64,000 nucleotides of DNA. Origin: Candidatus Omnitrophota bacterium (GTDB lineage Bacteria > Omnitrophota > Gorgyraeia > Zapsychrales > Zapsychraceae). Both the position numbers and the translations under genes were made by a program. This document shows, piece by piece, positions 1 through 64,000 of the stretch. Numbering within the stretch: the first letter of the stretch is position 1; the number at the start of each line of letters is the position of its first letter. Below the pieces are notes generated by a model that saw only the letters and a list, made by a program, of their open reading frames with translations, searched no databases and had not been told where the DNA came from. The stretch lies in assembly GCA_018062515.1 (NCBI GenBank), contig JAGOSC010000006.1, positions 342-64,341 on the forward strand. Direction: 5' to 3'.

Positions 1-900
1 CTGAGTCAAGGCAATAAGCCCGCAAAAAATAATATTCACAATAGCAAGGCTCGCAAAGACCGGCATCCATATATGAGCAGCGACGGGCATGAGTTCTATC
101 GCAAAACGGATAATGGCAAATGCCGCTAATTTTTTAAGGACTCCTGCGTGAAGCATGCTAACGGCCGTCGGAGCTTCAGCGTATCCGACAGGCGCCCAGG
201 TATGAAACGGCCAGAGTGTTAATGTAATACCAAAACCCACGACGATCATTGGGAAAATCCAATGCTGAACCGGTAATGGTAATGGATTCATATCCAAATA
301 TTGTTTTAATTGAATGTAATCAAATGTGCCTAAACCGGTCGCATGATAAAGAGCAATAAGCCCTATCAAAGCTAAGGACGCGCCCGCCGTTAAGTAAAGA
401 GTTATCTTTATAGCCGCGTAGTCTCGACGAGCAGAACCCCAAATGCTTATCAGAAGAAAAGTGGGAATCGTGGCTATTTCATGAAGAAAATAGAAGAAGA
501 AAATATCCAAGGACAGAAAAGCACCGTACGTTCCAATCATCATTAAAAGCAGAAGAATGTAGTATTCTTTGATACGATGTTTAATGGATTTTGAAATTAG
601 GACGCTGGTAAAAGACACAGCTCCGACTAATAGAATCATAAGCGAATTGATTCCGTCTAGACCTATATGAAATGAAATTCCGAACGGTACAACCCAGGGA
701 ATTTTTTCAATAAATTGAAAACCGCCCGCCACGGTATCATAAGCGGCAAAGAGCCAAATAGATAAAAGAAAGGGAAGTAAAGTTGTGATAATCGAAATTC
801 TACGAATCAAAGAATGGTTATCCGACGGAGTTAAGAATAGAAGCAGCAAGCCTAACGTCGGAAATCCTAATAACCAAATGAGTGGATGAGAAATGATCAT
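1..900 (-). CDS. nuoM: NADH-quinone oxidoreductase subunit M-like (5' part; gene continues past window start)
   Basis: Minus-strand ORF starts at ATG 900..898 (MIISHPLIWLLGFPTLGLLL...). The start overlaps the nuoL stop in an ATGA motif. Spot-checked reverse translation is hydrophobic and open; it sits directly after nuoL in canonical order. Not in the ORF track because it is open at the window edge. Confidence 0.6.
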   Translation of the reverse strand, partial: MIISHPLIWLLGFPTLGLLLLFLTPSDNHSLIRRISIITTLLPFLLSIWLFAAYDTVAGGFQFIEKIPWVVPFGISFHIGLDGINSLMILLVGAVSFTSVLISKSIKHRIKEYYILLLLMMIGTYGAFLSLDIFFFYFLHEIATIPTFLLISIWGSARRDYAAIKITLYLTAGASLALIGLIALYHATGLGTFDYIQLKQYLDMNPLPLPVQHWIFPMIVVGFGITLTLWPFHTWAPVGYAEAPTAVSMLHAGVLKKLAAFAIIRFAIELMPVAAHIWMPVFASLAIVNIIFCGLIALTQ

Positions 901-2735
901 AAGCTAATCACCATCATGAAAAATAAAATAATCGTTCCAAAAACAAAAATTAAGGCATGCGACTGAACCAAGCCGGTTTGAAGAAGACGAAGAGCTCTCC
1001 CTGTTGCCTTAGCTGTACCCGTCGTGCCGTGAACACCAGCGTCGACGACCACTCTTTTTTCAAACCATGCGAGCATAGTAGCTATCCATTGTTGTACGTG
1101 AGTTACATACCAACCGTAAAGAGTATCGAAATAGTATTTATTTTTGAAAATAGGATAAAGAAATCCAAGATTGGTTTCTAAAGGATCACGGCTGGGACGT
1201 TTACTGTAAATTAAATACGAAATACCTAAGCCTAAGATTGCCACGAAAGACGAAATCAAAGCAACTTTCATATTTAATTCCGGATGAGATTCATGAGGAA
1301 ATAAGAAATGAGGAATTCCGATAAAACCGCCCACGACGGAAAGAATAGCTAAAAAGATCAAGGGAATCGTCATTACCGCCGGTGATTCGTGCGCAGGATG
1401 ATGATGGTCAGCTTTACCTAAAAACGCCGTCCAAAATAAACGTCCCATGTAAAATGCTGTTAAGCCGGAAGTGATCGAGGCTATCCAATAAAGCGTTGTA
1501 TTGTGTTCATAGGCCAAGGCTAAAATTTCATCTTTACTCCAAAATCCGCTGAGCGGAAAAATTCCACAAAGGGCTAAAGTTCCAATTAAAAAAGTAATGC
1601 CGGTAATTGGCATTTGTTTTAAAAGCCCCTGCATTTTCCAAATATTTTGTTCGTGATGAAGACCGTATATGACACTACCAGCGCCGAGGAATAAGAGGGC
1701 CTTAAAGAATGCGTGCGTGGTTAAATGATACATGCCTTGCATCGGGCCTGCTAATCCCAGAGCCATAACCATTAAACCTAATTGACTAAGCGTTGAGTAG
1801 GCAAGTATTCTTTTGATATCATTTTCAACCATAGCCAATGTTGCGGCCATTAAGGCTGTGATACCGCCGATATAAGCAATAATATTTAAAACATCCGGCA
1901 ATGGTTCAAAAATAAAAAAGGTGCGGGCTAAAAGATAAATCCCAGCCGCGACCATGGTTGCCGCGTGAATCAAAGCGCTGACAGGTGTTGGACCTTCCAT
2001 AGCATCCGGCAGCCAAACATGCAGAGGAACTTGAGCTGATTTTCCGACGACGCCGCAGAAAAGGAGTAGAGCAGCGATCGATAATAAATGAGGATCAATA
2101 TGAGAAACAGTTTGCGCCAAATCGGTAAAAAGAAAACTTCGTCCCTGACCAACATCGGATAAGCTCCATAACAAAAGAATTCCGCACAAAAATCCGAAAT
2201 CAGCAAAACGATTGACCATGAAAGCTTTTACACCCGCATTAGCCGCAGAAGTTTTCTCATACCAAAATCCAATGAGAAGGTATGAACTTAAACCGACGAG
2301 TTCCCAAAATATAAACAATTGAATAAAATTATTAGCCAGCACAATCCCAATCATTGAAAAAGCGAAAAGACTTAAAAATGCAAAGAACCGCGGGCTGCCG
2401 GGATCTTCCGCCATATATCCTCGGGAGTAAATAAAAATGGCGCTACCGACACCGGTCACAACGAGCATCATCATAATAGCTAAAGGATTAATTAAAAAAC
2501 CAAAGTTAATCGTCAATGAATCAAACTGAATCCAAGTGAGAGATTGCTGAAATTCCGACGGTGAGGCGTGAAAGATTTGATTACCGATTAATAAAGTGCA
2601 GACGAAGGAAATTAAGATACCAAGAATAGCCGTCCAAGAACTTAACGTTTTAGAACGAAGAAAAAATAGCGTTATCAGCACGCAGGCGATTAATGGCGCA
2701 AAAAAAGCTGTCCAGGCCAAACAAGGGCTTACCAT
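897..2735 (-). CDS. nuoL: NADH-quinone oxidoreductase subunit L (proton-pumping antiporter-like subunit)
   Basis: 612 aa polytopic membrane protein with NuoL/MrpA-type conserved segments (..WLPDAMEGPTPVSALIHAATMVAAG..). Operon context with nuoK and nuoJ. Confidence 0.85.
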   Translation of the reverse strand: MVSPCLAWTAFFAPLIACVLITLFFLRSKTLSSWTAILGILISFVCTLLIGNQIFHASPSEFQQSLTWIQFDSLTINFGFLINPLAIMMMLVVTGVGSAIFIYSRGYMAEDPGSPRFFAFLSLFAFSMIGIVLANNFIQLFIFWELVGLSSYLLIGFWYEKTSAANAGVKAFMVNRFADFGFLCGILLLWSLSDVGQGRSFLFTDLAQTVSHIDPHLLSIAALLLFCGVVGKSAQVPLHVWLPDAMEGPTPVSALIHAATMVAAGIYLLARTFFIFEPLPDVLNIIAYIGGITALMAATLAMVENDIKRILAYSTLSQLGLMVMALGLAGPMQGMYHLTTHAFFKALLFLGAGSVIYGLHHEQNIWKMQGLLKQMPITGITFLIGTLALCGIFPLSGFWSKDEILALAYEHNTTLYWIASITSGLTAFYMGRLFWTAFLGKADHHHPAHESPAVMTIPLIFLAILSVVGGFIGIPHFLFPHESHPELNMKVALISSFVAILGLGISYLIYSKRPSRDPLETNLGFLYPIFKNKYYFDTLYGWYVTHVQQWIATMLAWFEKRVVVDAGVHGTTGTAKATGRALRLLQTGLVQSHALIFVFGTIILFFMMVISL

Positions 2736-3031
2736 TTTAAATCCTTTAGTTCATCCGCTTGAATCGTGGAGAAATGACGATAGATGAGTACGATAATTGC
2801 CAAACCGATAGCAACTTCAGCTGCAGCGACGAGAATGACGAAGAATACGATTAATTGACCCGCATAATCTCCGTTAAAACGTGAAAATGCGACGAAAGAA
2901 AGATTGGATGCCGCTAGAAGAAGTTCTAAAGATAAAAGAATTTTAAGTACATTCCGGCTCGTCGTTATACCAACAACTCCGATGGAAAAAAGGATGCCGC
3001 TCAAAATAATATAATGTTCCAGGCTGATCAT
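2729..3031 (-). CDS. nuoK: NADH-quinone oxidoreductase subunit K
   Basis: 100 aa, three TM segments, typical NuoK sequence (MISLEHYIILSGILFSIGVVG...LSLELLLAASNLSFVAFS). Overlaps nuoL and nuoJ ends. Confidence 0.85.
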   Translation of the reverse strand: MISLEHYIILSGILFSIGVVGITTSRNVLKILLSLELLLAASNLSFVAFSRFNGDYAGQLIVFFVILVAAAEVAIGLAIIVLIYRHFSTIQADELKDLKW

Positions 3032-3537
3032 GATGTTTTTAATGCTCCTTGAGCTAAAGAAACAATAGCGAAAATAGCTATCAGTAAAAGGAGTGATGTT
3101 AATTCAAAGGGAAGTAAATAATCTGTGAAAAGAATTTGTCCTATATTTTCTATGGTTCCTCGCACGGAGGTAAGTCCTAGTGTTCGGGTTTCAAGAAAAC
3201 TTCGAAAGACTAAGAAAAATCCGGACATAAATGTTAATCCGGCAACCCAGCCTAAAATTCGAAAACGGCTCTGTTCTAATGTTGTAAATGTAGGCGAGTT
3301 AAGATTTAAGCACATGACCACAAAGAGAAAGAATACGAGGACGGCCCCCGCATATACTAATAGAAGGATAATACCGACAAAAAATGCTTCTAAGAGGACA
3401 AAAAGCGAAGATAAGGAAAAAATAACGACGACTAAAGAGAGGACATTATAAAGCGGGTTGCGTGCAAATACCACGCCCAGGCTGGCTAAAACGAGGACGG
3501 TCGCGAATAGATAGAAAAAAAGAAGTGACATGCTCAT
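3028..3537 (-). CDS. nuoJ: NADH-quinone oxidoreductase subunit J
   Basis: 169 aa membrane protein, NuoJ-like N-terminus (LLFFYLFATVLVLASLGVVFARNPLYNVLSLV...). First gene of the minus-strand block. Confidence 0.8.
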   Translation of the reverse strand: MSMSLLFFYLFATVLVLASLGVVFARNPLYNVLSLVVVIFSLSSLFVLLEAFFVGIILLLVYAGAVLVFFLFVVMCLNLNSPTFTTLEQSRFRILGWVAGLTFMSGFFLVFRSFLETRTLGLTSVRGTIENIGQILFTDYLLPFELTSLLLLIAIFAIVSLAQGALKTS

Positions 3538-3689
3538 TCAGAAAATATTACTTTCATGATTTTTAATGCCGTGTTACTTTGGTTAATATTAAAAGAAGAA
3601 TAATAATATGTGTATATAGTAAATGAGATCAAAAGTGAGAACAAGTCAAGAAAACATCAATTTTTTTCGCGCGATCTATTCTATCAAAT

Positions 3690-4895
3690 ATGAATAATTT
3701 AAAAATAATATTAAGTAAAATTTTTTCATACATAAAAACTCTGGGTATTGTTAAAGAACGTGAAATACAAACAGATCTTTTGTTCCGCTTAAGTAAAGAT
3801 CTGGCCGCCGCCGAGTTATTGGACGAGGTTTTAGATTGTATTCGTACTAACTTCCGGAAAATTTTTAACTGTTATGTGGGCATTTTTTTGTGGAGTGATG
3901 GCAAGATCGATTTAAATGTTGTGGATTCTGATTTTCCATTGAGTAAGGATGTTCACACTGAGCCATGGTTTTTGGCTATTAATAAATCAAGCGGGTTAAT
4001 TAATGAACCGTTTAAAGATTCGCACGCGTATTATGCTCCGCTCCAAACATCTAAAGGTGTATTCGGCGCTTTGGGAATTGAATTAAAGAATAGAGAAGAG
4101 TTTGGTCCTAAAAATAGACATTTATTCATCGCTTTAGCCAATCAAGCGGCCGTTGCTATTCAGCGAACCAAACTTGCGGATGCCTCCCGTCAGGTCGAGC
4201 TGATGAAAGAAAGAGAAAAGTTACATACGGCTCTTTTGAATTCTATTTCACATGATTTACGGACGCCTTTGGTTTCCATTATGGGTGCTTTAAGCAGTCT
4301 CTTACAGGATTACTCGTCGATCGACTCTAAAACACGGGAAGAATTGTTGACGGCAGCGTATGAAGATTCGGATCATTTGAATCGATTTGTGGGTAACTTA
4401 TTGGATATGACTCGTCTTGAAGCTAAGGCCTTAAAGATTCGGATTGAACCTTGTGAGCTAAGAGATGTAATTGGAACGTCCTTGCAAACATTAAAATATG
4501 AAGTGAAACGAAGAAATATTTCAATCAATATTCCGTCGGACTTGCCGGAAATTCCGATGGACTTTGTTTTGATGATGAGGGTGTTTGTTAATCTCATTGA
4601 TAATGCGGTTAAATATTCTCCCGCCAAAACACCAATTGATATCAGTGTTACATTATTAGAGGATAAAGTAAGAATTGACGTTAAAGATTTCGGGATTGGC
4701 ATTCCAAAAGATGATGTGATTAAAATTTTTGATAAGTTTTATCGCGCGGTCAATCGTCAAGTGACGGGAACAGGATTGGGGCTTTCTATTTGCAAAGGAA
4801 TGGTTGAGGCGCATGGAGGACGAATTTTTGCGGTGAATAATGCTGGACCGGGTGCAACCATTTCGGTAGAATTGCCTTTAATTACGAAAGAGTAA
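3690..4895 (+). CDS. Soluble sensor histidine kinase, KdpD C-terminal-like (GAF + HisKA + HATPase; no Kdp/Usp/TM sensor part)
   Basis: H-box LNSISHDLRTPLVSIMGAL plus N, G1 and G2 boxes (DNAVKYSP, DFGIGIP, GTGLGLSI). A GAF-like region precedes the kinase. No predicted TM helices. Confidence 0.75.
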   Translation: MNNLKIILSKIFSYIKTLGIVKEREIQTDLLFRLSKDLAAAELLDEVLDCIRTNFRKIFNCYVGIFLWSDGKIDLNVVDSDFPLSKDVHTEPWFLAINKSSGLINEPFKDSHAYYAPLQTSKGVFGALGIELKNREEFGPKNRHLFIALANQAAVAIQRTKLADASRQVELMKEREKLHTALLNSISHDLRTPLVSIMGALSSLLQDYSSIDSKTREELLTAAYEDSDHLNRFVGNLLDMTRLEAKALKIRIEPCELRDVIGTSLQTLKYEVKRRNISINIPSDLPEIPMDFVLMMRVFVNLIDNAVKYSPAKTPIDISVTLLEDKVRIDVKDFGIGIPKDDVIKIFDKFYRAVNRQVTGTGLGLSICKGMVEAHGGRIFAVNNAGPGATISVELPLITKE

Positions 4896-4897
4896 AT

Positions 4898-5599
4898 ATG
4901 GAAAACGATCAAAATATGCGGATTCTCATCGTCGACGATGAGAAAGCCATACGGCGTTTTTTAAAAGCAACATTAGTATCTCATGGTTACAATGTGTTTG
5001 AAGCGGCCAACGGTGCTGAGGCGCTTAAACAATCCGTATTTTTGTATCCGGACGCGGTTATTTTAGATTTAGGTTTACCGGACATGGATGGCGTTGAAGT
5101 CACGCGACAGATTCGAAAAAGATCACAAATTCCTGTCATCATTTTATCGGTACGCGAAAATGAATCTGATAAAATAGCAGCGTTGGACGCGGGCGCGGAT
5201 GATTATTTAACCAAGCCGTTTAAAGCCGGAGAAATGCTCGCCCGTATTCGCGCGGTCATGCGCAGGTTGCTCCCTCAAAATTATGACGCGGTCTTCACCG
5301 TCGGAAAATTATCCGTTGATATCGGAAAACGTAATGTCACCGTTAAGGGGAAGCTGGTACATTTAACGCCGATTGAATATGCTATCCTTAAATTTTTCGT
5401 ATTAAATGCCGGCAAGGTTTTGACTCATAAGCAAATATTAAATGAAATTTGGGACAAGACGGAAGAATTTGAGGGAACGGCGCATTTATTAAGAGTAACG
5501 ATTAGTAATCTACGCAATAAAATTGAAACCGACCCAAATCGACCGACCTATATTCTGACCGAGCCCGGCGTCGGTTATCGACTTTCCATGGATGTGTAA
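4898..5599 (+). CDS. OmpR-family response regulator, KdpE-like
   Basis: Receiver (MRILIVDDEKAIRR..DLGLPDMDG..) plus winged-helix C-terminus (YRLS). Starts 3 nt after the kinase stop. Confidence 0.8.
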   Translation: MENDQNMRILIVDDEKAIRRFLKATLVSHGYNVFEAANGAEALKQSVFLYPDAVILDLGLPDMDGVEVTRQIRKRSQIPVIILSVRENESDKIAALDAGADDYLTKPFKAGEMLARIRAVMRRLLPQNYDAVFTVGKLSVDIGKRNVTVKGKLVHLTPIEYAILKFFVLNAGKVLTHKQILNEIWDKTEEFEGTAHLLRVTISNLRNKIETDPNRPTYILTEPGVGYRLSMDV

Positions 5600-5794
5600 T
5601 CCTCTTATTCAGTAAATCTCATCGACACCACCAAAAAATAATTGACTTTTCTTGACTTGTCGTGATTTTTATGTTCCTCTAATATATTGATGAATTTTTC
5701 CTTCACTAATATTAATAAAGAATGGCGAATATGCCTGGTCATTTGTCCTGATCAATTTTTCCGGACGCAGCAATTTAAATAAAAAGGAGTACCC

Positions 5795-6082
5795 ATGGAT
5801 TTAGCCTCTTTACTTCTCATTTTATCTTTATCCGTTCTTTTAGGATTTGTACTTATTGCACGGGTTCCGCCCCTTTTGCATACGCCGCTCATGTCAGAGG
5901 CCAATGCCATTTCAGGAATTACTTTAATCGGAGCCGTGATTGCTGCTGGTTCAGAAGTGAACGATAATTTATCCGTTATTTTAGGAACAGCGTCGGTGGC
6001 CTTAACCACCTATAATGTGATCGGCGGATATGTCATTACAGAAAGAATGCTTAAAATGTTTAAGAAAAAGGAGCAAAAGTGA
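5795..6082 (+). CDS. pntA: NAD(P) transhydrogenase subunit alpha part 2 (membrane dII, PntAB-like)
   Basis: 95 aa, 3-4 TM helices, resembles the small alpha-2 subunit of split transhydrogenases. Translationally coupled to pntB (ATGA overlap). Good RBS AAAGGAG. Confidence 0.7.
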   Translation: MDLASLLLILSLSVLLGFVLIARVPPLLHTPLMSEANAISGITLIGAVIAAGSEVNDNLSVILGTASVALTTYNVIGGYVITERMLKMFKKKEQK

Positions 6083-7455
6083 GTATGAACGGAATCATCC
6101 CATTTGCGTATATTATTAGTTCAATTCTTTTTGCCTTCGGTATTAAGATGTTGGGTTCGCCCGTATCCGCCCGAAAAGGGAATATGTTGTCGATGATGGG
6201 AATGTCTTTGGCGGTCGTCGTTACTTTGTTTAGTCAGGGTATTTTAACGTATCAGTGGATTATTATCGGGGTGATTATCGGTGCTTCCTTCGGAATTTTC
6301 ACAGCTAGTCGTGCGGCCATGACTCAAATGCCGGAGACTATAGCGCTTTTGCATGGTTTCGGCGGTTTAGGAAGTTTATTGGTGGATTGGTCGGCCTATC
6401 ACAATCACCATTCGACAGATTTGGTTGTTATCATTTCTATTTATCTCTCCGTTTTGATTGGCGGCGTTACATTCACGGGAAGCTGCATTGCCTGGGGAAA
6501 ATTAAGCGAGCGTCTTCCGGGAAAAGCGATTATCTTTCCCGGATTTAAGTATGTTAGTTTTGCTGTCCTAGCCTTATTGATTATCGGAGGGATTATTTTT
6601 ATTGGCAACCCGTTAGAAAGTTACCATATCTTTTTGGGTATCATGGTCTTGTCCTTCATTTTTGGTGTTTTGCTCGTGCTTCCTATTGGGGGAGCAGACA
6701 TGCCGGTCGTTATTTCCGTCCTAAACAGTTATTCCGGTCTAGTTGCCTGCACCACAGGATTTGTTATCAATAATACGGTTCTCATTGTCGTCGGAGCATT
6801 GGTTGGAGCTAATGGGATTATTTTAAGTATCATTATGTGCAAAGCTATGAATCGGCCTTTACTTAATGTTTTATTCGGCGGTTTTACCGTCAATACTTCG
6901 AAAAAAGTGGCCGGAGAAAAAAAAGATCCAAAGGCTCTTTCCGTCGAGGATGCATTTTTTATTTTGGAAAATGCAAAATCCGTTGTTGTTGTTCCCGGTT
7001 ATGGCTTGGCCGTCGCGCAAGCGCAGCATGCTTTAAAGGAATTATGTGAATTGTTGGAAAAAGAAGGCTGTGAAGTAAAATACGCAATTCATCCCGTCGC
7101 TGGACGCATGCCTGGCCACATGAATGTTTTACTCGCTGAGGCAAATATTTCCTATGAGCAAATGGTGGAAATGGCTGTCATCAATCCAAGCATGGATACA
7201 GTTGACGTGGCCATCGTCATTGGAGCAAATGACGTCGTCAATCCGGCGGCGCGTACAGATAAAACCTCTCCGATTTACGGAATGCCCATTATTGATGTCG
7301 ATAAAGCCAAGACGGTTTTTGTTTTTAAACGTTCGATGGCTACCGGTTTTGCCGGCATCGAAAATGAACTTTTCTACAATGAAAATACATGTATGATTTT
7401 TGGCGATGCCAAACAATCACTACAGGCCTTAGTGGCCCAATTTAAAGTAGAATAG
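6079..7455 (+). CDS. pntB: NAD(P) transhydrogenase subunit beta
   Basis: 458 aa with N-terminal TM domain and C-terminal dIII NADP(H)-binding domain (..VVVPGYGLAVAQAQHALKEL..HPVAGRMPGHMNVLLAEA..IVIGANDVVNPAA..). Confidence 0.85.
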   Translation: MSMNGIIPFAYIISSILFAFGIKMLGSPVSARKGNMLSMMGMSLAVVVTLFSQGILTYQWIIIGVIIGASFGIFTASRAAMTQMPETIALLHGFGGLGSLLVDWSAYHNHHSTDLVVIISIYLSVLIGGVTFTGSCIAWGKLSERLPGKAIIFPGFKYVSFAVLALLIIGGIIFIGNPLESYHIFLGIMVLSFIFGVLLVLPIGGADMPVVISVLNSYSGLVACTTGFVINNTVLIVVGALVGANGIILSIIMCKAMNRPLLNVLFGGFTVNTSKKVAGEKKDPKALSVEDAFFILENAKSVVVVPGYGLAVAQAQHALKELCELLEKEGCEVKYAIHPVAGRMPGHMNVLLAEANISYEQMVEMAVINPSMDTVDVAIVIGANDVVNPAARTDKTSPIYGMPIIDVDKAKTVFVFKRSMATGFAGIENELFYNENTCMIFGDAKQSLQALVAQFKVE

Positions 7456-7667
7456 GAAAAACTCCGCATTACTTTGTAACGCTTGAGTGCTAATCCTTCC
7501 TAAAAACCTCGTCTAAGGATCGTGTTTTTATTTTATTTCTTCGCATAAAATATTACATTTAATCCTATTTTAACCTTCATTTAATCTTCCATATTATATA
7601 TTCATATCTGCACGTCTAGTAAAGCACGTAGAACCTTATTTAACAATTTGTATAAAAGGAGAATATC

Positions 7668-8102
7668 ATGAAAAGTAAAATATTTTTTCTTACATTGGTG
7701 GCTGTTTTTTCTATTAGCCATGAAGCGCTAGCAGAAAGTCGTATGAACCGGTTAACGCCGGATATCAACGATAGTCAAGCCGTTAAAAGTTCGAGTAGAC
7801 AAAATGCGGGATCTTCGGATGGTATTCGTAACAACCTTCGAGATTTAAATGCCGACCGTATTGATGCAGCGAAAGATCATAATTACCGAGGGTGGAATAA
7901 ACGGAAATTCAATGATAAAAAGTTTCAGAAAAAGATTGATCGAATCAATAAGACTAGAAGTTTAACTTCCGAAGAAAAAGCAAAACGCATTAAAATAATC
8001 GAAGATAAAAGAGCTCGAGCCAAAGATCGGTTCACATCTAAACATAAGGAATTTAGAAATAATCTAAGGGGTGATGACCGAATTTTACCGTCGGGAATGT
8101 AA
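7668..8102 (+). CDS. Secreted highly charged (K/R/D-rich) protein of unknown function
   Basis: Signal peptide MKSKIFFLTLVAVFSISHEALA, then a low-complexity basic/acidic sequence. RBS AAAGGAG upstream. Confidence 0.5.
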   Translation: MKSKIFFLTLVAVFSISHEALAESRMNRLTPDINDSQAVKSSSRQNAGSSDGIRNNLRDLNADRIDAAKDHNYRGWNKRKFNDKKFQKKIDRINKTRSLTSEEKAKRIKIIEDKRARAKDRFTSKHKEFRNNLRGDDRILPSGM

Positions 8103-8221
8103 AAATAAGAGGTAATTAATCGTTTTTTAATCTTCTCTTAATGTGCACTTTGTTACACTCGACTCAGATGGTCAGAAATTAGGGAAGTAAAACAAATATA
8201 AATTAAGAAAAGGAGAAAGGC

Positions 8222-9091
8222 ATGAAAAAGAAAACATCTACAGCTCCATCAAATACAAAAAAAGGTACCCAAAGTGGCGGAGATAAAAAATCGTTATCTC
8301 AAAATCAGAAAGTGAGTCAAAAACAGAGTAACTCCAATTATGATAACGACGGCGGCATAGGTAAATATCAAAGTTCATCCCGTAATAAAGGATCACAAAA
8401 TTCAAATCAAAATCAATCACAGCGAGGATATTCTCAAAATGAACAGTATGGTCAAGGTTCAGGCCAGCAATGGAATTCCCGAAATTCTGAAAATGAATAT
8501 GGAAACTATAATAATTCCGGAGTAAATAGACCCAATCGAAGTGAACCATCCTACGGGAATCGACAGCAAGGAGAATCTTATTCATCGCAAGGAAATTATG
8601 GTAATGATATGAACGAAAATTACGGATCCCAAAACTCAAATCGTTCTTCTTCTCGAAGTAATCAAGGCAATCAAGGTAATCAAGTAGATCGGAGTCGATC
8701 AAATCAGGGAAATCGTAATCACGGATACACTCAGCAGCAGAACTGGAATGAAGATGGTAATGATTCTAATAGTTCTGTTTCTCAGAAAAATTATTACGAT
8801 CAAGATCAAGATCAAAAAGGAAACGGAGGCCGCTCTAATCAGTCAAGTAACCGTAACCAAGGATATTCTCAGCAATCTAATCAATCAAATCAGTCTGAGC
8901 AAGAGAATTGGGACGATGAAGAGGAAGGCAATTCAAGCGGGTCACAATCTCAACGAAATTATGATCAAGATGAAGATGAAGACGATGATCAAGGAAGTTA
9001 TCAGCAATCCAAAGGTCAGTCTTCAAAACAAGGAAGTTCCAGTAGTAAACAGGGAAATTCTAATAAATCAAGATCCCAAGGTAATAGATAA
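8222..9091 (+). CDS. N/Q/S/G-rich intrinsically disordered protein (hydrophilin / prion-like composition), no signal peptide
   Basis: 289 aa dominated by NQ, SQ, GN repeats (SNQGNQGNQ.., QSNQSNQSEQ..) with an acidic C-terminal patch (DEDEDDD). RBS AAAGGAGAAAGG upstream. Followed by two tandem intrinsic terminators. Confidence 0.55.
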   Translation: MKKKTSTAPSNTKKGTQSGGDKKSLSQNQKVSQKQSNSNYDNDGGIGKYQSSSRNKGSQNSNQNQSQRGYSQNEQYGQGSGQQWNSRNSENEYGNYNNSGVNRPNRSEPSYGNRQQGESYSSQGNYGNDMNENYGSQNSNRSSSRSNQGNQGNQVDRSRSNQGNRNHGYTQQQNWNEDGNDSNSSVSQKNYYDQDQDQKGNGGRSNQSSNRNQGYSQQSNQSNQSEQENWDDEEEGNSSGSQSQRNYDQDEDEDDDQGSYQQSKGQSSKQGSSSSKQGNSNKSRSQGNR

Positions 9092-9103
9092 ATACGATTA
9101 TAG

Positions 9104-9146
9104 CCATTCCAGGGAGGATTTTCCTCCTTGGAATGGGAGTTTTTTT
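9104..9146 (+). terminator. Intrinsic terminator (hairpin + T-run) right after the N/Q-rich gene
   Basis: ccattccagggagga-tttt-cctccttggaatgg, followed by TTTTTTT. Confidence 0.6.
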
Positions 9147-9165
9147 AAATTTATATCCGCATTCT

Positions 9166-9198
9166 AACCCGGTTGTCAGAACCGGGTTTTTTATTTTT
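9166..9198 (+). terminator. Second intrinsic terminator
   Basis: aacccggt-tgtcaga-accgggtt followed by TTTTTTATTTTT. Confidence 0.7.
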
Positions 9199-9303
9199 AG
9201 AAAGTTTTAAGGGGTGCGAGAATTTTTTGAATTGATGCGCAAAAAAGTATGATATTATATCTCTATTATTTACGGATCAATATATCGTAATTAGGTAATA
9301 GCC

Positions 9304-9975
9304 ATGCGCATATTAGTTGCTGAAGATGAAAAAAAACTCGCCAGTTTTATCAAACGCGGGTTAAAAGAAAAAGGTTATGCCGTCGATGTCGTCGGTAATG
9401 GAAACGACGCGCTCTTTCAAGCTGAAAGTAACCCTTATGATTTAATTATTTTGGACATCATGCTTCCGGGAAAGGACGGCTTATTTGTCTGCCGTCAGTT
9501 TCGGAAAAAAAATAATACCATACCGATTTTGATCCTCACCGCGCGCGATGATATAGAAGACAAGGTCACGGGCTTGGACGCGGGAGCGGATGACTATCTG
9601 ACCAAACCTTTTATTTTTGCCGAATTTCTCGCCCGGGTCCGCGCCTTAACTCGTCGGAAAGATTTTGTTAAAACAACGCGGTTGAAAGTGGCGGACTTGG
9701 AGCTGGATCAGGTCGCCCGCCAAGTCACCCGAGGCGGTAAAGTCATTGAGCTTACCAGTACAGAATTTTCCTTATTAGAATATCTCATGCTACATGCCAA
9801 TCAAGTCGTAACTCGCACCATGATTTCGGAACACGTCTGGAACGATGATTTTGACAGCTTTTCCAACGTCATTAATGTTTATGTAAATTATATCCGTAAT
9901 AAAATTAATGACGGTTTTGATAAAAAACTTATTGATTCCATCCGCGGAAGCGGGTACATCTTAAAAGCAGATTAA
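9304..9975 (+). CDS. OmpR-family response regulator (CusR/CopR-like)
   Basis: MRILVAEDEKKLASFIKRGL..DLIILDIMLPGKDG..; winged-helix output domain. Confidence 0.8.
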   Translation: MRILVAEDEKKLASFIKRGLKEKGYAVDVVGNGNDALFQAESNPYDLIILDIMLPGKDGLFVCRQFRKKNNTIPILILTARDDIEDKVTGLDAGADDYLTKPFIFAEFLARVRALTRRKDFVKTTRLKVADLELDQVARQVTRGGKVIELTSTEFSLLEYLMLHANQVVTRTMISEHVWNDDFDSFSNVINVYVNYIRNKINDGFDKKLIDSIRGSGYILKAD

Positions 9976-9976
9976 T

Positions 9977-11458
9977 ATGCAGATTAATTCCATTCGTTTT
10001 AAAGCCAGCATTTTATATTCTTGCCTTTTGGCCGTCATTTTGAGTGCATTCAGCGCCGGAATTTACTTCTGCATAAAGAACATTCTTTATGATGATATCG
10101 ACGAGGAATTACGAATTAAAGCCCAAGAGACGACCAGCATATTATTGGCGTATGAGAAAATCGATTATACCGAAAAACATCCGATTGCGCAGGTTCTGGA
10201 AATGCTCAAACGTAAGGAATTAGGAATGAGTCCTAAGATGATCATTGATGATTTGTGGAGGTCTCAGGTTGAGGCCCTTAATCTCAAGGACGATTTTATT
10301 CATTTAACGGACGCGCATGGTCATGAGGCGCTTAGTTCCGACAACTTTAAGGAAGATATTTATATTTTGTTTAAGGAGGAATTTCCTGTCGCTGGTAATA
10401 AGGTGGCTTATGGTACTATTCAAGATGATCACTATAAGTTAAGAGTTATTACCATGCCGGTTTTATTCAATAATATTCAATTGTATCTCCAGATAGGAAC
10501 ATCGTTGCGGCCTATTGACCATGAGCTCAAGAATATTTTAATTTTTATGATCGGGGCCGTTATTATTTTCTTACTCCTCACCAGTTTCGTCGGAGGTATT
10601 TTTGCTAATCATGCACTTAAGCCTGTCGAACAGGTGTCTTTTCTAGCAGATTCAATAACTCATAAAAATTTAAGCGAGCGTATTAAAGGACTGCAGACCG
10701 ACGAGGAAATGAGACATCTAGTCAACTCTTTTAACGGTTTGATTGGGCGGTTGGAAAAATCATTCGGACATATCAATGAATTTAGTTCGTATGCCGCGCA
10801 TGAACTTAAAACTCCTCTGGCCATTATTCGCGGTGAAATTGAATTAGCGCTCGACGGGGAGAGAGATACTAGTCAGTACCGGCAGGTTTTACAGGGATGT
10901 CTAGAAGAAACGGATCGCCTCATAAAGGTGATTAAAGATTTATTACTGCTAGCAAGACTGGATTATAAGCCTGAAGTATTCGTTTTCGAAGAGTTGAATA
11001 TGGCAGATTTTCTAACAGAAATTCATGAACAAAGTAGAATTTTGGCGGAACAAAAGAATATTGCCGTTGATCTTAGTTTACCTACGGATAAAGTCATCAT
11101 TAAGGCTGACAAGGTTCACCTGCGGCGACTGTTTCATAATATTATTCATAATGCCATCAAGTTCACGCCTCCCGGGAAAACAATTGCGCTGAATGCAAAA
11201 ATTCAGGATAAAAGATTTCTCGTAGATGTAACGGATACCGGCGATGGAATATCAGAGGAAAATTTGAAGTTAGTATTTGAGAAATTCTTTCGTGTTCATA
11301 AAGATGATGATAAATCGGATCCCGGAACGGGTTTAGGTTTAAGCATAGCGTCATCCATTGCGAAAGCTCATGGCGGAAATATCACCGTGCAGAGTCAACT
11401 AGGCGTAGGCACAACCTTCGTTATTATCCTTCCCCTCCCATCTAAGCAAGCTTCCTAA
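9977..11458 (+). CDS. Membrane sensor histidine kinase (CusS/BaeS-like: 2 TM, periplasmic loop, HAMP, HisKA, HATPase)
   Basis: TM1 at residues ~15-35, second TM at ~190-210. H-box SSYAAHELKTPLAIIRGEIE; N/G boxes HNAIKFTPPGK, DTGDGIS, GTGLGLSIA. Starts 1 nt after the regulator stop. Confidence 0.8.
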   Translation: MQINSIRFKASILYSCLLAVILSAFSAGIYFCIKNILYDDIDEELRIKAQETTSILLAYEKIDYTEKHPIAQVLEMLKRKELGMSPKMIIDDLWRSQVEALNLKDDFIHLTDAHGHEALSSDNFKEDIYILFKEEFPVAGNKVAYGTIQDDHYKLRVITMPVLFNNIQLYLQIGTSLRPIDHELKNILIFMIGAVIIFLLLTSFVGGIFANHALKPVEQVSFLADSITHKNLSERIKGLQTDEEMRHLVNSFNGLIGRLEKSFGHINEFSSYAAHELKTPLAIIRGEIELALDGERDTSQYRQVLQGCLEETDRLIKVIKDLLLLARLDYKPEVFVFEELNMADFLTEIHEQSRILAEQKNIAVDLSLPTDKVIIKADKVHLRRLFHNIIHNAIKFTPPGKTIALNAKIQDKRFLVDVTDTGDGISEENLKLVFEKFFRVHKDDDKSDPGTGLGLSIASSIAKAHGGNITVQSQLGVGTTFVIILPLPSKQAS

Positions 11459-11543
11459 TAATTAGAAAGTTTTAATCTTCAATTAATCTTCTTTTAATAG
11501 AAGAAATGTTATAAAAGAATCAACAATTCAATGGGAGATTTTT

Positions 11544-11915
11544 ATGCCAACCATAATGATCGTTGACGACGAAGAACGGATTAGGAAAATGTACCGCCTG
11601 CTTTTTGAGCAAGAAGGCTATACGGTTATAACAGCGTCGAATATTAATGATGCCCGTCGGTTTTTGAAAATAATCCAAGTTAATTTGGTGTTGCTGGATA
11701 TCAATATGGGTGAATTTAGTGGTGATATTTTATACGAAATCATCCAGTGTTTTCATCCCGGAACCAAATTGATTGTTTCCAGCGTTTATTCGATCGACGA
11801 TCAAAGAAGTATTATGCCCAAGGCGGATGATTATTTTGACAAATCTGAAGGCAATAAAAAATTATTGGATAAAGTACGGGATGTTATTGGCCAAGACCGG
11901 GCCCACTGGAATTAA
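11544..11915 (+). CDS. Stand-alone response-regulator receiver domain (CheY-like)
   Basis: 123 aa; DD pair (IVDDEE), phospho-acceptor D in LVLLDINMGE, conserved S/T and K present; no output domain. Confidence 0.7.
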   Translation: MPTIMIVDDEERIRKMYRLLFEQEGYTVITASNINDARRFLKIIQVNLVLLDINMGEFSGDILYEIIQCFHPGTKLIVSSVYSIDDQRSIMPKADDYFDKSEGNKKLLDKVRDVIGQDRAHWN

Positions 11916-12542
11916 TTGAAGGAGAAAGGAGTGATGACGATGAAAAAAACAGGATTAATCATGTTAACATCTGCTGTCATTCTAACAGGAATGAATTCTT
12001 TTCCAGGAGTGACGACGGCAGAAGAAAGTGTCAGCGCTTTAAAAGAGCAGATTGAAGCGCTTCAAAAACGCGTTGATGAATTGGAATCATCGCAGAATTC
12101 ATTGACGACGCCAGCGCAAATTCGGCAAGACCGCTGGGATCCGCTAGAAGAGATGTCCCGTATGCAGCAGGAAATGAATCGGATGTTTCAGCAGTCTTTT
12201 TCTCAGCCTGGGTTTTCCGGACGCAATGGTTTACTGAATAGTCAAATGTCTTATGATGAAGATTTTGTCATTGAAGATGAAAAGGACCATTATTTGATCA
12301 GCCTTGACATTAAAGATTATGACAAAGATAAAATTGATATCCAAATCGACCAGCAGTCCGTCACCATATCTGGCCAACAAACCGCCCAATCAGAAGATAA
12401 GTCTCAAAATGGCTATTACAGCTCCCGCACGTACGGTTCATTTTTAAGAACACTTCCTCTTCCAGTCGACGCGGATACCGCAAAAGTACAAACCAAACAA
12501 GAAGGAGGTAAGCTTATAATAACAATTCCCAAAAAAACTTGA
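11916..12542 (+). CDS. Hsp20/alpha-crystallin-family small heat-shock protein with N-terminal signal peptide (predicted periplasmic)
   Basis: Hydrophobic h-region MKKTGLIMLTSAVILTGMNSF. C-terminal alpha-crystallin domain (..DHYLISLDIKDYDKDKIDIQID..SFLRTLPLPVDADTAKV..GKLIITIPKK). The true start may be an internal Met at 11934 or 11940. Confidence 0.65.
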   Translation: MKEKGVMTMKKTGLIMLTSAVILTGMNSFPGVTTAEESVSALKEQIEALQKRVDELESSQNSLTTPAQIRQDRWDPLEEMSRMQQEMNRMFQQSFSQPGFSGRNGLLNSQMSYDEDFVIEDEKDHYLISLDIKDYDKDKIDIQIDQQSVTISGQQTAQSEDKSQNGYYSSRTYGSFLRTLPLPVDADTAKVQTKQEGGKLIITIPKKT

Positions 12543-12569
12543 GGTTAGAGCGATCACCCTTATAAAAAA

Positions 12570-12604
12570 GGCAGACACTTATATTCTGGTGTCTGCTTTT
12601 TTTT
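12570..12604 (+). terminator. Intrinsic terminator
   Basis: gcagacac-ttatattctg-gtgtctgc followed by a T-run of 9. Confidence 0.75.
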
Positions 12605-12675
12605 GTTTTTCAAAATGTGCAAACGTTGACAATTCGGTGCAGTTTGTTATATTTGGTTAGTAAAAGGAAAATAAA

Positions 12676-13326
12676 ATGTGGCAAAGTGTATTACATAATC
12701 TAAAACTTGTCTGGACCGCCCGCGGTTTGGGTTGGAAACGGTTAAAGAAAATTATCCACATCGCATGGCATTATGAAAAACTCGACGGTGAAGTGCGGAC
12801 TTTTCGTAAAAAATCAAAAGTTTCGTGTATCAAAGGTTGTGGTAAATGTTGCGAGAATGTTTATTTAGAAACGTCGACCATCGAATTACTGCCGTTAGCA
12901 TTGGTTCTGTGGAACCGGCCTAAACGGGACTTATGGCTGAGGAAATTAAAGAAACTTCCGTCGGAAGGCCGATGTGTGTTCTATCAGAAATCTTTGGCTG
13001 GCCCCGGACAGGGACGCTGCCGGATTTATCATTTGCGCCCATTAATGTGCCGATTGTTTGGTTATGCCGCAAAAAAAAATAAGTTTGGAAATAAACAATG
13101 GGTTCTCTGCAATCCACTTAAAGGGCTTTTGGGCATGAAATATGTTGAGTTATCTTATGCCATCAACAAAGACCTTTCAATTCCTTCCGCTAATGATTAT
13201 CGGATGAAAATCCAGCAAGTCGCCTCGGGATCGGAAGCCAGGCTGCAAGCCTTACCAGATGCATTGTATGACGCCATGTCTGTTGTCTCTCTTTTAGGAC
13301 CTAAATTTAAAAATCAGAAAAGTTAA
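12676..13326 (+). CDS. YkgJ/UPF0153-family putative Zn/Fe-S-binding protein (Cys-cluster CxxxCxxCC)
   Basis: CIKGCGKCCENVY motif plus downstream Cys residues (GRCVFY, GRCRIYHLRPLMC), typical of PF03692-like proteins. Confidence 0.55.
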   Translation: MWQSVLHNLKLVWTARGLGWKRLKKIIHIAWHYEKLDGEVRTFRKKSKVSCIKGCGKCCENVYLETSTIELLPLALVLWNRPKRDLWLRKLKKLPSEGRCVFYQKSLAGPGQGRCRIYHLRPLMCRLFGYAAKKNKFGNKQWVLCNPLKGLLGMKYVELSYAINKDLSIPSANDYRMKIQQVASGSEARLQALPDALYDAMSVVSLLGPKFKNQKS

Positions 13327-13426
13327 TATTTTGCGGGAAGCTGGACAAAATGATTTGTCGAGGGATGGCAAAATATTCCATTCCAGCCTTATATAATATT
13401 TGATGTTATGGTAAAATAAAAAAATT

Positions 13427-15085
13427 ATGGAAATATTGCTGCCGAAATTCTTCACTTTATTCAAGGAAAAGTATACATTTTCCGATTTTGTACGGGATGG
13501 TTTAGCCGGGATTGTCGTCGGGATTGTTGCCCTGCCATTATCCATCGCCTTTGCGATTGCCTCCGGCGTTAAACCAGAGCAGGGCTTATATACAGCTATT
13601 GTCGCCGGGTTTATTATTTCTCTCCTGAGCGGAAGCCGGGTCCAGATTGGCGGTCCGACTGGCGCTTTTGTTGTCATTGTCTATGGTATTGTTCAGAAAT
13701 ACGGTTATGATGGTTTGGTAGTCGCTACATTGATGGCTGGAGTCATATTGATCATCATGGGATTAGCAAGATTTGGCCGTCTAATCGAATTTATCCCGTA
13801 CCCTATCACCGTCGGATTCACGAGCGGTATTGCTGTGATTATATTTACCGCCCAATTGCAGAATTTTTTAGGAATAACACTCGCCGATTCATCGCCAGAA
13901 TTTATCCATAAAATTTATGCCATATGGACCCATCTTGATATCGTTAATTTTTGGTCGGTCTTGATTGGAGTTATAACCATCGGTATCATTCTTCTTACGC
14001 CCCATTTATTTAAAAAAATTCCTGGGTCAATTGTGGCCATTGTCGTAACAACCGTATTAGTGGCCGTTTTTCATTTTCCGGTAGAAACGATTTATATGCG
14101 TTTTGGTGATATTCCCAGCACTTTACCGCCGGTGCATATTCCAGTGTTTGATTGGCCTATGATTAAAGCGCTGATTATGCCGGCGTCGACGATTGCGTTA
14201 TTGGCAGGGCTTGAATCTTTATTATCAGCGGTGGTGGCTGATGGGATGACGGGTTTCCGGCATCGATCGAATATGGAATTGATCGCCCAAGGCGCGGCGA
14301 ATATCGGGTCGGCGCTGTTCGGCGGTATTCCCGCGACGGGTGCTATCGCGCGCACGGCGACCAACATCAAAAACGGCGGACGCAGCCCCGTCGCCGGACT
14401 AGTCCATGCCATCACGTTACTATTTATTCTTCTTATGTTCGGGAAATGGGCGGCATTAATACCGATTCCGACGCTGGCAGCCATATTGATCATTGTTGCC
14501 TACAATATGAGCGAGTGGAGAATGTTTGTTAAACTTTTTAAAACTCCCCTGAGTGATATTCTCGTGCTATTAACAACATTTTTGCTGACTGTTTTTGTTG
14601 ACCTAACGGTGGCCATACAGGTTGGGGTTGTCTTGGCCGCTTTTTTATTTATGAAGCGTATGGTTGAGATTACGGACATTGAACACATTTCCTTGAATAT
14701 TGGAATGGGAGATCCCGAAGAATCAAAAGATAATATGGCCGTGGATATTCCAGCAGATGTGGCTATCTTTGAAATTAATGGTCCGTTCTTTTTCGGCGCA
14801 GCGAGTAAATTTACAACTGTTCTTAAAGAGATCCAGGAAGGCAAGAAGGTTTTGATTCTGAAAATGGACCATGTCCCGATTATTGACGCGACCGGTTTGC
14901 GGGCCTTTGAAGACATTGTTGATAAGATAAAGAAGAAAAATGGCGGAATTGTCCTTTCAGGTATAAAATCACAACCGCTCGACGTGTTGAAGAAATACCG
15001 ACTGAATGAAAAGATAGGAGAGGAAAATATCTGCAAGGATATGGACGAGGCTTTGGCGCGAGCTAAATATTTATTTAACCATTAA
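13427..15085 (+). CDS. SulP-family anion transporter with C-terminal STAS domain
   Basis: 552 aa; SulP signature region (..GLAGIVVGIVALPLSIAFAIASGV..GLYTAIVAGFI..SLLSGSRVQIGGPTGAF..); C-terminal ~130 aa soluble STAS-like domain. Confidence 0.85.
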   Translation: MEILLPKFFTLFKEKYTFSDFVRDGLAGIVVGIVALPLSIAFAIASGVKPEQGLYTAIVAGFIISLLSGSRVQIGGPTGAFVVIVYGIVQKYGYDGLVVATLMAGVILIIMGLARFGRLIEFIPYPITVGFTSGIAVIIFTAQLQNFLGITLADSSPEFIHKIYAIWTHLDIVNFWSVLIGVITIGIILLTPHLFKKIPGSIVAIVVTTVLVAVFHFPVETIYMRFGDIPSTLPPVHIPVFDWPMIKALIMPASTIALLAGLESLLSAVVADGMTGFRHRSNMELIAQGAANIGSALFGGIPATGAIARTATNIKNGGRSPVAGLVHAITLLFILLMFGKWAALIPIPTLAAILIIVAYNMSEWRMFVKLFKTPLSDILVLLTTFLLTVFVDLTVAIQVGVVLAAFLFMKRMVEITDIEHISLNIGMGDPEESKDNMAVDIPADVAIFEINGPFFFGAASKFTTVLKEIQEGKKVLILKMDHVPIIDATGLRAFEDIVDKIKKKNGGIVLSGIKSQPLDVLKKYRLNEKIGEENICKDMDEALARAKYLFNH

Positions 15086-15106
15086 ACAAATCTAAAGGAT
15101 CTTTCA

Positions 15107-16075
15107 ATGAAAAGTTTTTTTGAAATCAAGGATGGCTGTGTTGTCCTCAGTAATGAAGAGGCCGGAAAAATCGTCGTTTATGCCCTGCCTAATGAAGCTG
15201 AAAAAAAAGAATTAATCGAAACTTTAAAGATCGACCAGCATACCGTTGAATCAGCTCTTGACCCGGATGAAATTTCTCGCGTCGAATTCTTAAGTCATTA
15301 CCTTTCGATCATTTGGAAACGTCCGAACACGTTCGCGTTTAAAGAACAAATGTCTTTCGAAGTCTCGTCGCTGGGGATTTTCCTCAATAAGGAAAAAGTA
15401 ACTTTGGTTTTAGGCGAAAGTACTATTCCGTTTTCTTCAAAAGAGTTTCATGGTGTTACGTCATTGAATAGCTTCGTTCTACGATTTTTGCTGCAGACGA
15501 TTCATCATTTTTTGGGCCACCTCAAAGGCATTCGATTAATCAATGCTGAGCTTCAGTCCAAATTGAATATGTCGATGGAGAATCTATATTTGTTGCAAAT
15601 GTTTAATTTAAACGAAAGTTTAATTTATTACCTCAACGCGCTTGAAGCCAATGCCTCGGCGCTGGTAAAACTAAGAAATAACGTCGAACGAGTGGGATTT
15701 TCGAAAGAAGAACAGGAAATGCTCGACGATATTATGATCGAACACCAACAATGTAGTAAACAAACACAGATTTATTCAGATGTTCTTTCTGGACTCATGG
15801 ACGCGCGGGGAAATATTATAAATAACAACATGAATATTTTTCTTAAGAATTTGACCCTGATCAACGTGGTATTTCTGCCCCTTAACCTCATCGCCGGTGT
15901 AGGAGGTATGTCGGAGTACACGCGCATTACAGAAAATGTGATGAACTGGGAGCTGGCTTATGGTTTATTTTTTATCGCCATGATTGCATTGGGATTTTTG
16001 ACCTGGTATTTCCTCGTCAAACAGCTTAATCATCAAAAAATTATTAAACGCAAGAACCCGCGAAAAAGTCCTTAA
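15107..16075 (+). CDS. CorA-like divalent-cation transporter (GMN motif replaced by GMS)
   Basis: Soluble N-domain followed by 2 TM; ..FLPLNLIAGVGGMSEYTR.. aligns with the CorA YGMNF loop. Confidence 0.65.
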   Translation: MKSFFEIKDGCVVLSNEEAGKIVVYALPNEAEKKELIETLKIDQHTVESALDPDEISRVEFLSHYLSIIWKRPNTFAFKEQMSFEVSSLGIFLNKEKVTLVLGESTIPFSSKEFHGVTSLNSFVLRFLLQTIHHFLGHLKGIRLINAELQSKLNMSMENLYLLQMFNLNESLIYYLNALEANASALVKLRNNVERVGFSKEEQEMLDDIMIEHQQCSKQTQIYSDVLSGLMDARGNIINNNMNIFLKNLTLINVVFLPLNLIAGVGGMSEYTRITENVMNWELAYGLFFIAMIALGFLTWYFLVKQLNHQKIIKRKNPRKSP

Positions 16076-16085
16076 GGAAGCCATT

Positions 16086-16271
16086 TTGAAGTCTAAACCT
16101 TTAGTTGTCAGCATTTTAGCCGTTATAGGCGTAATCATTCTTTTGCAAAATACTCGAATCGTTTCATTTCATATTCTTTTTTGGAAGGTGACCATGTCGG
16201 GAATCATTTTCTTCGTTATACTGCTTACCATTGGTTTTATCGTCGGATATTGGTCGGGCCGAAAACGTTAA
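16086..16271 (+). CDS. Small membrane protein, LapA/DUF1049-like (TTG start)
   Basis: 61 aa, two TM helices, C-terminal GYWSGRKR resembles LapA-family inner-membrane proteins; weak. Confidence 0.35.
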   Translation: MKSKPLVVSILAVIGVIILLQNTRIVSFHILFWKVTMSGIIFFVILLTIGFIVGYWSGRKR

Positions 16272-16368
16272 AAATACAGAGAATAGACAGTTGAATATTG
16301 GGTAAATTAATCTTATACTTAATACAATCATTTTTTAGTGATTGTAACCATATTCAGGAGGGCAAGGA

Positions 16369-16794
16369 ATGAGGATGATTCCTAGAGTTAAGGATTTTAT
16401 GACGAAACAGCCGTACACCATCACGGAGCAGACATCCATTGCTGAGGCTGATAAAATCATGAAAAAATATAACATTCGGCATTTGCCGGTGGTAACCAAT
16501 AATAAAGTTGTAGGAATGGTTTCCGACCGGGATTTAAAATCTGCCAATAGTGTTAAAGCCTCGCCCTTAACCCTTCAAGTTAAATATCTGTATCACGAAA
16601 AACCGTATTCGGTGGATCCCAACACTACGCTGGATGAGGTCGCCAAAGAAATGGCTAAGCACCATTATGGAAGTGCGATCATCGTCAAAGATGATCAGCT
16701 TGTCGGAATTTTCACGACGGTTGATGCCTGCAAGGCATTGGCATTCTTATTGGAATCCTATCATTTGGGTGGCGGCGACGAACAAGATGATTAG
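16369..16794 (+). CDS. CBS-domain pair protein
   Basis: Two CBS motifs (..IRHLPVVTNNKVVGMVSDRDL.. and ..HHYGSAIIVKDDQLVGIFTTVD..). RBS GGAGGG upstream. Confidence 0.75.
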   Translation: MRMIPRVKDFMTKQPYTITEQTSIAEADKIMKKYNIRHLPVVTNNKVVGMVSDRDLKSANSVKASPLTLQVKYLYHEKPYSVDPNTTLDEVAKEMAKHHYGSAIIVKDDQLVGIFTTVDACKALAFLLESYHLGGGDEQDD

Positions 16795-16863
16795 TTTCGT
16801 TTCCCGTTAAATTTTTTACCTTCTGCACAGAGTCATCAAAAAATCTTGTGAGTATTTGAAATA

Positions 16864-18312
16864 ATGAATATATCTGATATTTCTTCCATTCTAGAATACG
16901 CGACCGAAAGGGAAGCCTCCGACGTTCATTTGATCGCCCACCAAGCTCCTATTTTCAGAATCCATGGAGATTTGACACAAATGGAGGGTGAACAGTACAC
17001 GCCCGCGCGATTAGAAAAGCTTCTTATGAGCATGCTATCCCACGAGCAAAAAGAGGCTTTTCTTAGAATCAAAGAATTGGATTTCTCGTATTCGTTTCAG
17101 GAAAAATATCAATTACGGATTAATCTGCATTACAGCGAAGGGAATGTCGCGGCGGCCATTCGTATTACGCCAGCTTTTATTCGGCCTTATCAAGAATTAA
17201 ATTTACATCCGATTGTTAAGAAATTGGCGCAAACCCGAAAAGGCATCATTATATTGTCAGGAACAGCGGGCAGCGGGAAAAGTACGACGATGAATTGTAT
17301 TTTGGACATGATCAATCAGGAACGAAAAAGTAAAATCGTCACCATCGAAGACCCGATTGAATATCATCATAAATCTAAACAAAGTTATTTCATCCAAAGA
17401 GAAGTCGGTAAAGACACGGAAAGCTTTACCAATGCATTGAAATACGCTTTACGGCAGGATCCGGACGTGGTGTGTATCGGCGAGTTAAGAGATTTGGAGT
17501 CGATGCGTATAGCCTTGACCACGGCGGAAACCGGCCATTTGGTCATTACGACAGTCCATGCCTCAGATTCTATCGGTACACTTAATCGTATTGTTTCCGT
17601 TTTTCCGATGGGTTTTCGCGAGGAGGTTCTAGCGCAATTGGCGTCGAATCTCGTCGCTGTCATTTACCAGACTTTACTTCCCCTTAAAAATGAAAACCGC
17701 CGCATTTTGGCGACGGAAATTATGCTGGGAACCATGGCGGTGCAAAACTTAATCCGACGCAATGATTTTAAGGAAATCCGTGGATTGCTCGACGCTGGTG
17801 AGACGGAAGGTATGTATTCGTTGGAAGTTTGCTTAGCAAATTTATATAAGGAAGATTTGATTAGTTACGAAACCGCTAGTGAAAACGCGAATTATCAACA
17901 TTGCCAAAAGTTGAAAGAGGCGCTTAATTCCAAAAGCAAAAAATTAAATTTTGTCATTCTCGACCAGAATATCAATGAGATAAAGTTGATGGGGAATGCT
18001 TTAAGTAAGACATACAAGGGAGAAGTTTTATTTTCCGAGACAATCAAAGAGGGATTGCCTCTTATCCAGAAGGAAAAGCCCGACGTGGTTGTTCTGGGTG
18101 CTTATCTAAAAGACATGAATGGTTTTGATGCCTGTAAGAAAATCAAAGATATGAAAGACGTTCAATCCAAAATAATTTTAATTAGTTCCAGTTATCAACC
18201 CAGCTATTCCGTCGATGCGCAAAACGCCGGGGCAAATGACTTTGTGGTCAAGACGCAGGATTATCATTTATTGATCGACGCTATCAATAAACTTTTCACT
18301 GATCAAAAATAA
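16864..18312 (+). CDS. pilT: PilT-type retraction/secretion ATPase fused to a C-terminal receiver-like domain (acceptor Asp replaced by Gly)
   Basis: N-terminal ~345 aa PilT/PilU fold with Walker A GTAGSGKST, Asp box and His box region. C-terminal ~125 aa has a receiver fold, but the DD pocket reads DQ and the acceptor position reads VVLGAYL; the conserved S/T and K are retained. Confidence 0.7.
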   Translation: MNISDISSILEYATEREASDVHLIAHQAPIFRIHGDLTQMEGEQYTPARLEKLLMSMLSHEQKEAFLRIKELDFSYSFQEKYQLRINLHYSEGNVAAAIRITPAFIRPYQELNLHPIVKKLAQTRKGIIILSGTAGSGKSTTMNCILDMINQERKSKIVTIEDPIEYHHKSKQSYFIQREVGKDTESFTNALKYALRQDPDVVCIGELRDLESMRIALTTAETGHLVITTVHASDSIGTLNRIVSVFPMGFREEVLAQLASNLVAVIYQTLLPLKNENRRILATEIMLGTMAVQNLIRRNDFKEIRGLLDAGETEGMYSLEVCLANLYKEDLISYETASENANYQHCQKLKEALNSKSKKLNFVILDQNINEIKLMGNALSKTYKGEVLFSETIKEGLPLIQKEKPDVVVLGAYLKDMNGFDACKKIKDMKDVQSKIILISSSYQPSYSVDAQNAGANDFVVKTQDYHLLIDAINKLFTDQK

Positions 18313-18330
18313 GTCTATCCATTATATCTT

Positions 18331-18816
18331 TTAAATTGCAGTTTTAAATTCAAACATTTTGGGGTGAAGCCGCTCTTTGTCAGCGTGTTCGAGAAATTTA
18401 TTGACGACACGTTTTATATGGGTTGTTGTTTTTAACAAATACCAAGGTTTATCTTCCCCTTTTATATCCAATCGGCTGTAACTTAAGTGCACTACCTCTC
18501 TGGATCGACGCCGATTGAACTTTCGAAAATAACGGTCGTAGGACGGTAAGGCGGATTTCCATCGTTTTACATCTTTTATATAATGAATGGCCTTGGCGTC
18601 GTCGGCTTTCATTTGCGGCATATAAAAAAAATCAATGATTATCTGCGTGTGAATGACGGCCGCTTCTAAAAGCGCGTTATAAATATAGAAATCAGACACC
18701 TTTTTTTCCTGGCTCAACAGATCAACAATTCCGTATAACATCTTGATCTCGTAAAACAAATGTTCTCCGGAAAATTCAATTAATTGTTCGTCAGTTATAT
18801 TTTTGTATTGGCCCAT
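18331..18816 (-). CDS. Hypothetical protein, lone minus-strand gene between plus-strand genes
   Basis: 161 aa clean ORF; no recognisable motifs; start ATG with an A-rich upstream region. Confidence 0.4.
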   Translation of the reverse strand: MGQYKNITDEQLIEFSGEHLFYEIKMLYGIVDLLSQEKKVSDFYIYNALLEAAVIHTQIIIDFFYMPQMKADDAKAIHYIKDVKRWKSALPSYDRYFRKFNRRRSREVVHLSYSRLDIKGEDKPWYLLKTTTHIKRVVNKFLEHADKERLHPKMFEFKTAI

Positions 18817-18883
18817 GATTTTATTTTATGATGAGAAATCTAAAAAACAAGAATGTTGACTAAAAAATGAAAGGAATGATTTT

Positions 18884-19735
18884 GTGAATGACGCTATATT
18901 ATTGATCTCTTCCAAAGATCAGCGGGGAATAACCGCCACGGTATCCGATTTTGTCTTTAAACATAAAGGGAATATCATCCATGCTGATCAGCACATCGAC
19001 GAACAATCGAACACATTTTTTATGCGCATTCAATGGTCGCTCGACGGATTTTCTCTAAAAAAAGACCAAATTAATAAAGCTTTTCTTCCGGTTGCCAAGA
19101 AATTCAAAATGAATTGGGCGCTGTATTTTTCCGATGAACGGGTAAGAACAGCCGTGTTTGTTTCACAGCATTTGCATTGTCTATATGATTTGTTATACCG
19201 CTATAAAACAGGTGAGTTGCAATGTGTTATTCCGGTCATTATTAGTAATCATCCCGATGCCAGGCAAATGTCGGAAAATTTTGGAATTGAATATGTTGAA
19301 ACACCAATGACAGAAAAAACTAAATCGAAGCAAGAAAAAAAACAATTGGATATATTGTCAAAACATAAAATTGATCTCGTCATTTTGGCGCGCTATCATC
19401 AAATACTCTCGCCGGACTTTGTTAAACAATACTCCAATCAGATGATCAATATTCATCATTCTTTCTTGCCGGCGTTTCCGGGGCCCAACCCGTATGCCCG
19501 AGCGTATAAAAAGGGAGTCAAGATTATCGGCGCGACGAGCCATTATGTCACCGAACATTTGGACGAAGGTCCGATCATTGAACAAGATACGGTGCGAATC
19601 AGTCATCGAGACTCATTAGACGAACTCAAACGAAAGGGAAGTGATTTGGAGCGAATGGTTTTGAACCGAGCAGTGCGCTGGCATATTGAGCGCAAGGTTC
19701 TCTGTTATAACAACAAGACGGTCATATTTGATTAA
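18884..19735 (+). CDS. purU: Formyltetrahydrofolate deformylase
   Basis: N-terminal ACT domain plus C-terminal formyltransferase fold (..ILARYHQILSP.., HHSFLPAFPG, IIGATSHYVTEHLDEGPIIEQD). GTG start. Confidence 0.85.
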   Translation: MNDAILLISSKDQRGITATVSDFVFKHKGNIIHADQHIDEQSNTFFMRIQWSLDGFSLKKDQINKAFLPVAKKFKMNWALYFSDERVRTAVFVSQHLHCLYDLLYRYKTGELQCVIPVIISNHPDARQMSENFGIEYVETPMTEKTKSKQEKKQLDILSKHKIDLVILARYHQILSPDFVKQYSNQMINIHHSFLPAFPGPNPYARAYKKGVKIIGATSHYVTEHLDEGPIIEQDTVRISHRDSLDELKRKGSDLERMVLNRAVRWHIERKVLCYNNKTVIFD

Positions 19736-19794
19736 TACTATATATTATTTATGAAAGCTATTTAGAGAAAATCAACCTTTTAGAGGACATCATT

Positions 19795-20043
19795 ATGACT
19801 GAAAATAATAATTCAACGCGCACAATGATTCTATTCATTATCATAATGCCTATAGTCGGATATCTACTGCTTTTTGCTTTCAAAAAGAATAATGAGTCCG
19901 AAGCGAAGGCCAACCAATGTATGCAAGAGTGTGCCGCACAAGGTTATGCCGGGCATGATTTTAAATGGAATATTCTCTCCGGTCCAAAATGTTCATGCAT
20001 TGGTGAACAGCAGCCTATTGAAGACGTATCTATGGAAAAATAG
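19795..20043 (+). CDS. Small single-TM protein with Cys-rich extracytoplasmic tail
   Basis: 82 aa, one TM helix, four Cys (CMQEC...CSC). RBS-like GAGGACATCATTATG. Confidence 0.4.
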   Translation: MTENNNSTRTMILFIIIMPIVGYLLLFAFKKNNESEAKANQCMQECAAQGYAGHDFKWNILSGPKCSCIGEQQPIEDVSMEK

Positions 20044-20205
20044 ATAATTCCCTGATAATTAAAGAGATATGAATAAATTGTTTACTTCAATTTAGGAGTT
20101 ATGTTATAATTTGTTTCCTTGAAAGAAGTTTTTTCAAGATATAACCTGTTCTGGTAAAAGCATTTCAATAGCGAGCACTTTAATTATTAAATTAAGTATT
20201 GAATT

Positions 20206-21363
20206 ATGAAAATCGCTTTCTTTTCTTGGGAATCACTTCATTCTATCGCCGTGGGTGGTATTGCCGTTCACGTCAGCGATCTCTCCGCTGCTTTAGTAAA
20301 AAAAGGTCATGAGGTTCACGTATTCACCCGCATCGATAAAGGGCAGGCCCGAGAAGAGTGGATTAGTGGAGTTTGTTATCACCGCTGTTCATATGAGGCG
20401 CATCATCATTTTAAAGATGACGTAGAAAATATGTGCCGTGCTTTTTTAGAGAATTTCTTGACGACGGAAAGAAATAGCGGTGCCTTTGATATTGTTCATT
20501 CTCACGACTGGTTGGCCGCCAATGTCATTATTTGGTTAAAACAAATAAGAAATTATAAAACTATTTTTACCATGCACTCGACGGAATATGGCCGCTGCGG
20601 AAATAATTTCGGAGGCATGCATTCCAATGAAGTTTCGCATTTAGAATGGAGCGGAATTTATCATGCCAATAAAGTGATCGCTGTTTCTAAGACATTGAAG
20701 GAAGAACTAAAATGGCTTTATAGCTCTCCAGATGATAAACTTAATGTAGTTTACAATGGGGTTAATGTGAATCAGTTTGACGGGTGGATTGATGCCTTGG
20801 CGGTGCGTAAACTTTACGGTATTGGTGCGGATGATCCTGTTATCCTTTTTGTGGGACGAATGGTGTATCAAAAAGGGCCGGATATTCTTATTGAAAGCAT
20901 TCCAAACATTTTATATCATTATCCGAATGCTAAGTTTGTGTTTGCCGGGGACGGCGGCATGCGTTCGTTTTGCGAAGATTTAGGACGGCAAAGAGGTATT
21001 TATCAATCAACTCGTTTTCTAGGCAGTGTGAATGGCTGGCGTTTGAAAGATTTGTTCAAAACGGCTGACTGTGTTGTGGTTCCAAGCCGGAATGAACCAT
21101 TCGGCATCGTGATTTTGGAAGCTTGGAGCGCCGGTAAACCGGTGGTTGCTTCCAACCAGGGAGGCCCATCGGAAATTATATGGCATGATGTGAATGGATA
21201 CAAAGTAAACCCACAGCCGGATTCTCTAAATTGGGGCTTAGGGACAGTACTAGAAAAACGGGAACATGCTCAGTGGATGGGGCGCAATGGCCGATTGACC
21301 GCTGAGACAACCTTTTCGTGGGACCATATTGCCGACGAAACTTTGAAAGTGTATCACAATTAA
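20206..21363 (+). CDS. Glycogen(alpha-glucan) synthase-like GT-B glycosyltransferase (GT4/GT5)
   Basis: N-terminus MKIAFFSWESLHSIAVGGIAVHVSDLSAALVKKGHEVHVF resembles the KTGGLxDV...GHxV pattern of glycogen synthases. C-terminal GT-B EX7E-like region. Sits in a GH57 branching-enzyme context. Confidence 0.65.
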   Translation: MKIAFFSWESLHSIAVGGIAVHVSDLSAALVKKGHEVHVFTRIDKGQAREEWISGVCYHRCSYEAHHHFKDDVENMCRAFLENFLTTERNSGAFDIVHSHDWLAANVIIWLKQIRNYKTIFTMHSTEYGRCGNNFGGMHSNEVSHLEWSGIYHANKVIAVSKTLKEELKWLYSSPDDKLNVVYNGVNVNQFDGWIDALAVRKLYGIGADDPVILFVGRMVYQKGPDILIESIPNILYHYPNAKFVFAGDGGMRSFCEDLGRQRGIYQSTRFLGSVNGWRLKDLFKTADCVVVPSRNEPFGIVILEAWSAGKPVVASNQGGPSEIIWHDVNGYKVNPQPDSLNWGLGTVLEKREHAQWMGRNGRLTAETTFSWDHIADETLKVYHN

Positions 21364-21381
21364 ACATAAAGGACTTACTGA

Positions 21382-22557
21382 GTGGCAACTTCCAGTTCTA
21401 AGTTAAAAAAAACAATAACCGCAAAAAAAATTTCGGTTCCTAAAGATACGTCGACGGGTAAAAAGGCTGCTACTAAAAGTACCGTCGAGAAAAAAAGTGT
21501 CCGAAAAGTAACCACTACTACTTCCAAAAAAACATCCCGCGTCCCTAAACAAAAAATCGATTTATATTCATCCTACGAAGGCCTTGAAAAGGCTAGTTTA
21601 CCCCAAAGTTATCATGAGACCTCTGTCACATTGCTTTCAAAAGAGCCTTATGTTCTTTATGCTTATTGGGAAATAAACGGTGACGATATTAATCAACTCA
21701 AAGAACAAGTCGGCAAAGACGCGGAGAATGCGACGTATACATTAAGAGTTTACGACGTGACCATGCTTGATTTTAACGGAACGAATGCGAATTACTGGTT
21801 TGATTTGGATGAGCTTCATATGAATCACCGTTATATCAGCGTCGGAAATGATGACGCGACTTTTGTTTGTGAAATCGGATTAAGGGCTATATCTGGTCAG
21901 TTTTATGCGATGGCTCGTTCCAATTTTATTCGCAGCCAACGTTCAAGCGTATCGCAGCGTCGGGATTTGATCTGGAAAGAATTGGCCGATTCAAATGAAT
22001 CGCAGAATATGTACGTAAATGTGCGTTTGTTAAATCGGTCTTTACGAGGGCGTTTGAGTCCGCGGACCAATTGGCAAATCGATCAGTCCAAATTGATCTT
22101 AAACAGCGACGACATACGGATTTATTATCAGAAACGTGTTCCGATGATGAAGATTTATCTCGATCACATCAAACAAGATGAGAAAATTAATTTAAAGCTG
22201 CTGACGGGCAATGTTGAATTTGAACAGACACCCCTGGGACGCGTTGCTGTTCGCACTAAAGAGAACGTAAAGGCCGGCGGTTCGTCCGACGAATTTTATA
22301 AAGAAAAGGTGAAGGACACATTTCCTTTTGTCATTGAAATGACATTGACCGTTAAAGGAAAAACTGAACCCGACGCGGAAGTTTATTTGGGTACGAAAAA
22401 AATCCCGCTTAATGAAAATGGAACATTTACATTGCATTGGACTTTGGAAGATGGGGTTTTGCCTTTGGATTTTAATGCCCATTCACCCAAAAAGAATTTA
22501 GGAAAGGCAATTACCACATCCGTTATAAGGACACCGACGGAAGAACATTTTTCATAG
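21382..22557 (+). CDS. DUF4912-like protein (K/T-rich N-terminal tail), frequent partner of GH57 branching enzymes
   Basis: 391 aa. N-terminal 60 aa are lysine/threonine-rich; the core (YVLYAYWEINGDD..) resembles the domain of unknown function that I recall accompanying GH57 enzymes; GTG start. Call is from memory and context. Confidence 0.4.
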   Translation: MATSSSKLKKTITAKKISVPKDTSTGKKAATKSTVEKKSVRKVTTTTSKKTSRVPKQKIDLYSSYEGLEKASLPQSYHETSVTLLSKEPYVLYAYWEINGDDINQLKEQVGKDAENATYTLRVYDVTMLDFNGTNANYWFDLDELHMNHRYISVGNDDATFVCEIGLRAISGQFYAMARSNFIRSQRSSVSQRRDLIWKELADSNESQNMYVNVRLLNRSLRGRLSPRTNWQIDQSKLILNSDDIRIYYQKRVPMMKIYLDHIKQDEKINLKLLTGNVEFEQTPLGRVAVRTKENVKAGGSSDEFYKEKVKDTFPFVIEMTLTVKGKTEPDAEVYLGTKKIPLNENGTFTLHWTLEDGVLPLDFNAHSPKKNLGKAITTSVIRTPTEEHFS

Positions 22558-22563
22558 AGGAAT

Positions 22564-24228
22564 ATGATGCCTAAAGGTTATTTAAGTCTGATGCTTCACG
22601 CACACTTGCCGTTTGTCCGCCATATAGATAGCCCGGATCGGTTGGAAGAGCGCTGGCTGTTTGAAGCGATCACAGAAACATATATTCCTCTGATCAATAC
22701 ATTTGATCATCTTGTTAATGATCGCGTTCCATTTCGAATCACCATGTCTTTAACCCCGCCTTTGGTGCAGATGCTTAAAGATCCGCTTCTTCAGGAACGA
22801 TATATTCTGCATCTTGATAAACTTATTGAACTATCGGAAAAAGAATTAGATTATACCGGCCACGAACCGCATTATCATGGCTTGGCTTTGATGTATTATC
22901 GAAAATTCCGGGAAACAAAAGAAGTTTACGTCGAGCGTTATCATTGTGATCTGGTGCAGGCGTTTAAAGAATTTCAAGACGCTGGAGTTCTGGAAATTAT
23001 TACTTGCGCAGCCACGCATGGATTATTGCCGATTTTAAATGTAAACCCTAAATCCGCCGAGGCCCAAATTAATATCGGTGTTGATTCTTACGCCAAAACA
23101 TTTGGTCATTTACCAAAAGGAATTTGGTTGCCCGAATGCGGATACACGGCTGGCGTCGACGAGATTTTGAAAAGAGCCGGAATCAAATATTTCTTTACCG
23201 ATACGCACGGCATTACTTTTGCAGACCCCGCACCTTTATATAATGTTTATGCTCCTATTCTTTGTCCGTCGGGAGTAGCCGCTTTCGGACGCGATGAAGA
23301 GACGTCCAAACAAGTATGGAGTTCAAAAGAAGGATATCCCGGCGATCCAGACTATCGAGAATACTATAAGGATATTGGTTGGGATCGCGATTTTGAATAT
23401 ATCAAACCTTATATTCATCCCGAAGGTATACGAGTGAATACGGGAATTAAATATTGGCGTATCACCGGTAGCGGTGAATATAAAGAAGCATATCGTCCTG
23501 ATTGGGCTCAGAAAAAAGCCGCGATGCACGCTCAAGATTTTATGGAAAATAGAATGAAACAAATCGAGTATCTCACGACGGTGATGGATCGAAAGCCGAT
23601 TATTGTTGCCCCTTATGACGCGGAATTGTACGGCCATTGGTGGTACGAAGGACCTATGTTTATAGATTTTTTGGTCCGCAAAATTGCATACGATCAAAGT
23701 ACGATTGAAATGATCACGCCGAGTGATTATCTCGACGAGTATCGTGTCAGTCAAATGGCTGTTCCGGCGGAATCAACGTGGGGAGCACAAGGATATAATG
23801 CCTATTGGCTGAATGATACTAATGATTGGGTTTATCGCCATCTGCACCACGCGTCTCGCTGTATGCAGGAGTTAGCGGATAAGTATGGAGGCGCTTATTT
23901 GGATTCTTCAGAACAATGGATCACGCGCGCGTTAAATCAAGCTGCTCGTGAACTTCTATTAGCTGAATCCAGCGACTGGCCTTTTATTATGAAAACCGGC
24001 ACAATGGTTAATTACGCCGTCGAGAGAATCAATGCGCATTTAGGAGCTTTCACCCGTCTTTACAATGATTTGATGCAAGGAAAATTAAATACGGTTTTAC
24101 TGGAACAATTAGAAAAAGAAAATAATATATTTATAGATATAGATTGCGGAAAATATTATTGTTCACATCATTTATGCAACCCGGGTTCAGACTCGAATAA
24201 TTTGAAACAATCTAAGATTGCGTCTTAA
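22564..24228 (+). CDS. GH57-family 1,4-alpha-glucan branching enzyme
   Basis: Start MMPKGYLSLMLHAHLPFVRH is the hallmark GH57 N-terminus. GH57 catalytic region (..WLPECGY.., ..YDAELYGHWWYEG..). C-terminal helical DUF1957-like part. Confidence 0.85.
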   Translation: MMPKGYLSLMLHAHLPFVRHIDSPDRLEERWLFEAITETYIPLINTFDHLVNDRVPFRITMSLTPPLVQMLKDPLLQERYILHLDKLIELSEKELDYTGHEPHYHGLALMYYRKFRETKEVYVERYHCDLVQAFKEFQDAGVLEIITCAATHGLLPILNVNPKSAEAQINIGVDSYAKTFGHLPKGIWLPECGYTAGVDEILKRAGIKYFFTDTHGITFADPAPLYNVYAPILCPSGVAAFGRDEETSKQVWSSKEGYPGDPDYREYYKDIGWDRDFEYIKPYIHPEGIRVNTGIKYWRITGSGEYKEAYRPDWAQKKAAMHAQDFMENRMKQIEYLTTVMDRKPIIVAPYDAELYGHWWYEGPMFIDFLVRKIAYDQSTIEMITPSDYLDEYRVSQMAVPAESTWGAQGYNAYWLNDTNDWVYRHLHHASRCMQELADKYGGAYLDSSEQWITRALNQAARELLLAESSDWPFIMKTGTMVNYAVERINAHLGAFTRLYNDLMQGKLNTVLLEQLEKENNIFIDIDCGKYYCSHHLCNPGSDSNNLKQSKIAS

Positions 24229-24257
24229 AAATTAGAGGTCATTCCTTCTTAAAGGGA

Positions 24258-24776
24258 ATGATGAACACGAACGGGAGAGCGGATATGTCATTACAAGAAC
24301 CAAGCACGCCGAGAAATAAATTACGAAGAGCAAAATCGCTTTTACCTCAAAAGGAAACAACGAGGACGATTAGACAAGCTGTGGCTACACATACTTCTAC
24401 CAAAACTTCGGGTGCCCCTAAAACTTCGGTCGCTTCATCTTCATCCCGAATCAATGTCGCTTTAGAATCGAAGACAGTTGATAGCGTTGATGTACAACAA
24501 AGAATCGCCGAGAAGGCTTATGAATTATTTCAGTTAAGAGGCTATAGTCATGGTCTAGATAAATACGATTGGGAATTAGCCGATAAACTTGTTCGGCTTG
24601 AAGGTGAAAAATCAAATTCGAAAAAAAATTATAGCATTGATTTGGAAGATGAAGAGACCAAGCAGCTGATCGCTCAAAAAGCTTATGATTTGTACGTGCA
24701 AAAAGGATGTGTAGAAGGTACCAAAGAATATGATTGGCATGTTGCCCAACAATTAGTTAAATACGAATCAAAATAA
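24258..24776 (+). CDS. Protein with two DUF2934 repeats
   Basis: Repeated motif QRIAEKAYELFQLRGYSHGLDKYDWELADKL / QLIAQKAYDLYVQKGCVEGTKEYDWHVAQQL. Confidence 0.55.
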   Translation: MMNTNGRADMSLQEPSTPRNKLRRAKSLLPQKETTRTIRQAVATHTSTKTSGAPKTSVASSSSRINVALESKTVDSVDVQQRIAEKAYELFQLRGYSHGLDKYDWELADKLVRLEGEKSNSKKNYSIDLEDEETKQLIAQKAYDLYVQKGCVEGTKEYDWHVAQQLVKYESK

Positions 24777-24794
24777 TACCGCTTGAATGCTCCA

Positions 24795-24838
24795 AAGGCC
24801 TTGGTAGATAATAAGTTATCTTCAAGGCCTTTTTTCTG
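24795..24838 (+). terminator. Intrinsic terminator
   Basis: aaggcctt-ggtagataataagttatcttc-aaggcctt followed by TTTTTTCT. Confidence 0.6.
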
Positions 24839-24984
24839 TCCTGCCCTGTCACAGTCCTTCCCATTCTGGACCTTGACGATTACCAAATATATTGCATACT
24901 TAACCTATTAGAAAATTGCGTCGTTTAGGAATCTCAAGTCGGTCGACTCAGCTTTGATTGAACAACAGTGCTTGGTAAAAAGGG

Positions 24985-25045
24985 ATCGGCTTTTTCTCTC
25001 AAATATTTGAGAAAGAAAAGGCTGATCCCTTTTTATTTTGTTATA
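24985..25045. repeat. Long near-perfect inverted repeat (~27-nt arms) centred near 25014, followed by a T-run
   Basis: aaagggatcggctttttctctcaaata / tatttgagaaagaaaaggctgatcccttt, then TTTTATTTT. Lies in the 5' region of the 24968 ORF as drawn in the track; more likely in the leader of a gene that starts at 25091. Confidence 0.6.
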
Positions 25046-25090
25046 CTACTAAAATTATCTGCAACTCTGTTTTTAAAAGGGAATGATTTT

Positions 25091-27187
25091 ATGCTATTAA
25101 AAAAATTTTGCGTTTTGCCTTGCCGCATTTTGATCTTAATGTTTCTTCTTGGCGGGTGTTCTGTATCCGATTATTTTCAAAAGGATTCACTGACCGATTC
25201 CGCGTATGTATGGGTTAATCAGTCTGCCCGAATCGATGTGATCGAAGCCCGCAGTAATGATGAACAGGTCTTGATAAAGTTTAGATCTTTTCTAAAAGAC
25301 AGTGATCAAAGCCAGATTTTTTTTGCTAAAGCCAAATGGGGAAAAAATGCTTTACTTAAAATCAGCCTCGATAAGAACGTTGTGTTGAACCTTGAATTCA
25401 TCGACGAAGCGAGCTGGAAAAAAGAAGCCGCTCAATTGCCATCGACGGTAGTATTAGCTGAAAATCATTGGGAAGATTTTCAAAATGAATTAAATAAGGC
25501 GGTTGCGCCGGAGATTGCTTTTGTAGGTTCATTGGTTAAATATGATTTTAATGAACTTGTTTATTATCACGATTTTCAGGGCGATATTCAAATTGTAGAA
25601 TATAAAGATAAGCCTCTCGAGGTGACCATTGAGAAAACCTATAACCAGACGGAATTTACTCGGCTGATTATTAGTACGCTGGAAAAGTATTTAAAAAAGA
25701 ACGATCTACGTGCGGAAACGGTACTGCTCACGGTGCAATCTTCGTACGACGACCAGCAAACCTTTCTGTACGTCGATATTTTGAACGCGATGGCGGTTAG
25801 TTTGCGAACAATTCATTCTGATCAATCCCGTTATTTGATACCCGTCTCTGACCGGTTAAACTCAGCGGACCAAATTATCCTCGAAGGCCAAGTTATCGGA
25901 GTGGCGACGCGGCCGTTTTCTTCTGCCTTTAGGTTATATTCCTGGGTTAAAGGTTCGGCCGTGCACAGCATCAAACCTCAAAAATGGATTCCGCAGATTT
26001 TCTCGTCGGAGCCTATTCCTGCTTTAAATGACGGTCTGGGAATGAATCTCGATGATTTTGAAAAAGAATTAGATAATCTCCTCGGAAATACCCGCTCTAG
26101 CGGAACGATTCGATTTTTGATCGGAGGGGATCAATTCTTTCCCGAGTTCGAGAAAGAGTTGAGATCCGCACATCGGTCGATTGATTTACGCACATTTATT
26201 TTTGATAATGATGATTATGCTATTGAAATCGCTAATCTTTTGAAATTAAAATCCAAAGAGAAAAAAATGTCCGTGCGTATTCTGCTCGACGGAATCGGTA
26301 CCATTATGGGGCAAGGAGCCACACCTGCGAATTTACCGTCGGGATTTACGCCGCCAGCTTCGATTGTCAAATATTTATCGAAGGGATCAGATATTAACGT
26401 CCGGGTGAGGCCGAACGCGTGGTTTAAAGCGGATCATACGAAGACGATTATTATCGACGAGAAAATATGCTACACCGGCGGGATGAACATCGGCCGGGAA
26501 TACCGTTACGATTGGCACGACTTGATGATGGAACTGCGAGGACCGATTATCTTGGAAATTTTGCATGAATTTGATATTGCCTGGGCGCACGCGGATAGGC
26601 TTGGAGATATTTCTTATTTGGTTCAGCGCATTAAATATCGTCGACCGAATCCGGAAATGTCCACGGGGGGTATTCCCATTCGTCCACTTTATACACGCGC
26701 GGATGATCCTCAAATATTTAATGCTCAAATGGCGGCGATCAAGCAGGCCAAAAAATATATTTATATTTCAAACGCGTATTTTTCGGACAACAATATTATC
26801 AACGGATTACTTGAGGCTCGTCGAAGAGGAGTGGATGTCAGAGTTATTCTTCCCGTCAACGGTAATCATGAGATTATGAATAAAAACAATATTGTTATAG
26901 CTAATCTCATGTTTGAAAATGGTATTAAAGTTTATTTTTATCCGCGTATGAGCCACATTAAAGCCGCTGTATACGACGGCTGGTTTTGCAGCGGCTCGGC
27001 GAATTTCGATAAGTTGAGCTTTGTTGATAATTTGGAATTTAATATCGCCACGTCGGATCCTGAAACGGTTCAACGGGCCATTTCCGAACTGTTTGAACCA
27101 GATTTTAAGAAATCAATGCTCATGACCGAACCGCTTGAAAGTGACCTCAAAGATCGCATCGCCAAATTCCTTGCCGGGCAACTATAG
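25091..27187 (+). CDS. Lipoprotein with C-terminal phospholipase-D/HKD-superfamily domain (cardiolipin-synthase/PLD-nuclease-like); start revised from 24968
   Basis: Lipoprotein signal MLLKKFCVLPCRILILMFLLGGC with RBS AAAGGGAATG. Two HKD motifs (..ADHTKTIIIDEKICYTGGMNIG.. and ..MSHIKAAVYDGWFCSGSANFDKLS..). N-terminal ~350 aa unknown. Confidence 0.7.
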   Translation: MLLKKFCVLPCRILILMFLLGGCSVSDYFQKDSLTDSAYVWVNQSARIDVIEARSNDEQVLIKFRSFLKDSDQSQIFFAKAKWGKNALLKISLDKNVVLNLEFIDEASWKKEAAQLPSTVVLAENHWEDFQNELNKAVAPEIAFVGSLVKYDFNELVYYHDFQGDIQIVEYKDKPLEVTIEKTYNQTEFTRLIISTLEKYLKKNDLRAETVLLTVQSSYDDQQTFLYVDILNAMAVSLRTIHSDQSRYLIPVSDRLNSADQIILEGQVIGVATRPFSSAFRLYSWVKGSAVHSIKPQKWIPQIFSSEPIPALNDGLGMNLDDFEKELDNLLGNTRSSGTIRFLIGGDQFFPEFEKELRSAHRSIDLRTFIFDNDDYAIEIANLLKLKSKEKKMSVRILLDGIGTIMGQGATPANLPSGFTPPASIVKYLSKGSDINVRVRPNAWFKADHTKTIIIDEKICYTGGMNIGREYRYDWHDLMMELRGPIILEILHEFDIAWAHADRLGDISYLVQRIKYRRPNPEMSTGGIPIRPLYTRADDPQIFNAQMAAIKQAKKYIYISNAYFSDNNIINGLLEARRRGVDVRVILPVNGNHEIMNKNNIVIANLMFENGIKVYFYPRMSHIKAAVYDGWFCSGSANFDKLSFVDNLEFNIATSDPETVQRAISELFEPDFKKSMLMTEPLESDLKDRIAKFLAGQL

Positions 27188-27460
27188 TTGACAATTTGGA
27201 TAAATCCTCCCGTCGATATACCAAGTTCCTGAGACCGTTAATCATTTGCCGCCAGGCATGATTGGCGGGACCGATACTCATTGGTACCTGTTGGTGGCTT
27301 GGATTAAAAGCTGATCTTGCTCGCTGACGAGCTCCATTCAAAGTTCAGTTGCACATCCGTCCATTTATCCTTCTCAATTTTTATCAGGCACCGAATTTCA
27401 AAAAGAATCATCCGGCTAACAACACTTATTAGATGACCAATTCTGTCCTGGTATGTCTTA

Positions 27461-27489
27461 TTGACATTTAAATGTTCAGGAATTATACT
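27461..27489 (+). promoter_or_regulatory. Sigma70-type promoter TTGACA-N17-TATACT for PEP-CTERM gene 1
   Basis: TTGACA at 27461-27466 and TATACT at 27484-27489. Confidence 0.55.
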
Positions 27490-27537
27490 TCGCCTACACC
27501 TTGTGTATTTGTATGACTTTTATTGAGAGGGAAGTAA

Positions 27538-27840
27538 ATGAACAAAATGATATTAAGCTTACTGGTATTTACGTTGGTGATGCTATTTGCCGCGACTTCA
27601 AAGAGTGAGGCATTTATGGTGTCAGGTGAAGAAACTGCGGGATCCGTACTGACGGCAACGGATACCAACGATGTACGAATCGTTACAATTGATCGTCCAG
27701 TTGTATTTGCTAATGATGAAGGTTCCGGCGGTGGTTGTGATCCTTCGCATGGTGCTGGTTGCACAGTCCCTGAACCGGCTTCCGCTCTACTGCTTTCTTC
27801 GGGACTAGTCGCCGCGCTATTACGAAAAAAATGGGCTTAA
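27538..27840 (+). CDS. Small secreted PEP-CTERM-anchored protein (exosortase substrate)
   Basis: Signal peptide ..LFAATSKSEA|F. C-terminal VPEPASALLLSSGLVAALLRKK is a PEP motif plus TM plus basic tail. Two Cys just before the PEP motif. Confidence 0.75.
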   Translation: MNKMILSLLVFTLVMLFAATSKSEAFMVSGEETAGSVLTATDTNDVRIVTIDRPVVFANDEGSGGGCDPSHGAGCTVPEPASALLLSSGLVAALLRKKWA

Positions 27841-27896
27841 TTTAGCTAGGCAGTTTGCGGTTTAAGTTTATTTAGTGTTTGTCCTAGTGTGTCATA

Positions 27897-27925
27897 TTGA
27901 CATTTTATGATTCGTTATCTATACT
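27897..27925 (+). promoter_or_regulatory. Duplicated sigma70-type promoter TTGACA-N17-TATACT for PEP-CTERM gene 2
   Basis: TTGACA at 27897-27902 and TATACT at 27920-27925. Flanking tcatattgacattt is shared with the first copy. Confidence 0.55.
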
Positions 27926-27975
27926 TCCACTAAATTTCAATTCGTACTACTTAAAGACAACAAGAGGAAATTAAA

Positions 27976-28257
27976 ATGATTAAGAAATTAATGAGCATTC
28001 TAGCCATCACAATCCTGACATTTGCCATTAATGCGTCGAAGAGTGAAGCGTTTATCGTATCTGGTGATGAAAATTCAGCCATGCCTGAATCGGCCACGCA
28101 AACAGTTTCCGTAGGAACGATAAATGAAGGTGATAGAATCATCGTGCCCCCAGATCCTTGTTTCCCGAACGCATGTCCTTCAACTCCTGAACCAGCATCA
28201 CTTCTTTTATTATCATCTGGTCTAGTTGGCATATTGTTACGAAAAAAATTAGCTTAG
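27976..28257 (+). CDS. Small secreted PEP-CTERM-anchored protein (paralog of 27538..27840)
   Basis: Same architecture: signal ..INASKSEA|F, Cys pair (PCFPNACPS), TPEPASLLLLSSGLVGILLRKK. Confidence 0.75.
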   Translation: MIKKLMSILAITILTFAINASKSEAFIVSGDENSAMPESATQTVSVGTINEGDRIIVPPDPCFPNACPSTPEPASLLLLSSGLVGILLRKKLA

Positions 28258-28288
28258 TTTGATTGGTAAAGTATTCGAAAATAAAAAA

Positions 28289-28314
28289 CCCCCGAAAATA
28301 TCGGGGGTTTTTTT
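28289..28314 (+). terminator. Intrinsic terminator
   Basis: cccccg-aaaatat-cggggg followed by TTTTTTT. Confidence 0.8.
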
Positions 28315-28379
28315 GTCATTAAAGACAGCTTTTTAAAAGTATGTTTGAAATGCGCACATGTGTGTGGTAATATTCTCAT

Positions 28380-29444
28380 ATGAATATGCCACACCATTGG
28401 AAAGGTCGCGGAGCCTTAACGAATCCGGATAATCGGTTTGAGACGATTCATGTTGAACCGGATGAAGAGTTCGATCCTCTCGAACGATCAAAACCAAAGA
28501 CAATATATTTACATGATACAACCAAGACACTGATTACCTATAATGACAGCCCGGATGTTGGTTTTAGTGCAGGCATTAACCCTTATCGTGGTTGTGAGCA
28601 TGGCTGTATTTATTGTTTTGCCCGGCCGTCGCATGAATATTTAGGATTTTCCAGCGGATTGGATTTTGAGACAAGAATTCTTGTGAAACTGAATGCGGCG
28701 GACATTCTGCGCAAAGAGCTTTTGTCTTCCAAATATAAACCGCAGCCCATTGCATTTTCCGGGAATACAGATGTTTATCAGCCGGTTGAACGCAAATTAA
28801 ATGTTACGCGGCAATGTCTTGAGGTCTTCGCCGAATTTCGAAATCCCGTGATCATGATTACCAAAAATCGATTAATTGAAAGAGATATTGATTTACTTAA
28901 AATTTTAAGCGATTACAATGCGGTTAAAGTTTTTATATCGGTGACATCTTTAGATTCCACTCTGGCATCTAAAATGGAACCGAGAGCGTCCTGTCCGTCT
29001 GATCGACTGAAAGCGATTAAAGCATTAAGTCAGGCAGGCATACCCGTTGGAGTAATTATTGGGCCGGTCATTCCCGGATTAACCGATGAAGAGCTTCCCG
29101 CAATTCTTAAGGCGGCTGCAGATGCCGGAGCAACCACATCTCATTTTGTTGTGCTTAGGTTGCCGTTCGCTGTGAAAATATTATTTGAGCAATGGCTGGA
29201 AAGTCATTTTCCGGATAAAAAACAGAAAGTCCTTAATAGGATTAAGTCGGTTCGATCAGGGAAGCTTAATGATCCCGACTTCCATACACGAATGAGCGGT
29301 ACGGGAATTTATGCCGAACAAATTCATTCCATATTCAAAGTTTACAGTAAGCGTTATAAATTAGACCGGCCATCCATCGGTTTGTCGACTGCGTCCTTTC
29401 GGAAGCCTAGTAAACAGTTCATGTTATTCGACGAGAAAATGTAA
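28380..29444 (+). CDS. Radical-SAM protein of the COG1533 (SplB/Rv2578c/PA0069-like) family
   Basis: CEHGCIYCFARPSHEYLGF carries the CxxxCxxC radical-SAM cluster motif in the usual position for this family. Confidence 0.65.
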   Translation: MNMPHHWKGRGALTNPDNRFETIHVEPDEEFDPLERSKPKTIYLHDTTKTLITYNDSPDVGFSAGINPYRGCEHGCIYCFARPSHEYLGFSSGLDFETRILVKLNAADILRKELLSSKYKPQPIAFSGNTDVYQPVERKLNVTRQCLEVFAEFRNPVIMITKNRLIERDIDLLKILSDYNAVKVFISVTSLDSTLASKMEPRASCPSDRLKAIKALSQAGIPVGVIIGPVIPGLTDEELPAILKAAADAGATTSHFVVLRLPFAVKILFEQWLESHFPDKKQKVLNRIKSVRSGKLNDPDFHTRMSGTGIYAEQIHSIFKVYSKRYKLDRPSIGLSTASFRKPSKQFMLFDEKM

Positions 29445-29572
29445 CGCAAACTTCACACACTATTCACATGATGTATACATGCGCCGTATATGCTTTATAT
29501 GTTGTGCTTTATAAGGTAGGCATGATATTATTTTTTATAACAAAATAAATTTTTAGGAGCAATTAATTAAGT

Positions 29573-30268
29573 ATGTCTAATGAAAATATATTAATTGTTG
29601 AAGACGATAAGAATATATCGAAGCTGGTTAAATATAATTTAGAAAAAGCCGGCTATAGCTGTCACGCGGTTGTCACCGGTGAAGAGGGTTTTACTGTTCT
29701 CGACAAAGAAGAAATTAATTTAATCATTCTCGACGTCATGTTGCCAAAAATGGATGGGTTTGAAGTGTGCCGAATCATTCGGCAAGATGATTCCTATTCT
29801 CATATCCCGATCATTTTATTAACAGCTCGAGGAGAAGAAATTGACCGTATTGTAGGCCTGGAATTAGGGGCCGACGATTATATTGCCAAACCATTTAGTC
29901 CGCGCGAATTGGTCCTTCGGGTAAAAGCCATTCTTAAAAGATCAGTCATTAAAAAGGATGGCAAGCTTAAAGATGTGCTCAGTTTTGATCAATTAAAAAT
30001 TGATATTCCTCGTCATAAAGTATCTGTTAACTCAAAAGAAGTTCAATTAACGGCCATGGAATTTGATCTCTTAGTCATGTTGTTAAATCGTATGGGACGC
30101 GTTCAAAGCCGCGAACAATTGTTAAGCGATGTCTGGGGCATTGAAGCGGATGTGACGACCCGCACGGTGGACACACACGTAAAACGATTAAGACAAAAAC
30201 TCGGCCGTTACGGCAAATATATTGAAACGGTTCGCGGATACGGGTATCGCTTTTATGAACAGGAGTAA
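29573..30268 (+). CDS. phoB: OmpR-family response regulator, PhoB/PhoP-like
   Basis: Receiver (ILIVEDDKNISKL..LIILDVMLPKMDG..) plus winged helix (..TVRGYGYRF). Paired with a PhoR-like kinase; adjacent to phoU-pst operon. Confidence 0.7.
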   Translation: MSNENILIVEDDKNISKLVKYNLEKAGYSCHAVVTGEEGFTVLDKEEINLIILDVMLPKMDGFEVCRIIRQDDSYSHIPIILLTARGEEIDRIVGLELGADDYIAKPFSPRELVLRVKAILKRSVIKKDGKLKDVLSFDQLKIDIPRHKVSVNSKEVQLTAMEFDLLVMLLNRMGRVQSREQLLSDVWGIEADVTTRTVDTHVKRLRQKLGRYGKYIETVRGYGYRFYEQE

Positions 30269-30273
30269 TCGTT

Positions 30274-31671
30274 TTGCGCGTTAATATCCAATACAAAATT
30301 ACATTGATCATTTCTCTTATTGTGGCCACGATTCTAGTGGGCATATTTGCTTATCTGAAATTAACAGTCGCGTTGACCGCGACTAATCAGCCGTTAAACA
30401 GTCTCACCAAATTATTTTTTGTTTCATTGGCTATCGGTATTTGCTTGTCGCTTGTCCTCGGATTTTTTGCTTCCTGCGTTGTATTTAAACCGATTAAAGA
30501 AGTTTCATTACTGGCTAAGAGTATCGCGGCCGGCGATTTTTCCAGAACAATCGGCATTTATACCGACGACGAATTTGGTGATTTATCCAATTCCATCAAT
30601 TTTATGTCCAAGCAAATCAAAGAAAGAATAGATGAGGTGGTAAGCAACCGGCTTCGTTTAGAAGCTGTTTTGCTGAGCATGTTTGATGGGGTCATGGTCG
30701 TCGACAAACACGGGAAAATGATTTTAATGAATCAAGCGTTAAGGAATTTATTTCAAGTTATGGATGAAATTATTGGGAAAAAGCCGATCGAGGTGATCCG
30801 TAATGCGGATATACAAGACATTGCGAGTCAAGTGACGCAAAAAAATGCAGGTTATTTATCCCGTGAATTAACGGTTTTATTCCCCCAGGAAAAACATTTT
30901 ATTGTCCACGCAACGCCCGTCACATTTAATGGGTCTGTCGACGGAGCCATTTTGGTCTTTCATGATATTACAGAATTAAGACGGCTTGAGTTAGTTCGAA
31001 AAGATTTTGTGGCGAATGTCTCCCATGAACTGCGCACCCCGATTACAAATATAAAAGGTTATGCCGAAACGCTTCTCGAGGGGGCTTTAAATGATAAAGC
31101 CAATGCGGAAGATTTTATCAAAATCATTTATTCTGAATCAGAGCGTTTAGCGAAGCTCGTCGAGGATGTCCTTGATTTATCCCGTATCGAATCCGGTAAA
31201 ATGGAATTCAGTTTTAAAGAGCAAAATATTTATGAACTGGTCAATCAGGTAGCCAAAGACCTTCGCAAACAACTGGAACAGAAAAAAATTATTCTTAAAA
31301 ATGAAATTCCTGAGAATCTCGGCCATGTTAACTTTGATGCCACCAGTATCGCTCAAGTTTTTCTTAATTTGATTGAAAATGCGATTAAATATAATAGAGA
31401 AAATGGAACGATTACTATTTCGGCGGCGAATAAAGGTAATGGAATTGAAGTAAGGGTATCCGACACGGGTATTGGTATTCCCGACGAGGATTTGCCGCGC
31501 GTTTTTGAACGATTTTATCGGGTTGATAAAGCGCATTCGCGTGAAGTCGGAGGGACTGGTCTAGGACTTTCGATTGTCAAACATATCATCCAGGCGCATA
31601 AAGGTGAGGTTTATGTAACAAGTCAATTGGGTGTTGGGTCCACATTCTGCTTTACTTTACCCGCGAATTAA
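30274..31671 (+). CDS. phoR: Phosphate-regulon sensor histidine kinase PhoR-like (2 TM, HAMP, PAS, HisKA, HATPase)
   Basis: H-box RKDFVANVSHELRTPITNIKGYAETL is the characteristic PhoR motif. N/G boxes ENAIKYNREN, DTGIGIP, GTGLGLSIV. TTG start. Confidence 0.75.
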   Translation: MRVNIQYKITLIISLIVATILVGIFAYLKLTVALTATNQPLNSLTKLFFVSLAIGICLSLVLGFFASCVVFKPIKEVSLLAKSIAAGDFSRTIGIYTDDEFGDLSNSINFMSKQIKERIDEVVSNRLRLEAVLLSMFDGVMVVDKHGKMILMNQALRNLFQVMDEIIGKKPIEVIRNADIQDIASQVTQKNAGYLSRELTVLFPQEKHFIVHATPVTFNGSVDGAILVFHDITELRRLELVRKDFVANVSHELRTPITNIKGYAETLLEGALNDKANAEDFIKIIYSESERLAKLVEDVLDLSRIESGKMEFSFKEQNIYELVNQVAKDLRKQLEQKKIILKNEIPENLGHVNFDATSIAQVFLNLIENAIKYNRENGTITISAANKGNGIEVRVSDTGIGIPDEDLPRVFERFYRVDKAHSREVGGTGLGLSIVKHIIQAHKGEVYVTSQLGVGSTFCFTLPAN

Positions 31672-31753
31672 GAATTCACAGGAAATTAATCGGAATGTCA
31701 TAAAATCCACACATAATTTAATAATAATAGATTAATAAAGAAAGGAGGGAAAA

Positions 31754-31951
31754 ATGAATAGATTTGAATTGGCCATTAGTCCAAATATCGATCAAGTTGC
31801 CAGCAGCATAAGAACTCGAATAATAAATTTACATAATTTATTAGATCTTATCGAAAACACACATCGATATGATGATGATTCTGTTTTATCATCGTTGAGA
31901 GAATCAGAAGTGGAATTAAGACGTTTACGTCGACTTATCAGTGAATCATAA
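31754..31951 (+). CDS. Small hypothetical protein (65 aa)
   Basis: ORF with strong RBS AAAGGAGGG 7 nt upstream; predicted helical, no motifs. Confidence 0.4.
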   Translation: MNRFELAISPNIDQVASSIRTRIINLHNLLDLIENTHRYDDDSVLSSLRESEVELRRLRRLISES

Positions 31952-31984
31952 CTAAATCGTTCATGAATAAAATGACCCTCAATT

Positions 31985-32683
31985 TTATTCGGAACGATTT
32001 ACTTTTTTATGCGTAGAAATCAATTCTTCCAAATGATGTTTCACAATTTTCGCATCAATCATATAAATAACATCTTCGGCAATATTTGTCGCATGGTCAC
32101 AAATTCGTTCTAGATCGCGGGCGACCAAAAGAAGAGGGACAGCGCGGGGCGCGGTTGTTCCGTCTTTGACCATGTGCTCATAAATCAATTCCTTAATAAT
32201 ATTGGTGCGTAGTTCATCCGCTTCTTTATCAGAAAAGATAACAGACTTAGCTAATTCATCATTACGTTGGATAAAAGATTCAATGGCGGTTCTGACCATA
32301 CGTTTGGCAATTTCCGCCAGGCGAGGAATATCCACCAAAGGTTTCAATAACGGCTTATCCGCCAGTTCGATCACCCGTCGGGATATATTGACCGTTAAAT
32401 CGGCAATGCGTTCTAAATTTGAACTAATGTGCATGCCCGTCGTGATAAATCGTAAATCATTCGCCATAGGCTGGAATAGAGCCAGAAGTTCAATGGAGCT
32501 TTCTTCAATTTTATTCTCGAGATCATCGATCTTTTGATCATTTCCGGCAACTTCTTTAGCTAATTCAATGTTCCTTACTTTAAGAGATTCGACACATTTA
32601 TGGATGGCTTCTTCCGTTAACGTCGCCATTTTCAGTAAATGGTTATTTAATGTTTGTAACTCTTGGTCCAAATGTCTTTGCAT
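31985..32683 (-). CDS. phoU: Phosphate signalling complex protein PhoU
   Basis: 232 aa with two PhoU repeats (..ERIADLTVNISRRV.., ..ERICDHATNIAEDVIYM..). Confidence 0.85.
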   Translation of the reverse strand: MQRHLDQELQTLNNHLLKMATLTEEAIHKCVESLKVRNIELAKEVAGNDQKIDDLENKIEESSIELLALFQPMANDLRFITTGMHISSNLERIADLTVNISRRVIELADKPLLKPLVDIPRLAEIAKRMVRTAIESFIQRNDELAKSVIFSDKEADELRTNIIKELIYEHMVKDGTTAPRAVPLLLVARDLERICDHATNIAEDVIYMIDAKIVKHHLEELISTHKKVNRSE

Positions 32684-32732
32684 GGTCGGGTCCTTTATTT
32701 TAGATAAGGCAATGCTTATTTTTTATCGAGTA

Positions 32733-33596
32733 TTAACCAAAACGGCCGGTGATGTAATCTTCCGTAATTTTTTGTTGAGGTTTCGTAAATATTTCTGATG
32801 TTTTTCCAACTTCAATGATTTCACCTAACATTAAGAAGGCCGTTGTGTCGGATATACGCGCTGCTTGCTGCATATTATGGGTAACGATGACAATGGTATA
32901 TTTTTCTTTTAACTGCACAATCAATTCTTCAATTTTTGCCGTCGCTATAGGGTCTAGAGCGGAACAAGGCTCGTCGAATAGAATAACCTTTGGTTTAACG
33001 GCCAACGCGCGCGCGATGCAAAGCCTTTGTTGCTGACCGCCGGATAAAGAGAAGCCGGAATCAGAGAGGCGATCCTTGACTTCATCCCATAATGCTGCTT
33101 TCTTAAGGCTGTCTTGAATAACATCGTCGAGAAATGATTTGTTTGTAATGCCTTGAATTCTCAGTCCATACGCAATATTTTCATAAATACTTTTTGGAAA
33201 TGGATTAGGCTTTTGAAAAACCATGCCGATTTCCCGTCGAAGTTCGGTGACATCGATTTCACTGGAATATAAATCTTTTTGGTGATAATAAATTTTTCCG
33301 ACGGGTTTAAAGGCGGGAATTAAATCATTCATGCGGTTTAGGCAGCGAAGAAGGGTGCTTTTCCCGCATCCGGAAGGACCCATAAGCGCAGTGACTGATT
33401 TCGCCGCGATAGTTAAACTTATATTTTTTAAAACATCTTTTTGTCCATATGAACCAGTCAGCTGTTCAATTTTAAAAACAATTTCCTGTGTTTCCATATT
33501 TTCTACCTTTGAAGGTTCTTTTTCTTGTGGAGGATTATTTTTAACCACAAAATTTTGTTTAGATTTATTTGATTTAAAATCATTCATAACAGCCAT
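32733..33596 (-). CDS. pstB: Phosphate ABC transporter ATP-binding protein
   Basis: Walker [13 protein letters not shown] signature [15 protein letters not shown], Walker B ILFDEP; PstB-like N-terminal extension. Confidence 0.85.
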
Positions 33597-33600
33597 AAGA

Positions 33601-34500
33601 CTACCACCGTCGCTGATTTTTGTATCTTAAGAAAATAGCTAATCCATTTAAGACTAAGGTAATAAATAATAAAACAAGTATACCAGCCGCCGCGCAAACA
33701 AGAAAACCTTTTTGTGGGCGTGAAACCCAGTTAAAAATTTGAATCGGTAAGACGGTGAATGGATCAAGAAAGCCTTGCAAACTTACGTGGACATAGGGAA
33801 ATGTCGACGTAAAGGAAATCGGATTCGTCGGTAAAAATGGTATATAGGTTAATGCTCCTAAGGTCACCAATGGAGCTGTTTCTCCGATGGCTCGCGAAAG
33901 AGCTAAAATAATTCCGGTTAAAATATTACCGAAGGCGGCTGGTAATACTTGAAAACGGACGGCCTGCCATTTGGTGGCGCCTAATGCATACGCGGCTTCG
34001 CGAATAGAAAAAGGAACTGTGCGCAAGGCTTCTCTAGTCGCCAGAATGACAATGGGCAGGATCAAAAGGGCTAATGTTAATCCACCAGCCAATACGCTGC
34101 GATCAAGGTGCATCCAGCGGACAAATAGGCCGAGACCTAAGATTCCATAAATAACCGACGGAACGCCCGCTAAATTCGCAATATTTATTTCAATCAAATC
34201 TGTAAATTTATTTTTCTTCGCGTATTCTTCGAGATAAATTCCAGATCCCACGCCGATGGGAATTGAGATTAAAGCGGTCGTTAACATAATCCAAAGCGTG
34301 CCGGCCCAGGCTGAAAAGATTCCAGCCTTTTCTGGTTTTCTCGACGGAAAGCTTGTTAAAAAATCCCAACTTAAGCGGCTAAAACCATCACGAAGAACGT
34401 CGATGACGAGGATAGATAGGATGATAACACCAAATAAAGTTGTTAATAATCCGATGACATTGAAAAATTTGTTTAATATTCGTGTTGATTTAATCGACAT
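33601..34500 (-). CDS. pstA: Phosphate ABC transporter permease PstA
   Basis: 6-TM permease with EAA-like loop (..[13 protein letters not shown]..). Operon position. Confidence 0.8.
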
Positions 34501-34510
34501 AATTTTGGTC

Positions 34511-35407
34511 TTATTGATAAACTTCCTGGAAACGCCGTTTGAGTTTAAAACTAAATATATTTAATATAAAAGTCAGTACAAATAATGTTAACCCGCAAAC
34601 AAAAATAGTTTTGTATTCAAGGGTTCCGTGCGGAGTATCACCTAAACTGATTTGCACTATGTAAGCTGTGATTGTTTCGACTGGAACCATCGGATTAAAT
34701 GTAAAATTTGGTTGTTGTCCGGCGGCAATCGCAACAATCATTGTTTCCCCAATAGCGCGGGAAACAGCCAAAATAATCGACGCTGTTATCCCAGATAAGG
34801 CCGCTGGAAAAACAATTCTAAAAGCCACCTGAATTTTTTGTGATCCAAGGGCATATGCGCCTTCTCTTAAACCCATGGGTACAGCATGCATGGCATCCTC
34901 ACTGAGAGATGAAACCAATGGAATAATCATAATTCCCATCACCAAACCAGCCGACAATGCATTAAATCCGGACAAGTCAGGAAAAAAATTTCGCAAAAAA
35001 GGAGTAACAAATAAAAGCGCAAAATATCCGTAAACAACAGTTGGAATAGCAGCCAGGATTTCCATAAAGGGTTTAATGATATTGCGAAAACGAGGTGAAG
35101 CATACTCGCTCAAATAAATAGCGCTGATTAATCCAACGGGAACAGCGACGGATAAAGCAATAATGGTTGTTAACAATGTTCCGGATAGAAGAGGAAGGAT
35201 GCCATAATGTTTATTGCTGAAAAGCGGGGTCCATTGTGTATCGGTTAGAAATTGCCATAAGGACACATGTTGAAAAAACCCGAATGATTCGGAGAAAAGG
35301 ATAAAAATGATTGCCCCGGTCGTAAAAACAGAGAGGAGGCTGCATAAAAAAAGCAGCCTCTCAATCACTGTTTCCTTGAATTTTATTCTTTTCTTGCTTT
35401 GCATCAA
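34511..35407 (-). CDS. pstC: Phosphate ABC transporter permease PstC
   Basis: 6-TM permease (..[14 protein letters not shown]..). Operon position. Confidence 0.8.
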
Positions 35408-36394
35408 TTATTCTCGACTTAATAATTCCGCCATGGAAACACCAATGGTTGATGAACCATCATTAAAGACGGAGCCCTTAATACGTTTTTCAAAACGATT
35501 TTTGGCCGCAGCATATGATTCTTCTTGAAGAGGAATATAGCCTACTTCTTCAACTAAGGGAGCGGCATTTTCTAAGTAAAATTGAATGAATTTATCAATA
35601 TAGGCTTTTTCATTAGCCGACTGTTTATTAACATAAATAAAAAGCGGTCGCGCTAATGGTTGATAAGTAGCGTCCATGACCGTTTCCATAGATGGTGCTA
35701 TGGGTCCGTCGCCATTATCGCTTTTTTCATCATCAACTGGAACGAGTTTTAATTTTTCTTTATTTTGTTCATAATAAGCGAGTCCGAAGTATCCGATGGC
35801 TCCTTTATCCGAAGAAACACCTTCGACAAGAGTATTGTCGTCTTCGCTGGCGGTATAGTCGCCGCGGCTTTGACCAGATTTGCCATTGATGGCTTCCGTG
35901 AAATAATCAAATGTCCCGGAATCTGTCCCTGCCCCGAAGAGTTTAATCTCTACATTGGGGAAGCCATCTCTGACTTGGCTCCAGTTGGTTACAGTACCTT
36001 GCGATTCAGCCTTCCAAATCATGTTTAATTCTTTGACCGTAAGGTAATCAACCCAGGTATTTTTTGGATTAACCACAACGGCAAGGCCGTCATACGCAAC
36101 GGGTAATTCAATATATTCTATATTGCTTTCTCGGCATGCAGATACTTCGCTGGATTTAATTGGACGAGAAGCGTCGCTGATATCGGTTTCTCCTCGGCAA
36201 AAACGTTTAAAACCGCCACCTGTACCGGAGATTCCAACCATGACCTTAGTTCCGCCAGCGGCTTGGAACTCTTCGGCAACAGCCTCAGTAATAGGGAAGA
36301 CGGTGCTCGAACCGTCGACTTTGACAATATCTGCCGCCATGGCTTTGGAAACCGCCAGGCCCAGAAACATTAATGTTATTAATATTTTTTTCAT
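35408..36394 (-). CDS. pstS: Phosphate-binding periplasmic protein PstS
   Basis: Signal peptide [20 protein letters not shown]; PBP fold with GSSTVFP and [11 protein letters not shown] phosphate-binding motifs. Confidence 0.85.
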
Positions 36395-36479
36395 TATTTT
36401 CGCTCCTTAGGCAAGATTAAAAAATTATCTTACATTATAATTATTGTAATGTCATATGAATTTTTCATCTGATTCTGTT

Positions 36480-37742
36480 TTAAAATTTAAATTCAAGATC
36501 AGCTTGGACTAATCTTTCCGGGTCTGATGCAGCCTTGATTCTTCGGGAATCATAATAATCAATTCCAAAAGTTACGTTCTTGGTTATACCCAAAGAAAGT
36601 ATGGCTTCATGGGCTGATACATCCGTATCACCGGCATGTCGGTCGGAATCTGGGAAAGAATCTGGGAAAGAATCCTTTTCTAAGCGTGTATAGAGGTATT
36701 TAAATTGCCATTTCCCGCGATTGGAAACTTTTTTGTCCCCGAAAACCATCCCCAATGTCCAGGCGTCATTGTCATCCGTTTCGCCGTCATTAAATTTGGA
36801 GATATTATTATTGTATTCTCCTAAGATACCGACTCGTTCGATGGGGAACTCGCTTTCGGCTGGACGACTGATTCCCGCTTCAAATGAACCACCTACAGAA
36901 TCATAGTCATATTTTAAAACACCACCAGTTCGGGTGTTCGTCGCGCGGTCATTGTCCAAGTCAGCGCCTTGAACACCGTTGAATTTGTACGCAACGGCGG
37001 CAACTTGAATGTCAAATGTATCATTTTTCCAAAGAACACCTGGCTGAAGGTAATGCATAAAAGGATCAGTCGCATCCCCGAGGTTATTTTCATCAATGAT
37101 CCAGACACCTGTGTTCATATAACCCTTGATTTTTGCGACTAGTTCTTTTTCTAAGTGAACAGATGCGCCTTCCGGATTAATATCTGAGTCCCATAACATG
37201 TCGCTGGGTGCCCAAAGATAGCTGGATTTTACAAATTTACCGCCGATCATTTTTACATAACTATTGGGGAGGTATTCGGCATACGCATAATCCCAGGTTA
37301 TTCCACCGTGCTCAAAAGCATTTTCAAACGTTTCATTGGTTGATCGCGGATCAGTTCCACCCGTTGCCAGACCAGCTCCAACTTTAACTTTATCTTTGAC
37401 GATGTCTGTTTCCACTCCTAAACGAAACCGCATTCTTCCTCGGCTGCGTGATTCCGCGTTCGCTGCTTTCTTTTCATATTGATAACGAAGACGATAATCA
37501 CCTTTGACCTTCATTTTTTGAACCCACTCGGGAAGCGCTACTTTTAGATTTTCTTCCTTCATGAGTTTTTCATCAGCCGCGATTTCACTTTTCAATTCTC
37601 TACCTTCGGCTTTGGTTAGAACACCTTTTTCAACTAATTTTTCCACTAAAGAGTCTACTTCAGTGCTGGCCGCGAAAGTGGGAATCGTGTTGGTGAACAT
37701 GCACACAGCAGCGACTAGAATGATTAATAAATTTTTCCTCAC
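36480..37742 (-). CDS. Outer-membrane beta-barrel porin, possibly phosphate-selective (OprO/P-like), heads the pst operon
   Basis: Signal peptide, N-terminal coiled-coil segment, alternating amphipathic strands, C-terminal ...DLEFKF with terminal Phe. GTG start with AAGGAG RBS. Contains an in-frame 12-bp tandem duplication (DSFPDSFPDS). Confidence 0.6.
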   Translation of the reverse strand: MRKNLLIILVAAVCMFTNTIPTFAASTEVDSLVEKLVEKGVLTKAEGRELKSEIAADEKLMKEENLKVALPEWVQKMKVKGDYRLRYQYEKKAANAESRSRGRMRFRLGVETDIVKDKVKVGAGLATGGTDPRSTNETFENAFEHGGITWDYAYAEYLPNSYVKMIGGKFVKSSYLWAPSDMLWDSDINPEGASVHLEKELVAKIKGYMNTGVWIIDENNLGDATDPFMHYLQPGVLWKNDTFDIQVAAVAYKFNGVQGADLDNDRATNTRTGGVLKYDYDSVGGSFEAGISRPAESEFPIERVGILGEYNNNISKFNDGETDDNDAWTLGMVFGDKKVSNRGKWQFKYLYTRLEKDSFPDSFPDSDRHAGDTDVSAHEAILSLGITKNVTFGIDYYDSRRIKAASDPERLVQADLEFKF

Positions 37743-38312
37743 GATATTTCTCCTTTTATAAATTGATAAATTTTATTTCTTATGTAAATCCAGCTGTTAT
37801 GATTTTTTATTCAGCTAGAATAAATTTTTTCATTTCCGTAAAACCCAACCAATGATTCACCTCCTTTTCGGATTAATTGATTATAAGAATATAAAATAAG
37901 TATGAAGCAATGATGGCGTGCATGTGAACATTGCGTGAACTGTACAAATCATTTGTTTTCAGTAAGATACGAACATGAAAAATGCTTCAAATTCACGAGT
38001 GGATATTTGTAGATGCGTCGATTTGAAATGATGACGATGAGGTGGCATGATCAAGATAAAAAATGTTAAACTTATTAATAGCAAGAGGTGCTTACGTTTT
38101 ACATCATGTTTATTTCTCCGATGATGTCGCTCGACCAAGACAATTTCTTCACTAATAATATTCTTCCTGAGTTTCATCAATGCGCCTCTCATCATCAAGC
38201 ATGCAGATTTTTTTAAAAACAACTGTGTTTTGGTTATTTTATATCTATAATAGCTTTATCACTTTTTACGTGAATTCTGCTAACTGAAAGAAAACTAATA
38301 ACGGAGACGGTT

Positions 38313-38786
38313 ATGAAAAAAATAAATTTCCTCTGGTTGGCCTTATGGTTTATCTTAATCCCTCATCAAGTTCAAGCTCATCCGCCGAGCGATATTGTCA
38401 TGTCTTATGATTTAGAGAAGAAAATCTTATCTGTGAAAATGCGACATACAACGATTGATGCCCGAAAAGATTATATTCGTAAAATAGAGGTTTCCGTGAA
38501 TAAGGGCGAACCGATTATCACTAGATATACGATTCAATCTAATACAATGGAATTTTCTGACAACATTTCCCTTCCGGCGAAGGAAGGCGATACGATTAAT
38601 CTAAAAGCCTTCAGCAAAGAGGGTGGATCGACGGAAGCCTCGCTTCAAGTACCAAAAAAAGAAGAGAAAAAATCGGATACAGAAGAACCATCCATCGCTG
38701 AAGAAACGATAGTAGAGGCCGAACAACCGGCGGCATCTGCGGGCAGCGTGGCGGAAGGTGAAACGACGAGTGAGGGCGGAAAATAG
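38313..38786 (+). CDS. Secreted protein of unknown function with acidic C-terminal tail
   Basis: Signal peptide MKKINFLWLALWFILIPHQVQA; stop overlaps the GTG start of the next gene (TAGTG). Confidence 0.5.
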   Translation: MKKINFLWLALWFILIPHQVQAHPPSDIVMSYDLEKKILSVKMRHTTIDARKDYIRKIEVSVNKGEPIITRYTIQSNTMEFSDNISLPAKEGDTINLKAFSKEGGSTEASLQVPKKEEKKSDTEEPSIAEETIVEAEQPAASAGSVAEGETTSEGGK

Positions 38787-40297
38787 TGAAGAGAATAGTT
38801 TTTTTCCTATCGATTGTTTTTATCACAACTAATGCCTCGGCTGAAACAATTTATTTAAAATCGGGACGGATCGTCACTGGTAAGATTGTGGCAAGGACTC
38901 CCGTGTATGTTCGGTTGGAAACAAAATTTATGGGTGACCCGGACCGTGAGTTCCTGGTGGAGAATATCATCAAGATTGTCGAGGATGATGAGAATTATGT
39001 TCCGACGCAGGCTGTTTTAAATTACGCGACCACCCTCGATGATGTTCCGATTCAAATTCAGCAAGCAGCGAGGAGAATGGCTGTATCATTACTTGAGCAG
39101 GCTATGCGAAATGTTTCCATGCCAAACATTGACGACGCTCCCGAAGGTGTTAAACAAATCGCAGAACAAAAGGCGTCTGACCTTCTCGCGCAGGCCATGG
39201 CTTCTCTTAATGAAACCCCGGAAACAGTTAAAGATGCGGCTCGTCAAATTGCCAATAGTTTATTAGAAGAAACCGTAAGATCCACTGCATCCGGTTCTGT
39301 TAATGATTTAACCGATGATGTAAAAAGAGCTGCTCAGGATAAAGCCAGTGCCTTGATTGAACAGGCGATGATTGGTACTGTCGAGGAAGCTCCGGATCAG
39401 GTCAAACAAGCGGCGCAACTTAAGGCTAGAGCTTTGATTGAAGATGCGATGAAAGAAATTAATATATTAGAAGGTGTTATTTCGGAAGGAAAATCAGTAC
39501 AAGAAGATTTTGAATCATTGTCAGCCGGCGCAACTGATCAACAATCAGAAACGGATAAGATTCAACAGTCAGAGAGAAATAAGATTACATCGTTTAACCG
39601 CGAAATTGCTCCGGAGCAGGTCGATTCATTAATGCAGGAAGCTATTCAAAAACGGGTCGACGAAACTAATAAAAATGAATTTAAAACTGTTGAGGGGACG
39701 GACGGGCTGATCGAAGAAATGGCCGCACCGCCTGCGCCAAAAAATATAGTTACCAGCGAAGAATTGATCGAAAGAGAACCCTCCGACGAGGACGTGGTAG
39801 ATGAATCGGAAGAAACGGAAGAAACAGCTCTAACGGAAGAGGAATTAAAAGAAAAAATCGCTAATATTCCTCAACCTAAAATGAAAGAGCCGACGTTCAA
39901 GGATTTTGTTCTGGCTTTAAATTACCGCGACTTTTTAGTCATGGGTTTTTGTGTTATTTTACTTTTGGTTTTACTTTCTCGACGATTCAGATCTAAAAAA
40001 ACAGATGAGGCTGAAATGAATGAACCAGATATTGAGGTGATTTCTTCAATTACATATCAGCACTTACCGGATGATATCAAATCTAAATTTACCAGTTCCG
40101 ACATTATCTTAATCCTGGAATATGAAGAAAAATACCGAAATAAAGTCGGACAAACATCGGATGAAGTAGTGATTGATGATGAAACCATGCTGATATATAT
40201 ACAAGAGCAGGTTCAGAAAGTCAGCGGCCGTTTTACGGTCGAAGATTTAAAAAAAGTTCTGCAAACCAAGGAAAAAAATTTACCGAAGGTGGGTTAG
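38786..40297 (+). CDS. Single-pass membrane protein with periplasmic tandem ~30-aa helical repeats (A.Q.A..LLEQAM) and cytoplasmic tail
   Basis: Signal peptide. At least 5 repeats (..AARRMAVSLLEQAM.., ..ASDLLAQAM.., ..ANSLLEETV.., ..ASALIEQAM.., ..ARALIEDAM..). Acidic linker, TM helix FLVMGFCVILLLVLLS, ~110-aa C-terminal region. Confidence 0.5.
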   Translation: MKRIVFFLSIVFITTNASAETIYLKSGRIVTGKIVARTPVYVRLETKFMGDPDREFLVENIIKIVEDDENYVPTQAVLNYATTLDDVPIQIQQAARRMAVSLLEQAMRNVSMPNIDDAPEGVKQIAEQKASDLLAQAMASLNETPETVKDAARQIANSLLEETVRSTASGSVNDLTDDVKRAAQDKASALIEQAMIGTVEEAPDQVKQAAQLKARALIEDAMKEINILEGVISEGKSVQEDFESLSAGATDQQSETDKIQQSERNKITSFNREIAPEQVDSLMQEAIQKRVDETNKNEFKTVEGTDGLIEEMAAPPAPKNIVTSEELIEREPSDEDVVDESEETEETALTEEELKEKIANIPQPKMKEPTFKDFVLALNYRDFLVMGFCVILLLVLLSRRFRSKKTDEAEMNEPDIEVISSITYQHLPDDIKSKFTSSDIILILEYEEKYRNKVGQTSDEVVIDDETMLIYIQEQVQKVSGRFTVEDLKKVLQTKEKNLPKVG

Positions 40298-40332
40298 TCT
40301 AATTTTAAACGCTAATTAAAGGATGGTATTGA

Positions 40333-40968
40333 ATGATTATGTTTATACGAAAGATAAGTTTTCAAATTTCATTTATTTTTCTAGCATTTTTTTTAACTGG
40401 CTGTGCGACTACCAAAAAGCCGGTCCCATCGGGATTTTTGGAGGATTATTCGAATGTTGAGGAAATGGATTCGGAAGGCGGCGTTTATATCAGTCAGAAT
40501 TCGGAAAAAAAACTTACCGATTATTCAAAATTCAAAATTGAGCCGGTTGAAATACGTTTTCATCCCGGCGCGCATGAAGGCGTTGATGATGCAGAACTTA
40601 AGCAACTTGTTGAGTTTTATGATTCACATTTGAAGCAGATTTTCGGAGAAAAATACCAGATTGTTGATACAACCGGGGAAGATACGGCAATACTTCGCAC
40701 GGCTATCACCGACGTAAAACCGAACAAAATATATTTAAATCTTCATTGGTCGACAACCTTACTGGGTGCGGGTATCGGTGGAGCGGATTTCGAGGCCGAC
40801 TTTGTGGATTCAGTCACAGGTGAGAGTATTATATCGGTTATGGATGCAAAAAAAGGTAAGCGCACGAAATACTTTAAAGGGCTTACAAAGTGGGGCCATA
40901 CTAAATCGGTCATCGAGGCTTGGGCCAAGACTTTAGTCGAGCTCGCCGATAAATCAAAAGAAAAATAA
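40333..40968 (+). CDS. Lipoprotein of unknown function
   Basis: Lipobox FFLTGC; soluble 190-aa domain, no recognisable motif. Confidence 0.5.
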   Translation: MIMFIRKISFQISFIFLAFFLTGCATTKKPVPSGFLEDYSNVEEMDSEGGVYISQNSEKKLTDYSKFKIEPVEIRFHPGAHEGVDDAELKQLVEFYDSHLKQIFGEKYQIVDTTGEDTAILRTAITDVKPNKIYLNLHWSTTLLGAGIGGADFEADFVDSVTGESIISVMDAKKGKRTKYFKGLTKWGHTKSVIEAWAKTLVELADKSKEK

Positions 40969-41081
40969 CTTTTTAATTTATCAAAGATTTTGATTATTGA
41001 AATAAAATGTGACGTCCATACAACTTTCTTGTCATCTTTTTAGTCCAATGTTATAGTGTTGGAAGTATAGGAGATTTCAGA

Positions 41082-41504
41082 ATGTCGTATGGACGTTTTT
41101 ATTTATTGATTGGTATTATCGCTGCTGTTTTTTTTCTTCAGTCTAAACTTGATGCCAGCCCATCCGCTGTCTATCCGTCGATGATCACCTCAAAAAAACC
41201 TGTTTCTCAAGGCATTGCTTCTTGGTATTCCAAAAAGTCTCCACGAATTAATAAGCGTACAGCCAATAATGAAATTTTTGATGATCAGGCCATGACCTGC
41301 GCGATGTGGGGTGTAAAGTTTAACCAATATGTTAGAGTAACCAATAAAGCTAATGGCCGATCTATTATTGTCCGCGTTAATGACCGTGGTCCAAAACAGC
41401 GTTTGGTGCGCCAAGGCCGCATTATTGATCTTACGGAAGCCGCGTTTTCCAAGATAGCATCTCCTCGTAAAGGTACGATCGATATACAACTCGAATTTCT
41501 ATAG
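41082..41504 (+). CDS. RlpA-like double-psi beta-barrel protein (secreted)
   Basis: Signal peptide; DPBB signature ..GIASWYS.., ..VRVTNKANGRSIIVRVNDRGP.. Confidence 0.7.
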   Translation: MSYGRFYLLIGIIAAVFFLQSKLDASPSAVYPSMITSKKPVSQGIASWYSKKSPRINKRTANNEIFDDQAMTCAMWGVKFNQYVRVTNKANGRSIIVRVNDRGPKQRLVRQGRIIDLTEAAFSKIASPRKGTIDIQLEFL

Positions 41505-41620
41505 TCCTCAAATATACATAAACACATCTATCCCAATAGGTAATAAATATTGACACAATCTTTTTGAACTGCTACGATCACTTTCAAAAAGAGGGATCAA
41601 CAGGTATTTAGGATAATCTT

Positions 41621-42772
41621 TTGTCAAATAATACATTTATCAGCGAAGCAGATACGAAAAAATTAGTCAAAATATGCGCACAGCATGTGAGGGATTTCCT
41701 GCAATTTTTGGATGATCAATATCAACCTTCATATTTCAAAGGAAGAGACCAAAATGTGTTACGGAAACAGGAACCCGTCATTTTTGCGCAAGCTAAAAAA
41801 TTTAAGCTCAATCCAAAGGCATTTACAGATCACAACTTAGTTCAATATGGAAATAATTTTTTAAGCGCTATTAGTTATCCGGTTCGTATTGAAGTACGCA
41901 AAGTAAAAGGAGTTGCAGGAACAGCTCAAATTGCGGTTCGTGGTGTATTTGGTGAGTTTCGACATACGGTTTTAAAACAAATTCAAAAAAATAAAAATTA
42001 CGATCAAAATAATTTTTATATTCGCTTATCCGGCCGTACTTCCTTTGAGATTAATCGTCGAGGAGTAGATAAAGGCTTGCCGATTCGCTACTTTTTTCAA
42101 CAATGGCCGGAAGTTTTAAAGACAATACGATACACGCCCGGAACCTGTATTGATTCAACAAAAACGAATACGCTCATTGCGGCGGATGGTGATGGAACTA
42201 CATATGACAGCCCGCGAGCGGATAAAGTGCCCAATCTCAATAGTAGTCAGGCATATAGAGCATTGCTAAAGTATTTAGAATCGGGCGGCGTATATGTCGT
42301 TATTTCAGGCAATCATCTGGATCGAACAATTTCCCGGGTTCAGAAGTTTATTCCGCCAAATTTAAAGAATCGTTTATTAATATCCGCGAATGGCGGTGCG
42401 AATTTAATATACTTTGGTCAAAAAGGTATAGTTAAGGAAATTTCGGACTACCGCACACAAGGGTTAAGTTATTTAAACTCAAAAAAGAAACTTTTTAATC
42501 TTGATTTTGTCTATATTGGAGATGATGGAAGCCGATTTGGAAACGATCGAGAAGCATTTAATGCTGCTGGGGCTGGCCGGTCAATTTTAGTGGATAAAGA
42601 TAAAACCGATGATATAATACCAGTTCTTAAGCCGAACCAAATAGGCGGGTTAACAGCGGGAACAAAAGGCGTGTTAGAGTATGTTAACCAGGTGGCCGCA
42701 AAGAATCTCGGACAAAAAGTTTTTACAAGAAGTCATATTGCCGAAATGGTAAAATCTGTTAGGCAACGATAA
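41621..42772 (+). CDS. Protein with C-terminal HAD-IIB-type phosphatase domain and N-terminal unknown domain (TTG start)
   Basis: HAD motif I LIAADGDGTT (DxDxT), motif II ..VVISGN.., motif IV ..GDDGSRFGNDREAF.. (GDxxNDxxM-like). Confidence 0.45.
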   Translation: MSNNTFISEADTKKLVKICAQHVRDFLQFLDDQYQPSYFKGRDQNVLRKQEPVIFAQAKKFKLNPKAFTDHNLVQYGNNFLSAISYPVRIEVRKVKGVAGTAQIAVRGVFGEFRHTVLKQIQKNKNYDQNNFYIRLSGRTSFEINRRGVDKGLPIRYFFQQWPEVLKTIRYTPGTCIDSTKTNTLIAADGDGTTYDSPRADKVPNLNSSQAYRALLKYLESGGVYVVISGNHLDRTISRVQKFIPPNLKNRLLISANGGANLIYFGQKGIVKEISDYRTQGLSYLNSKKKLFNLDFVYIGDDGSRFGNDREAFNAAGAGRSILVDKDKTDDIIPVLKPNQIGGLTAGTKGVLEYVNQVAAKNLGQKVFTRSHIAEMVKSVRQR

Positions 42773-42774
42773 TT

Positions 42775-43236
42775 ATGATCGCATCAACGCTGTGTTATTT
42801 GAAAAAGGATGGAAAAACGCTTATGCTGCATCGTGTTAAGAAAGATGCGGATATCCACAAAGGCAAATATAATGGCTTGGGTGGTAAGTTTCTTCCAGGT
42901 GAAACACCGGAAGAATGTATTATTAGGGAAGTCAGAGAAGAATCCGGCTTAGATATTCGCTCGCCGCAGTTACGCGGTGTTATGACCTTTCCCGAGTTTA
43001 AAGATAAAGAAGATTGGCTAGTTTTTTTATACACGGCTGAAAAATTCTCGGGTGAAATGTCGGAATGCGCAGAAGGTGAATTGAAATGGATTGACGATAA
43101 AGACCTTTTGAATCTGCATTTGTGGGAAGGCGATAAAATCTTTTTAAAATGGCTGGAAGGAACTCAATTCTTTTCAGCCAAGTTTTGTTATAAAGACGGA
43201 AACCTCATTAACCATAAGGTGACTTTTTACGGTTGA
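42775..43236 (+). CDS. Nudix hydrolase
   Basis: Nudix box GGKFLPGETPEECIIREVREESGL (GX5EX7REUXEEXGU). Confidence 0.8.
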   Translation: MIASTLCYLKKDGKTLMLHRVKKDADIHKGKYNGLGGKFLPGETPEECIIREVREESGLDIRSPQLRGVMTFPEFKDKEDWLVFLYTAEKFSGEMSECAEGELKWIDDKDLLNLHLWEGDKIFLKWLEGTQFFSAKFCYKDGNLINHKVTFYG

Positions 43237-44228
43237 AAAAAATTATACGAAAGCTTAAGGATTTATTGAGTATGGATGATAAGGAGAAAACAGTGGATCA
43301 ATCAATGACACGATCGGAAGATCGTATTTTAGAATGTGTAATTAAAGACGAAACAGGTTTGAATGACTTTCATCAATTGCCTGATTTGTTTGGTATAGAT
43401 ATCGATAAAGTTGGAATCAATCGATTCCGCATCCCGCTTAATTATAAAACCCCCGACGGTGGTTTAATCAATCACGACACTGAAGCCAGCATGTATATTC
43501 ATTTTCCTAAAGGAAAAGCTGGAATCAATATGAGCCGTTTGTATCAGATCCTTCAGGAAGAAGCTGCTCAGACACATGTATGCACCGAGTTTTTTAAAAA
43601 AATGTTAGGACGTTACCGTCACGACATGCGGGATATTGATAAAGACCCGCCTTTTAGAAAATCCTATTTAAAATTAAGATTTAAATATGCCTTGAAGCAA
43701 AAGGCTTTAAAAAGTGATCATTGGGGATGGCAGTATTATAACTGTATTCTCGAAGGGCAAGATGATCAGGGAAAACTACGTCTTTTTTTAACCGTTCAAT
43801 ATGAATATTCCTCGACGTGCCCATGTAGCTTGTCGATGTCCAAACAATATGAATATGAACATTCAAAAAAGAAAACGGCTGAAGGTAATGGAATGGCTGT
43901 TCCGCATAGTCAGCGGTCCGAAGCCAAAGTTACGGTTGAGATTAAGGATATGGACAATTTCTTTGTAGAAGATCTTGTCTTGTTGTTAAGAGTAGCCATA
44001 CCGACGGAAACACAAAGTTTTGTTAAACGCGTTGATGAACAAGCCTTTGCTGTATTGAATGCGCAGAATCCCATGTTCGTTGAACATGCCACCCGTCGGC
44101 TAAGTGAAGTTTTGAATTCAGAAAAAAAGATCATTGATTGGGTTGTCAGTGTTGAACACTGGGAATCATTACATAGTCATAATGCCGTTGCGGTTATTCG
44201 CAAACATCATTCCGGCGGGCTAAAATAA
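43233..44228 (+). CDS. folE2: GTP cyclohydrolase I type 2 (FolE2/MptA family, COG1469)
   Basis: Family motifs GINMSRL (GxHMSR-like), ..SSTCPCS.. and ..HSQRSEAKV.. (HNQRS-like) in the expected order and spacing. Confidence 0.6.
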   Translation: MKKIIRKLKDLLSMDDKEKTVDQSMTRSEDRILECVIKDETGLNDFHQLPDLFGIDIDKVGINRFRIPLNYKTPDGGLINHDTEASMYIHFPKGKAGINMSRLYQILQEEAAQTHVCTEFFKKMLGRYRHDMRDIDKDPPFRKSYLKLRFKYALKQKALKSDHWGWQYYNCILEGQDDQGKLRLFLTVQYEYSSTCPCSLSMSKQYEYEHSKKKTAEGNGMAVPHSQRSEAKVTVEIKDMDNFFVEDLVLLLRVAIPTETQSFVKRVDEQAFAVLNAQNPMFVEHATRRLSEVLNSEKKIIDWVVSVEHWESLHSHNAVAVIRKHHSGGLK

Positions 44229-44231
44229 AAT

Positions 44232-44762
44232 ATGTCGAACAACGCATCAAAGTCTGCGTCGGTCAATGAACATCGGAAACAAGCTTCAGAGAAAGATCCG
44301 GTTTTGATCAGTTTTGTAACCGTTAGCGATTCCAGAACACCTGAAACTGACGAGAATATTCAGTATTTTCGGGAAAATATAGATAAGCAGAATCAACGTT
44401 TATCAGATTATTATATTGTCCGCGATGAGCCGACAGAAATTGAAAGTGTCCTCGAGAAATTGATAAAAACGCCTGCTCAAGTTATTATTTTCAACGGTGG
44501 GACAGGAATTTCTAAACGTGACCGGACATTCGATGTTTTATCCGGTAAATTAGAAAAGACATTGCCGGGATTTGGTGAGATCTTTCGTATGTTAAGTTAT
44601 CAGGAAGTAGGTTCGGCTGCCATGTTGTCGCGTGCCACCGCTGGGGTTTACAAGAATAAATTGATCATTTCTATTCCCGGTTCACCTAATGCGGTTCAAT
44701 TGGCTTGGGAAAAACTTCTTAAAAAAGAATTAAAACATTTGGCCTGGGAAATTCTTCGCTGA
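44232..44762 (+). CDS. MoaB/MogA-family molybdopterin-binding domain protein
   Basis: ..IIFNGGTGISKRDRTFDV.. and ..ISIPGSPNAVQLAWEKLL.. match the MogA/MoaB GGTG and PGxP motifs. Confidence 0.65.
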   Translation: MSNNASKSASVNEHRKQASEKDPVLISFVTVSDSRTPETDENIQYFRENIDKQNQRLSDYYIVRDEPTEIESVLEKLIKTPAQVIIFNGGTGISKRDRTFDVLSGKLEKTLPGFGEIFRMLSYQEVGSAAMLSRATAGVYKNKLIISIPGSPNAVQLAWEKLLKKELKHLAWEILR

Positions 44763-44774
44763 GAAAGGAACGCT

Positions 44775-45326
44775 ATGATTTTATCCGGTTTAGAGATTAA
44801 ACGAAGATTAGGTAAAGATATTTTTATTGATCCATTTAATGAAGATCAATTAAACACGAACAGTTATAATATGTGTTTGCATAATAAAGTTCTCATCTAC
44901 CAAAACGATGTTTTGGATATGAAAAAGGAAAATAAAGTCACTGAAATGATTATCCCGGAGGAAGGATTAGAACTGCAATGCGGACAGCTTTATTTAGGAA
45001 GAACGATTGAACGAACAAGAACCGATAATTGCGTGCCGATGCTCGAAGGACGTTCATCTATTGGGCGATTAGGATTATTTGTTCATGTGACCGCGGGTTT
45101 CGGCGACGTTGGATTTTCTGGTTTTTGGACTCTTGAAATGTTTTGTGTAAAACCAATCCGGGTTTATCCGGGCGTTGAAATCTGCCAGATTTTTTATCAC
45201 ACCATTGAAGGTGATTTTGAAAAGTATCACAGCGATAAATATCAAAACAATACAGGCGTTCAGCCCAGTTTGCTTTACAAGGATTTTCAAAAAAGCAAAC
45301 AGGCGGCAGAATTATTATTACCATAA
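44775..45326 (+). CDS. dcd: dCTP deaminase (dUTPase superfamily)
   Basis: MILSGLEIKRRLGK..IDPF...NSYNMCL.. N-terminus and length (~185 aa) typical of Dcd. Confidence 0.7.
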   Translation: MILSGLEIKRRLGKDIFIDPFNEDQLNTNSYNMCLHNKVLIYQNDVLDMKKENKVTEMIIPEEGLELQCGQLYLGRTIERTRTDNCVPMLEGRSSIGRLGLFVHVTAGFGDVGFSGFWTLEMFCVKPIRVYPGVEICQIFYHTIEGDFEKYHSDKYQNNTGVQPSLLYKDFQKSKQAAELLLP

Positions 45327-45329
45327 GCG

Positions 45330-45764
45330 ATGATGGATACAATAAGAGTGGGAATACAAATGGATTTGAATCGGTTGTATAAAAACTTTGAGGTTTTAGA
45401 GAATTGGCAGGATCGCTACCGATTCATCATTGAAATGGGAAAAAAGATTCCTCAATTATCTGAAACAGATAAGATCGAAGCTAATCGCGTTCACGGATGT
45501 GTCAGTACCGTCCATATGGTGATTACTCAAACGCAAGATATTCCGCCGAGAATTCATTTTGTGGCGAACAGCGACGCGATGATTGTGAACGGCTTGATTG
45601 CTATCATGCAAATTATTTACGACGGAAAAACGCCTGAGGAAATTACGGGAGTTAATATAGATACGATATTTAAAAAATTAGGCCTTGAAGGTCATTTAAG
45701 TCCGAATCGTAGAAATGGTTTTTTTGCGATGGTGGAACGATTGAGGGCTTTGTCAAAAAAATAA
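45330..45764 (+). CDS. sufE: Cysteine desulfuration protein SufE
   Basis: Aligns along its length with SufE, including the active-site Cys in ..RVHGCVSTVHM.. and ..DSDAMIVNGLIAIM... Confidence 0.8.
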   Translation: MMDTIRVGIQMDLNRLYKNFEVLENWQDRYRFIIEMGKKIPQLSETDKIEANRVHGCVSTVHMVITQTQDIPPRIHFVANSDAMIVNGLIAIMQIIYDGKTPEEITGVNIDTIFKKLGLEGHLSPNRRNGFFAMVERLRALSKK

Positions 45765-45828
45765 GTTTACTGAAAACCAATTTGATCTAATTGTTATAGA
45801 TTTGTAGTTAATATTAAGGAGGAAAAAA

Positions 45829-46251
45829 ATGAATAAATTTACTATTTTTGCATTACTTTTAACCTTAGCCACATATGGGTGTGAAAGTCTTGACACAGGC
45901 ACCAAAAAAGGAGCGGCCATCGGAGCTTTATCGGGCGCAGCCTTAGGTGGGGTCATTGGACATAATGATGGGCGTCACGGTGGCGAAGGTGCGGCGATCG
46001 GTCTCGCGGCAGGAGCTTTAGGCGGTGCTTTAATTGGAAATGCCACTGATAAAAAAGCAGCATCTAGTTCGAACTATGTCACAGTCATTGAAATAGCCGA
46101 CATGGCGGAAAAAGGTGTGCCCAGCAACATTATTATTGATGAATTGATTCGTACGAAATCTAAATATAATCTAACATCTGAACAAATTGATTACTTACGT
46201 TCTAATGGAGTGGAAGCGAAGGTTATTGATTATATGCTTTCAACGATGTAA
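45829..46251 (+). CDS. Glycine-zipper lipoprotein (YMGG/17-kDa-antigen-like)
   Basis: Lipobox LATYGC; Gly-zipper GAAIGALSGAALGGVIG...GAAIGLAAGALGGALIG; small C-terminal domain. Confidence 0.55.
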   Translation: MNKFTIFALLLTLATYGCESLDTGTKKGAAIGALSGAALGGVIGHNDGRHGGEGAAIGLAAGALGGALIGNATDKKAASSSNYVTVIEIADMAEKGVPSNIIIDELIRTKSKYNLTSEQIDYLRSNGVEAKVIDYMLSTM

Positions 46252-46253
46252 TT

Positions 46254-46520
46254 ATGATTGATAAAGACTTACTCGATATTTTAGCGTGCCCGGAAACAAA
46301 AAAAGATGTTGAATTAGCCGACGAGAAAACGGTTACTGTCATTAATAAAGCAATCAGTGAAGGCCGGGTGCGCAATAAACTTCAGCAAAAAGTAGATCAG
46401 CCGATCGAAGGCGGCTTATTCCGTGTCGGCGATAAAAGCTGTATTTATCCAATCCGCGATCATATTCCTGTTCTTCTCGTCGACGAATTGATCATTTTAA
46501 CCGGAATTATTGACCAATAG
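46254..46520 (+). CDS. Trm112/UPF0434-family small protein
   Basis: ..LLDILACPETKKDV.. and C-terminal ..YPIRDHIPVLLVDE.. match the family pattern. Confidence 0.65.
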   Translation: MIDKDLLDILACPETKKDVELADEKTVTVINKAISEGRVRNKLQQKVDQPIEGGLFRVGDKSCIYPIRDHIPVLLVDELIILTGIIDQ

Positions 46521-46527
46521 GAACGAT

Positions 46528-46866
46528 ATGCCTTTTTACGATTATTTTTGTAAAGAAAATAATAGAACTGTCGAAGTGAAACATGATACCAAAACGCATC
46601 TTAAAACGTGGAAAGAGGTGTGTGAATCAGCTGGTATTGAATTAGGTAAGACGAAGCCGCAGGCCCTTGTCGAACGCGTGATTTCATTTCCGCAGGTTAA
46701 ATCAACGACAGGTGATTCAAGATTAAAAGAACTCGGCTTTACAAAACTGGTCAAAAGAGATCAAGGCGTTTATGAGAATGTAACAGCGTCGGGAACTGAA
46801 AAAAGATATGTTAAGGCGGACGATCCTTCCAGTATGCCTCATTTAAAAAAGAAAATAACCGATTAA
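46528..46866 (+). CDS. FmdB-like small protein with degenerate zinc ribbon (start revised to internal MPFYDY)
   Basis: N-terminus MPFYDYFC resembles FmdB MP-YEY-C, but only 2 of the 4 expected Cys are present. Confidence 0.3.
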   Translation: MPFYDYFCKENNRTVEVKHDTKTHLKTWKEVCESAGIELGKTKPQALVERVISFPQVKSTTGDSRLKELGFTKLVKRDQGVYENVTASGTEKRYVKADDPSSMPHLKKKITD

Positions 46867-46923
46867 TCAAAACGAAACCGGTTCACATTTGTATTTGACT
46901 CGGTTCAGACTTGAATCCTACAC

Positions 46924-47763
46924 ATGAATTCATTGACTTACTGGTGGCAGCACCTTCCGGAAAATATTAATCCCGTTTTATTCGCGATTGGCCCTGTTCA
47001 GATCCGTTTTTATGGAATCATGTACTTAATGTCCTTTTTGGTTGTGTTCAGTATCTTGTTGCACAGAATCAAGAATGAAAAGTTCAACTATACACGCGAG
47101 CAATGTGAAGACTATATTGTTTGGGCGGTTCTTGGAGCATTAATCGGCGCCCGTATCGGATATATACTTTTTTACGATTTTAGTTATTTCTTACATCATC
47201 CCGTAGAAGTGTTTTGGCCTTTTAAGCATATCGACGGTGTCGGCGTCATGGGTATTAGCGGACTTTCTTATCACGGCGGATTAGTCGGAGTCATCATAGC
47301 CACCATATTATTTTGTAAAAAGCAAAAATTTCAGCTTTGGGCTTTCGCTGATTTTTTTGTTCCTGCGGTTCCATTGGGATATACCTGTGGACGGATTGGA
47401 AATTTCTTAAACGGGGAATTGTGGGGAAGAGTTACTTTACAGCCGTGGGGAATGTATTTTCCATTTGCTCCGACATATGAACTAAGGCATCCCTCACAGC
47501 TTTATGAGGCTTTTTTTGAAGGAATAGTCCTTTTTTTAATATTGTGGACTTTGAGGAAGAAGGAAATCTGTAAGGGATATTTGTTTTTTGTCTATTTATT
47601 CGGTTACGGAATTTTCAGATTTTGTATTGAATTTTTCCGTCAGCCCGACGAGCAATTGGGGTTCGTTATCAATCATTTGTCGATGGGGCAGATATTATCT
47701 ATATTGATGATCATCATCCCGATAATTATTTTTATTCAGAAACCAAAATGGATTAGAAAATAA
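46924..47763 (+). CDS. lgt: Prolipoprotein diacylglyceryl transferase
   Basis: Lgt signature ..GYTCGRIGNFLNGELWGR.. plus conserved YHGGLVG and 7-TM profile. Confidence 0.85.
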   Translation: MNSLTYWWQHLPENINPVLFAIGPVQIRFYGIMYLMSFLVVFSILLHRIKNEKFNYTREQCEDYIVWAVLGALIGARIGYILFYDFSYFLHHPVEVFWPFKHIDGVGVMGISGLSYHGGLVGVIIATILFCKKQKFQLWAFADFFVPAVPLGYTCGRIGNFLNGELWGRVTLQPWGMYFPFAPTYELRHPSQLYEAFFEGIVLFLILWTLRKKEICKGYLFFVYLFGYGIFRFCIEFFRQPDEQLGFVINHLSMGQILSILMIIIPIIIFIQKPKWIRK

Positions 47764-47764
47764 T

Positions 47765-47962
47765 ATGAAAATAACTATTGAACATGAAGGACACAAAGCA
47801 ATTGTTGAAGATGAAACAATTGTGGATATTTGCGAGGCGATTGATTTATTAGAACATGCTTTAATTAAAATTGGTTATGATTCGGAGCGTTTACAAGGTG
47901 CTTTTATTGTTAAAGCCAGACAAATTTCGGCGGATTGGAATAAGCCAGAATTTAATTTTTAA
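47765..47962 (+). CDS. Small hypothetical protein (65 aa)
   Basis: Starts 1 nt after the lgt stop; acidic, no motifs. Confidence 0.35.
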   Translation: MKITIEHEGHKAIVEDETIVDICEAIDLLEHALIKIGYDSERLQGAFIVKARQISADWNKPEFNF

Positions 47963-47967
47963 TGTTA

Positions 47968-47995
47968 TTGACAAATACAAATTATTTCGTATAAT
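47968..47995 (+). promoter_or_regulatory. Near-consensus sigma70 promoter TTGACA-N16-TATAAT
   Basis: TTGACA at 47968-47973, TATAAT at 47990-47995; predicted transcription start about 48002. Confidence 0.65.
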
Positions 47996-48001
47996 TTGAA
48001 T

Positions 48002-48150
48002 AGTTAGTTGACGTGGCAAAGTTGTCACCGAAAAAAAGCTAGTTAAGGACGAAGACGCCCAATGACCAAGAAGGACATTGGGTTTTTTATTTACAGAGGC
48101 ATAGACGCCCCAGATAAACCGAAATGGTTTACCGCTGGGGCATTTTTTTT
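48002..48150 (+). ncRNA. Candidate small RNA or transcription-attenuator leader (~87 nt to the first terminator, ~148 nt to the second)
   Basis: No credible ORF. Hairpin tgac-gtggcaaagtt-gtca. Terminator 1: cccaatg/cattggg followed by T6 at 48058-48090. Terminator 2: gccccag..(inner taaacc/ggttta)..ctggggc followed by T8 at 48107-48150. Both are preceded by the same gacgccc word. A gene with RBS GAGAGGAG follows at 48171. Confidence 0.45.
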
Positions 48151-48170
48151 AAACAAAGAGAGGAGATCAG

Positions 48171-48309
48171 TATGAAAAAATCATTATCTCAAGAATTTAT
48201 TCTGAATGTATTTACGGAACGGCTGCAGGCCATATTGAATGAAGAAAAAAAGCTTTATTATGCCGTTTTTTATTTTCACCCAAATAATTTCAGCTTTATT
48301 CTTAATTAG
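48171..48309 (+). CDS. Small hypothetical protein (46 aa; start revised from 48124 to the RBS-preceded ATG)
   Basis: RBS AGAGAGGAG 6 nt upstream of ATG 48171. Confidence 0.35.
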
Positions 48310-48311
48310 CC

Positions 48312-48944
48312 ATGAGACATTCTTCTTCACAACAAAACAATAAATGGCCGCATACAGGCGCAGTTTTTTGCAATGTGATTAATTCGCGCGTCATACGAAA
48401 CACGTCTGCCCGCGATATTGAGAAGTTGGAACTGACATGCCGGTTGTTATCTAAAGTTTGCGAGCGCGTTGTTCTCGTCGGCAATTATGATTATCTCCCT
48501 GAATCTTTACACCATTTAAAACACATATCCGTTCATTTATTGAATACCGGGCCAATCGGATGTCTAGAAGCACTATTAAGTTCTGGAATTGATTCCGAAT
48601 ATATACTTACCCCTTGTGATGTCGGCGTTGAGAATGCTGAAATTTTTAGGCTTTTAACCGACGATCACGTTAAGCCTCCCGCCATTTTGGCGTATCCGCA
48701 TTTATCGCCTAACGCGATTCCCTCCATTCCCACGTCGATTGATTTAATTGATCAACCGCTCATTTGTAAATATTCGGCACGTTTTTTAATCAAAATCCGT
48801 GAACAACTGATTAAAAACGATTTCTCTATGCATCGATTGGCCCAGCTGGGTGAAGCAGAAAGAATTATTGTCCCTCGAGAACTTATTTATAACACTATTT
48901 CCGATTCTCCAATTGTATCCAAAAATTTTTATAATCCGAATTAA
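48312..48944 (+). CDS. Hypothetical protein, possibly a divergent MobA-like nucleotidyltransferase
   Basis: Weak similarity to MobA segments (..GPIGCLEALL.., ..TPCDVGV..); the glycine-rich NTP loop is not recognisable. Confidence 0.25.
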   Translation: MRHSSSQQNNKWPHTGAVFCNVINSRVIRNTSARDIEKLELTCRLLSKVCERVVLVGNYDYLPESLHHLKHISVHLLNTGPIGCLEALLSSGIDSEYILTPCDVGVENAEIFRLLTDDHVKPPAILAYPHLSPNAIPSIPTSIDLIDQPLICKYSARFLIKIREQLIKNDFSMHRLAQLGEAERIIVPRELIYNTISDSPIVSKNFYNPN

Positions 48945-49008
48945 GATTGTTCGTTTTGACAAAATGATTAAACAGTTATAAACTATTGTTTAATAAAGGC
49001 CACTTTTT

Positions 49009-49383
49009 ATGTCAGAACACAAGATTTTAATCATTGATGATAATGAAGACCATCGCTTTATTATCGGTGAGTGTTTGCAGGCAAAAGATTTTAAGAATCT
49101 TATTTTTGCTGTGAACGGAGAAGAGGGTATAGAGAAGGTTGGACAAGAAAATCCCGCCGTAGTCATCACCGATACCCACCTGGGACGCATGAATGGATTT
49201 GAAGTTTGTAAACAAATTAAATCTAAGTATCCTCATGTTAAAGTGCTGATTATGACTGGCCAGGCTCGTCATGTTGATTTTCCTAAAGCTAAGGCGGTCG
49301 GAGCTGACGAATATAAAGTCAAGACCGGTGATTGTGGAGAAATTATTTGGGGTTTAAAACGTTGTATAGCCAGTCTCGCTTAA
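49009..49383 (+). CDS. Stand-alone response-regulator receiver domain
   Basis: ILIIDDNEDHR.., acceptor D in VVITDTHLGRMNG, conserved T and K. Confidence 0.7.
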   Translation: MSEHKILIIDDNEDHRFIIGECLQAKDFKNLIFAVNGEEGIEKVGQENPAVVITDTHLGRMNGFEVCKQIKSKYPHVKVLIMTGQARHVDFPKAKAVGADEYKVKTGDCGEIIWGLKRCIASLA

Positions 49384-49420
49384 AATTTTTCCGTATAATT
49401 TTAATAAATGAAAGGATTGC

Positions 49421-50041
49421 ATGAAACCATTTGATATGGATTGTGTCGTTTTTGACGTCGAGACGACGGGATTATTCCCTAAAGACGGTGATCGTATTAT
49501 CGAAATTGCCGCTATAAAAGTGAAAAATAATGTTGTTACAGACACCTGCACGTTTTTGATTAATCCCGGACGGGAAATTCCTATGGAAGCGCAGAGAATT
49601 AATAAAATTACCGATGAGATGGTCGCTGGGGCTCCAACTGCTGCGGAAGTTTTACCGGGAATGATTGATTTTATCGGAAGCGCAAGTTTGGTGGGGCATA
49701 ATATAAAATTTGATTTGGATTTTTTATGTTATGAATTGTCCTTATGCGGACGAAAATTAAGAACAACCACACAGGCCCTTGATACGCTCAAAATGGCCAG
49801 AATGCTTTTACCGCAGATGAATCGTCATCGTTTGTCTAATGTCGCGCAGTATTTTGGTGTTGAGATTCTGGAAACTCATCGCGCCTTGGCTGACGTTAAG
49901 TTAACGGTCGCGGTGCTTGACCGTTTATTTTTCCTGGCGCATCAGCAAGGCATTCAGACAGTCCCTGACATAATTAAACAATTCGGCGTCGAGAAGCCAA
50001 GTTTTAAATTTGAAGATGCCGGTCAAGGTTCGCTTTTTTAA
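49421..50041 (+). CDS. DnaQ-like DEDDh 3'-5' exonuclease (Pol III epsilon-like)
   Basis: Exo I ..VVFDVETTGL.., Exo II ..LVGHNIKFDLDFL.., Exo III ..HRALADVK... Confidence 0.75.
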   Translation: MKPFDMDCVVFDVETTGLFPKDGDRIIEIAAIKVKNNVVTDTCTFLINPGREIPMEAQRINKITDEMVAGAPTAAEVLPGMIDFIGSASLVGHNIKFDLDFLCYELSLCGRKLRTTTQALDTLKMARMLLPQMNRHRLSNVAQYFGVEILETHRALADVKLTVAVLDRLFFLAHQQGIQTVPDIIKQFGVEKPSFKFEDAGQGSLF

Positions 50042-50046
50042 AAGAT

Positions 50047-51039
50047 ATGGCAACTAAATCCCCGTTAAACCTCATTCATCGTCCTCGGAGAAATCGAAAA
50101 TCTCCGGCTATGCGCCGTCTGGTCCGTGAAACGATTTTGACTCCGCAGAATTTTGTCTATCCTGTTTTTATTATCGACGGAAAAAATAAGAAAGAATCCA
50201 TTAGTTCGATGCCGGGCATATCACGGATGAGCATCGATTTAATTGTCAAAGAAGCTCATGAATTGGTAAAGCTCGGCATACCCGGTATTGCCATTTTCCC
50301 AAATATTTCAAAAAATAAAAAAGATCAAACAGCGACGGAAAGCACAAATCCAAAGGGGCTTTTGCAAAGATGTGTGCGAGAAATTAAATCAGCTGTCGAC
50401 GATCTCGTCGTCATTACGGACGTAGCCATGGATCCGTATTCCACGGATGGGCACGATGGTTTGGTGAAAAAAGGAATCATTGATAATGATGCGACGCTAG
50501 AAATATTAGCGGATATGGCTGTGTCCCAAGCCAAAGCCGGGACCGACATGGTCGCACCGTCGGATATGATGGATGGCCGCGTCGGATTTATCCGAACGGC
50601 GTTGGATCAAAGCGGATTTACTGATGTCGGAATTTTAGCTTATTCCGCTAAATACTGTTCATCTTTTTACGGTCCATTCAGAGAGGCTCTTGATTCCGCT
50701 CCAAAGGTTGGTGATAAGAAAACGTATCAAATGGATTATGCCAATCAAAAAGAAGCGATTAAAGAAGTCATGCTGGATATCGATGAAGGGGCCGATATTG
50801 TCATGGTCAAACCAGCATTAGCATATCTGGATGTGATTTCGCGGATTAAAGATTGTGTTGATGTGCCTGTCGCGGCGTACAATGTTAGCGGCGAATATTC
50901 GATGATAAAAGCCGCGGCTCAAAAAGGTTGGATTGATGAAAAAGAAGGTATGATTGAGATCTTAACGTCTATCAAACGAGCCGGCGCGGATATTATTTTC
51001 TCTTACTTTGCCAAAGATTTTGCAAAACTTACCCAATAA
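50047..51039 (+). CDS. hemB: Porphobilinogen synthase (delta-aminolevulinic acid dehydratase)
   Basis: ..HRPRRNRKSPAMRRLVRET.., active-site Lys region ..IVMVKPALAYLD... Cys-poor metal site (DVAMDPYSTDGHDG). Confidence 0.85.
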   Translation: MATKSPLNLIHRPRRNRKSPAMRRLVRETILTPQNFVYPVFIIDGKNKKESISSMPGISRMSIDLIVKEAHELVKLGIPGIAIFPNISKNKKDQTATESTNPKGLLQRCVREIKSAVDDLVVITDVAMDPYSTDGHDGLVKKGIIDNDATLEILADMAVSQAKAGTDMVAPSDMMDGRVGFIRTALDQSGFTDVGILAYSAKYCSSFYGPFREALDSAPKVGDKKTYQMDYANQKEAIKEVMLDIDEGADIVMVKPALAYLDVISRIKDCVDVPVAAYNVSGEYSMIKAAAQKGWIDEKEGMIEILTSIKRAGADIIFSYFAKDFAKLTQ

Positions 51040-51205
51040 AAACTTTTTTCCTTCCACAGTATAAATTTGATGTAAAAGAAAATAATTTGACATATAGTCA
51101 AATATATGTTACTTTTTCTTTATTCGTTCACCCCACATCTTCCCTATATATGATTCCTGCAGCGATGACTTGATTCTCCTTAACCAATAATAAGGAGGAA
51201 AAGTA

Positions 51206-51457
51206 ATGAAAAAGAAGTTTTTGTCAACATTCTTAAGCGTATTGGTCGGGGCGATGATTTTAACCCAGGCTGTATTTGCTGAAGACGTCTACGTGACGAA
51301 AAACGGTAAAAAGTACCACAAAAAGGAATCCCGCTTTATCAAAGGTAAGGAAGTTGAACAATTAACCATTGAAGAAGCTGAAGCGCGTGGTTATAAACCT
51401 AGCAGTGAGTTCCTTAAAGACGCAGACACGGAAGCTAAAGCAACCGAAAGCAAATAG
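51206..51457 (+). CDS. Small secreted lysine-rich protein
   Basis: Signal peptide MKKKFLSTFLSVLVGAMILTQAVFA. RBS AAGGAGG. Terminator-like hairpin follows (51471-51500). Confidence 0.45.
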   Translation: MKKKFLSTFLSVLVGAMILTQAVFAEDVYVTKNGKKYHKKESRFIKGKEVEQLTIEEAEARGYKPSSEFLKDADTEAKATESK

Positions 51458-51624
51458 TAACAGAGTATAAATAAGAGGGGACATGTGTCTCCTCTTATTT
51501 ATATACTACAGGTAGTGGTATCTGGACGAATTTTAGTATTTATCAGATTTATTTTTGACTTATTTTTGCATTATCGAAAAAAGTATACTATACTCCCACT
51601 AGACAATTTGATTTTATCGTTGTG

Positions 51625-51770
51625 AACGATAAAGGCAAACCCGGGGTAACCCGGCGACGCAAAGCTAAAGGGTCCTAGAATAGGATAGCCAGTTACCGAA
51701 ACAGAATGAAGAGACTTTCTTCAGTGAAGTTTCATGGCCTATTCCTATCTAAAAGGGAATAGGCTTTTTT
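51625..51770 (+). promoter_or_regulatory. Candidate c-di-GMP-I (GEMM) riboswitch with intrinsic-terminator expression platform
   Basis: Aptamer ..aaaGGCAAACC-CGGG-GUAA-CCCGG-CGACGCAAAGC-uaaaggGUCCUAgaaUAGGAUagccaGUUACCGAAAC. Contains the GEMM GCAAACC, GACGCAAAGC and GUUACCG blocks and a GNRA-capped P2-like hairpin. Terminator ggcctattcc-tatctaaaa-gggaatagg followed by T7 at 51736-51769, just upstream of the NHL gene. Confidence 0.65.
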
Positions 51771-51807
51771 TATGGAAAACAGTAAGGACAAAAAGGGGAA
51801 CAGAATC

Positions 51808-54138
51808 ATGAGAATACAAACCATCGCCATCAACCAACAGCTAATAAAGGGAGTAAGTATTTTGGCGCTTCTTTTATTTTGGGTGACAACCGTGCATGCT
51901 AAGGAATCGATTAAATTTATTAATGAGCTTAAAGCAGATATGAAAATGCCGGTAGATGTGGCCTTGGCTCCTAACAAAGATATTTATGTTTTGGATCAAA
52001 AAATCCCGCAAGTTTTTGTTTTTAATCCGGCTGGAAAAATAATGTTTAGTTTCGGCCGTTCCGGTTCTGGAATGGGTGAGTTAAGCAATCCGCAATCACT
52101 CGCTATATCAAGGAATGGGGATGTTGTTATCGCTGATACGGGCAATAAACGGGTACAGGTATTTAATGCCCGCGGAAATTTTATGTATGAATTGGGAAAT
52201 TCTGGAAGTGAACCCGGGCAGTTCTCTGAGCCCGCATTAGTCGCGACTGATGCTTACGGATATATCCTCGTGGCTGATACATCAAATAAGTCGATTTCAA
52301 AGTTTTCACCGAAAGGTGTGTTCTTCCAAAGTATTCCTTTGGAAGGAAGTCCGACCGATATGGTATTTGATATCCAGCAAAATTTATATATGTTTTATCC
52401 TGAAATGGGAAAAATTGTTAAATGGCCCATGGAAGGGAAAATGGAGAGTATCGAATTTGCTTGGGAAGGCCGAAATTATGTGGCTGATGCTGCCCGTATT
52501 TCTGTCGATATGAGAGGAGATATTTATCTTATTGACCAATTGAAAAACAGTGTCGTTAAAATTGATCAAAAAAGAAAAATTTTATTGTCGTTTGGTTCTA
52601 AAGGAACCGGCCGTGGCCAATTTGATCAACCATTGGGTATGGTGACCGATGATCAAGGTAACATTTATATTGCCGACACAAAAAATAGACGTGTACAGAT
52701 GATTGAAGTTTTAGGAAGTGAAAAAACGGCGCTGGTTCCCGTTGAGGGAAAAGCTCCGGTCGTCGATTACGCGCAGTCGATATCCGCTCAGAAATCCTTG
52801 TCCGATATAGAATATGATGAAAAATACGGTTTGTTTGCATTATCTGAAGTGAGCGGCCTTATCCTTCATCAAAGAAAAAACAGCTTGGGTATTTATGGAG
52901 ACCCGAACGAAAAGGTCGTTAAAATGCAAGCTCCGATGGCCATGCAGATATTAAATGACGGTAAAATGCTGGTTGCAGATACAGGAAATAATCGCCTTCA
53001 ATTCTTAAATGCCAATGGAAGTCATGATTATTTATTCGGTACAAAAGGCATGGATAATGGCCAATTCGATTCATTATCTGGGGTAGCGGTTAATCGCGAA
53101 GGACAAATTTATGTCGCAGATACTAAAAATAATCGCATACAAATTTTTAACAGCGACGGGATATACTTAAAGTCTTTTGGACAAAAAGGCGAAATGGATG
53201 GTAATAATAAGTTGCCCAGACTTGGTTATTTTAATAATCCGAAAACATTGGAATTTGACTCAAAAGGTTTACTTTATGTCCTAGATACAAAAAATAAAAG
53301 AATACAAGTTTTTGATCAAGAAGGAATTGCTTTGAAAGAAATCGGGACGGCCAGAGATACGGGAAAATTTATTGATCCCGTCGATTTGGCTATTGATGAA
53401 TGGGATAATTTATATGTGGCTGACCGTGGGAGTCATACGGTTAAAGTATTAAATAATCAGGGAAAACCGATTACAGAATTCGGTTCAGACGGAAAGGGCC
53501 CAAGTTATTTTCCTAAATTATCGTCCATTAGTGCTGCAAAAGGTAAAATATACATAGCCGATTATGATACCGATGAGATTAAGGTCTTTGATATTCATAT
53601 CAATGACAAGCTTATGGACACAAAGATGGTAATGAAGAATGAAGAAAAGGCGCCGGCTAAAGCGATGGTTTCCAAGGCAAATAATGCTGCGCCTAAAAAA
53701 AGTAAATTAATGATTTCAGCGAATACAGTTAGCGCTGATGAAATCGCTGTGGTAGATCAGATGGTTAAAAGCGAACAGCCTGTCGTAAGCGAGCAGCCAA
53801 ATGTTTTTCAAAGACCAAAAATTATTGAAAACAATGGAGTTAAGCATACATCAGATAGAGTTTATTTTACTCAAGTTTCTTATCCCCTTAAGACCGAAAA
53901 TGCCAACGAAAAAATAAAAGTCGAAATGGTTTATAAAATGACATTGCAATTAGCCATTGTCAACATTTCAACCAAATATGGGATGGATGTCAAAGCAGTT
54001 ACGCCTCATATTAAGGTTGAAAAAGAAGATATTCTCGAAGATGGCCGTTTAAGAATCACCGTCAGTGTACCTAAAGATTTGTCAAATATGAAACAGTCTA
54101 CCCAGGCTGATATGGATACTGAAATTAAGGAATTATAG
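51808..54138 (+). CDS. Secreted NHL-repeat protein (two six-bladed beta-propellers, ~11-12 NHL repeats) with ~190-aa C-terminal domain of unknown function
   Basis: Signal peptide ..LALLLFWVTTVHA. Recurring NHL pattern P..LA.d..G.iyVaD..N.riqvF...G. Start moved to ATG 51808 (RBS AAAGGGGAA), since the track start at 51772 abuts the terminator T-run. Confidence 0.7.
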   Translation: MRIQTIAINQQLIKGVSILALLLFWVTTVHAKESIKFINELKADMKMPVDVALAPNKDIYVLDQKIPQVFVFNPAGKIMFSFGRSGSGMGELSNPQSLAISRNGDVVIADTGNKRVQVFNARGNFMYELGNSGSEPGQFSEPALVATDAYGYILVADTSNKSISKFSPKGVFFQSIPLEGSPTDMVFDIQQNLYMFYPEMGKIVKWPMEGKMESIEFAWEGRNYVADAARISVDMRGDIYLIDQLKNSVVKIDQKRKILLSFGSKGTGRGQFDQPLGMVTDDQGNIYIADTKNRRVQMIEVLGSEKTALVPVEGKAPVVDYAQSISAQKSLSDIEYDEKYGLFALSEVSGLILHQRKNSLGIYGDPNEKVVKMQAPMAMQILNDGKMLVADTGNNRLQFLNANGSHDYLFGTKGMDNGQFDSLSGVAVNREGQIYVADTKNNRIQIFNSDGIYLKSFGQKGEMDGNNKLPRLGYFNNPKTLEFDSKGLLYVLDTKNKRIQVFDQEGIALKEIGTARDTGKFIDPVDLAIDEWDNLYVADRGSHTVKVLNNQGKPITEFGSDGKGPSYFPKLSSISAAKGKIYIADYDTDEIKVFDIHINDKLMDTKMVMKNEEKAPAKAMVSKANNAAPKKSKLMISANTVSADEIAVVDQMVKSEQPVVSEQPNVFQRPKIIENNGVKHTSDRVYFTQVSYPLKTENANEKIKVEMVYKMTLQLAIVNISTKYGMDVKAVTPHIKVEKEDILEDGRLRITVSVPKDLSNMKQSTQADMDTEIKEL

Positions 54139-54192
54139 TAATTTTCCTACCGGTTTGCTGACCTGCAGACCAGTCTTTCCTCCAGAAAAAAG

Positions 54193-54219
54193 GCAGCCCT
54201 ATAACGGGCTGCTTTTTTT
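54193..54219 (+). terminator. Intrinsic terminator after the NHL gene
   Basis: gcagccc-tataac-gggctgc followed by TTTTTTT. Confidence 0.8.
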
Positions 54220-54333
54220 GTTCTCCCCTGTCAAAGAAATCCTTTGACTTTGTAAATAAAATGTTGCATACTCTTACCTTGTAAGTAGTTAATGTATTGT
54301 ACAAATATTTTCATACTGTCGTGTGTTAAACTT

Positions 54334-55974
54334 ATGGATAATAAATCTCTAAAGTTAGGACAAATCCTCTTAGGTGAGGGTATACTAGACAAACAGCAAT
54401 TGCAGGACTTGCTGGATTCTCAAAAAACCGATCCCCGGCCACTCGGCGAGATTATTATTCAAAAGGGTTTAGTCGACGATAATCGTCTGACAGAAGTCCT
54501 GGCCAAGATGTTTCAAATTCCTTATGTCGATCTTCGGCAAACGAAGATTGATTCTACGCTTATCGGCCTTATTCCGACCGATTTATTGCAAGTCCACCGC
54601 GTTCTCCCCATAAAATTAGAAGATCAAAAATTAACCGTTGCCACAAATAATCCGCTGGACGTCAATGTTTTACAAGACCTTCAGATCAGAACCGGATATA
54701 CGATTATTCCTATCATGTCCAGTATCAAGGACATAGACCAGAATTTGCAAGAATATTTTGATTCCATCAATACCGGTGTAAAAATGTCCTCATCGAAAAA
54801 GGATGATAATGAGGCCCGGGTCATGCAATATATTGATGCTATTATCCGAAGAGCTATTCGAGAAAAGACTTCAGATATTCATTTTGAGCCATTGAAGGAA
54901 TCCATGAGAGTCCGTTTCAGGATTGATGGTGTTCTTTATGAAAAAGATACGATTGGAAAAGATTTACAAAGAAACTGTATTTCGAGAATTAAAATTATTT
55001 CCGGTATGGATTTGACAGAAACGAGACGCCCGCAAGATGGCCGCTGTTCGTTTACCGTCGGAATGGGACAATATGACCTGCGGGTATCTACTTTGCCGAA
55101 TATTAATGGTGAAAGTCTTGTCATGAGGATTTTAACCAAAAGTTTCATTAAACAATCTTTCTCTACTTTAGGGATGAGCCCAAGCATGATTAAAGATTTG
55201 GAGTCTTTAGTCGAAAAGCCATATGGACTTATTTTAGTCACCGGACCAACGGGGGCTGGCAAAACGACTACTCTATATGCTATGCTTGGTCAATTAAACG
55301 ACTCCGAAAGGAGCATTATTACGGTTGAAGATCCAGTTGAATATGAATTAGAGGGGATTTGCCAAACCCCGACGAATACGGCCATAGGATATACATTTGC
55401 TAATGCCATTCGGCACATTTTACGGCACGACCCGGATGTCATTATGATTGGAGAAATTAGAGATAGAGAAACAGCGGAAATTGCTATCCGTTCTGCCTTA
55501 ACGGGCCACTTAGTTCTATCTACCATGCACACCAACACCGCAGCCGGAGCCGTCACCCGATTATTGGAAATGGAAATTGAGCCTTTTTTGATCAGCAGTG
55601 CCTTAAATGGCGTTATTTCACAACGTTTGGTTCGGGGATTATGTACTTCCTGTAAGGAAATTTATACACCAGAGCCGGAAATTGTTAATAGAATTCGTCA
55701 ATATGTGCCACTTGAAGATGGTGCTAAGCTGGCTAGGCCGATTGGTTGCGACGCATGTTTAACGACTGGATTTAGAGGCCGATCGCCTATTTTTGAAATA
55801 TTGAAAGTTGATGAAACTATTCGGCATTTAATCATCAAATCAGCAGATGAATCGGTAATTTCGGAGACAGCCGTGAAGAATGGAATGAAGTTATTAGGGG
55901 TCGCTGGTTTAGAGAAAGTTGTTAATCAGTCCACAGAATTTAGTGAAACAATGCGCAACGTGTTTATCGATTAG
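54334..55974 (+). CDS. pilB: Type IV pilus assembly ATPase PilB (GspE family)
   Basis: GspE-N domain start MDNKSLKLGQILLGEGILDKQQL. Walker A GPTGAGKTT, Asp/His boxes, tetracysteine CTSC...CDAC. Track start at 54292 is probably too early. Confidence 0.8.
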   Translation: MDNKSLKLGQILLGEGILDKQQLQDLLDSQKTDPRPLGEIIIQKGLVDDNRLTEVLAKMFQIPYVDLRQTKIDSTLIGLIPTDLLQVHRVLPIKLEDQKLTVATNNPLDVNVLQDLQIRTGYTIIPIMSSIKDIDQNLQEYFDSINTGVKMSSSKKDDNEARVMQYIDAIIRRAIREKTSDIHFEPLKESMRVRFRIDGVLYEKDTIGKDLQRNCISRIKIISGMDLTETRRPQDGRCSFTVGMGQYDLRVSTLPNINGESLVMRILTKSFIKQSFSTLGMSPSMIKDLESLVEKPYGLILVTGPTGAGKTTTLYAMLGQLNDSERSIITVEDPVEYELEGICQTPTNTAIGYTFANAIRHILRHDPDVIMIGEIRDRETAEIAIRSALTGHLVLSTMHTNTAAGAVTRLLEMEIEPFLISSALNGVISQRLVRGLCTSCKEIYTPEPEIVNRIRQYVPLEDGAKLARPIGCDACLTTGFRGRSPIFEILKVDETIRHLIIKSADESVISETAVKNGMKLLGVAGLEKVVNQSTEFSETMRNVFID

Positions 55975-55992
55975 TTAAAGGATTAAGAATTA

Positions 55993-57204
55993 ATGCCTAC
56001 CTATGTTTATAAATTAAAAGATGAGTCCGGCAAAACATTATACGGTTTTACGGAAGCTGATAATAAAAATAACTTGAAAGAAAAAATGAGGAATTTCAAG
56101 TATTACTTTATTTCAGCAGAAGTTGTTGACCGCAAAAAGATTTTTGAATCAAAAGTGAGCATTGACACGCTTTTGGTATTTACACGCCGTCTCGGTTCAT
56201 TGATTGAATCAGGTATTCCATTTATAACGGCTATGAATATTCTTTGGCGGCAATCAGAAGATAAGACCATTCAGCTGGTGGTCTGCCATATGCGAAATCG
56301 TCTGGAAGAGGGAAAAAATATATCCATGTCCATGAGTGAATTTCCTAAAATGTTTAATCCTATGTATTTAGCGATGATCACTGTTGCCGAAAAAGCTGGC
56401 GGTTTGGTGGCCATTCTTAAACGATTGATTAGTTATTTAGAGTATCATAAGTTATTTATCACTAGAACCAAAAAAGCCATTTTATACCCGAGCATTGTTG
56501 CCGGTTTTGCTGTTTTGGTGGTTATCGTTATGTTTGTTGTTCTAGTTCCGCAGTTTGCAAAAGTTTTAGGTGGTTTAAGGGTGGAATTACCAGGGATAAC
56601 TAAACTCGTTATAGCCATTTCTAATCTAATGCGGTCACCGGTTTTTATTTTTTCCGTCATTGGAATATTAACACTTGGTACTATGATATTTAGGTATTTA
56701 ATGCGAGATCCCAAATTTGCAAAGAAAGTTGATTATTACCTCTTGAAAATTCCTTTTATTGGGGATATACTCTACTCATTGTCTTTGGGGAGGTTTGTTC
56801 GATCTTTAGCTATGTTGGTTGGGGCAGGCCTACCGATCTTTGAAAGTTTTGATATAGCTAAAACGACTACAGCAAATCGTTATATTGTAGAAGGGGTAAA
56901 TATTACTCAGCAAAGATTACAAGCCGGTAATTCTCTCTATGAATCCTTCAAAGAAGCGCGGATGTTTCCGGTGTTGTTCACGGAAATGATCGGCGTTGGA
57001 GAAACGAGTGGTTCAATTGTTAAGTCTTTTGACAGCTTAGCTGATCATTTTGATGAAGAAGTCGATTATAAACAAAACAAATTTTTTACCATGCTTGAAC
57101 CGGCATTAATGATTTTTGTCGGGGGCATAGTTATCTTTACGCTCTTAGCCATATATATGCCAATATTTTCGATTTGGGATGGCTTGATGAATTATAGAAA
57201 GTAA
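55993..57204 (+). CDS. pilC: Type IV pilus platform protein PilC (GspF family)
   Basis: Two GspF repeats, 3 TM; ..FTRRLGSLIESGIP.. / ..FVRSLAMLVGAGLP... Confidence 0.8.
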   Translation: MPTYVYKLKDESGKTLYGFTEADNKNNLKEKMRNFKYYFISAEVVDRKKIFESKVSIDTLLVFTRRLGSLIESGIPFITAMNILWRQSEDKTIQLVVCHMRNRLEEGKNISMSMSEFPKMFNPMYLAMITVAEKAGGLVAILKRLISYLEYHKLFITRTKKAILYPSIVAGFAVLVVIVMFVVLVPQFAKVLGGLRVELPGITKLVIAISNLMRSPVFIFSVIGILTLGTMIFRYLMRDPKFAKKVDYYLLKIPFIGDILYSLSLGRFVRSLAMLVGAGLPIFESFDIAKTTTANRYIVEGVNITQQRLQAGNSLYESFKEARMFPVLFTEMIGVGETSGSIVKSFDSLADHFDEEVDYKQNKFFTMLEPALMIFVGGIVIFTLLAIYMPIFSIWDGLMNYRK

Positions 57205-57240
57205 AGAAAAAGATACTGAGAGCAAAAAATAACATGGTGT

Positions 57241-57256
57241 TGGTATAAAAATTGCT
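57241..57256 (+). promoter_or_regulatory. Candidate sigma54 (-24/-12) promoter upstream of the pilin gene
   Basis: tGGtat-aaaaa-tTGCt: GG and GC are spaced as in TGGCAC-N5-TTGCW, ~165 nt upstream of the pilin ATG. Confidence 0.3.
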
Positions 57257-57421
57257 GATTATTAAATATTGTAAATGCGCAAAACGTTTCTAATACGAAG
57301 TTTAGGAGTAAAAGATAATTTAATAGTCATAATGAAATGTTAAAATAAATGTGCATTTTGTTGATATATGTACAATTTTTAAATCACAAACCACAAACAA
57401 CAAGTAAAGGGAGATACAAAA

Positions 57422-57805
57422 ATGAAGACAACAAACAAAAAAGGTTTCACTTTGATCGAAGTTCTAACCGTCATGGTTATTATTGGGATCATCCTAGCTT
57501 TGGTTCTACCTAACATTATCAAAGCTATTGAACAAGGTAATATTACGGAATACCAAAGTGATTTAAGATCAATCACCTCAGCAGCTTTTATGTGCTTTAC
57601 AGAAAAACGAACCTGGGCAGCGCCGTGTGATGATCCTGCTACACTACTAACTGAGGAATTTTTAACCTCTGTTCCAGTAAACCCATTATCAAGTGGTGGT
57701 GCATACCGATTAGAGGCTCAATCATCAGGTGCATTAATTGCATGTGTTCCAACACAGCCTGTATTAGCCAATGGTACTGCACTTAATCGATGCGTTCAAT
57801 ACTAA
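57422..57805 (+). CDS. pilA: Type IV pilin (prepilin with N-terminal cleavage/methylation domain)
   Basis: MKTTNKKG|FTLIEVLTVMVIIGIILALVLPN is a class III signal peptide. Two Cys near the C-terminus (D-region disulfide). Confidence 0.8.
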   Translation: MKTTNKKGFTLIEVLTVMVIIGIILALVLPNIIKAIEQGNITEYQSDLRSITSAAFMCFTEKRTWAAPCDDPATLLTEEFLTSVPVNPLSSGGAYRLEAQSSGALIACVPTQPVLANGTALNRCVQY

Positions 57806-57826
57806 TCTAGTTTAAAGAAATTCATT

Positions 57827-59323
57827 ATGAAACAATATCTTGGGGTAGACATATCGGATGATTTCATCCGGTATGTCTGCCTAGATATAAAAAATACGGA
57901 TTACATTATCACCAAATCAGGCAAGTCAAAGATTGATTTTGACTTATTGACTGCGGATGCTTTATGTAATGCTATTAAAGATATAGTGAGCCGAGAGGGG
58001 CTAAGACCCTCACGGATATTTGTGTCTTTATCCCGTAAGGACACCGTTATCCATCAATTAATGCTTCCCAAACTTACCTCAAGAGAGTTTGATGAAGTCC
58101 TTAAGATGGAAATAGAGAAAATCCCCACTTTTCACAAACAATCCTTTGATTTTATATACAAAAAATACCAAATATCTGTTGATAAAGTTAAGGTTCTTTT
58201 GGCGGCTGTACGTTTAGATATTCTGACGAGTCTATTAAAAGAAGTTAATAACACAAAAATTCCTTTCCATCAGGTTGAAATTGCGCCGCTCAACTTTAGA
58301 GAATTACCCAACATTATCGATCCAACGAGTGAGAATGATGCCTTCCTTATTATGTCAGATCAGCAAACCTACTTAGGTATTTTCATGAAGGGGGAGTATA
58401 GGCTGATTTATAAATTGGCGTATGGTTTAAAACAGGTTCAAAATATTACCTCTCCGGAGCAAGTCAAAACAATCGTAACTGATTGGGGAACTCAAATTAA
58501 ACGAGTTTTAAAGTCTTTCCTCATGGACAATCGGAATGTGGTGATTAGAAAAATATGGTTGGTTTGGGACAATGAGATTATCCCGAATTTTGAGCAATAT
58601 ATCGGTAACTTTGATATTCCGGTTGAAGTATTGGATGCGCGTAAAATCAAGCAAATTCACACATCTGAAAATAATCCGCTTAATCCTATTTATATGTTAG
58701 CCTTAGCGCCTATTGTCTACGACGTTCATCAACTGAAACTTCAATTTCCTCTTCAACATTTCTTTGGACGTTTTCAAGTTAAGACTTATGCTCTTAAGTG
58801 CGCTGTTGTCACCGCCTCGATTTTAGGTATTATTGGATTTTTATTTGCGGTGAGTAATATCTGGATTAATGTTAGGAAAAATTATTTTGTTACTCAAAAT
58901 AATGCCGCAGAAAGCAAAATTACACAGTTGAAACAAGAAGCATCCACTCTTTATCAAGAATATGCTGCTTATCAAGAAGTCCGCGAACAATTTTTGGCTC
59001 AAGCGACGTTTGTTCAGGAAATCAATCGTATATCATGGGCCCAAGTCTTTTCCATCGTGGCAAATGAGCTTCCGCAGGATTTAGCTTTAACCTCATTTAA
59101 GTTTGTTGAGAGCGGAGGAGCTACTATTAATGGCGAGGCGCTTAACATGGAATCTATTTCTGAAATGCTACGTCGTATTGAAGAATCAGCCATTCTCGAT
59201 CAAGGTCGATTTGATTTCTTAAGAGAAAAGAAAGTTCAAGAACAAAAATTGTTTAATTTTGGCATACTAGCTGCGCTAAAGGCAGAGGAAGAGAAACCGG
59301 TCGATGACAAAACAAAAAATTAA
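57827..59323 (+). CDS. pilM: PilM-PilN fusion protein (actin-like ATPase domain + single-TM coiled-coil PilN)
   Basis: N-terminal ~300 aa PilM/FtsA-like, then TM CAVVTASILGIIGFLFAV and a coiled-coil PilN-like region. Confidence 0.65.
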   Translation: MKQYLGVDISDDFIRYVCLDIKNTDYIITKSGKSKIDFDLLTADALCNAIKDIVSREGLRPSRIFVSLSRKDTVIHQLMLPKLTSREFDEVLKMEIEKIPTFHKQSFDFIYKKYQISVDKVKVLLAAVRLDILTSLLKEVNNTKIPFHQVEIAPLNFRELPNIIDPTSENDAFLIMSDQQTYLGIFMKGEYRLIYKLAYGLKQVQNITSPEQVKTIVTDWGTQIKRVLKSFLMDNRNVVIRKIWLVWDNEIIPNFEQYIGNFDIPVEVLDARKIKQIHTSENNPLNPIYMLALAPIVYDVHQLKLQFPLQHFFGRFQVKTYALKCAVVTASILGIIGFLFAVSNIWINVRKNYFVTQNNAAESKITQLKQEASTLYQEYAAYQEVREQFLAQATFVQEINRISWAQVFSIVANELPQDLALTSFKFVESGGATINGEALNMESISEMLRRIEESAILDQGRFDFLREKKVQEQKLFNFGILAALKAEEEKPVDDKTKN

Positions 59324-59909
59324 ATATTTGTTCATCCTCGGTTCCGTGCTGTTTGTTGGCGTCATGATTTCCATTAGTGTACAAAATGTCCGCGACTATT
59401 TTCAGGCAAAAGTACAGTTTGATGAAAAACAAAAAGAATTGAAGGATGTTTTGGATGAGATTAACGTTATAAAAGCGAAAATTGCTTTATATCAGGAAGA
59501 AAAGAAAGAATTTGAGGCATACCTCTTTAAAGAACAAGATATTCCAGCCTTACTCGACGATATTTCTAAAATTGCCAAAGAATCTTTAGTTAATATTCTC
59601 GATATGAAAACGCAGGGATTTAGTATGGTCCAATCGGCGAGAAGGAGTCAAGGAAATAATACCCAGAATGTTTCTCAAAAAGAGCAACTTAAAGAAACGC
59701 TGACATTGGCAGCTATGCCAATCAATATGAGAATAGAAGGGGAATTTACCGCGTTATTAACTTTTTTTAATTCGATTGAAGATTTTAAACAGTTGGTTAC
59801 GGTAAGCCAGGTAGAAATCACATCAGACAATCAATATCCCATTCTTAAATGTTCATATATATTAAAAATTTACAGTTTGAAAACATTAGCCGAGATCGAA
59901 ACACGATGA
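59304..59909 (+). CDS. pilO: Type IV pilus inner-membrane component PilO-like
   Basis: N-terminal TM (LFILGSVLFVGVMI), coiled coil, C-terminal ferredoxin-like PilO region; overlaps both neighbours. Confidence 0.55.
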   Translation: MTKQKIKYLFILGSVLFVGVMISISVQNVRDYFQAKVQFDEKQKELKDVLDEINVIKAKIALYQEEKKEFEAYLFKEQDIPALLDDISKIAKESLVNILDMKTQGFSMVQSARRSQGNNTQNVSQKEQLKETLTLAAMPINMRIEGEFTALLTFFNSIEDFKQLVTVSQVEITSDNQYPILKCSYILKIYSLKTLAEIETR

Positions 59910-60331
59910 AACATTTAATTTATTTAATTATAATTTTGGTTTGTTTTTCAGGATGTTCATCGAAGAAAAAAGAGGTTGTCGTCAGTGAACCAGTTGTCGA
60001 AAAAGTAGAAGACTTACAATTAGCTAAGATTATTCTAAAACCTGAAAAGCCTGAAATTAGCGTCACGAGAGACCCTTTCAAACCGTTAATAGAACTTAAT
60101 AAAGGTCCGGCGGCGCTTGTTCTCAACATAGGTGAACAATTAGAACGGTATAAGTTTATGGGTGTTACGAAATCAGATGATGAATACGTCGCTTTCATAA
60201 AGGATGGAGCAAAGAGGGGAACATATCGAAAAAACGATATGTTAAATGAGTTTAAAATAGTTGACATAGGACCGCAAGAGGTATTATTATTAAACGGCGA
60301 AAAAACTTTCACATTAAAAAGAGGTAAATGA
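59906..60331 (+). CDS. pilP: PilP-like lipoprotein
   Basis: Lipobox MKHLIYLIIILVCFSGC; small beta-domain protein between pilO and the secretin. Start revised from 59849. Confidence 0.55.
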   Translation: MKHLIYLIIILVCFSGCSSKKKEVVVSEPVVEKVEDLQLAKIILKPEKPEISVTRDPFKPLIELNKGPAALVLNIGEQLERYKFMGVTKSDDEYVAFIKDGAKRGTYRKNDMLNEFKIVDIGPQEVLLLNGEKTFTLKRGK

Positions 60332-62382
60332 AAATGAGAATGAAACAATATGTTTTGTTGGGCGTGAGTACGTGTTTATTACTACATGTGACCGCATCGG
60401 TTACGATGGCTTATCAAACAGGAGAAAATGGAAAACTTCAAAGAGGCAGTGAAGAAATTGTAGACGATTATGTTTCTTCAAAGCTTGAGTCAGACATGAC
60501 TGCCTATTACGAAAATATTGAACTTTCCAGCGATGATTTGACAGAACAACAAAACGATCATATTTTCACTTCTATAGAAAATGAAAAAATAAAACCGCAA
60601 ACCGGTTGGTCAGCTGATGCTGGCGGATCCGATGAAAATGTTGAAGCCATTTCCAATGTTGAAAAGGCTGATAACAATGAAACGGTTCAGGAAGTTACCG
60701 CAGAAGAAAACAAAACCGCGAAATCTGAAAAGAAAGGTTTTTTTAGCAAGTTAGCTGGAGTGTTTAAGAGATCAGATAATAAAACTGAGATAGCTAAAGC
60801 TGAACCAGTCGTCGTTGAAGATGTCGATGGTAATAAAGGTTATTTTGTCCCGGCCGAAACTAATATGAAGGAAGAAGCTTATGTGCAAGTTGCGCAAGTT
60901 TCGGAGCCTGTAGAAGTCGAGGAAGAAGCTATAGAAGCTCTAGATGAAGACGTACAGGAAGAAGCAGCCGAAGAACAAACAAAAGGATCATCTTGGACTA
61001 AAGTTAAAGATAAATTGACTGGTAGTTCCTCAACCCCTCAAACTGAAGAAGAATATTGGGATGTGCCAGTTAAGGAACAAAGTCTCAGTGATATCAGTGC
61101 GAATTTAGATGTGGACGCTGCGTTTAAAGAAGCTCAATTAATTACATTACCGGAAGCTCCTGCTGTTAAAGTTGAAGCAGAACAACCTCAGTTCGAAGCC
61201 CTTCTTCCATCAACGGAAGAAATGGTCCGTAACGCTATTCCTCAAGAAAATAGAGACAAAAGAATTGATCTGGATTTTGATGACACCAGTCTTTCTGATG
61301 TCCTTTCTATTATAGCTGATGCTGGAAATATGAATATCGTGTTAGATCCTAGCTTGAAAGCCAATACGCTGGATCTTCACTTAAAACAAGTTAGATTAGA
61401 AGATGCGCTTTTATTAGTTTTTAGTTCGTATAATCTTGGCTTCAAGCAAGTCGGAGGTGCGATTTACGTTACTGATAAAGAAAAATTATTGGAAGAGCAT
61501 AAAGTATCACGCATTGTTAAAATTAAAAATATAGCCGTTCAAGATGCTAAGGATTTAGTTGATTCATTAACAGACAAAGTAAATTTGAGTGAAGAGTTAA
61601 ATAGTTTAGTCATCATGGGAAATCCTGACGATGTCGCTAAAGTACAGAAACTGATTCACGATATCGACAAACCGCAATTGCAGGTTTTATTAGAATCTAA
61701 GATCATCGAAATGAACAAAGATGCGTTAAAAGATCTGGGTGTAGATTGGTCCGATCAAGTAGTCATGGGATATCAGGAAAGTGGAAGACCGGTATCCTTT
61801 AGTGATCCGGAAGATTCTGATTCACCGCTATATCATTTTTCTCAAATCCAGCGAAATCCGCTTCAATTTGACACCACTATCAATATGTTAGAAACTCAAA
61901 ATAAGGCCAAAATTCTTTCCGCTCCGAGAGTCACAACACTTAATGGAAAAGAAGCAGAAATTTTCGTCGGGGATGAAGTTCCATACACAATTACAAATAT
62001 TTCCGGTGGTGTCGTAACGAATGATGTCCGCTTCGTTTCACCTGGTATTCGATTAAAAATCACGCCATCGATTATTGAAGATGGTTTCGTGGTCATGAAA
62101 GTTGAACCGGAAGTAAGTTTTATCGTTGCTTTTAGAGGGCCGAATAGTGAATTCCCTCAAGTTCGGACACGAGAAGCAACCGCCTACGTTCGGGTCAATG
62201 ATAAGCATCCGTTCGTCATTGGTGGTATACTTAACCAAGAAGATAAGCAAGTCTTAAACAGAGTTCCGTTTATTGGTAGAGTTCCATTGATTGGAAATCT
62301 TTTCAGCTATTCATTGGATACAGCCGTTGACACAGATTTGATTATTACTGTTATTCCTACGATTGTTCGCGGACAGGAATAA
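60328..62382 (+). CDS. pilQ: Type IV pilus secretin PilQ (GspD family) with long acidic N-terminal region
   Basis: Signal peptide; N0/N1-like ..TSLSDVLSIIADAGNMNIVLDP..; C-terminal secretin domain ..VPFIGRVPLIGNLFS..DLIITVIPTIV... Confidence 0.8.
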   Translation: MKMRMKQYVLLGVSTCLLLHVTASVTMAYQTGENGKLQRGSEEIVDDYVSSKLESDMTAYYENIELSSDDLTEQQNDHIFTSIENEKIKPQTGWSADAGGSDENVEAISNVEKADNNETVQEVTAEENKTAKSEKKGFFSKLAGVFKRSDNKTEIAKAEPVVVEDVDGNKGYFVPAETNMKEEAYVQVAQVSEPVEVEEEAIEALDEDVQEEAAEEQTKGSSWTKVKDKLTGSSSTPQTEEEYWDVPVKEQSLSDISANLDVDAAFKEAQLITLPEAPAVKVEAEQPQFEALLPSTEEMVRNAIPQENRDKRIDLDFDDTSLSDVLSIIADAGNMNIVLDPSLKANTLDLHLKQVRLEDALLLVFSSYNLGFKQVGGAIYVTDKEKLLEEHKVSRIVKIKNIAVQDAKDLVDSLTDKVNLSEELNSLVIMGNPDDVAKVQKLIHDIDKPQLQVLLESKIIEMNKDALKDLGVDWSDQVVMGYQESGRPVSFSDPEDSDSPLYHFSQIQRNPLQFDTTINMLETQNKAKILSAPRVTTLNGKEAEIFVGDEVPYTITNISGGVVTNDVRFVSPGIRLKITPSIIEDGFVVMKVEPEVSFIVAFRGPNSEFPQVRTREATAYVRVNDKHPFVIGGILNQEDKQVLNRVPFIGRVPLIGNLFSYSLDTAVDTDLIITVIPTIVRGQE

Positions 62383-62468
62383 TAAAATCTCCATCATCGC
62401 TTAAAAGATTCACTCCTACTTTGGGAGTGAATCTTTTAACTTGAATATACTTAAATAGGGAGTAAGCT

Positions 62469-64000
62469 ATGTCTATGAAGAGGCTGAATAAAAAAGGCTT
62501 TACACTTATTGAGGTGCTGATTGGAGCCATTGTTATTTCCATCGTCAGCGTCGCAGCCTGGACAGGATTTTCCAGTTTACAAATCGCTGAAGAACAAACT
62601 CGTAATCGAACAACCGCCACTAATTTACTGCAGCTAAGTCAAGAAGAAGTTCGGAACTTCGCCCAGAACACAGCTGATTTTGACCGATTAGAGACATGCC
62701 ATTTCCCCCCTGCAACTCCTGATTGTAATTTGTCCGATCCGACATCTACAACACCATTTTCCGGATTTACCCGTACCATGACAGCCGCTCAGGAAAACAG
62801 CAGCCCCGAATTAAAAAGAGTTCATACAGTGGTTCAGTGGACCGAGAGAGGTTCCGCACAACAAATGGAGTCCGTGATCCTGCTTTCCAGACCAGGAACT
62901 TCGATTCCCGGAAATTTAATTGGAATAGTCAGTTCTACTGCGGCACCAGGTACTCCGCTTAACCTAACAACGGTTAAACTAACCTCAACTACGTCTACGG
63001 CCACATACACCACTAATTCTTCAGGTTCACTTGGTTCAAAGAACGCTAATTATGATTTTATGGATCCCGTTACAGGGAAATATTTAGTACCGGCTGGGGC
63101 ATACACTTTGACGGCCAATCGTACGGGTTATCAACCGTATACGTATGGATCACCGATCAACATTCCTTCATCCGGGGAGATTCGTAAGGATTTCGAGTTA
63201 ACCCCCGTTCCTGCGGATGCGGTTATACACGGCACTATCACCGGAGGCTTGACTACCTTTAATTATGGGCAAATATGGCTATATGAAAACGGCGCACCTG
63301 CGGTGGGTGTCATCCCTAATCCTCCGGTGGTGTCTAATTCAACAAGTTATTCTTTTACAATTCCATTTAGTGCCCCGGGAACTACTAGAAGTTTTACAAT
63401 AGCAACTATAGGTTCATGGAAACAAGGATATGTTTATGATCTTCGGCTGGGGACTTCATGTTCGCTGGAGTATAGTGCGAACGGTTATTCGACAGCTTGG
63501 GTTTCTGCTGGCGGAGGGGTCAACTGCGATCCCGTTACGCATCCTTACCTTGGCAATAGTGGATCGGATCGGATTATGGTAGGCCCTGGAGTTAATAGAA
63601 CAGAGGACTTGCCGCTTGTTCCAATTCCTGAGGTTACTTTGACTGGAACGGTGAAAGACAATCTTGGAGATCCCATTATTGGTGCTACGGTATTGGTTAT
63701 GTGGCCAGCCAGTGGTGGAGTCGAACCGCCTAATTGGTATAGATATTGGCGATATAGAAAGAATGGTGCGTTTGCGTGCAATCCTTCGTTTGCGCCGTGT
63801 GATCCTGATAAATTTAATACCAAGACAGTTGCAGGTGGACGCTTTAGTATTAACGTTCCAGCCGTGCAGGGAGTGGCGCCAAACATCACCCCAGCCCAAA
63901 ATTATTTGCAAGTATCAATCGGCGCAAATCTTCCTTCAACACTTTGTTGCGGCCAAACCGTGCCTACACCAGTCGGTCAAAATTTTAATCTCCCATGGCC
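62469..64000 (+). CDS. Very large prepilin-like protein (class III signal peptide + at least two CarboxypepD_reg-like domains); continues past window end
   Basis: MSMKRLNKKG|FTLIEVLIGAIVISIVSVAAW. RBS GGGAG. Hand translation stays open to 64000 (>510 aa). Transthyretin-like motifs (..GKYLVPAGAYTLTANRTGYQPY.., ..LTGTVKDNLGDPIIGATVLV..AGGRFSINVP). Confidence 0.65.
   Translation, partial: MSMKRLNKKGFTLIEVLIGAIVISIVSVAAWTGFSSLQIAEEQTRNRTTATNLLQLSQEEVRNFAQNTADFDRLETCHFPPATPDCNLSDPTSTTPFSGFTRTMTAAQENSSPELKRVHTVVQWTERGSAQQMESVILLSRPGTSIPGNLIGIVSSTAAPGTPLNLTTVKLTSTTSTATYTTNSSGSLGSKNANYDFMDPVTGKYLVPAGAYTLTANRTGYQPYTYGSPINIPSSGEIRKDFELTPVPADAVIHGTITGGLTTFNYGQIWLYENGAPAVGVIPNPPVVSNSTSYSFTIPFSAPGTTRSFTIATIGSWKQGYVYDLRLGTSCSLEYSANGYSTAWVSAGGGVNCDPVTHPYLGNSGSDRIMVGPGVNRTEDLPLVPIPEVTLTGTVKDNLGDPIIGATVLVMWPASGGVEPPNWYRYWRYRKNGAFACNPSFAPCDPDKFNTKTVAGGRFSINVPAVQGVAPNITPAQNYLQVSIGANLPSTLCCGQTVPTPVGQNFNLPW

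Follow-up and report, generated by a model that had tools for sequence, protein, structure and literature searches.

We analysed a 64-kb stretch of Omnitrophota DNA (referred to as the window) and found that the 5' leader of a gene for a secreted double NHL-propeller protein contains, as judged from sequence and covariation, a genuine and ordinary class-I c-di-GMP riboswitch (GEMM-I) with a canonical ligand pocket. Folding predictions indicate that this riboswitch is probably a transcriptional OFF switch on the NHL gene. The elements of the leader and the gene are the following (coordinates are those of the window):

51565-51594, + strand, sigma-70-like promoter from a consensus scan (TTTGCA, 18-nt spacer, TATACT)
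51613-51633, + strand, 5' hairpin H0 predicted by folding: UUUAUCGUU (51613-51621), loop GUG, AACGAUAAA (51625-51633)
51617-51709, + strand, extended P1 of the ligand-bound fold, predicted with the fold constrained to the ligand-bound aptamer
51624-51700, + strand, c-di-GMP-I (GEMM-I) aptamer, with P2 at 51641-51654 (GUAA tetraloop) and P3 at 51663-51694
51676-51751, + strand, predicted transient antiterminator, from folding of truncated transcripts
51736-51772, + strand, intrinsic terminator of the leader: 11-bp stem (51736-51765), 8-nt loop and U7 to 51772, about -16.5 kcal/mol
about 51796-51800, + strand, ribosome-binding site GGGGA, 5' of the NHL gene
51808-54138, + strand, NHL gene for a 776 aa secreted protein (Pfam NHL, PF01436, E=1e-50)

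Results of a cmscan search showed a match to RF01051 (c-di-GMP-I/GEMM-I) at positions 51624-51700 of the positive strand, covering model positions 1-87 of 87 with 65.2 bits and E=1.7e-10, well over the gathering score of 35; it was the sole Rfam hit within the 64 kb. Read directly, the aptamer blocks follow the order GGCAAACC, CCGGG-GUAA-CCCGG, GACGCAAAGC, a second hairpin and GUUACCGAA. A first-pass annotation of this DNA had described them in that order, and all the sequence features that it listed were found where it placed them or a few bases away. Helices P1, P2 and P3 covaried among 13 related aptamers: 93.8% of the cells were paired, and seven pairs, five of them in P2, presented compensatory changes on both sides. 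In 500 shuffles, the percentage paired and the covariation score were never attained and the compensatory-pair count was attained once, and only 24-46% of the cells were paired when the 3' partners were slid by 1-3 columns. Of the nucleotides relevant to docking of the P2 GNRA tetraloop on P3 and to the inter-helix pair C44-G83, the GUAA loop (51646-51649), the cytosine within GAC (51658) and the P3 AG bulge (51686-51687) were invariant in the 13 sequences. Alignment to the model located the equivalents of pocket residues G20, A47 and C92 at 51634, 51661 and 51696, respectively (see below).

The leader terminator is placed 35 nt 3' of the aptamer, with no overlap, and both the terminator and this arrangement are kept in the orthologues, in agreement with the transcription-attenuation layout proposed previously. 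Folding of truncated transcripts revealed a putative antiterminator, whose core is formed by the 3' strand of P3 (51676-51690) paired with the terminator 5' arm (51736-51751), stacked on a closing helix, GAAAC (51698-51702)/GUUUC (51729-51733), and a middle hairpin (51707-51723). Transcripts with 3' ends at 51746-51759 had it as their minimum-free-energy structure, and the full-length transcript formed the terminator instead. The same pairing of P3 with the terminator arm appeared in 12 of 16 aptamer-terminator units, which amount to some 6-7 independent observations because many of the units are close relatives; truncated-transcript folds of the other four (L007, L008b, L011b and L091) lacked it, and L008b had an A-to-C change in the P3 strand with no matching change in the terminator arm. 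In all nine units tested the antiterminator stood above arm shuffles, 0.5-12.5% of which reached the observed value. When the fold was constrained to the ligand-bound aptamer, neither terminator arm was paired elsewhere and the terminator formed. On these predictions the leader has the attributes of an OFF-type intrinsic terminator, namely a GC-rich hairpin with a U-tract and a mutually exclusive antiterminator that includes aptamer nucleotides. Note that at full length the terminator fold was thermodynamically favoured with or without ligand, so switching would depend wholly on kinetics.

High c-di-GMP often induces extracellular or adhesion-type proteins, and an MshEN-like motif in the neighbouring pilus ATPase (see below) would suit a positive action of c-di-GMP on the locus. 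Both observations favour the opposite polarity, an ON switch in which ligand binding blocks the terminator and induces the NHL gene, as in Vc1 or Bc2. We consider this reading unlikely, given that the ligand-bound constrained fold leaves both terminator arms free to form the hairpin, that the terminator lies apart from the aptamer instead of overlapping it as in the pilM-type ON design, and that the sole conserved partner of the terminator 5' arm is the aptamer strand that the ligand would sequester. The OFF polarity, in turn, implies that high c-di-GMP would result in less NHL protein.

Upstream of the aptamer, the promoter hexamers and the sequence from TAGACAATTTG on were kept in seven orthologous loci, and transcription is predicted to start near 51600. 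Hairpin H0 was found in all minimum-free-energy folds with a contribution of -6.7 kcal/mol; in these folds it sequesters the inner P1 5' strand together with junction nucleotides lining the ligand pocket, whose Vc2 equivalents, C15-G19, touch the ligand (PMC7288161). The hairpin recurs in L001-L007 and in the second L089 aptamer, its loop being variable. The extended P1 comprises UCGUU (51617-21), UG (51623-24) and CG (51627-28) on the 5' side and CG (51697-98), CA (51702-03) and AAUGA (51705-09) on the 3' side, and is mutually exclusive with H0. An equivalent duplex was present in 8/8 H0-bearing leaders, with UG:CA changed to CG:CG in L005 and L006 and an additional A-U pair in L003, L005 and L006; the covariation in favour of a toggle between extended P1 and H0 thus amounts to a single compensatory change, shared by the sister taxa L005 and L006. 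The extended-P1 fold was about 4 kcal/mol above the free fold, and its cost climbed from 4.0 to 14.9 kcal/mol as transcription proceeded, which implies a kinetic decision window, put at 51712-51755. The folds suggest that H0 is a lineage-specific element that would occlude the pocket and compete with the extended P1, and as such it would illustrate, on a small scale, a possible way of tuning a very tight aptamer.

Two other interpretations of this region were set aside. A long-range P1 (UUUGG/CCGAA) around H0, given by RNAalifold, was rejected since it would tie up C92 and C93, both of which have to remain available for the ligand and the inner P1; moreover, one of the G residues is missing from the window and the pairing was not kept in L089b. 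A DNA operator palindrome was judged a less likely identity for H0, because the arms remain complementary around loops of 3-6 nt and the 5' arm can alternatively pair with another conserved RNA segment, in the extended P1. A scan of metagenome contigs with a P2-anchored aptamer pattern gave 120 unrelated GEMM-I instances, mainly from soil, and no H0 covariation, as the lone relative-like sequence (L106) had no H0.

In the mechanism that we propose, the 5' leader of the mRNA (51600-51808) would be transcribed from the conserved promoter, and H0 would fold first, masking the inner P1 strand and the pocket junction, followed by the P2 and P3 hairpins. The emerging 3' flank, CGAAACAGAAUGA, would then displace H0 and generate the extended P1 around the pocket, at a cost of only about 4 kcal/mol that c-di-GMP binding can pay. 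With ligand bound, P1, P2 and P3 would be locked and the terminator 5' arm left without its partner, so that the 51736-51765 hairpin and U7 would form and transcription would end before the gene, giving a leader RNA of about 170 nt. In the absence of ligand, the terminator 5' arm and the nucleotides immediately before it would instead be taken up by the P3 3' strand and the 3' flank, in a long transient antiterminator that would allow polymerase to read through.

The stability of H0, which is the first element to form and covers the pocket junction, would also fit a constitutively ON leader in vivo, with the pocket shut by H0, or regulation exerted mainly through mRNA stability or translation and not through the 51736 terminator; the Vc2 riboswitch reportedly works on RNA stability, according to a preprint (bioRxiv 10.1101/617340). 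We assign little probability to either variant: the terminator and its complementarity to P3 were kept across divergent leaders, the ribosome-binding site was unpaired with riboswitch sequences in every fold, and the extended P1 and H0 differ little in energy (+4 kcal/mol for the former).

Regarding the ligand of this candidate OFF switch, G20 recognises G-alpha and C92 pairs with G-beta, whereas cGAMP riboswitches have A at position 20 (PMC6140456; pocket-residue roles also from PMC11705072). The base immediately 5' of GCAAAC was G (51634), the equivalent of Vc2 G20, and all close orthologues likewise have G at position 20 instead of the A20 of GEMM-Ib. Nor did the aptamers carry the G at position 47 (GACGCG...) of RF03167 (c-di-GMP-I-GGC), the window and all relatives reading GACGCAAA; the slightly better RF03167 scores of some relatives come solely from the P1 included in that model. 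With G20, A47 and C92 in place, c-di-GMP and not cGAMP is the expected ligand, as the first-pass annotation had anticipated from the G, and the aptamer is predicted to bind it. Covariance models barely separate GEMM-I from GEMM-Ib and bispecific natural members exist (PMC6140456), but sensing of 3'3'-cGAMP, alone or with c-di-GMP, is very improbable in view of the conserved G20, a residue with which wild-type Vc2 discriminates against cGAMP (PMC6140456).

A close functional parallel is Cd1, located 5' of the flgB flagellar operon of Clostridioides difficile, an experimentally characterised OFF switch whose aptamer and terminator coexist and rival a transient antiterminator (PMC9262584). Common to Cd1 and, on prediction, to the leader described here are the G20/A47/C92 class-I pocket, the transcriptional OFF logic, a separate downstream terminator that can coexist with the aptamer and leaves the decision to kinetics, and a transient antiterminator made of an aptamer strand and the terminator 5' arm, competing with both aptamer and terminator. 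They differ in phylum (Firmicutes versus Omnitrophota) and in target (flagella versus a secreted NHL propeller protein); here, and by prediction only, the antiterminator invades P3 and is lengthened by the closing helix and middle hairpin, and P1 and the pocket have an additional competitor, hairpin H0. With Vc2 (Vibrio cholerae, tfoY), the structural reference for RF01051, the leader shares the three-helix architecture, a GNRA tetraloop on P2, the P3 AG bulge, the G20/A47/C92 equivalents and the A-rich J1/2 junction; in contrast, its tetraloop is GUAA and not GAAA, its P3 is shorter, its inner P1 has only 2 bp and requires the outer extension, and its expression platform is an intrinsic terminator. 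The GEMM-Ib cGAMP riboswitches of Geobacter (pilM, Gs1761) have the same fold and are likewise at pilus or extracellular-protein loci, yet they are A20 ON switches with a terminator overlapping the aptamer, unlike the G20 and separate terminator found here. Knowledge of the riboswitch class itself is unchanged by the present findings.

The same riboswitch, single or in tandem, was found 5' of 11 of the 14 orthologous NHL genes examined (riboswitch-bearing loci: L001-L003, L005-L009, L011, L089, L091 and L092), some of which, more distant, have no pilus neighbours; the NHL gene is therefore the conserved target. In L008, L011, L089 and L092 the NHL gene was preceded by two complete aptamer-terminator units, one after the other, in the manner of tandem c-di-GMP-I riboswitches (e.g., Bc3-5 of Bacillus thuringiensis, PMC4759541). 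The window differs in having a single unit, which matches the gene-proximal unit of the L089 tandem in its H0 hairpin and P2 sequence. A scan of genome contigs with the NHL protein alignment recovered mostly generic NHL proteins from many phyla, and only L009-L013 were useful. Thus, Omnitrophota, an uncultured and poorly understood phylum, uses a standard c-di-GMP riboswitch, often in tandem, and a conserved member of its regulon can be named: the secreted double NHL-propeller protein, whose gene is fixed beside a type IV pilus/T2SS-like operon in one lineage. This gives a handle on what c-di-GMP controls in these bacteria: a protein of the cell surface or exterior, whose production is predicted at low c-di-GMP.

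The NHL protein was confirmed as a secreted NHL-repeat protein with the following regions:

residues 1-30, signal peptide
residues 34-302, propeller 1
residues 319-596, propeller 2
residues 601-676, disordered linker
residues 684-760, alpha/beta domain

The AlphaFold2 model consisted of two six-bladed NHL propellers, which refines the previous count of about 11-12 blades to 2 x 6, and Foldseek gave a TM-score of 0.84 against the TRIM71 NHL domain. The C-terminal region had been taken as one 190-aa domain; the region is real, but instead of a single domain it comprises a low-complexity linker of about 75 aa with pLDDT below 50 and a folded domain of about 80 aa. A Pfam scan of 14 such C-terminal domains, with E up to 5, gave no consistent match. 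This corrected architecture, the OFF polarity and the 5' competitor hairpin are what the present analysis adds to the first-pass annotation.

The region downstream of the NHL gene is organized as follows:

54146-54219, + strand, 3' UTR of the NHL gene, with a conserved hairpin and CU-rich element (54150-54190) and then the terminator
54193-54219, + strand, strong, symmetrical terminator of the NHL gene (54193-54212 and T-run to 54219)
54244-54272, + strand, sigma-70-like promoter from a consensus scan (TTGACT, 17-nt spacer, CATACT), kept in orthologous intergenic regions
54292-62382, pilus/T2SS-like operon identified with Pfam: ATPase, platform protein, pilin, PilMN, PilO and secretin

The NHL gene thus has its own terminator, as described before, and the view that direct control is limited to this gene holds well: a conserved terminator and a conserved promoter precede the pilus genes, and distant orthologues keep the riboswitch where those genes are not neighbours. 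The pilus cluster is indeed adjacent, although not 120 nt downstream: the ATPase ORF starts at 54292 or, more likely, at 54334, 73-115 nt past the terminator, and has its own conserved promoter. The 3' UTR searched against Rfam at a permissive E-value matched no family, with weak terminator-driven matches only, and sites complementary to its CU-rich tract numbered 19 in the window versus 22 expected by chance. Motif scans of all window ORFs for GGDEF, EAL, HD-GYP and PilZ gave only a spurious EAL-like string, i.e., no diguanylate cyclase or phosphodiesterase motif within the 64 kb.

A speculative and rather doubtful extension would join three elements into a combined RNA/protein c-di-GMP module for surface structures in predatory or epibiotic Omnitrophota. 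The GEMM-I leader would be a two-sided toggle in which H0 makes an otherwise picomolar aptamer respond only at higher c-di-GMP. The riboswitch-gated transcript would carry the conserved 3'-UTR element, made of a hairpin and a CCUCC tract resembling an anti-Shine-Dalgarno sequence ahead of the terminator, and this element would work as a regulatory RNA responsive to c-di-GMP. The third element would be an MshEN-type ATPase encoded beside the NHL gene. The MshEN motif consists of two 24-residue stretches, RLGxx(L/V/I)(L/V/I)xxG(L/V/I)(L/V/I)xxxxLxxxLxxQ, with a 5-residue spacing. The neighbouring ATPase contains KLGQILLGEGILDKQQLQDLLDSQ-KTDPR-PLGEIIIQKGLVDDNRLTEVLAKM, which fits a relaxed form of the motif (PMC5013675) except for the last residue (M, not Q/N/K...), and K and P replace the two Arg residues.

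Among the Rfam 15 families, scanned across the whole window at gathering thresholds, only the c-di-GMP-I riboswitch (GEMM-I, RF01051) gave a match, at 51624-51700 of the forward strand (65.2 bits, E=1.7e-10; gathering score 35), covering model positions 1-87 of 87. The first-pass annotation had read the GEMM-I blocks in this leader and named RF01051 as the check; all the blocks are present within 51600-51810 by direct reading, and the score and full model coverage bear the reading out. By each sequence-level criterion tested the leader is a member of RF01051, and we regard its identity as a GEMM-I aptamer as practically certain. The elements of the region are:

51613-51633, forward strand: 5' hairpin H0, UUUAUCGUU-loop-AACGAUAAA
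51634, 51661 and 51696, forward strand: ligand-contact positions G20, A47 and C92 (numbering of the Vibrio cholerae riboswitch Vc2), from alignment to the RF01051 model
51736-51765, forward strand: stem of the leader intrinsic terminator, with a U7 tail (terminator pattern)
51808-54138, forward strand: NHL gene, an ORF of 776 aa with strong NHL matches and a GGGGA ribosome-binding site; an ATG farther upstream, at 51772, shares its reading frame
54193-54212: second terminator, symmetrical, flanked by T- and A-runs (terminator pattern)
54292-55974: pilus/T2SS-type ATPase gene, with an MshEN-like N-terminus at 54334-54495

Both terminators, one downstream of the aptamer and one belonging to the NHL gene, had been proposed in the first pass and were recovered here.

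In Vc2, G20 contacts the Hoogsteen edge of one ligand guanine and C92 Watson-Crick pairs with the other; cGAMP riboswitches carry A instead of G20, and wild-type Vc2 discriminates against cGAMP (PMC6140456). The window aptamer differs from these cGAMP riboswitches (GEMM-Ib) in having G at position 20, the residue 5' of GCAAACC, whose Vc2 numbering the first-pass annotation had right, and from the c-di-GMP-I-GGC variant (RF03167) in having A at position 47. The expected ligand, judged from these residues, would very probably be c-di-GMP. Some relatives were called as RF03167 because that model includes helix P1, and their pocket is not variant; a GGC identity was rejected, as A occupies position 47 in every one of these relatives (GACGCAAA).

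When the family structure was applied to an alignment of 13 related aptamers, 93.8% of cells held standard pairs and seven pairs, mostly in P2, were changed on both sides. The observed percentage paired and covariation score were reached by none of 500 shuffles, and the count of both-side-changed pairs by one of 500; as a control, sliding the 3' partners by 1-3 columns lowered pairing to 24-46% of cells. GEMM-I is among the most widespread riboswitch classes, and an aptamer-pattern scan of metagenomes yielded at least 120 loci.

The NHL protein was 100% identical to hypothetical protein KBD53_01990 of a Candidatus Omnitrophica MAG. Full-length orthologues with 53-68% identity had the gene order of the window, i.e., ALAD, a small ORF of 81-84 aa, leader, NHL gene, T2SSE/MshEN ATPase, T2SSF, pilin, PilM-PilN fusion and PilO, and each had a GEMM-I aptamer (Rfam) about 100 nt upstream. 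More distant orthologues (36-48% identity) had no adjoining pilus genes and most of them kept the riboswitch, often in tandem; the riboswitch thus has its conserved association with the NHL gene rather than with the pilus locus. Locus L091 presented a single aptamer-terminator unit, and in L090, L012 and L013 no aptamer reached the Rfam gathering score. Two complete units, each with its own terminator, were found before the NHL orthologues of four loci from other Omnitrophota:

L008 (same contig as L010), 5716-5939
L011, 3622-3842
L089, 4638-4891
L092, 4577-4890

H0 and the P2 sequence are common to the window and the gene-proximal L089 unit, which suggests, at the level of sequence, that the lone unit of the window arose from a tandem of this kind or that the tandem arose from a lone unit. 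The first aptamer of the L092 tandem (4577-4652; RF01051, 57.6 bits) showed C, not G, at position 20 (AAUCGCAAAC) and may be a natural specificity variant coupled with a canonical second aptamer. All the syntenic orthologues have a conserved small ORF after ALAD and before the riboswitch promoter (83 aa, no Pfam match; 51206-51496 in the window, including a terminator-like hairpin of its own at 51475-51496). L008 lies on the complete Omnitrophota chromosome OY759724.1, where an ORF (8118-14121) of 2059 aa or more directly follows and overlaps the riboswitch-controlled NHL gene; it had no Pfam match and is in keeping with descriptions of giant surface proteins in Omnitrophota.

The riboswitch finding is real and its earlier interpretation correct. 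The literature searched contained no mention of riboswitches or c-di-GMP in Omnitrophota, and a 2026 preprint on the group reports NHL-rich giant proteins flanked by T2SS/T4P genes, with no riboswitch regulation of NHL genes. Added here are the riboswitch-NHL gene link conserved across Omnitrophota, a predicted OFF polarity, a putative toggle between H0 and an extended P1, and a corrected protein architecture.

The full-length leader folded with z = -4.0, the 5' hairpin, P2, P3, a middle hairpin and the terminator being formed simultaneously. In minimum-free-energy folds of truncated transcripts, the aptamer hairpins and middle hairpin formed up to 51734. In transcripts ending at 51746-51759, with the terminator 5' arm out and its 3' arm still untranscribed, the P3 3' strand (51676-51690) paired with GGCCUAUUCCUAUCUA (51736-51751), breaking P3; stacked with this antiterminator helix are the middle hairpin and a closing helix of GAAAC (51698-51702) with GUUUC (51729-51733). 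Once the 3' arm was made (51765), the terminator supplanted it. In relatives, 12 of 16 aptamer-terminator units again had this antiterminator as their minimum-free-energy fold, and the P3 3' strand was the best aptamer partner of the terminator 5' arm in 11 of the 16 (the duplex in the first L089 unit reaching -20.5 kcal/mol); arm shuffles matched the observed pairing in 0.5-12.5% of trials per unit (9 units). Fixing the aptamer in the secondary structure of the bound state left the terminator arm unpaired and let the terminator form, which points to OFF logic: c-di-GMP would cause transcription termination. We consider this polarity likely on the strength of the modelled folds. The predicted switch would work like the experimentally characterised Cd1, where the aptamer can exist side by side with the terminator, and both compete with a transient antiterminator later refolded into the terminator (PMC9262584).

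The arms of H0 were common to all close orthologues and the gene-proximal L089 unit, with variable loops. H0 contributes -6.7 kcal/mol. Tied up in it are the five junction nucleotides that precede G20 and the 5' strand of the inner P1, a CG corresponding to Vc2 C13-G14. Vc2 C15-G19 are among the listed ligand-contacting nucleotides (PMC7288161); since H0 sequesters their equivalents, H0 and a formed pocket should exclude each other. In the fold constrained to the ligand-bound aptamer, the 5' arm of H0 is taken up in another helix: UCGUU, UG and CG paired with CG, CA and AAUGA of CGAAACAGAAUGA, the conserved 3' flank, to make an extended P1. The RF03167 consensus has the G-C pair of this UG:CA step as the outermost pair of its P1. 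All H0-bearing leaders can form the extended P1, with CG:CG replacing UG:CA in L005 and L006 and an additional A-U pair in L003, L005 and L006. Its 3' strand overlaps the antiterminator base, so that extended P1 and antitermination would be mutually exclusive in the classical fashion. The ligand-bound structure lay 4.0 kcal/mol above the free fold at transcript end 51711 and 7.6, 10.6 and 14.9 kcal/mol above it at 51734, 51746 and 51754, a widening gap that implies a limited kinetic window for ligand action. That H0 is a functional competitor has about an even chance; as such it could bias the RNA to read-through and raise the effective ligand threshold. An alternative P1 proposed by RNAalifold (UUUGG/CCGAA) was rejected: it would pair C92 and C93, which the ligand and the inner P1 need unpaired, the window lacks one of its G residues, and it is not conserved in the second L089 unit. 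Many soil-metagenome copies among L093-L212 (e.g., L095, L101, L107, L110) had a conserved GC-rich hairpin, GGCAGGAUCGC-CCCCUC...GAGGG-AGCGCGACAAA, inserted directly 5' of the CGACAAA-GGCAAAC junction, so upstream hairpins abutting P1 may be a recurrent, so far undescribed GEMM-I feature.

The NHL protein was modelled with AlphaFold2 from a 15-sequence alignment (mean pLDDT 80.6), giving:

N-terminus: signal-like helix ending ...TTVHA|KES
residues 34-302 and 319-596: two six-bladed propellers of 24 strands each
residues 601-676: disordered Lys/Glu/Pro-rich linker
residues 684-760: small beta-alpha-alpha-beta-beta domain

The NHL repeats of the first-pass annotation (about 11-12 blades) hold as these two propellers; its 190-aa C-terminal domain gives way to the linker and small domain.

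Past the NHL stop codon the orthologues have in common a conserved element, CCGGUUUGCUGACCUGCAGACCAGUCUUUCCUCCAG, a strong terminator and a conserved promoter (TTGACA-like/CATACT) before the ATPase gene. Terminator and promoter separate the two genes, so the riboswitch directly gates the NHL transcript, as first proposed; read-through into the pilus operon is not required and might still occur. The conserved element (54146-54219 with the terminator it immediately precedes), found exactly once per syntenic orthologue and without a Rfam family match, comprises a CU-rich, anti-Shine-Dalgarno-like tract, UCUUUCCUCCAG, and a hairpin, GGUUUGC-loop-GCAGACC, in which L003 and L007 show one-sided U-A/U-G changes. 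Sites complementary to the CU-rich tract were not enriched within the window; the element might give rise to a regulatory RNA from the 3' UTR or might act on transcript stability. The ATPase N-terminus carries two 24-residue MshEN-like motifs with a 5-residue spacer, KLGQILLGEGILDKQQLQDLLDSQ-KTDPR-PLGEIIIQKGLVDDNRLTEVLAKM, which match the relaxed c-di-GMP-binding motif of PMC5013675 apart from the last residue, and on this motif match a protein-level c-di-GMP receptor may adjoin the RNA-level one.

What the first reader, a model, noticed from the sequence alone, without database searches (positions are those of the whole stretch)
54244..64000. Type IVa pilus cluster with PilM-PilN fusion, no pilD, and a giant prepilin-like protein carrying CarboxypepD_reg-like domains
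pilB-pilC-pilA-pilMN-pilO-pilP-pilQ are contiguous and tightly overlapping. PilM and PilN are a single 498-aa polypeptide. No prepilin peptidase is present in the window. Immediately downstream sits a >510-aa protein (open at the window edge) with a canonical class III signal peptide followed by two or more transthyretin-like CarboxypepD_reg-type domains. This resembles a pilus-tip adhesin, or a non-canonical giant pilin, more than a minor pilin. Together with the c-di-GMP-regulated NHL propeller next door, this looks like a surface-adhesion module.
Basis: partly seen in the sequence, partly recalled or inferred. Interest (0 to 1): 0.55.

Follow-up and report, generated by a model that had tools for sequence, protein, structure and literature searches.

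The report
Omnitrophota type IV pilus with modular pilin
This is the type IV pilus gene cassette typical of the uncultivated phylum Omnitrophota; its unusually large "pilin" is a real but already catalogued kind of protein, a pilin anchor carrying a stalk of small beta-sandwich domains that probably sits at the pilus tip and sticks to surfaces or host cells.

Summary
Window 54292-64000 (+) encodes an extension ATPase (MshEN + T2SSE), platform protein, 127-aa pilin, a 498-aa PilM-PilN fusion, PilO, a 141-aa lipoprotein in the PilP position, a secretin, and a prepilin starting at 62469 (not 62470), still open after 510 codons. No prepilin peptidase is in the window. A PilT-family ATPase lies at 16864-18312. 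The contig is a Candidatus Omnitrophica MAG and ends 422 bp beyond the window.

The large protein is a modular minor pilin. Homologues are 711-733 aa. AlphaFold (pLDDT 87.6) gives a pilin module plus five transthyretin/CnaB-like beta-sandwiches. About 90 clusters (50% identity) keep this architecture end to end. It is always followed by a small prepilin and a ~400-430-aa prepilin-like protein lacking Glu+5, which suggests a tip complex.

The N_methyl + CarboxypepD_reg architecture is among the 15 commonest modular-pilin types (Raynaud 2021). T4aP clusters were already reported across Omnitrophota (Seymour 2023). PilM+PilN fusion is the norm in T2SS (GspL), although here the fold matches PilM better.

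The NHL gene does have a c-di-GMP-I riboswitch (51624-51700). However, it is a separate, terminator-bounded transcription unit, and distant relatives have a PilZ gene there instead. Verdict: real and coherent, a new member of a known kind, modest interest.

The parts
51624..51700 (+). c-di-GMP-I riboswitch aptamer in the leader of the NHL gene (outside the finding's coordinates; context)
   Evidence: Rfam RF01051, 65.2 bits against a gathering score of 35, full-length model match. Conserved in L004 with a compensatory change in P2.
51736..51771 (+). Intrinsic terminator (11-bp stem plus T7) forming the riboswitch expression platform, ending at the NHL start codon
   Evidence: Conserved in L004. 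Constrained folding shows an alternative antiterminator that uses the aptamer's P2 3' strand.
51772..54138 (+). Secreted NHL-repeat beta-propeller protein (788 aa); neighbouring gene and separate transcription unit
   Evidence: Pfam NHL 167.5 bits. Signal-peptide-like N-terminus. 66% identical to the L001 orthologue.
54193..54219 (.). Bidirectional intrinsic terminator separating the NHL gene from the pilus operon
   Evidence: GCAGCCC-TATAAC-GGGCTGC followed by T7 and preceded by A6. Conserved in L004.
54244..54272 (+). Promoter-like site (TTGACT-17-CATACT) for the pilus operon
   Evidence: Consensus scan. A similar TTGACA...CATACT site sits at the same place in L004. Consensus match only.
54292..55974 (+). 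Extension ATPase (PilB type) with an N-terminal MshEN domain and tandem c-di-GMP-binding motifs; likely true start 54334
   Evidence: T2SSE 418 bits, MshEN 68.6 bits, NF053729 c-di-GMP motif 46.3 bits against cut-off 38. Motifs read directly. Best full-length PDB matches are PilF and PilB.
55993..57204 (+). Platform protein (PilC/GspF)
   Evidence: T2SSF 161.7 bits with 2 stretches. GspF 292 bits and PilC 257 bits, both below their equivalog cut-offs.
57422..57805 (+). Major pilin candidate (127-aa prepilin; KKG|FTLIE; four conserved Cys)
   Evidence: N_methyl 34 bits. Orthologue alignment. PDB profile hits cover only the N-terminal helix: geopilin, GspG, PilA.
57827..59323 (+). PilM-PilN fusion (498 aa): actin-like domain, TM/coiled-coil helix, ferredoxin-like domain
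   Evidence: Pfam PilM_2 and PilN. AF2 pLDDT 82.4. Foldseek top hits are PilM 5eoy (7e-18), 3jc8 and 2ych; GspL is at rank 31. Family of 35 or more proteins of about 500 aa.
59304..59909 (+). PilO
   Evidence: Pfam PilO 42.4 bits against cut-off 22.
59906..60331 (+). PilP-position lipoprotein (141 aa from ATG 59906; the mechanical ORF starts at 59849)
   Evidence: Lipobox FSG|C conserved in 5 orthologues. No Pfam or PDB sequence hit. Weak GspC_delta hit at E 0.027.
60328..62382 (+). Secretin (PilQ type) with a long acidic N-terminal region, STN/N0, N1 and secretin domains; no AMIN domain
   Evidence: Secretin 138 bits, STN 29 bits, Secretin_N 27.7 bits. PilQ 194 bits against GspD 168 bits.
62401..62439 (+). 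18-bp terminator-type hairpin between the secretin and large-prepilin genes
   Evidence: MFE -26.3 kcal/mol, z -5.4. A hairpin sits at the same place in L001, L004, L007 and L005 with different stem sequences.
62469..64000 (+). Large modular minor pilin, truncated (510 of about 750 codons): class III signal peptide, pilin module, then the first three of five beta-sandwich domains
   Evidence: N_methyl 29.3 bits and CarboxypepD_reg 36.4 bits. Homologues are 711-733 aa. AF2 model of P0003 has pLDDT 87.6. Foldseek matches CnaB/TTR-type stalks.
16864..18312 (+). PilT/PilU-family ATPase fused to a receiver domain; candidate retraction motor, 36 kb upstream
   Evidence: TIGR01420 389.2 bits against cut-off 319.1. 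Response_reg 55 bits at res 365-474.

Best explanation
The region is the conserved type IVa-like pilus cassette of Omnitrophota.

How it is inferred to work:
- A PilB-type ATPase, whose MshEN domain is predicted to bind c-di-GMP, drives a PilC platform to polymerise a short major pilin.
- The alignment subcomplex is a covalent PilM-PilN fusion plus PilO and a PilP-like lipoprotein. It connects to a PilQ-type secretin.
- The large protein at the window edge is a modular minor pilin. It has a cleavable class III signal peptide and a canonical pilin module (about 145 aa). In full-length homologues this is followed by a rod of five transthyretin/CnaB-like beta-sandwich domains.
- It is encoded in a separate or attenuated unit with two partners: a small canonical minor pilin and a protein of about 400-430 aa that lacks Glu+5, which is the GspK/PilX-type cap.
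- Together these three are inferred to form the priming complex that ends up at the pilus tip. The beta-sandwich stalk would then be displayed as the adhesive or spacing element, taking the place of a PilY1-type adhesin.
- Prepilin processing needs a peptidase encoded elsewhere in the genome.

Shown here: gene content, domain content, predicted folds, family size, conserved gene order, and the terminator and riboswitch elements.

Inferred: tip location, adhesion, c-di-GMP activation of the ATPase, retraction by the PilT-REC protein, and the direction of the riboswitch.
For: - Domain assignments.
- ATPase matches T4aP PilF/PilB over its full length. MshEN motifs are present.
- PilMN fold matches PilM at E 7e-18, against 1e-8 for GspL.
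- A PilT-family ATPase is on the same contig.
- Large prepilin: N_methyl in 20/22 family members and CarboxypepD_reg in 22/22. G/A/S at -1 and Glu+5 are conserved, along with four Cys pairs.
- The AF2 model shows helix 11-63, sheet 100-140, then five beta-sandwiches, at pLDDT 87.6.
- Foldseek hits are CnaB/TTR stalks of Gram-positive adhesins, E down to 1e-12. A PDB profile hit falls on the carboxypeptidase D TTR domain.
- About 90 end-to-end family representatives.
- The block secretin / big prepilin / small prepilin / 400-430-aa protein is kept in L001, L004, L005 (rearranged), L007, L009 and L010.
- The third gene lacks Glu+5 in 6/6 loci, and the second has it in 7/7.
- No PilY1-like gene is present in any of these loci.
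- Literature: modular pilins are predicted to be tip-exposed, and N_methyl+PF13620 is a frequent architecture (PMC8179133). T4aP are near-universal in Omnitrophota and are proposed to mediate host attachment (PMC10066038).
Against: - There is no experimental evidence for piliation, tip location or binding.
- Several components score as well or better against T2SS models. Platform: GspF 292 against PilC 257 bits. Pilin N-terminus: GspG is the best hit. ATPase catalytic core: GspE 361 against PilF C-terminal fragment 350 bits. The T4aP label is therefore not clean.
- The first Arg of the MshEN motif is Lys here.
- Conservation is even across the five domains (40-50%), with no hypervariable or obviously ligand-binding tip domain.
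- Foldseek TM-scores are low (0.1-0.2 on the query), so similarity is at the level of repeated domains only.
- The two partner genes are not in the window, because the contig ends inside the large gene.
- The PilP assignment is unproven.
Confidence: 0.72

Rival explanations
1. The cassette is a type II secretion system or a T2SS-like pseudopilus machine. The fused PilMN is a GspL, the short pilin is a GspG, and the three downstream prepilins are GspJ/I/K-like pseudopilins. The neighbouring secreted NHL propeller is a substrate.
For: - PilM+PilN fusion is the T2SS state, as in PulL/GspL (PMC10191384).
- The platform scores higher with GspF (292) than with PilC models (257 and 243).
- The pilin N-terminus hits GspG best.
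- Over the catalytic region alone, GspE scores slightly above PilF.
- No PilY1 is present, and T2SS lack one.
- A GspK-like cap lacking Glu+5 is present.
- The NHL protein has a signal peptide and is a conserved neighbour in three loci.
Against: - The N-terminal domain of the fusion matches PilM far better than GspL (7e-18 against 1e-8).
- Pfam finds PilN and PilO, not T2SSL or T2SSM.
- The secretin scores PilQ above GspD (194 against 168).
- The GspC position is held by a small lipoprotein without a PDZ domain.
- A PilT-family ATPase is on the contig, whereas T2SS arose with loss of PilT.
- NHL is a separate transcription unit and is replaced by PilZ in distant loci.
- Published TXSScan typing calls these systems T4aP.
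Confidence: 0.15
2. The large prepilin is not a tip adhesin. It is a structural spacer or priming subunit, whose beta-sandwich rod only sets geometry or helps open the secretin gate. Adhesion would then be carried by another protein, for example the Glu+5-less protein of about 400-430 aa or an unlinked factor.
For: - Conservation is even across all five domains, with no variable tip.
- CnaB/TTR domains act as stalks rather than binding domains in the best structural matches.
- The architecture is strictly fixed across about 90 clusters, which suits a structural role.
- The Glu+5-less partner would sit above it in the filament.
Against: - PF13620-type domains are described as having a carbohydrate-binding-like fold, and in modular pilins they are predicted to bind carbohydrates (PMC8179133).
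- The second domain (residues 250-381) matches no Pfam family and carries an invariant Cys pair, so it could be a binding domain.
- The protein diverges faster than the machinery (43% against 62-71% identity), as surface-exposed ligand-binding proteins often do.
Confidence: 0.2
3. The NHL propeller and the pilus form one c-di-GMP-controlled adhesion module. In this reading NHL is a pilus-associated adhesin, analogous to the beta-propeller of PilY1.
For: - PilY1's carrier domain is a beta-propeller (PMC8179133).
- NHL is adjacent in the window, L001, L004 and L007.
- Both units have c-di-GMP-sensing elements.
Against: - Strong terminators lie on both sides of the NHL gene, and the pil genes have their own promoter-like site.
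- The genomes that share NHL adjacency are collinear for many unrelated flanking genes too, so the adjacency may just be inherited synteny.
- NHL is absent from the cassette's neighbourhood in L009 and L010, where PilZ sits upstream.
- The riboswitch layout suggests NHL is switched off at high c-di-GMP, the opposite of what is expected for MshEN-activated extension.
Confidence: 0.12

Closest known systems
Modular type IV pilins (Raynaud et al. 2021, PNAS; PMC8179133), specifically the N_methyl (IPR012902) + PF13620 CarboxypepD_reg architecture; characterised examples are S. sanguinis PilB (vWA) and PilC (lectin), ETEC CofB and Thermus ComZ
   Same: A class III signal peptide and a small pilin module are followed by extra, non-pilin domains. 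The protein is predicted to be tip-exposed. PF13620 is explicitly listed among the 15 most frequent added modules.
   Different: Five tandem beta-sandwich domains in a fixed order (about 570 added residues), rather than one functional module. The family is conserved end to end in about 90 clusters and always sits next to the same two partner genes. No member has been studied. The ligand is unknown.
T4aP machinery (PilB, PilC, PilM, PilN, PilO, PilP, PilQ, PilT) as in Myxococcus, Pseudomonas and Thermus, and as typed by TXSScan in Omnitrophota (Seymour et al. 2023, PMC10066038)
   Same: The same component set in one cassette. The PilM fold, PilN and PilO domains, PilQ-type secretin and MshEN-type PilB are present, and a PilT-family ATPase is in the genome.
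   Different: PilM and PilN are one polypeptide. The secretin has no AMIN domains. There is no PilY1. Three rather than four or five minor pilins are in the cassette. pilD is not linked. PilT carries a receiver domain.
T2SS GspL, GspM, GspC and the GspI-J-K tip complex
   Same: The cytoplasmic actin-like domain is fused through one TM helix to a periplasmic ferredoxin-like domain, which equals GspL's topology. The cap subunit lacks Glu+5, like GspK. The major pilin is short and GspG-like.
   Different: The fold is closer to PilM than to GspL. Pfam T2SSL and T2SSM models do not hit. A lipoprotein replaces GspC. PilT is present. One minor pilin carries a 570-residue extension that would not suit a periplasmic pseudopilus.
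CnaB/transthyretin-like stalk domains of Gram-positive sortase pili and MSCRAMMs (SpaC, Cna B-repeats, GBS52, PitA; B. anthracis TIE)
   Same: Tandem prealbumin-like beta-sandwiches form an elongated rod (Foldseek E 1e-12 to 1e-5).
   Different: The anchoring and assembly chemistry is unrelated (class III signal peptide and non-covalent pilin packing, against sortase-linked polymers). There is no evidence for isopeptide bonds. Sequence identity is about 10%.
MshE/PilB MshEN c-di-GMP receptors and c-di-GMP-I (GEMM-I) riboswitches
   Same: Tandem 24-residue MshEN motifs lie at the ATPase N-terminus. A full-length GEMM-I aptamer with a terminator expression platform precedes the NHL gene.
   Different: The first motif residue is Lys, not Arg. 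The riboswitch controls the neighbouring NHL gene, not the pilus genes. It scores borderline as the GGC variant in the relative L004.

Membership tests
Type IV pilin / prepilin (large protein, 62469-) | Class III signal peptide: short basic leader, Gly (or Ala/Ser) at -1, hydrophobic +1, Glu at +5, about 20 hydrophobic residues | tested here: met
   The sequence reads MSMKRLNKKG|FTLIEVLIGAIVISIVSVAAW. N_methyl scores 29.3 bits against cut-off 21.2, and TIGR02532 scores 24.7 against 16.3. The feature is conserved in all full-length family members.
Type IV pilin / prepilin (large protein) | Pilin fold: long N-terminal alpha1 helix packed on a small antiparallel beta-sheet | tested here: met
   The AF2 model of homologue P0003 has helix 11-63 and strands 100-108, 115-126 and 129-140, with pLDDT of 60-86 in this part. 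This is a prediction, not a solved structure.
Type IV pilin / prepilin (large protein) | Cleavage and N-methylation by a prepilin peptidase, and incorporation into filaments | not testable with these tools
   No Peptidase_A24 is in the window. The rest of the genome was not available.
Modular pilin (sensu Raynaud et al. 2021) | [quoted passage not shown] | tested here: met
   N_methyl + PF13620 (+ PF13715) are detected in 20-22 of 22 members. The definition and the listing of PF13620 come from PMC8179133.
T4aP machinery | PilB-type extension ATPase, PilC platform, PilM, PilN, PilO and PilQ secretin encoded together | tested here: met
   Pfam and NCBIfam hits. All hits to equivalog models fall below their curated cut-offs, so the assignments are at family level, not orthologue level.
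T4aP machinery | PilT-family retraction ATPase in the genome | tested here: met
   TIGR01420 scores 389.2 bits against cut-off 319.1 at 16864-18312. A functional link to this cassette was not shown.
T4aP machinery | PilP lipoprotein with a C-terminal HR beta-domain linking PilNO to the secretin | tested here: inconclusive
   The position, size and lipobox fit. There is no Pfam PilP hit and no PDB sequence hit. The only hit is GspC_delta at E 0.027.
T4aP machinery | Phylogenetic placement of the ATPase, platform and secretin within the T4aP clade rather than T2SS or MSH | not tested
   Only score comparisons were made, and they are mixed. Full-length ATPase favours PilB, while its catalytic core is about equal to GspE. 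The platform slightly favours GspF. The secretin favours PilQ.
T2SS GspL | Cytoplasmic GspL-type actin-like domain (lacking subdomain 2B) that binds GspE N1E; matches to Pfam T2SSL/GspL_C | tested here: not met
   No T2SSL or GspL_C hit. The Foldseek top ten hits are all PilM, and GspL first appears at rank 31. The topology (fusion through one TM helix) is nevertheless the same as GspL's.
MshEN c-di-GMP receptor domain | Tandem RLGxx(L/V/I)(L/V/I)xxG(L/V/I)(L/V/I)xxxxLxxxLxxQ motifs (motif recalled from Wang et al. 2016, own knowledge) | tested here: inconclusive
   NF053729 scores 46.3 bits against cut-off 38. Motif 1 is KLGQILLGEGILDKQQLQDLLDSQ, with Lys in place of Arg. Motif 2 is PLGEIIIQKGLVDDNRLTEVLAKM, with Met in place of Gln. 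Binding was not tested.
c-di-GMP-I riboswitch (RF01051) | Score above the gathering threshold over the full aptamer, with P1/P2 helices supported | tested here: met
   65.2 bits against 35, covering model positions 1-87. A compensatory CCUA/UAGG to CCUU/AAGG change is seen in L004. Caveat: the GGC-variant model scores 57-62 bits on the same sites.

The most novel reading that the evidence does not exclude
Omnitrophota may have replaced the PilY1/minor-pilin tip of T4aP with a phylum-specific three-protein tip. It would consist of a five-domain modular pilin, a small pilin and a Glu+5-less cap, built on a machine that combines T4aP features (PilM fold, PilP-like lipoprotein, PilT) with T2SS features (fused PilM-PilN, GspG-like pilin, GspK-like cap).

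If so, the cassette would be a living intermediate relevant to how T2SS arose from T4aP. The modular pilin would be the host-attachment organelle of these ultra-small, possibly parasitic cells.

A further possibility is reciprocal c-di-GMP control, with pilus extension ON through MshEN and the NHL surface protein OFF through the riboswitch.
Probability: 0.3. Interest if true: 0.55.

Novelty: new member of a known kind. Interest (0 to 1): 0.33.

Why it matters
Omnitrophota are uncultivated, mostly ultra-small bacteria suspected of depending on hosts. Their pili are the leading candidate for host attachment (PMC10066038).

This work picks out a conserved, well-modelled, fixed-architecture modular pilin and its two partner genes as the probable tip complex. 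That gives a concrete target for three kinds of experiment: heterologous expression, glycan or cell-binding assays, and cryo-ET of enrichment cultures.

The covalent PilM-PilN fusion with a PilM-type fold is a useful data point for the T4aP-to-T2SS transition.

None of this changes current concepts. It extends known categories into a poorly studied phylum.

Tried and rejected
- My first frame for the large gene was off by one, giving 21 stops. I corrected the start to 62469.
- The single-sequence homologue search found only 3 relatives. The family appeared only after the profile search and the exhaustive search.
- The metagenome scan with the PilMN profile found nothing. The species-representative genome scan found only one locus. 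Both are limited by their exact peptide patterns, so they say nothing about rarity.
- The PDB profile search with the PilP-like lipoprotein gave only noise.
- No sigma-54 promoter consensus (TGGCAC-N5-TTGC) is present in the window.
- The literature search for T4aP PilM-PilN fusions was uninformative: 'MshI' matched unrelated words and none of the exact phrases appeared.
- Source names of distant family members did not resolve their taxonomy.
- I first thought a simple GAAUAGG heptamer was the antiterminator. That exact pairing is not conserved in L004. Constrained folding instead gave a longer pairing between the aptamer's 3' part and the terminator's 5' arm in both loci.
- I considered NHL as a PilY1 analogue and rejected it as the best reading, because it is transcriptionally separate and its adjacency is lineage-specific.

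Full report
**Source and scope.** The window is nearly all of a 64,422-bp contig of a Candidatus Omnitrophica MAG; the last gene has NCBI locus tag KBD53_02030 and is annotated 'partial'. The gene at the window edge is therefore cut by the end of the assembly as well as by the window. It cannot be completed from this contig.

**Check of the observation.** ORF listing and Pfam/NCBIfam scans confirm these genes on the + strand:
- ATPase 54292-55974: T2SSE 418 bits, MshEN 68.6 bits.
- Platform protein 55993-57204: T2SSF 161.7 bits.
- 127-aa prepilin 57422-57805: N_methyl 34 bits.
- One 498-aa ORF 57827-59323, with PilM_2 at its N-terminus and PilN at its C-terminus.
- PilO 59304-59909.
- A 160-codon ORF 59849-60331 with no family hit.
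- Secretin 60328-62382.
- An ORF from ATG 62469 that is still open at 64000 after 510 codons, with N_methyl 29.3 bits and CarboxypepD_reg 36.4 bits, both above Pfam's cut-offs.

The large protein's N-terminus, MSMKRLNKKG|FTLIEVLIG, is a textbook class III signal peptide.

Four corrections apply:
- The start of the large gene is 62469, not 62470.
- Only PilMN/PilO/lipoprotein/secretin overlap. A 217-nt gap precedes the pilin gene, and an 86-nt gap precedes the large gene.
- The ATPase probably starts at Met15 (54334), where its orthologue begins.
- The 'PilP' ORF almost certainly starts at ATG 59906. That gives a 141-aa lipoprotein (MKHLIYLIIILVCFSG|C) whose lipobox is conserved in five orthologues.

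**pilD and pilT.** I screened every ORF of at least 100 aa for predicted transmembrane segments and scanned all polytopic candidates. They are complex I/Mrp subunits, transhydrogenase, SulP, ABC permeases and Lgt. None is a Peptidase_A24, so 'no pilD in the window' holds. This is unremarkable for 64 kb of a genome. A tblastn search with the ATPase found one paralogue at 16864-18312. It is a PilT/PilU-family ATPase (TIGR01420, 389 bits against cut-off 319) with a C-terminal receiver domain. A candidate retraction motor is therefore on the same contig.

**The large prepilin.** A single-sequence search found only itself and two 717-aa relatives at 43-44% identity. A profile of these found 21 proteins of 711-733 aa, down to 30% identity, and all named ones are from Omnitrophica. 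An exhaustive HMM search of 1.84 billion cluster representatives found 144 hits below 1e-30. About 90 of them are single-stretch, end-to-end matches of roughly 670-800 aa. Below those, the hits are giant multi-repeat proteins that share only the repeated domain.

Every full-length member keeps G/A/S at -1, a hydrophobic +1 and Glu+5. Four Cys pairs are conserved. N_methyl is detected in 20/22 members and CarboxypepD_reg in 22/22. The window's 510 residues align collinearly with residues 1-470 of the homologues, with no frameshift.

AlphaFold2 on the 22-sequence alignment gives a confident model of homologue P0003 (mean pLDDT 87.6). It has a 53-residue alpha1 helix (11-63) and a small sheet (100-140), which together form a pilin module. 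Five beta-sandwich domains follow, at about 148-246, 250-381, 384-503, 507-606 and 609-717.

Foldseek against the PDB returns tandem CnaB/prealbumin-type arrays: the B. anthracis TIE protein (1e-12), SpaC, Cna B-repeats, GBS52, PitA and SpaA. TM-scores are low, as expected when only repeated domains match and inter-domain angles differ. A sequence profile also hits the transthyretin-like domain of carboxypeptidase D (E 2e-4).

**Genomic context of the family.** The same block is present in all these loci:
- L001 and L002, a 302-kb JGI contig.
- L004, an Omnitrophota MAG.
- L007.
- L009 and L010, which are distant.

The block is ATPase(MshEN), platform, pilin, PilMN, PilO, small lipoprotein, secretin, large prepilin, a 160-190-aa prepilin, and a 403-428-aa protein. 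In L005, whose large prepilin is only 30% identical, the ATPase and platform genes have moved to the far side. The large prepilin and its two partners still follow the secretin there.

The second partner has a canonical G|FTLIE signal in 7/7 loci. The third has a prepilin-like N-terminus but no Glu at +5 in 6/6 loci (G|YILLS, G|YALLI, G|VALLG and similar). It also gives a weak PilX_N hit at E 0.03. From established knowledge of T2SS and T4aP, the subunit that caps the filament (GspK/PilX) is the one that lacks Glu+5. None of these loci has a PilY1-like gene.

A strong terminator-type hairpin lies between the secretin and large-prepilin genes in all five loci examined (window 62401-62439, -26.3 kcal/mol, z -5.4). 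The stem sequences differ between loci. The three prepilin genes thus look like a separate or attenuated unit, which fits low-abundance minor pilins.

The large prepilin is 43% identical between the window and L001. The machinery proteins are 62-71% identical.

**The PilM-PilN fusion.** The fusion is a family of at least 35 proteins of about 500 aa, and all named ones are from Omnitrophica. The AF2 model (pLDDT 82.4) shows an actin-like domain (1-300), a long helix (310-412) containing the TM segment, and a ferredoxin-like domain (419-484).

Foldseek ranks P. aeruginosa, M. xanthus and T. thermophilus PilM first (E 7e-18 to 2.5e-15, target TM up to 0.64). FtsA comes next. The GspL cytoplasmic domain appears only at rank 31 (1e-8). 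[quoted passage not shown] The fusion's topology is therefore the T2SS norm, but this protein is PilM-like in fold and has Pfam PilN rather than GspL signatures.

**T4aP or T2SS?** The evidence is mixed, and I state that plainly.

For T4aP:
- The ATPase matches PilF/PilB over its full length (442 and about 400 bits), against GspE at about 360 bits over the catalytic part only.
- The fusion has a PilM fold.
- PilN and PilO domains are present.
- The secretin scores PilQ above GspD (194 against 168).
- There is a PilP-like lipoprotein rather than a GspC with a PDZ domain.
- PilT is on the contig.
- Published TXSScan typing finds T4aP in nearly all Omnitrophota (PMC10066038).

For T2SS:
- PilM and PilN are fused.
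- The platform scores GspF above PilC (292 against 257).
- The pilin's N-terminus resembles GspG.
- Over the catalytic core alone, GspE (361) is about equal to PilF fragments (350).
- There is no PilY1.

I rate T4aP-like at about 0.75.

**c-di-GMP and the NHL neighbour.** Rfam finds a full-length c-di-GMP-I aptamer at 51624-51700 (65.2 bits against 35). An 11-bp terminator with a T7 run follows and ends at the NHL start codon.

The whole leader is 88% identical to that of L004, well above the conservation of the flanking coding sequence. It includes a compensatory change in P2. With the terminator's 3' arm blocked or not yet made, both leaders fold into an antiterminator that uses the aptamer's P2 3' strand. 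That is the layout of an OFF switch. This is an inference, and I give it about 0.55 confidence.

A strong bidirectional terminator (54193-54219) follows the NHL gene and is conserved in L004. A promoter-like site (54244-54272) precedes the pil genes. NHL is therefore its own transcription unit.

The loci that share the NHL neighbour also share unrelated flanking genes (RR, RNase T, ALAD), so the adjacency may be inherited synteny. In L009 and L010 a PilZ-domain gene occupies that position instead, and no riboswitch is present there.

The pilus ATPase has the MshEN c-di-GMP motif pair (NF053729, 46.3 bits against 38). Lys replaces the first Arg.

The link between the pilus and c-di-GMP is thus real and recurrent (MshEN always, PilZ in some lineages). 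The 'NHL + pilus adhesion module' is not supported as a functional unit.

**Comparison with what is known.** Raynaud et al. 2021 defined modular pilins and found more than 1,200 of them in 264 architectures. They explicitly list PF13620 ('carbohydrate-binding-like fold') among the 15 most frequent added modules, and they argue that such pilins are tip-exposed (PMC8179133). Seymour et al. 2023 reported T4aP clusters in nearly all Omnitrophota and proposed host attachment. The cluster type, the fusion topology and the pilin architecture class are each already known.

What is new:
- A specific Omnitrophota family with a fixed five-domain architecture has been delineated.
- It has an invariable partnership with a small prepilin and a Glu+5-less cap-like protein behind a conserved hairpin.
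- The fused PilMN is PilM-like rather than GspL-like.

**Verdict.** The finding is a real, coherent and well-conserved system. It is a new member of known kinds rather than a new kind. Interest is 0.33.

The most novel reading that is not excluded has two parts. One is a phylum-specific tip complex that replaces PilY1. The other is a T4aP/T2SS-intermediate machine with reciprocal c-di-GMP control. I give this reading about 0.3 probability, and it would merit about 0.55 interest if true.

Noticed in passing
window 16864-18312 (+): A PilT/PilU-family ATPase (TIGR01420, 389 bits) carries a C-terminal response-regulator receiver domain (res 365-474). Phosphorylation might therefore control pilus retraction directly.
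   Followed up: partly
window 51206-51457 (+); L004 3130-3381: A conserved 83-aa protein with a signal peptide and no Pfam hit (KNGKKYHKK..SRFIKGKE motif) has its own terminator at 51475-51496. It lies between the ALAD gene and the riboswitch promoter.
   Followed up: no
window 51624-51701; L004 3689-3765: The same aptamer scores as canonical c-di-GMP-I in the window (65.2 bits) but best as the c-di-GMP-I-GGC variant in L004 (62.4 bits, gathering score 59). The variant model also reaches 57.4 bits in the window. The ligand class is therefore not completely certain.
   Followed up: partly
window 51698-51735 (+): A conserved extra hairpin (GAAAC...GUUUC) sits between the aptamer and the terminator and is enclosed by the predicted antiterminator. 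Its role in the switch is unexplained.
   Followed up: no
window 60328-61230 (secretin residues 1-300); orthologues in L001, L004, L005, L007, L009, L010: The secretin's N-terminal region is an acidic low-complexity segment of very variable length (orthologues total 512-996 aa). No AMIN domain is detected in the window or L001 secretins (Pfam scans), and none is on record for the orthologues.
   Followed up: no
L001 13886-15321; L007 14004-15355: In close relatives the cassette is followed by a PAS + GerE (LuxR-type) regulator and a single-domain response regulator. These are candidate dedicated regulators, and they lie beyond the end of the window's contig.
   Followed up: no
L009 1781-2131; L010 871-1227: In distant relatives a small PilZ-domain protein sits immediately upstream of the MshEN ATPase, in the place the NHL gene occupies here. 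This would be a second c-di-GMP receptor attached to the same cassette.
   Followed up: no
window 53700-54138 (NHL protein residues ~640-788): After two NHL propeller regions and a low-complexity linker, the NHL protein ends in a C-terminal region of about 100-150 residues with no family hit. It is well conserved in L001; the alignment is 66% identical over residues 372-788.
   Followed up: no
window 63660-63800 (large prepilin residues ~400-445): Relative to the 717-aa homologues, the window's protein has two insertions in the third beta-sandwich domain (EPPNWYRY and CNPSFAPCDPDKF). The second adds an extra Cys pair.
   Followed up: no
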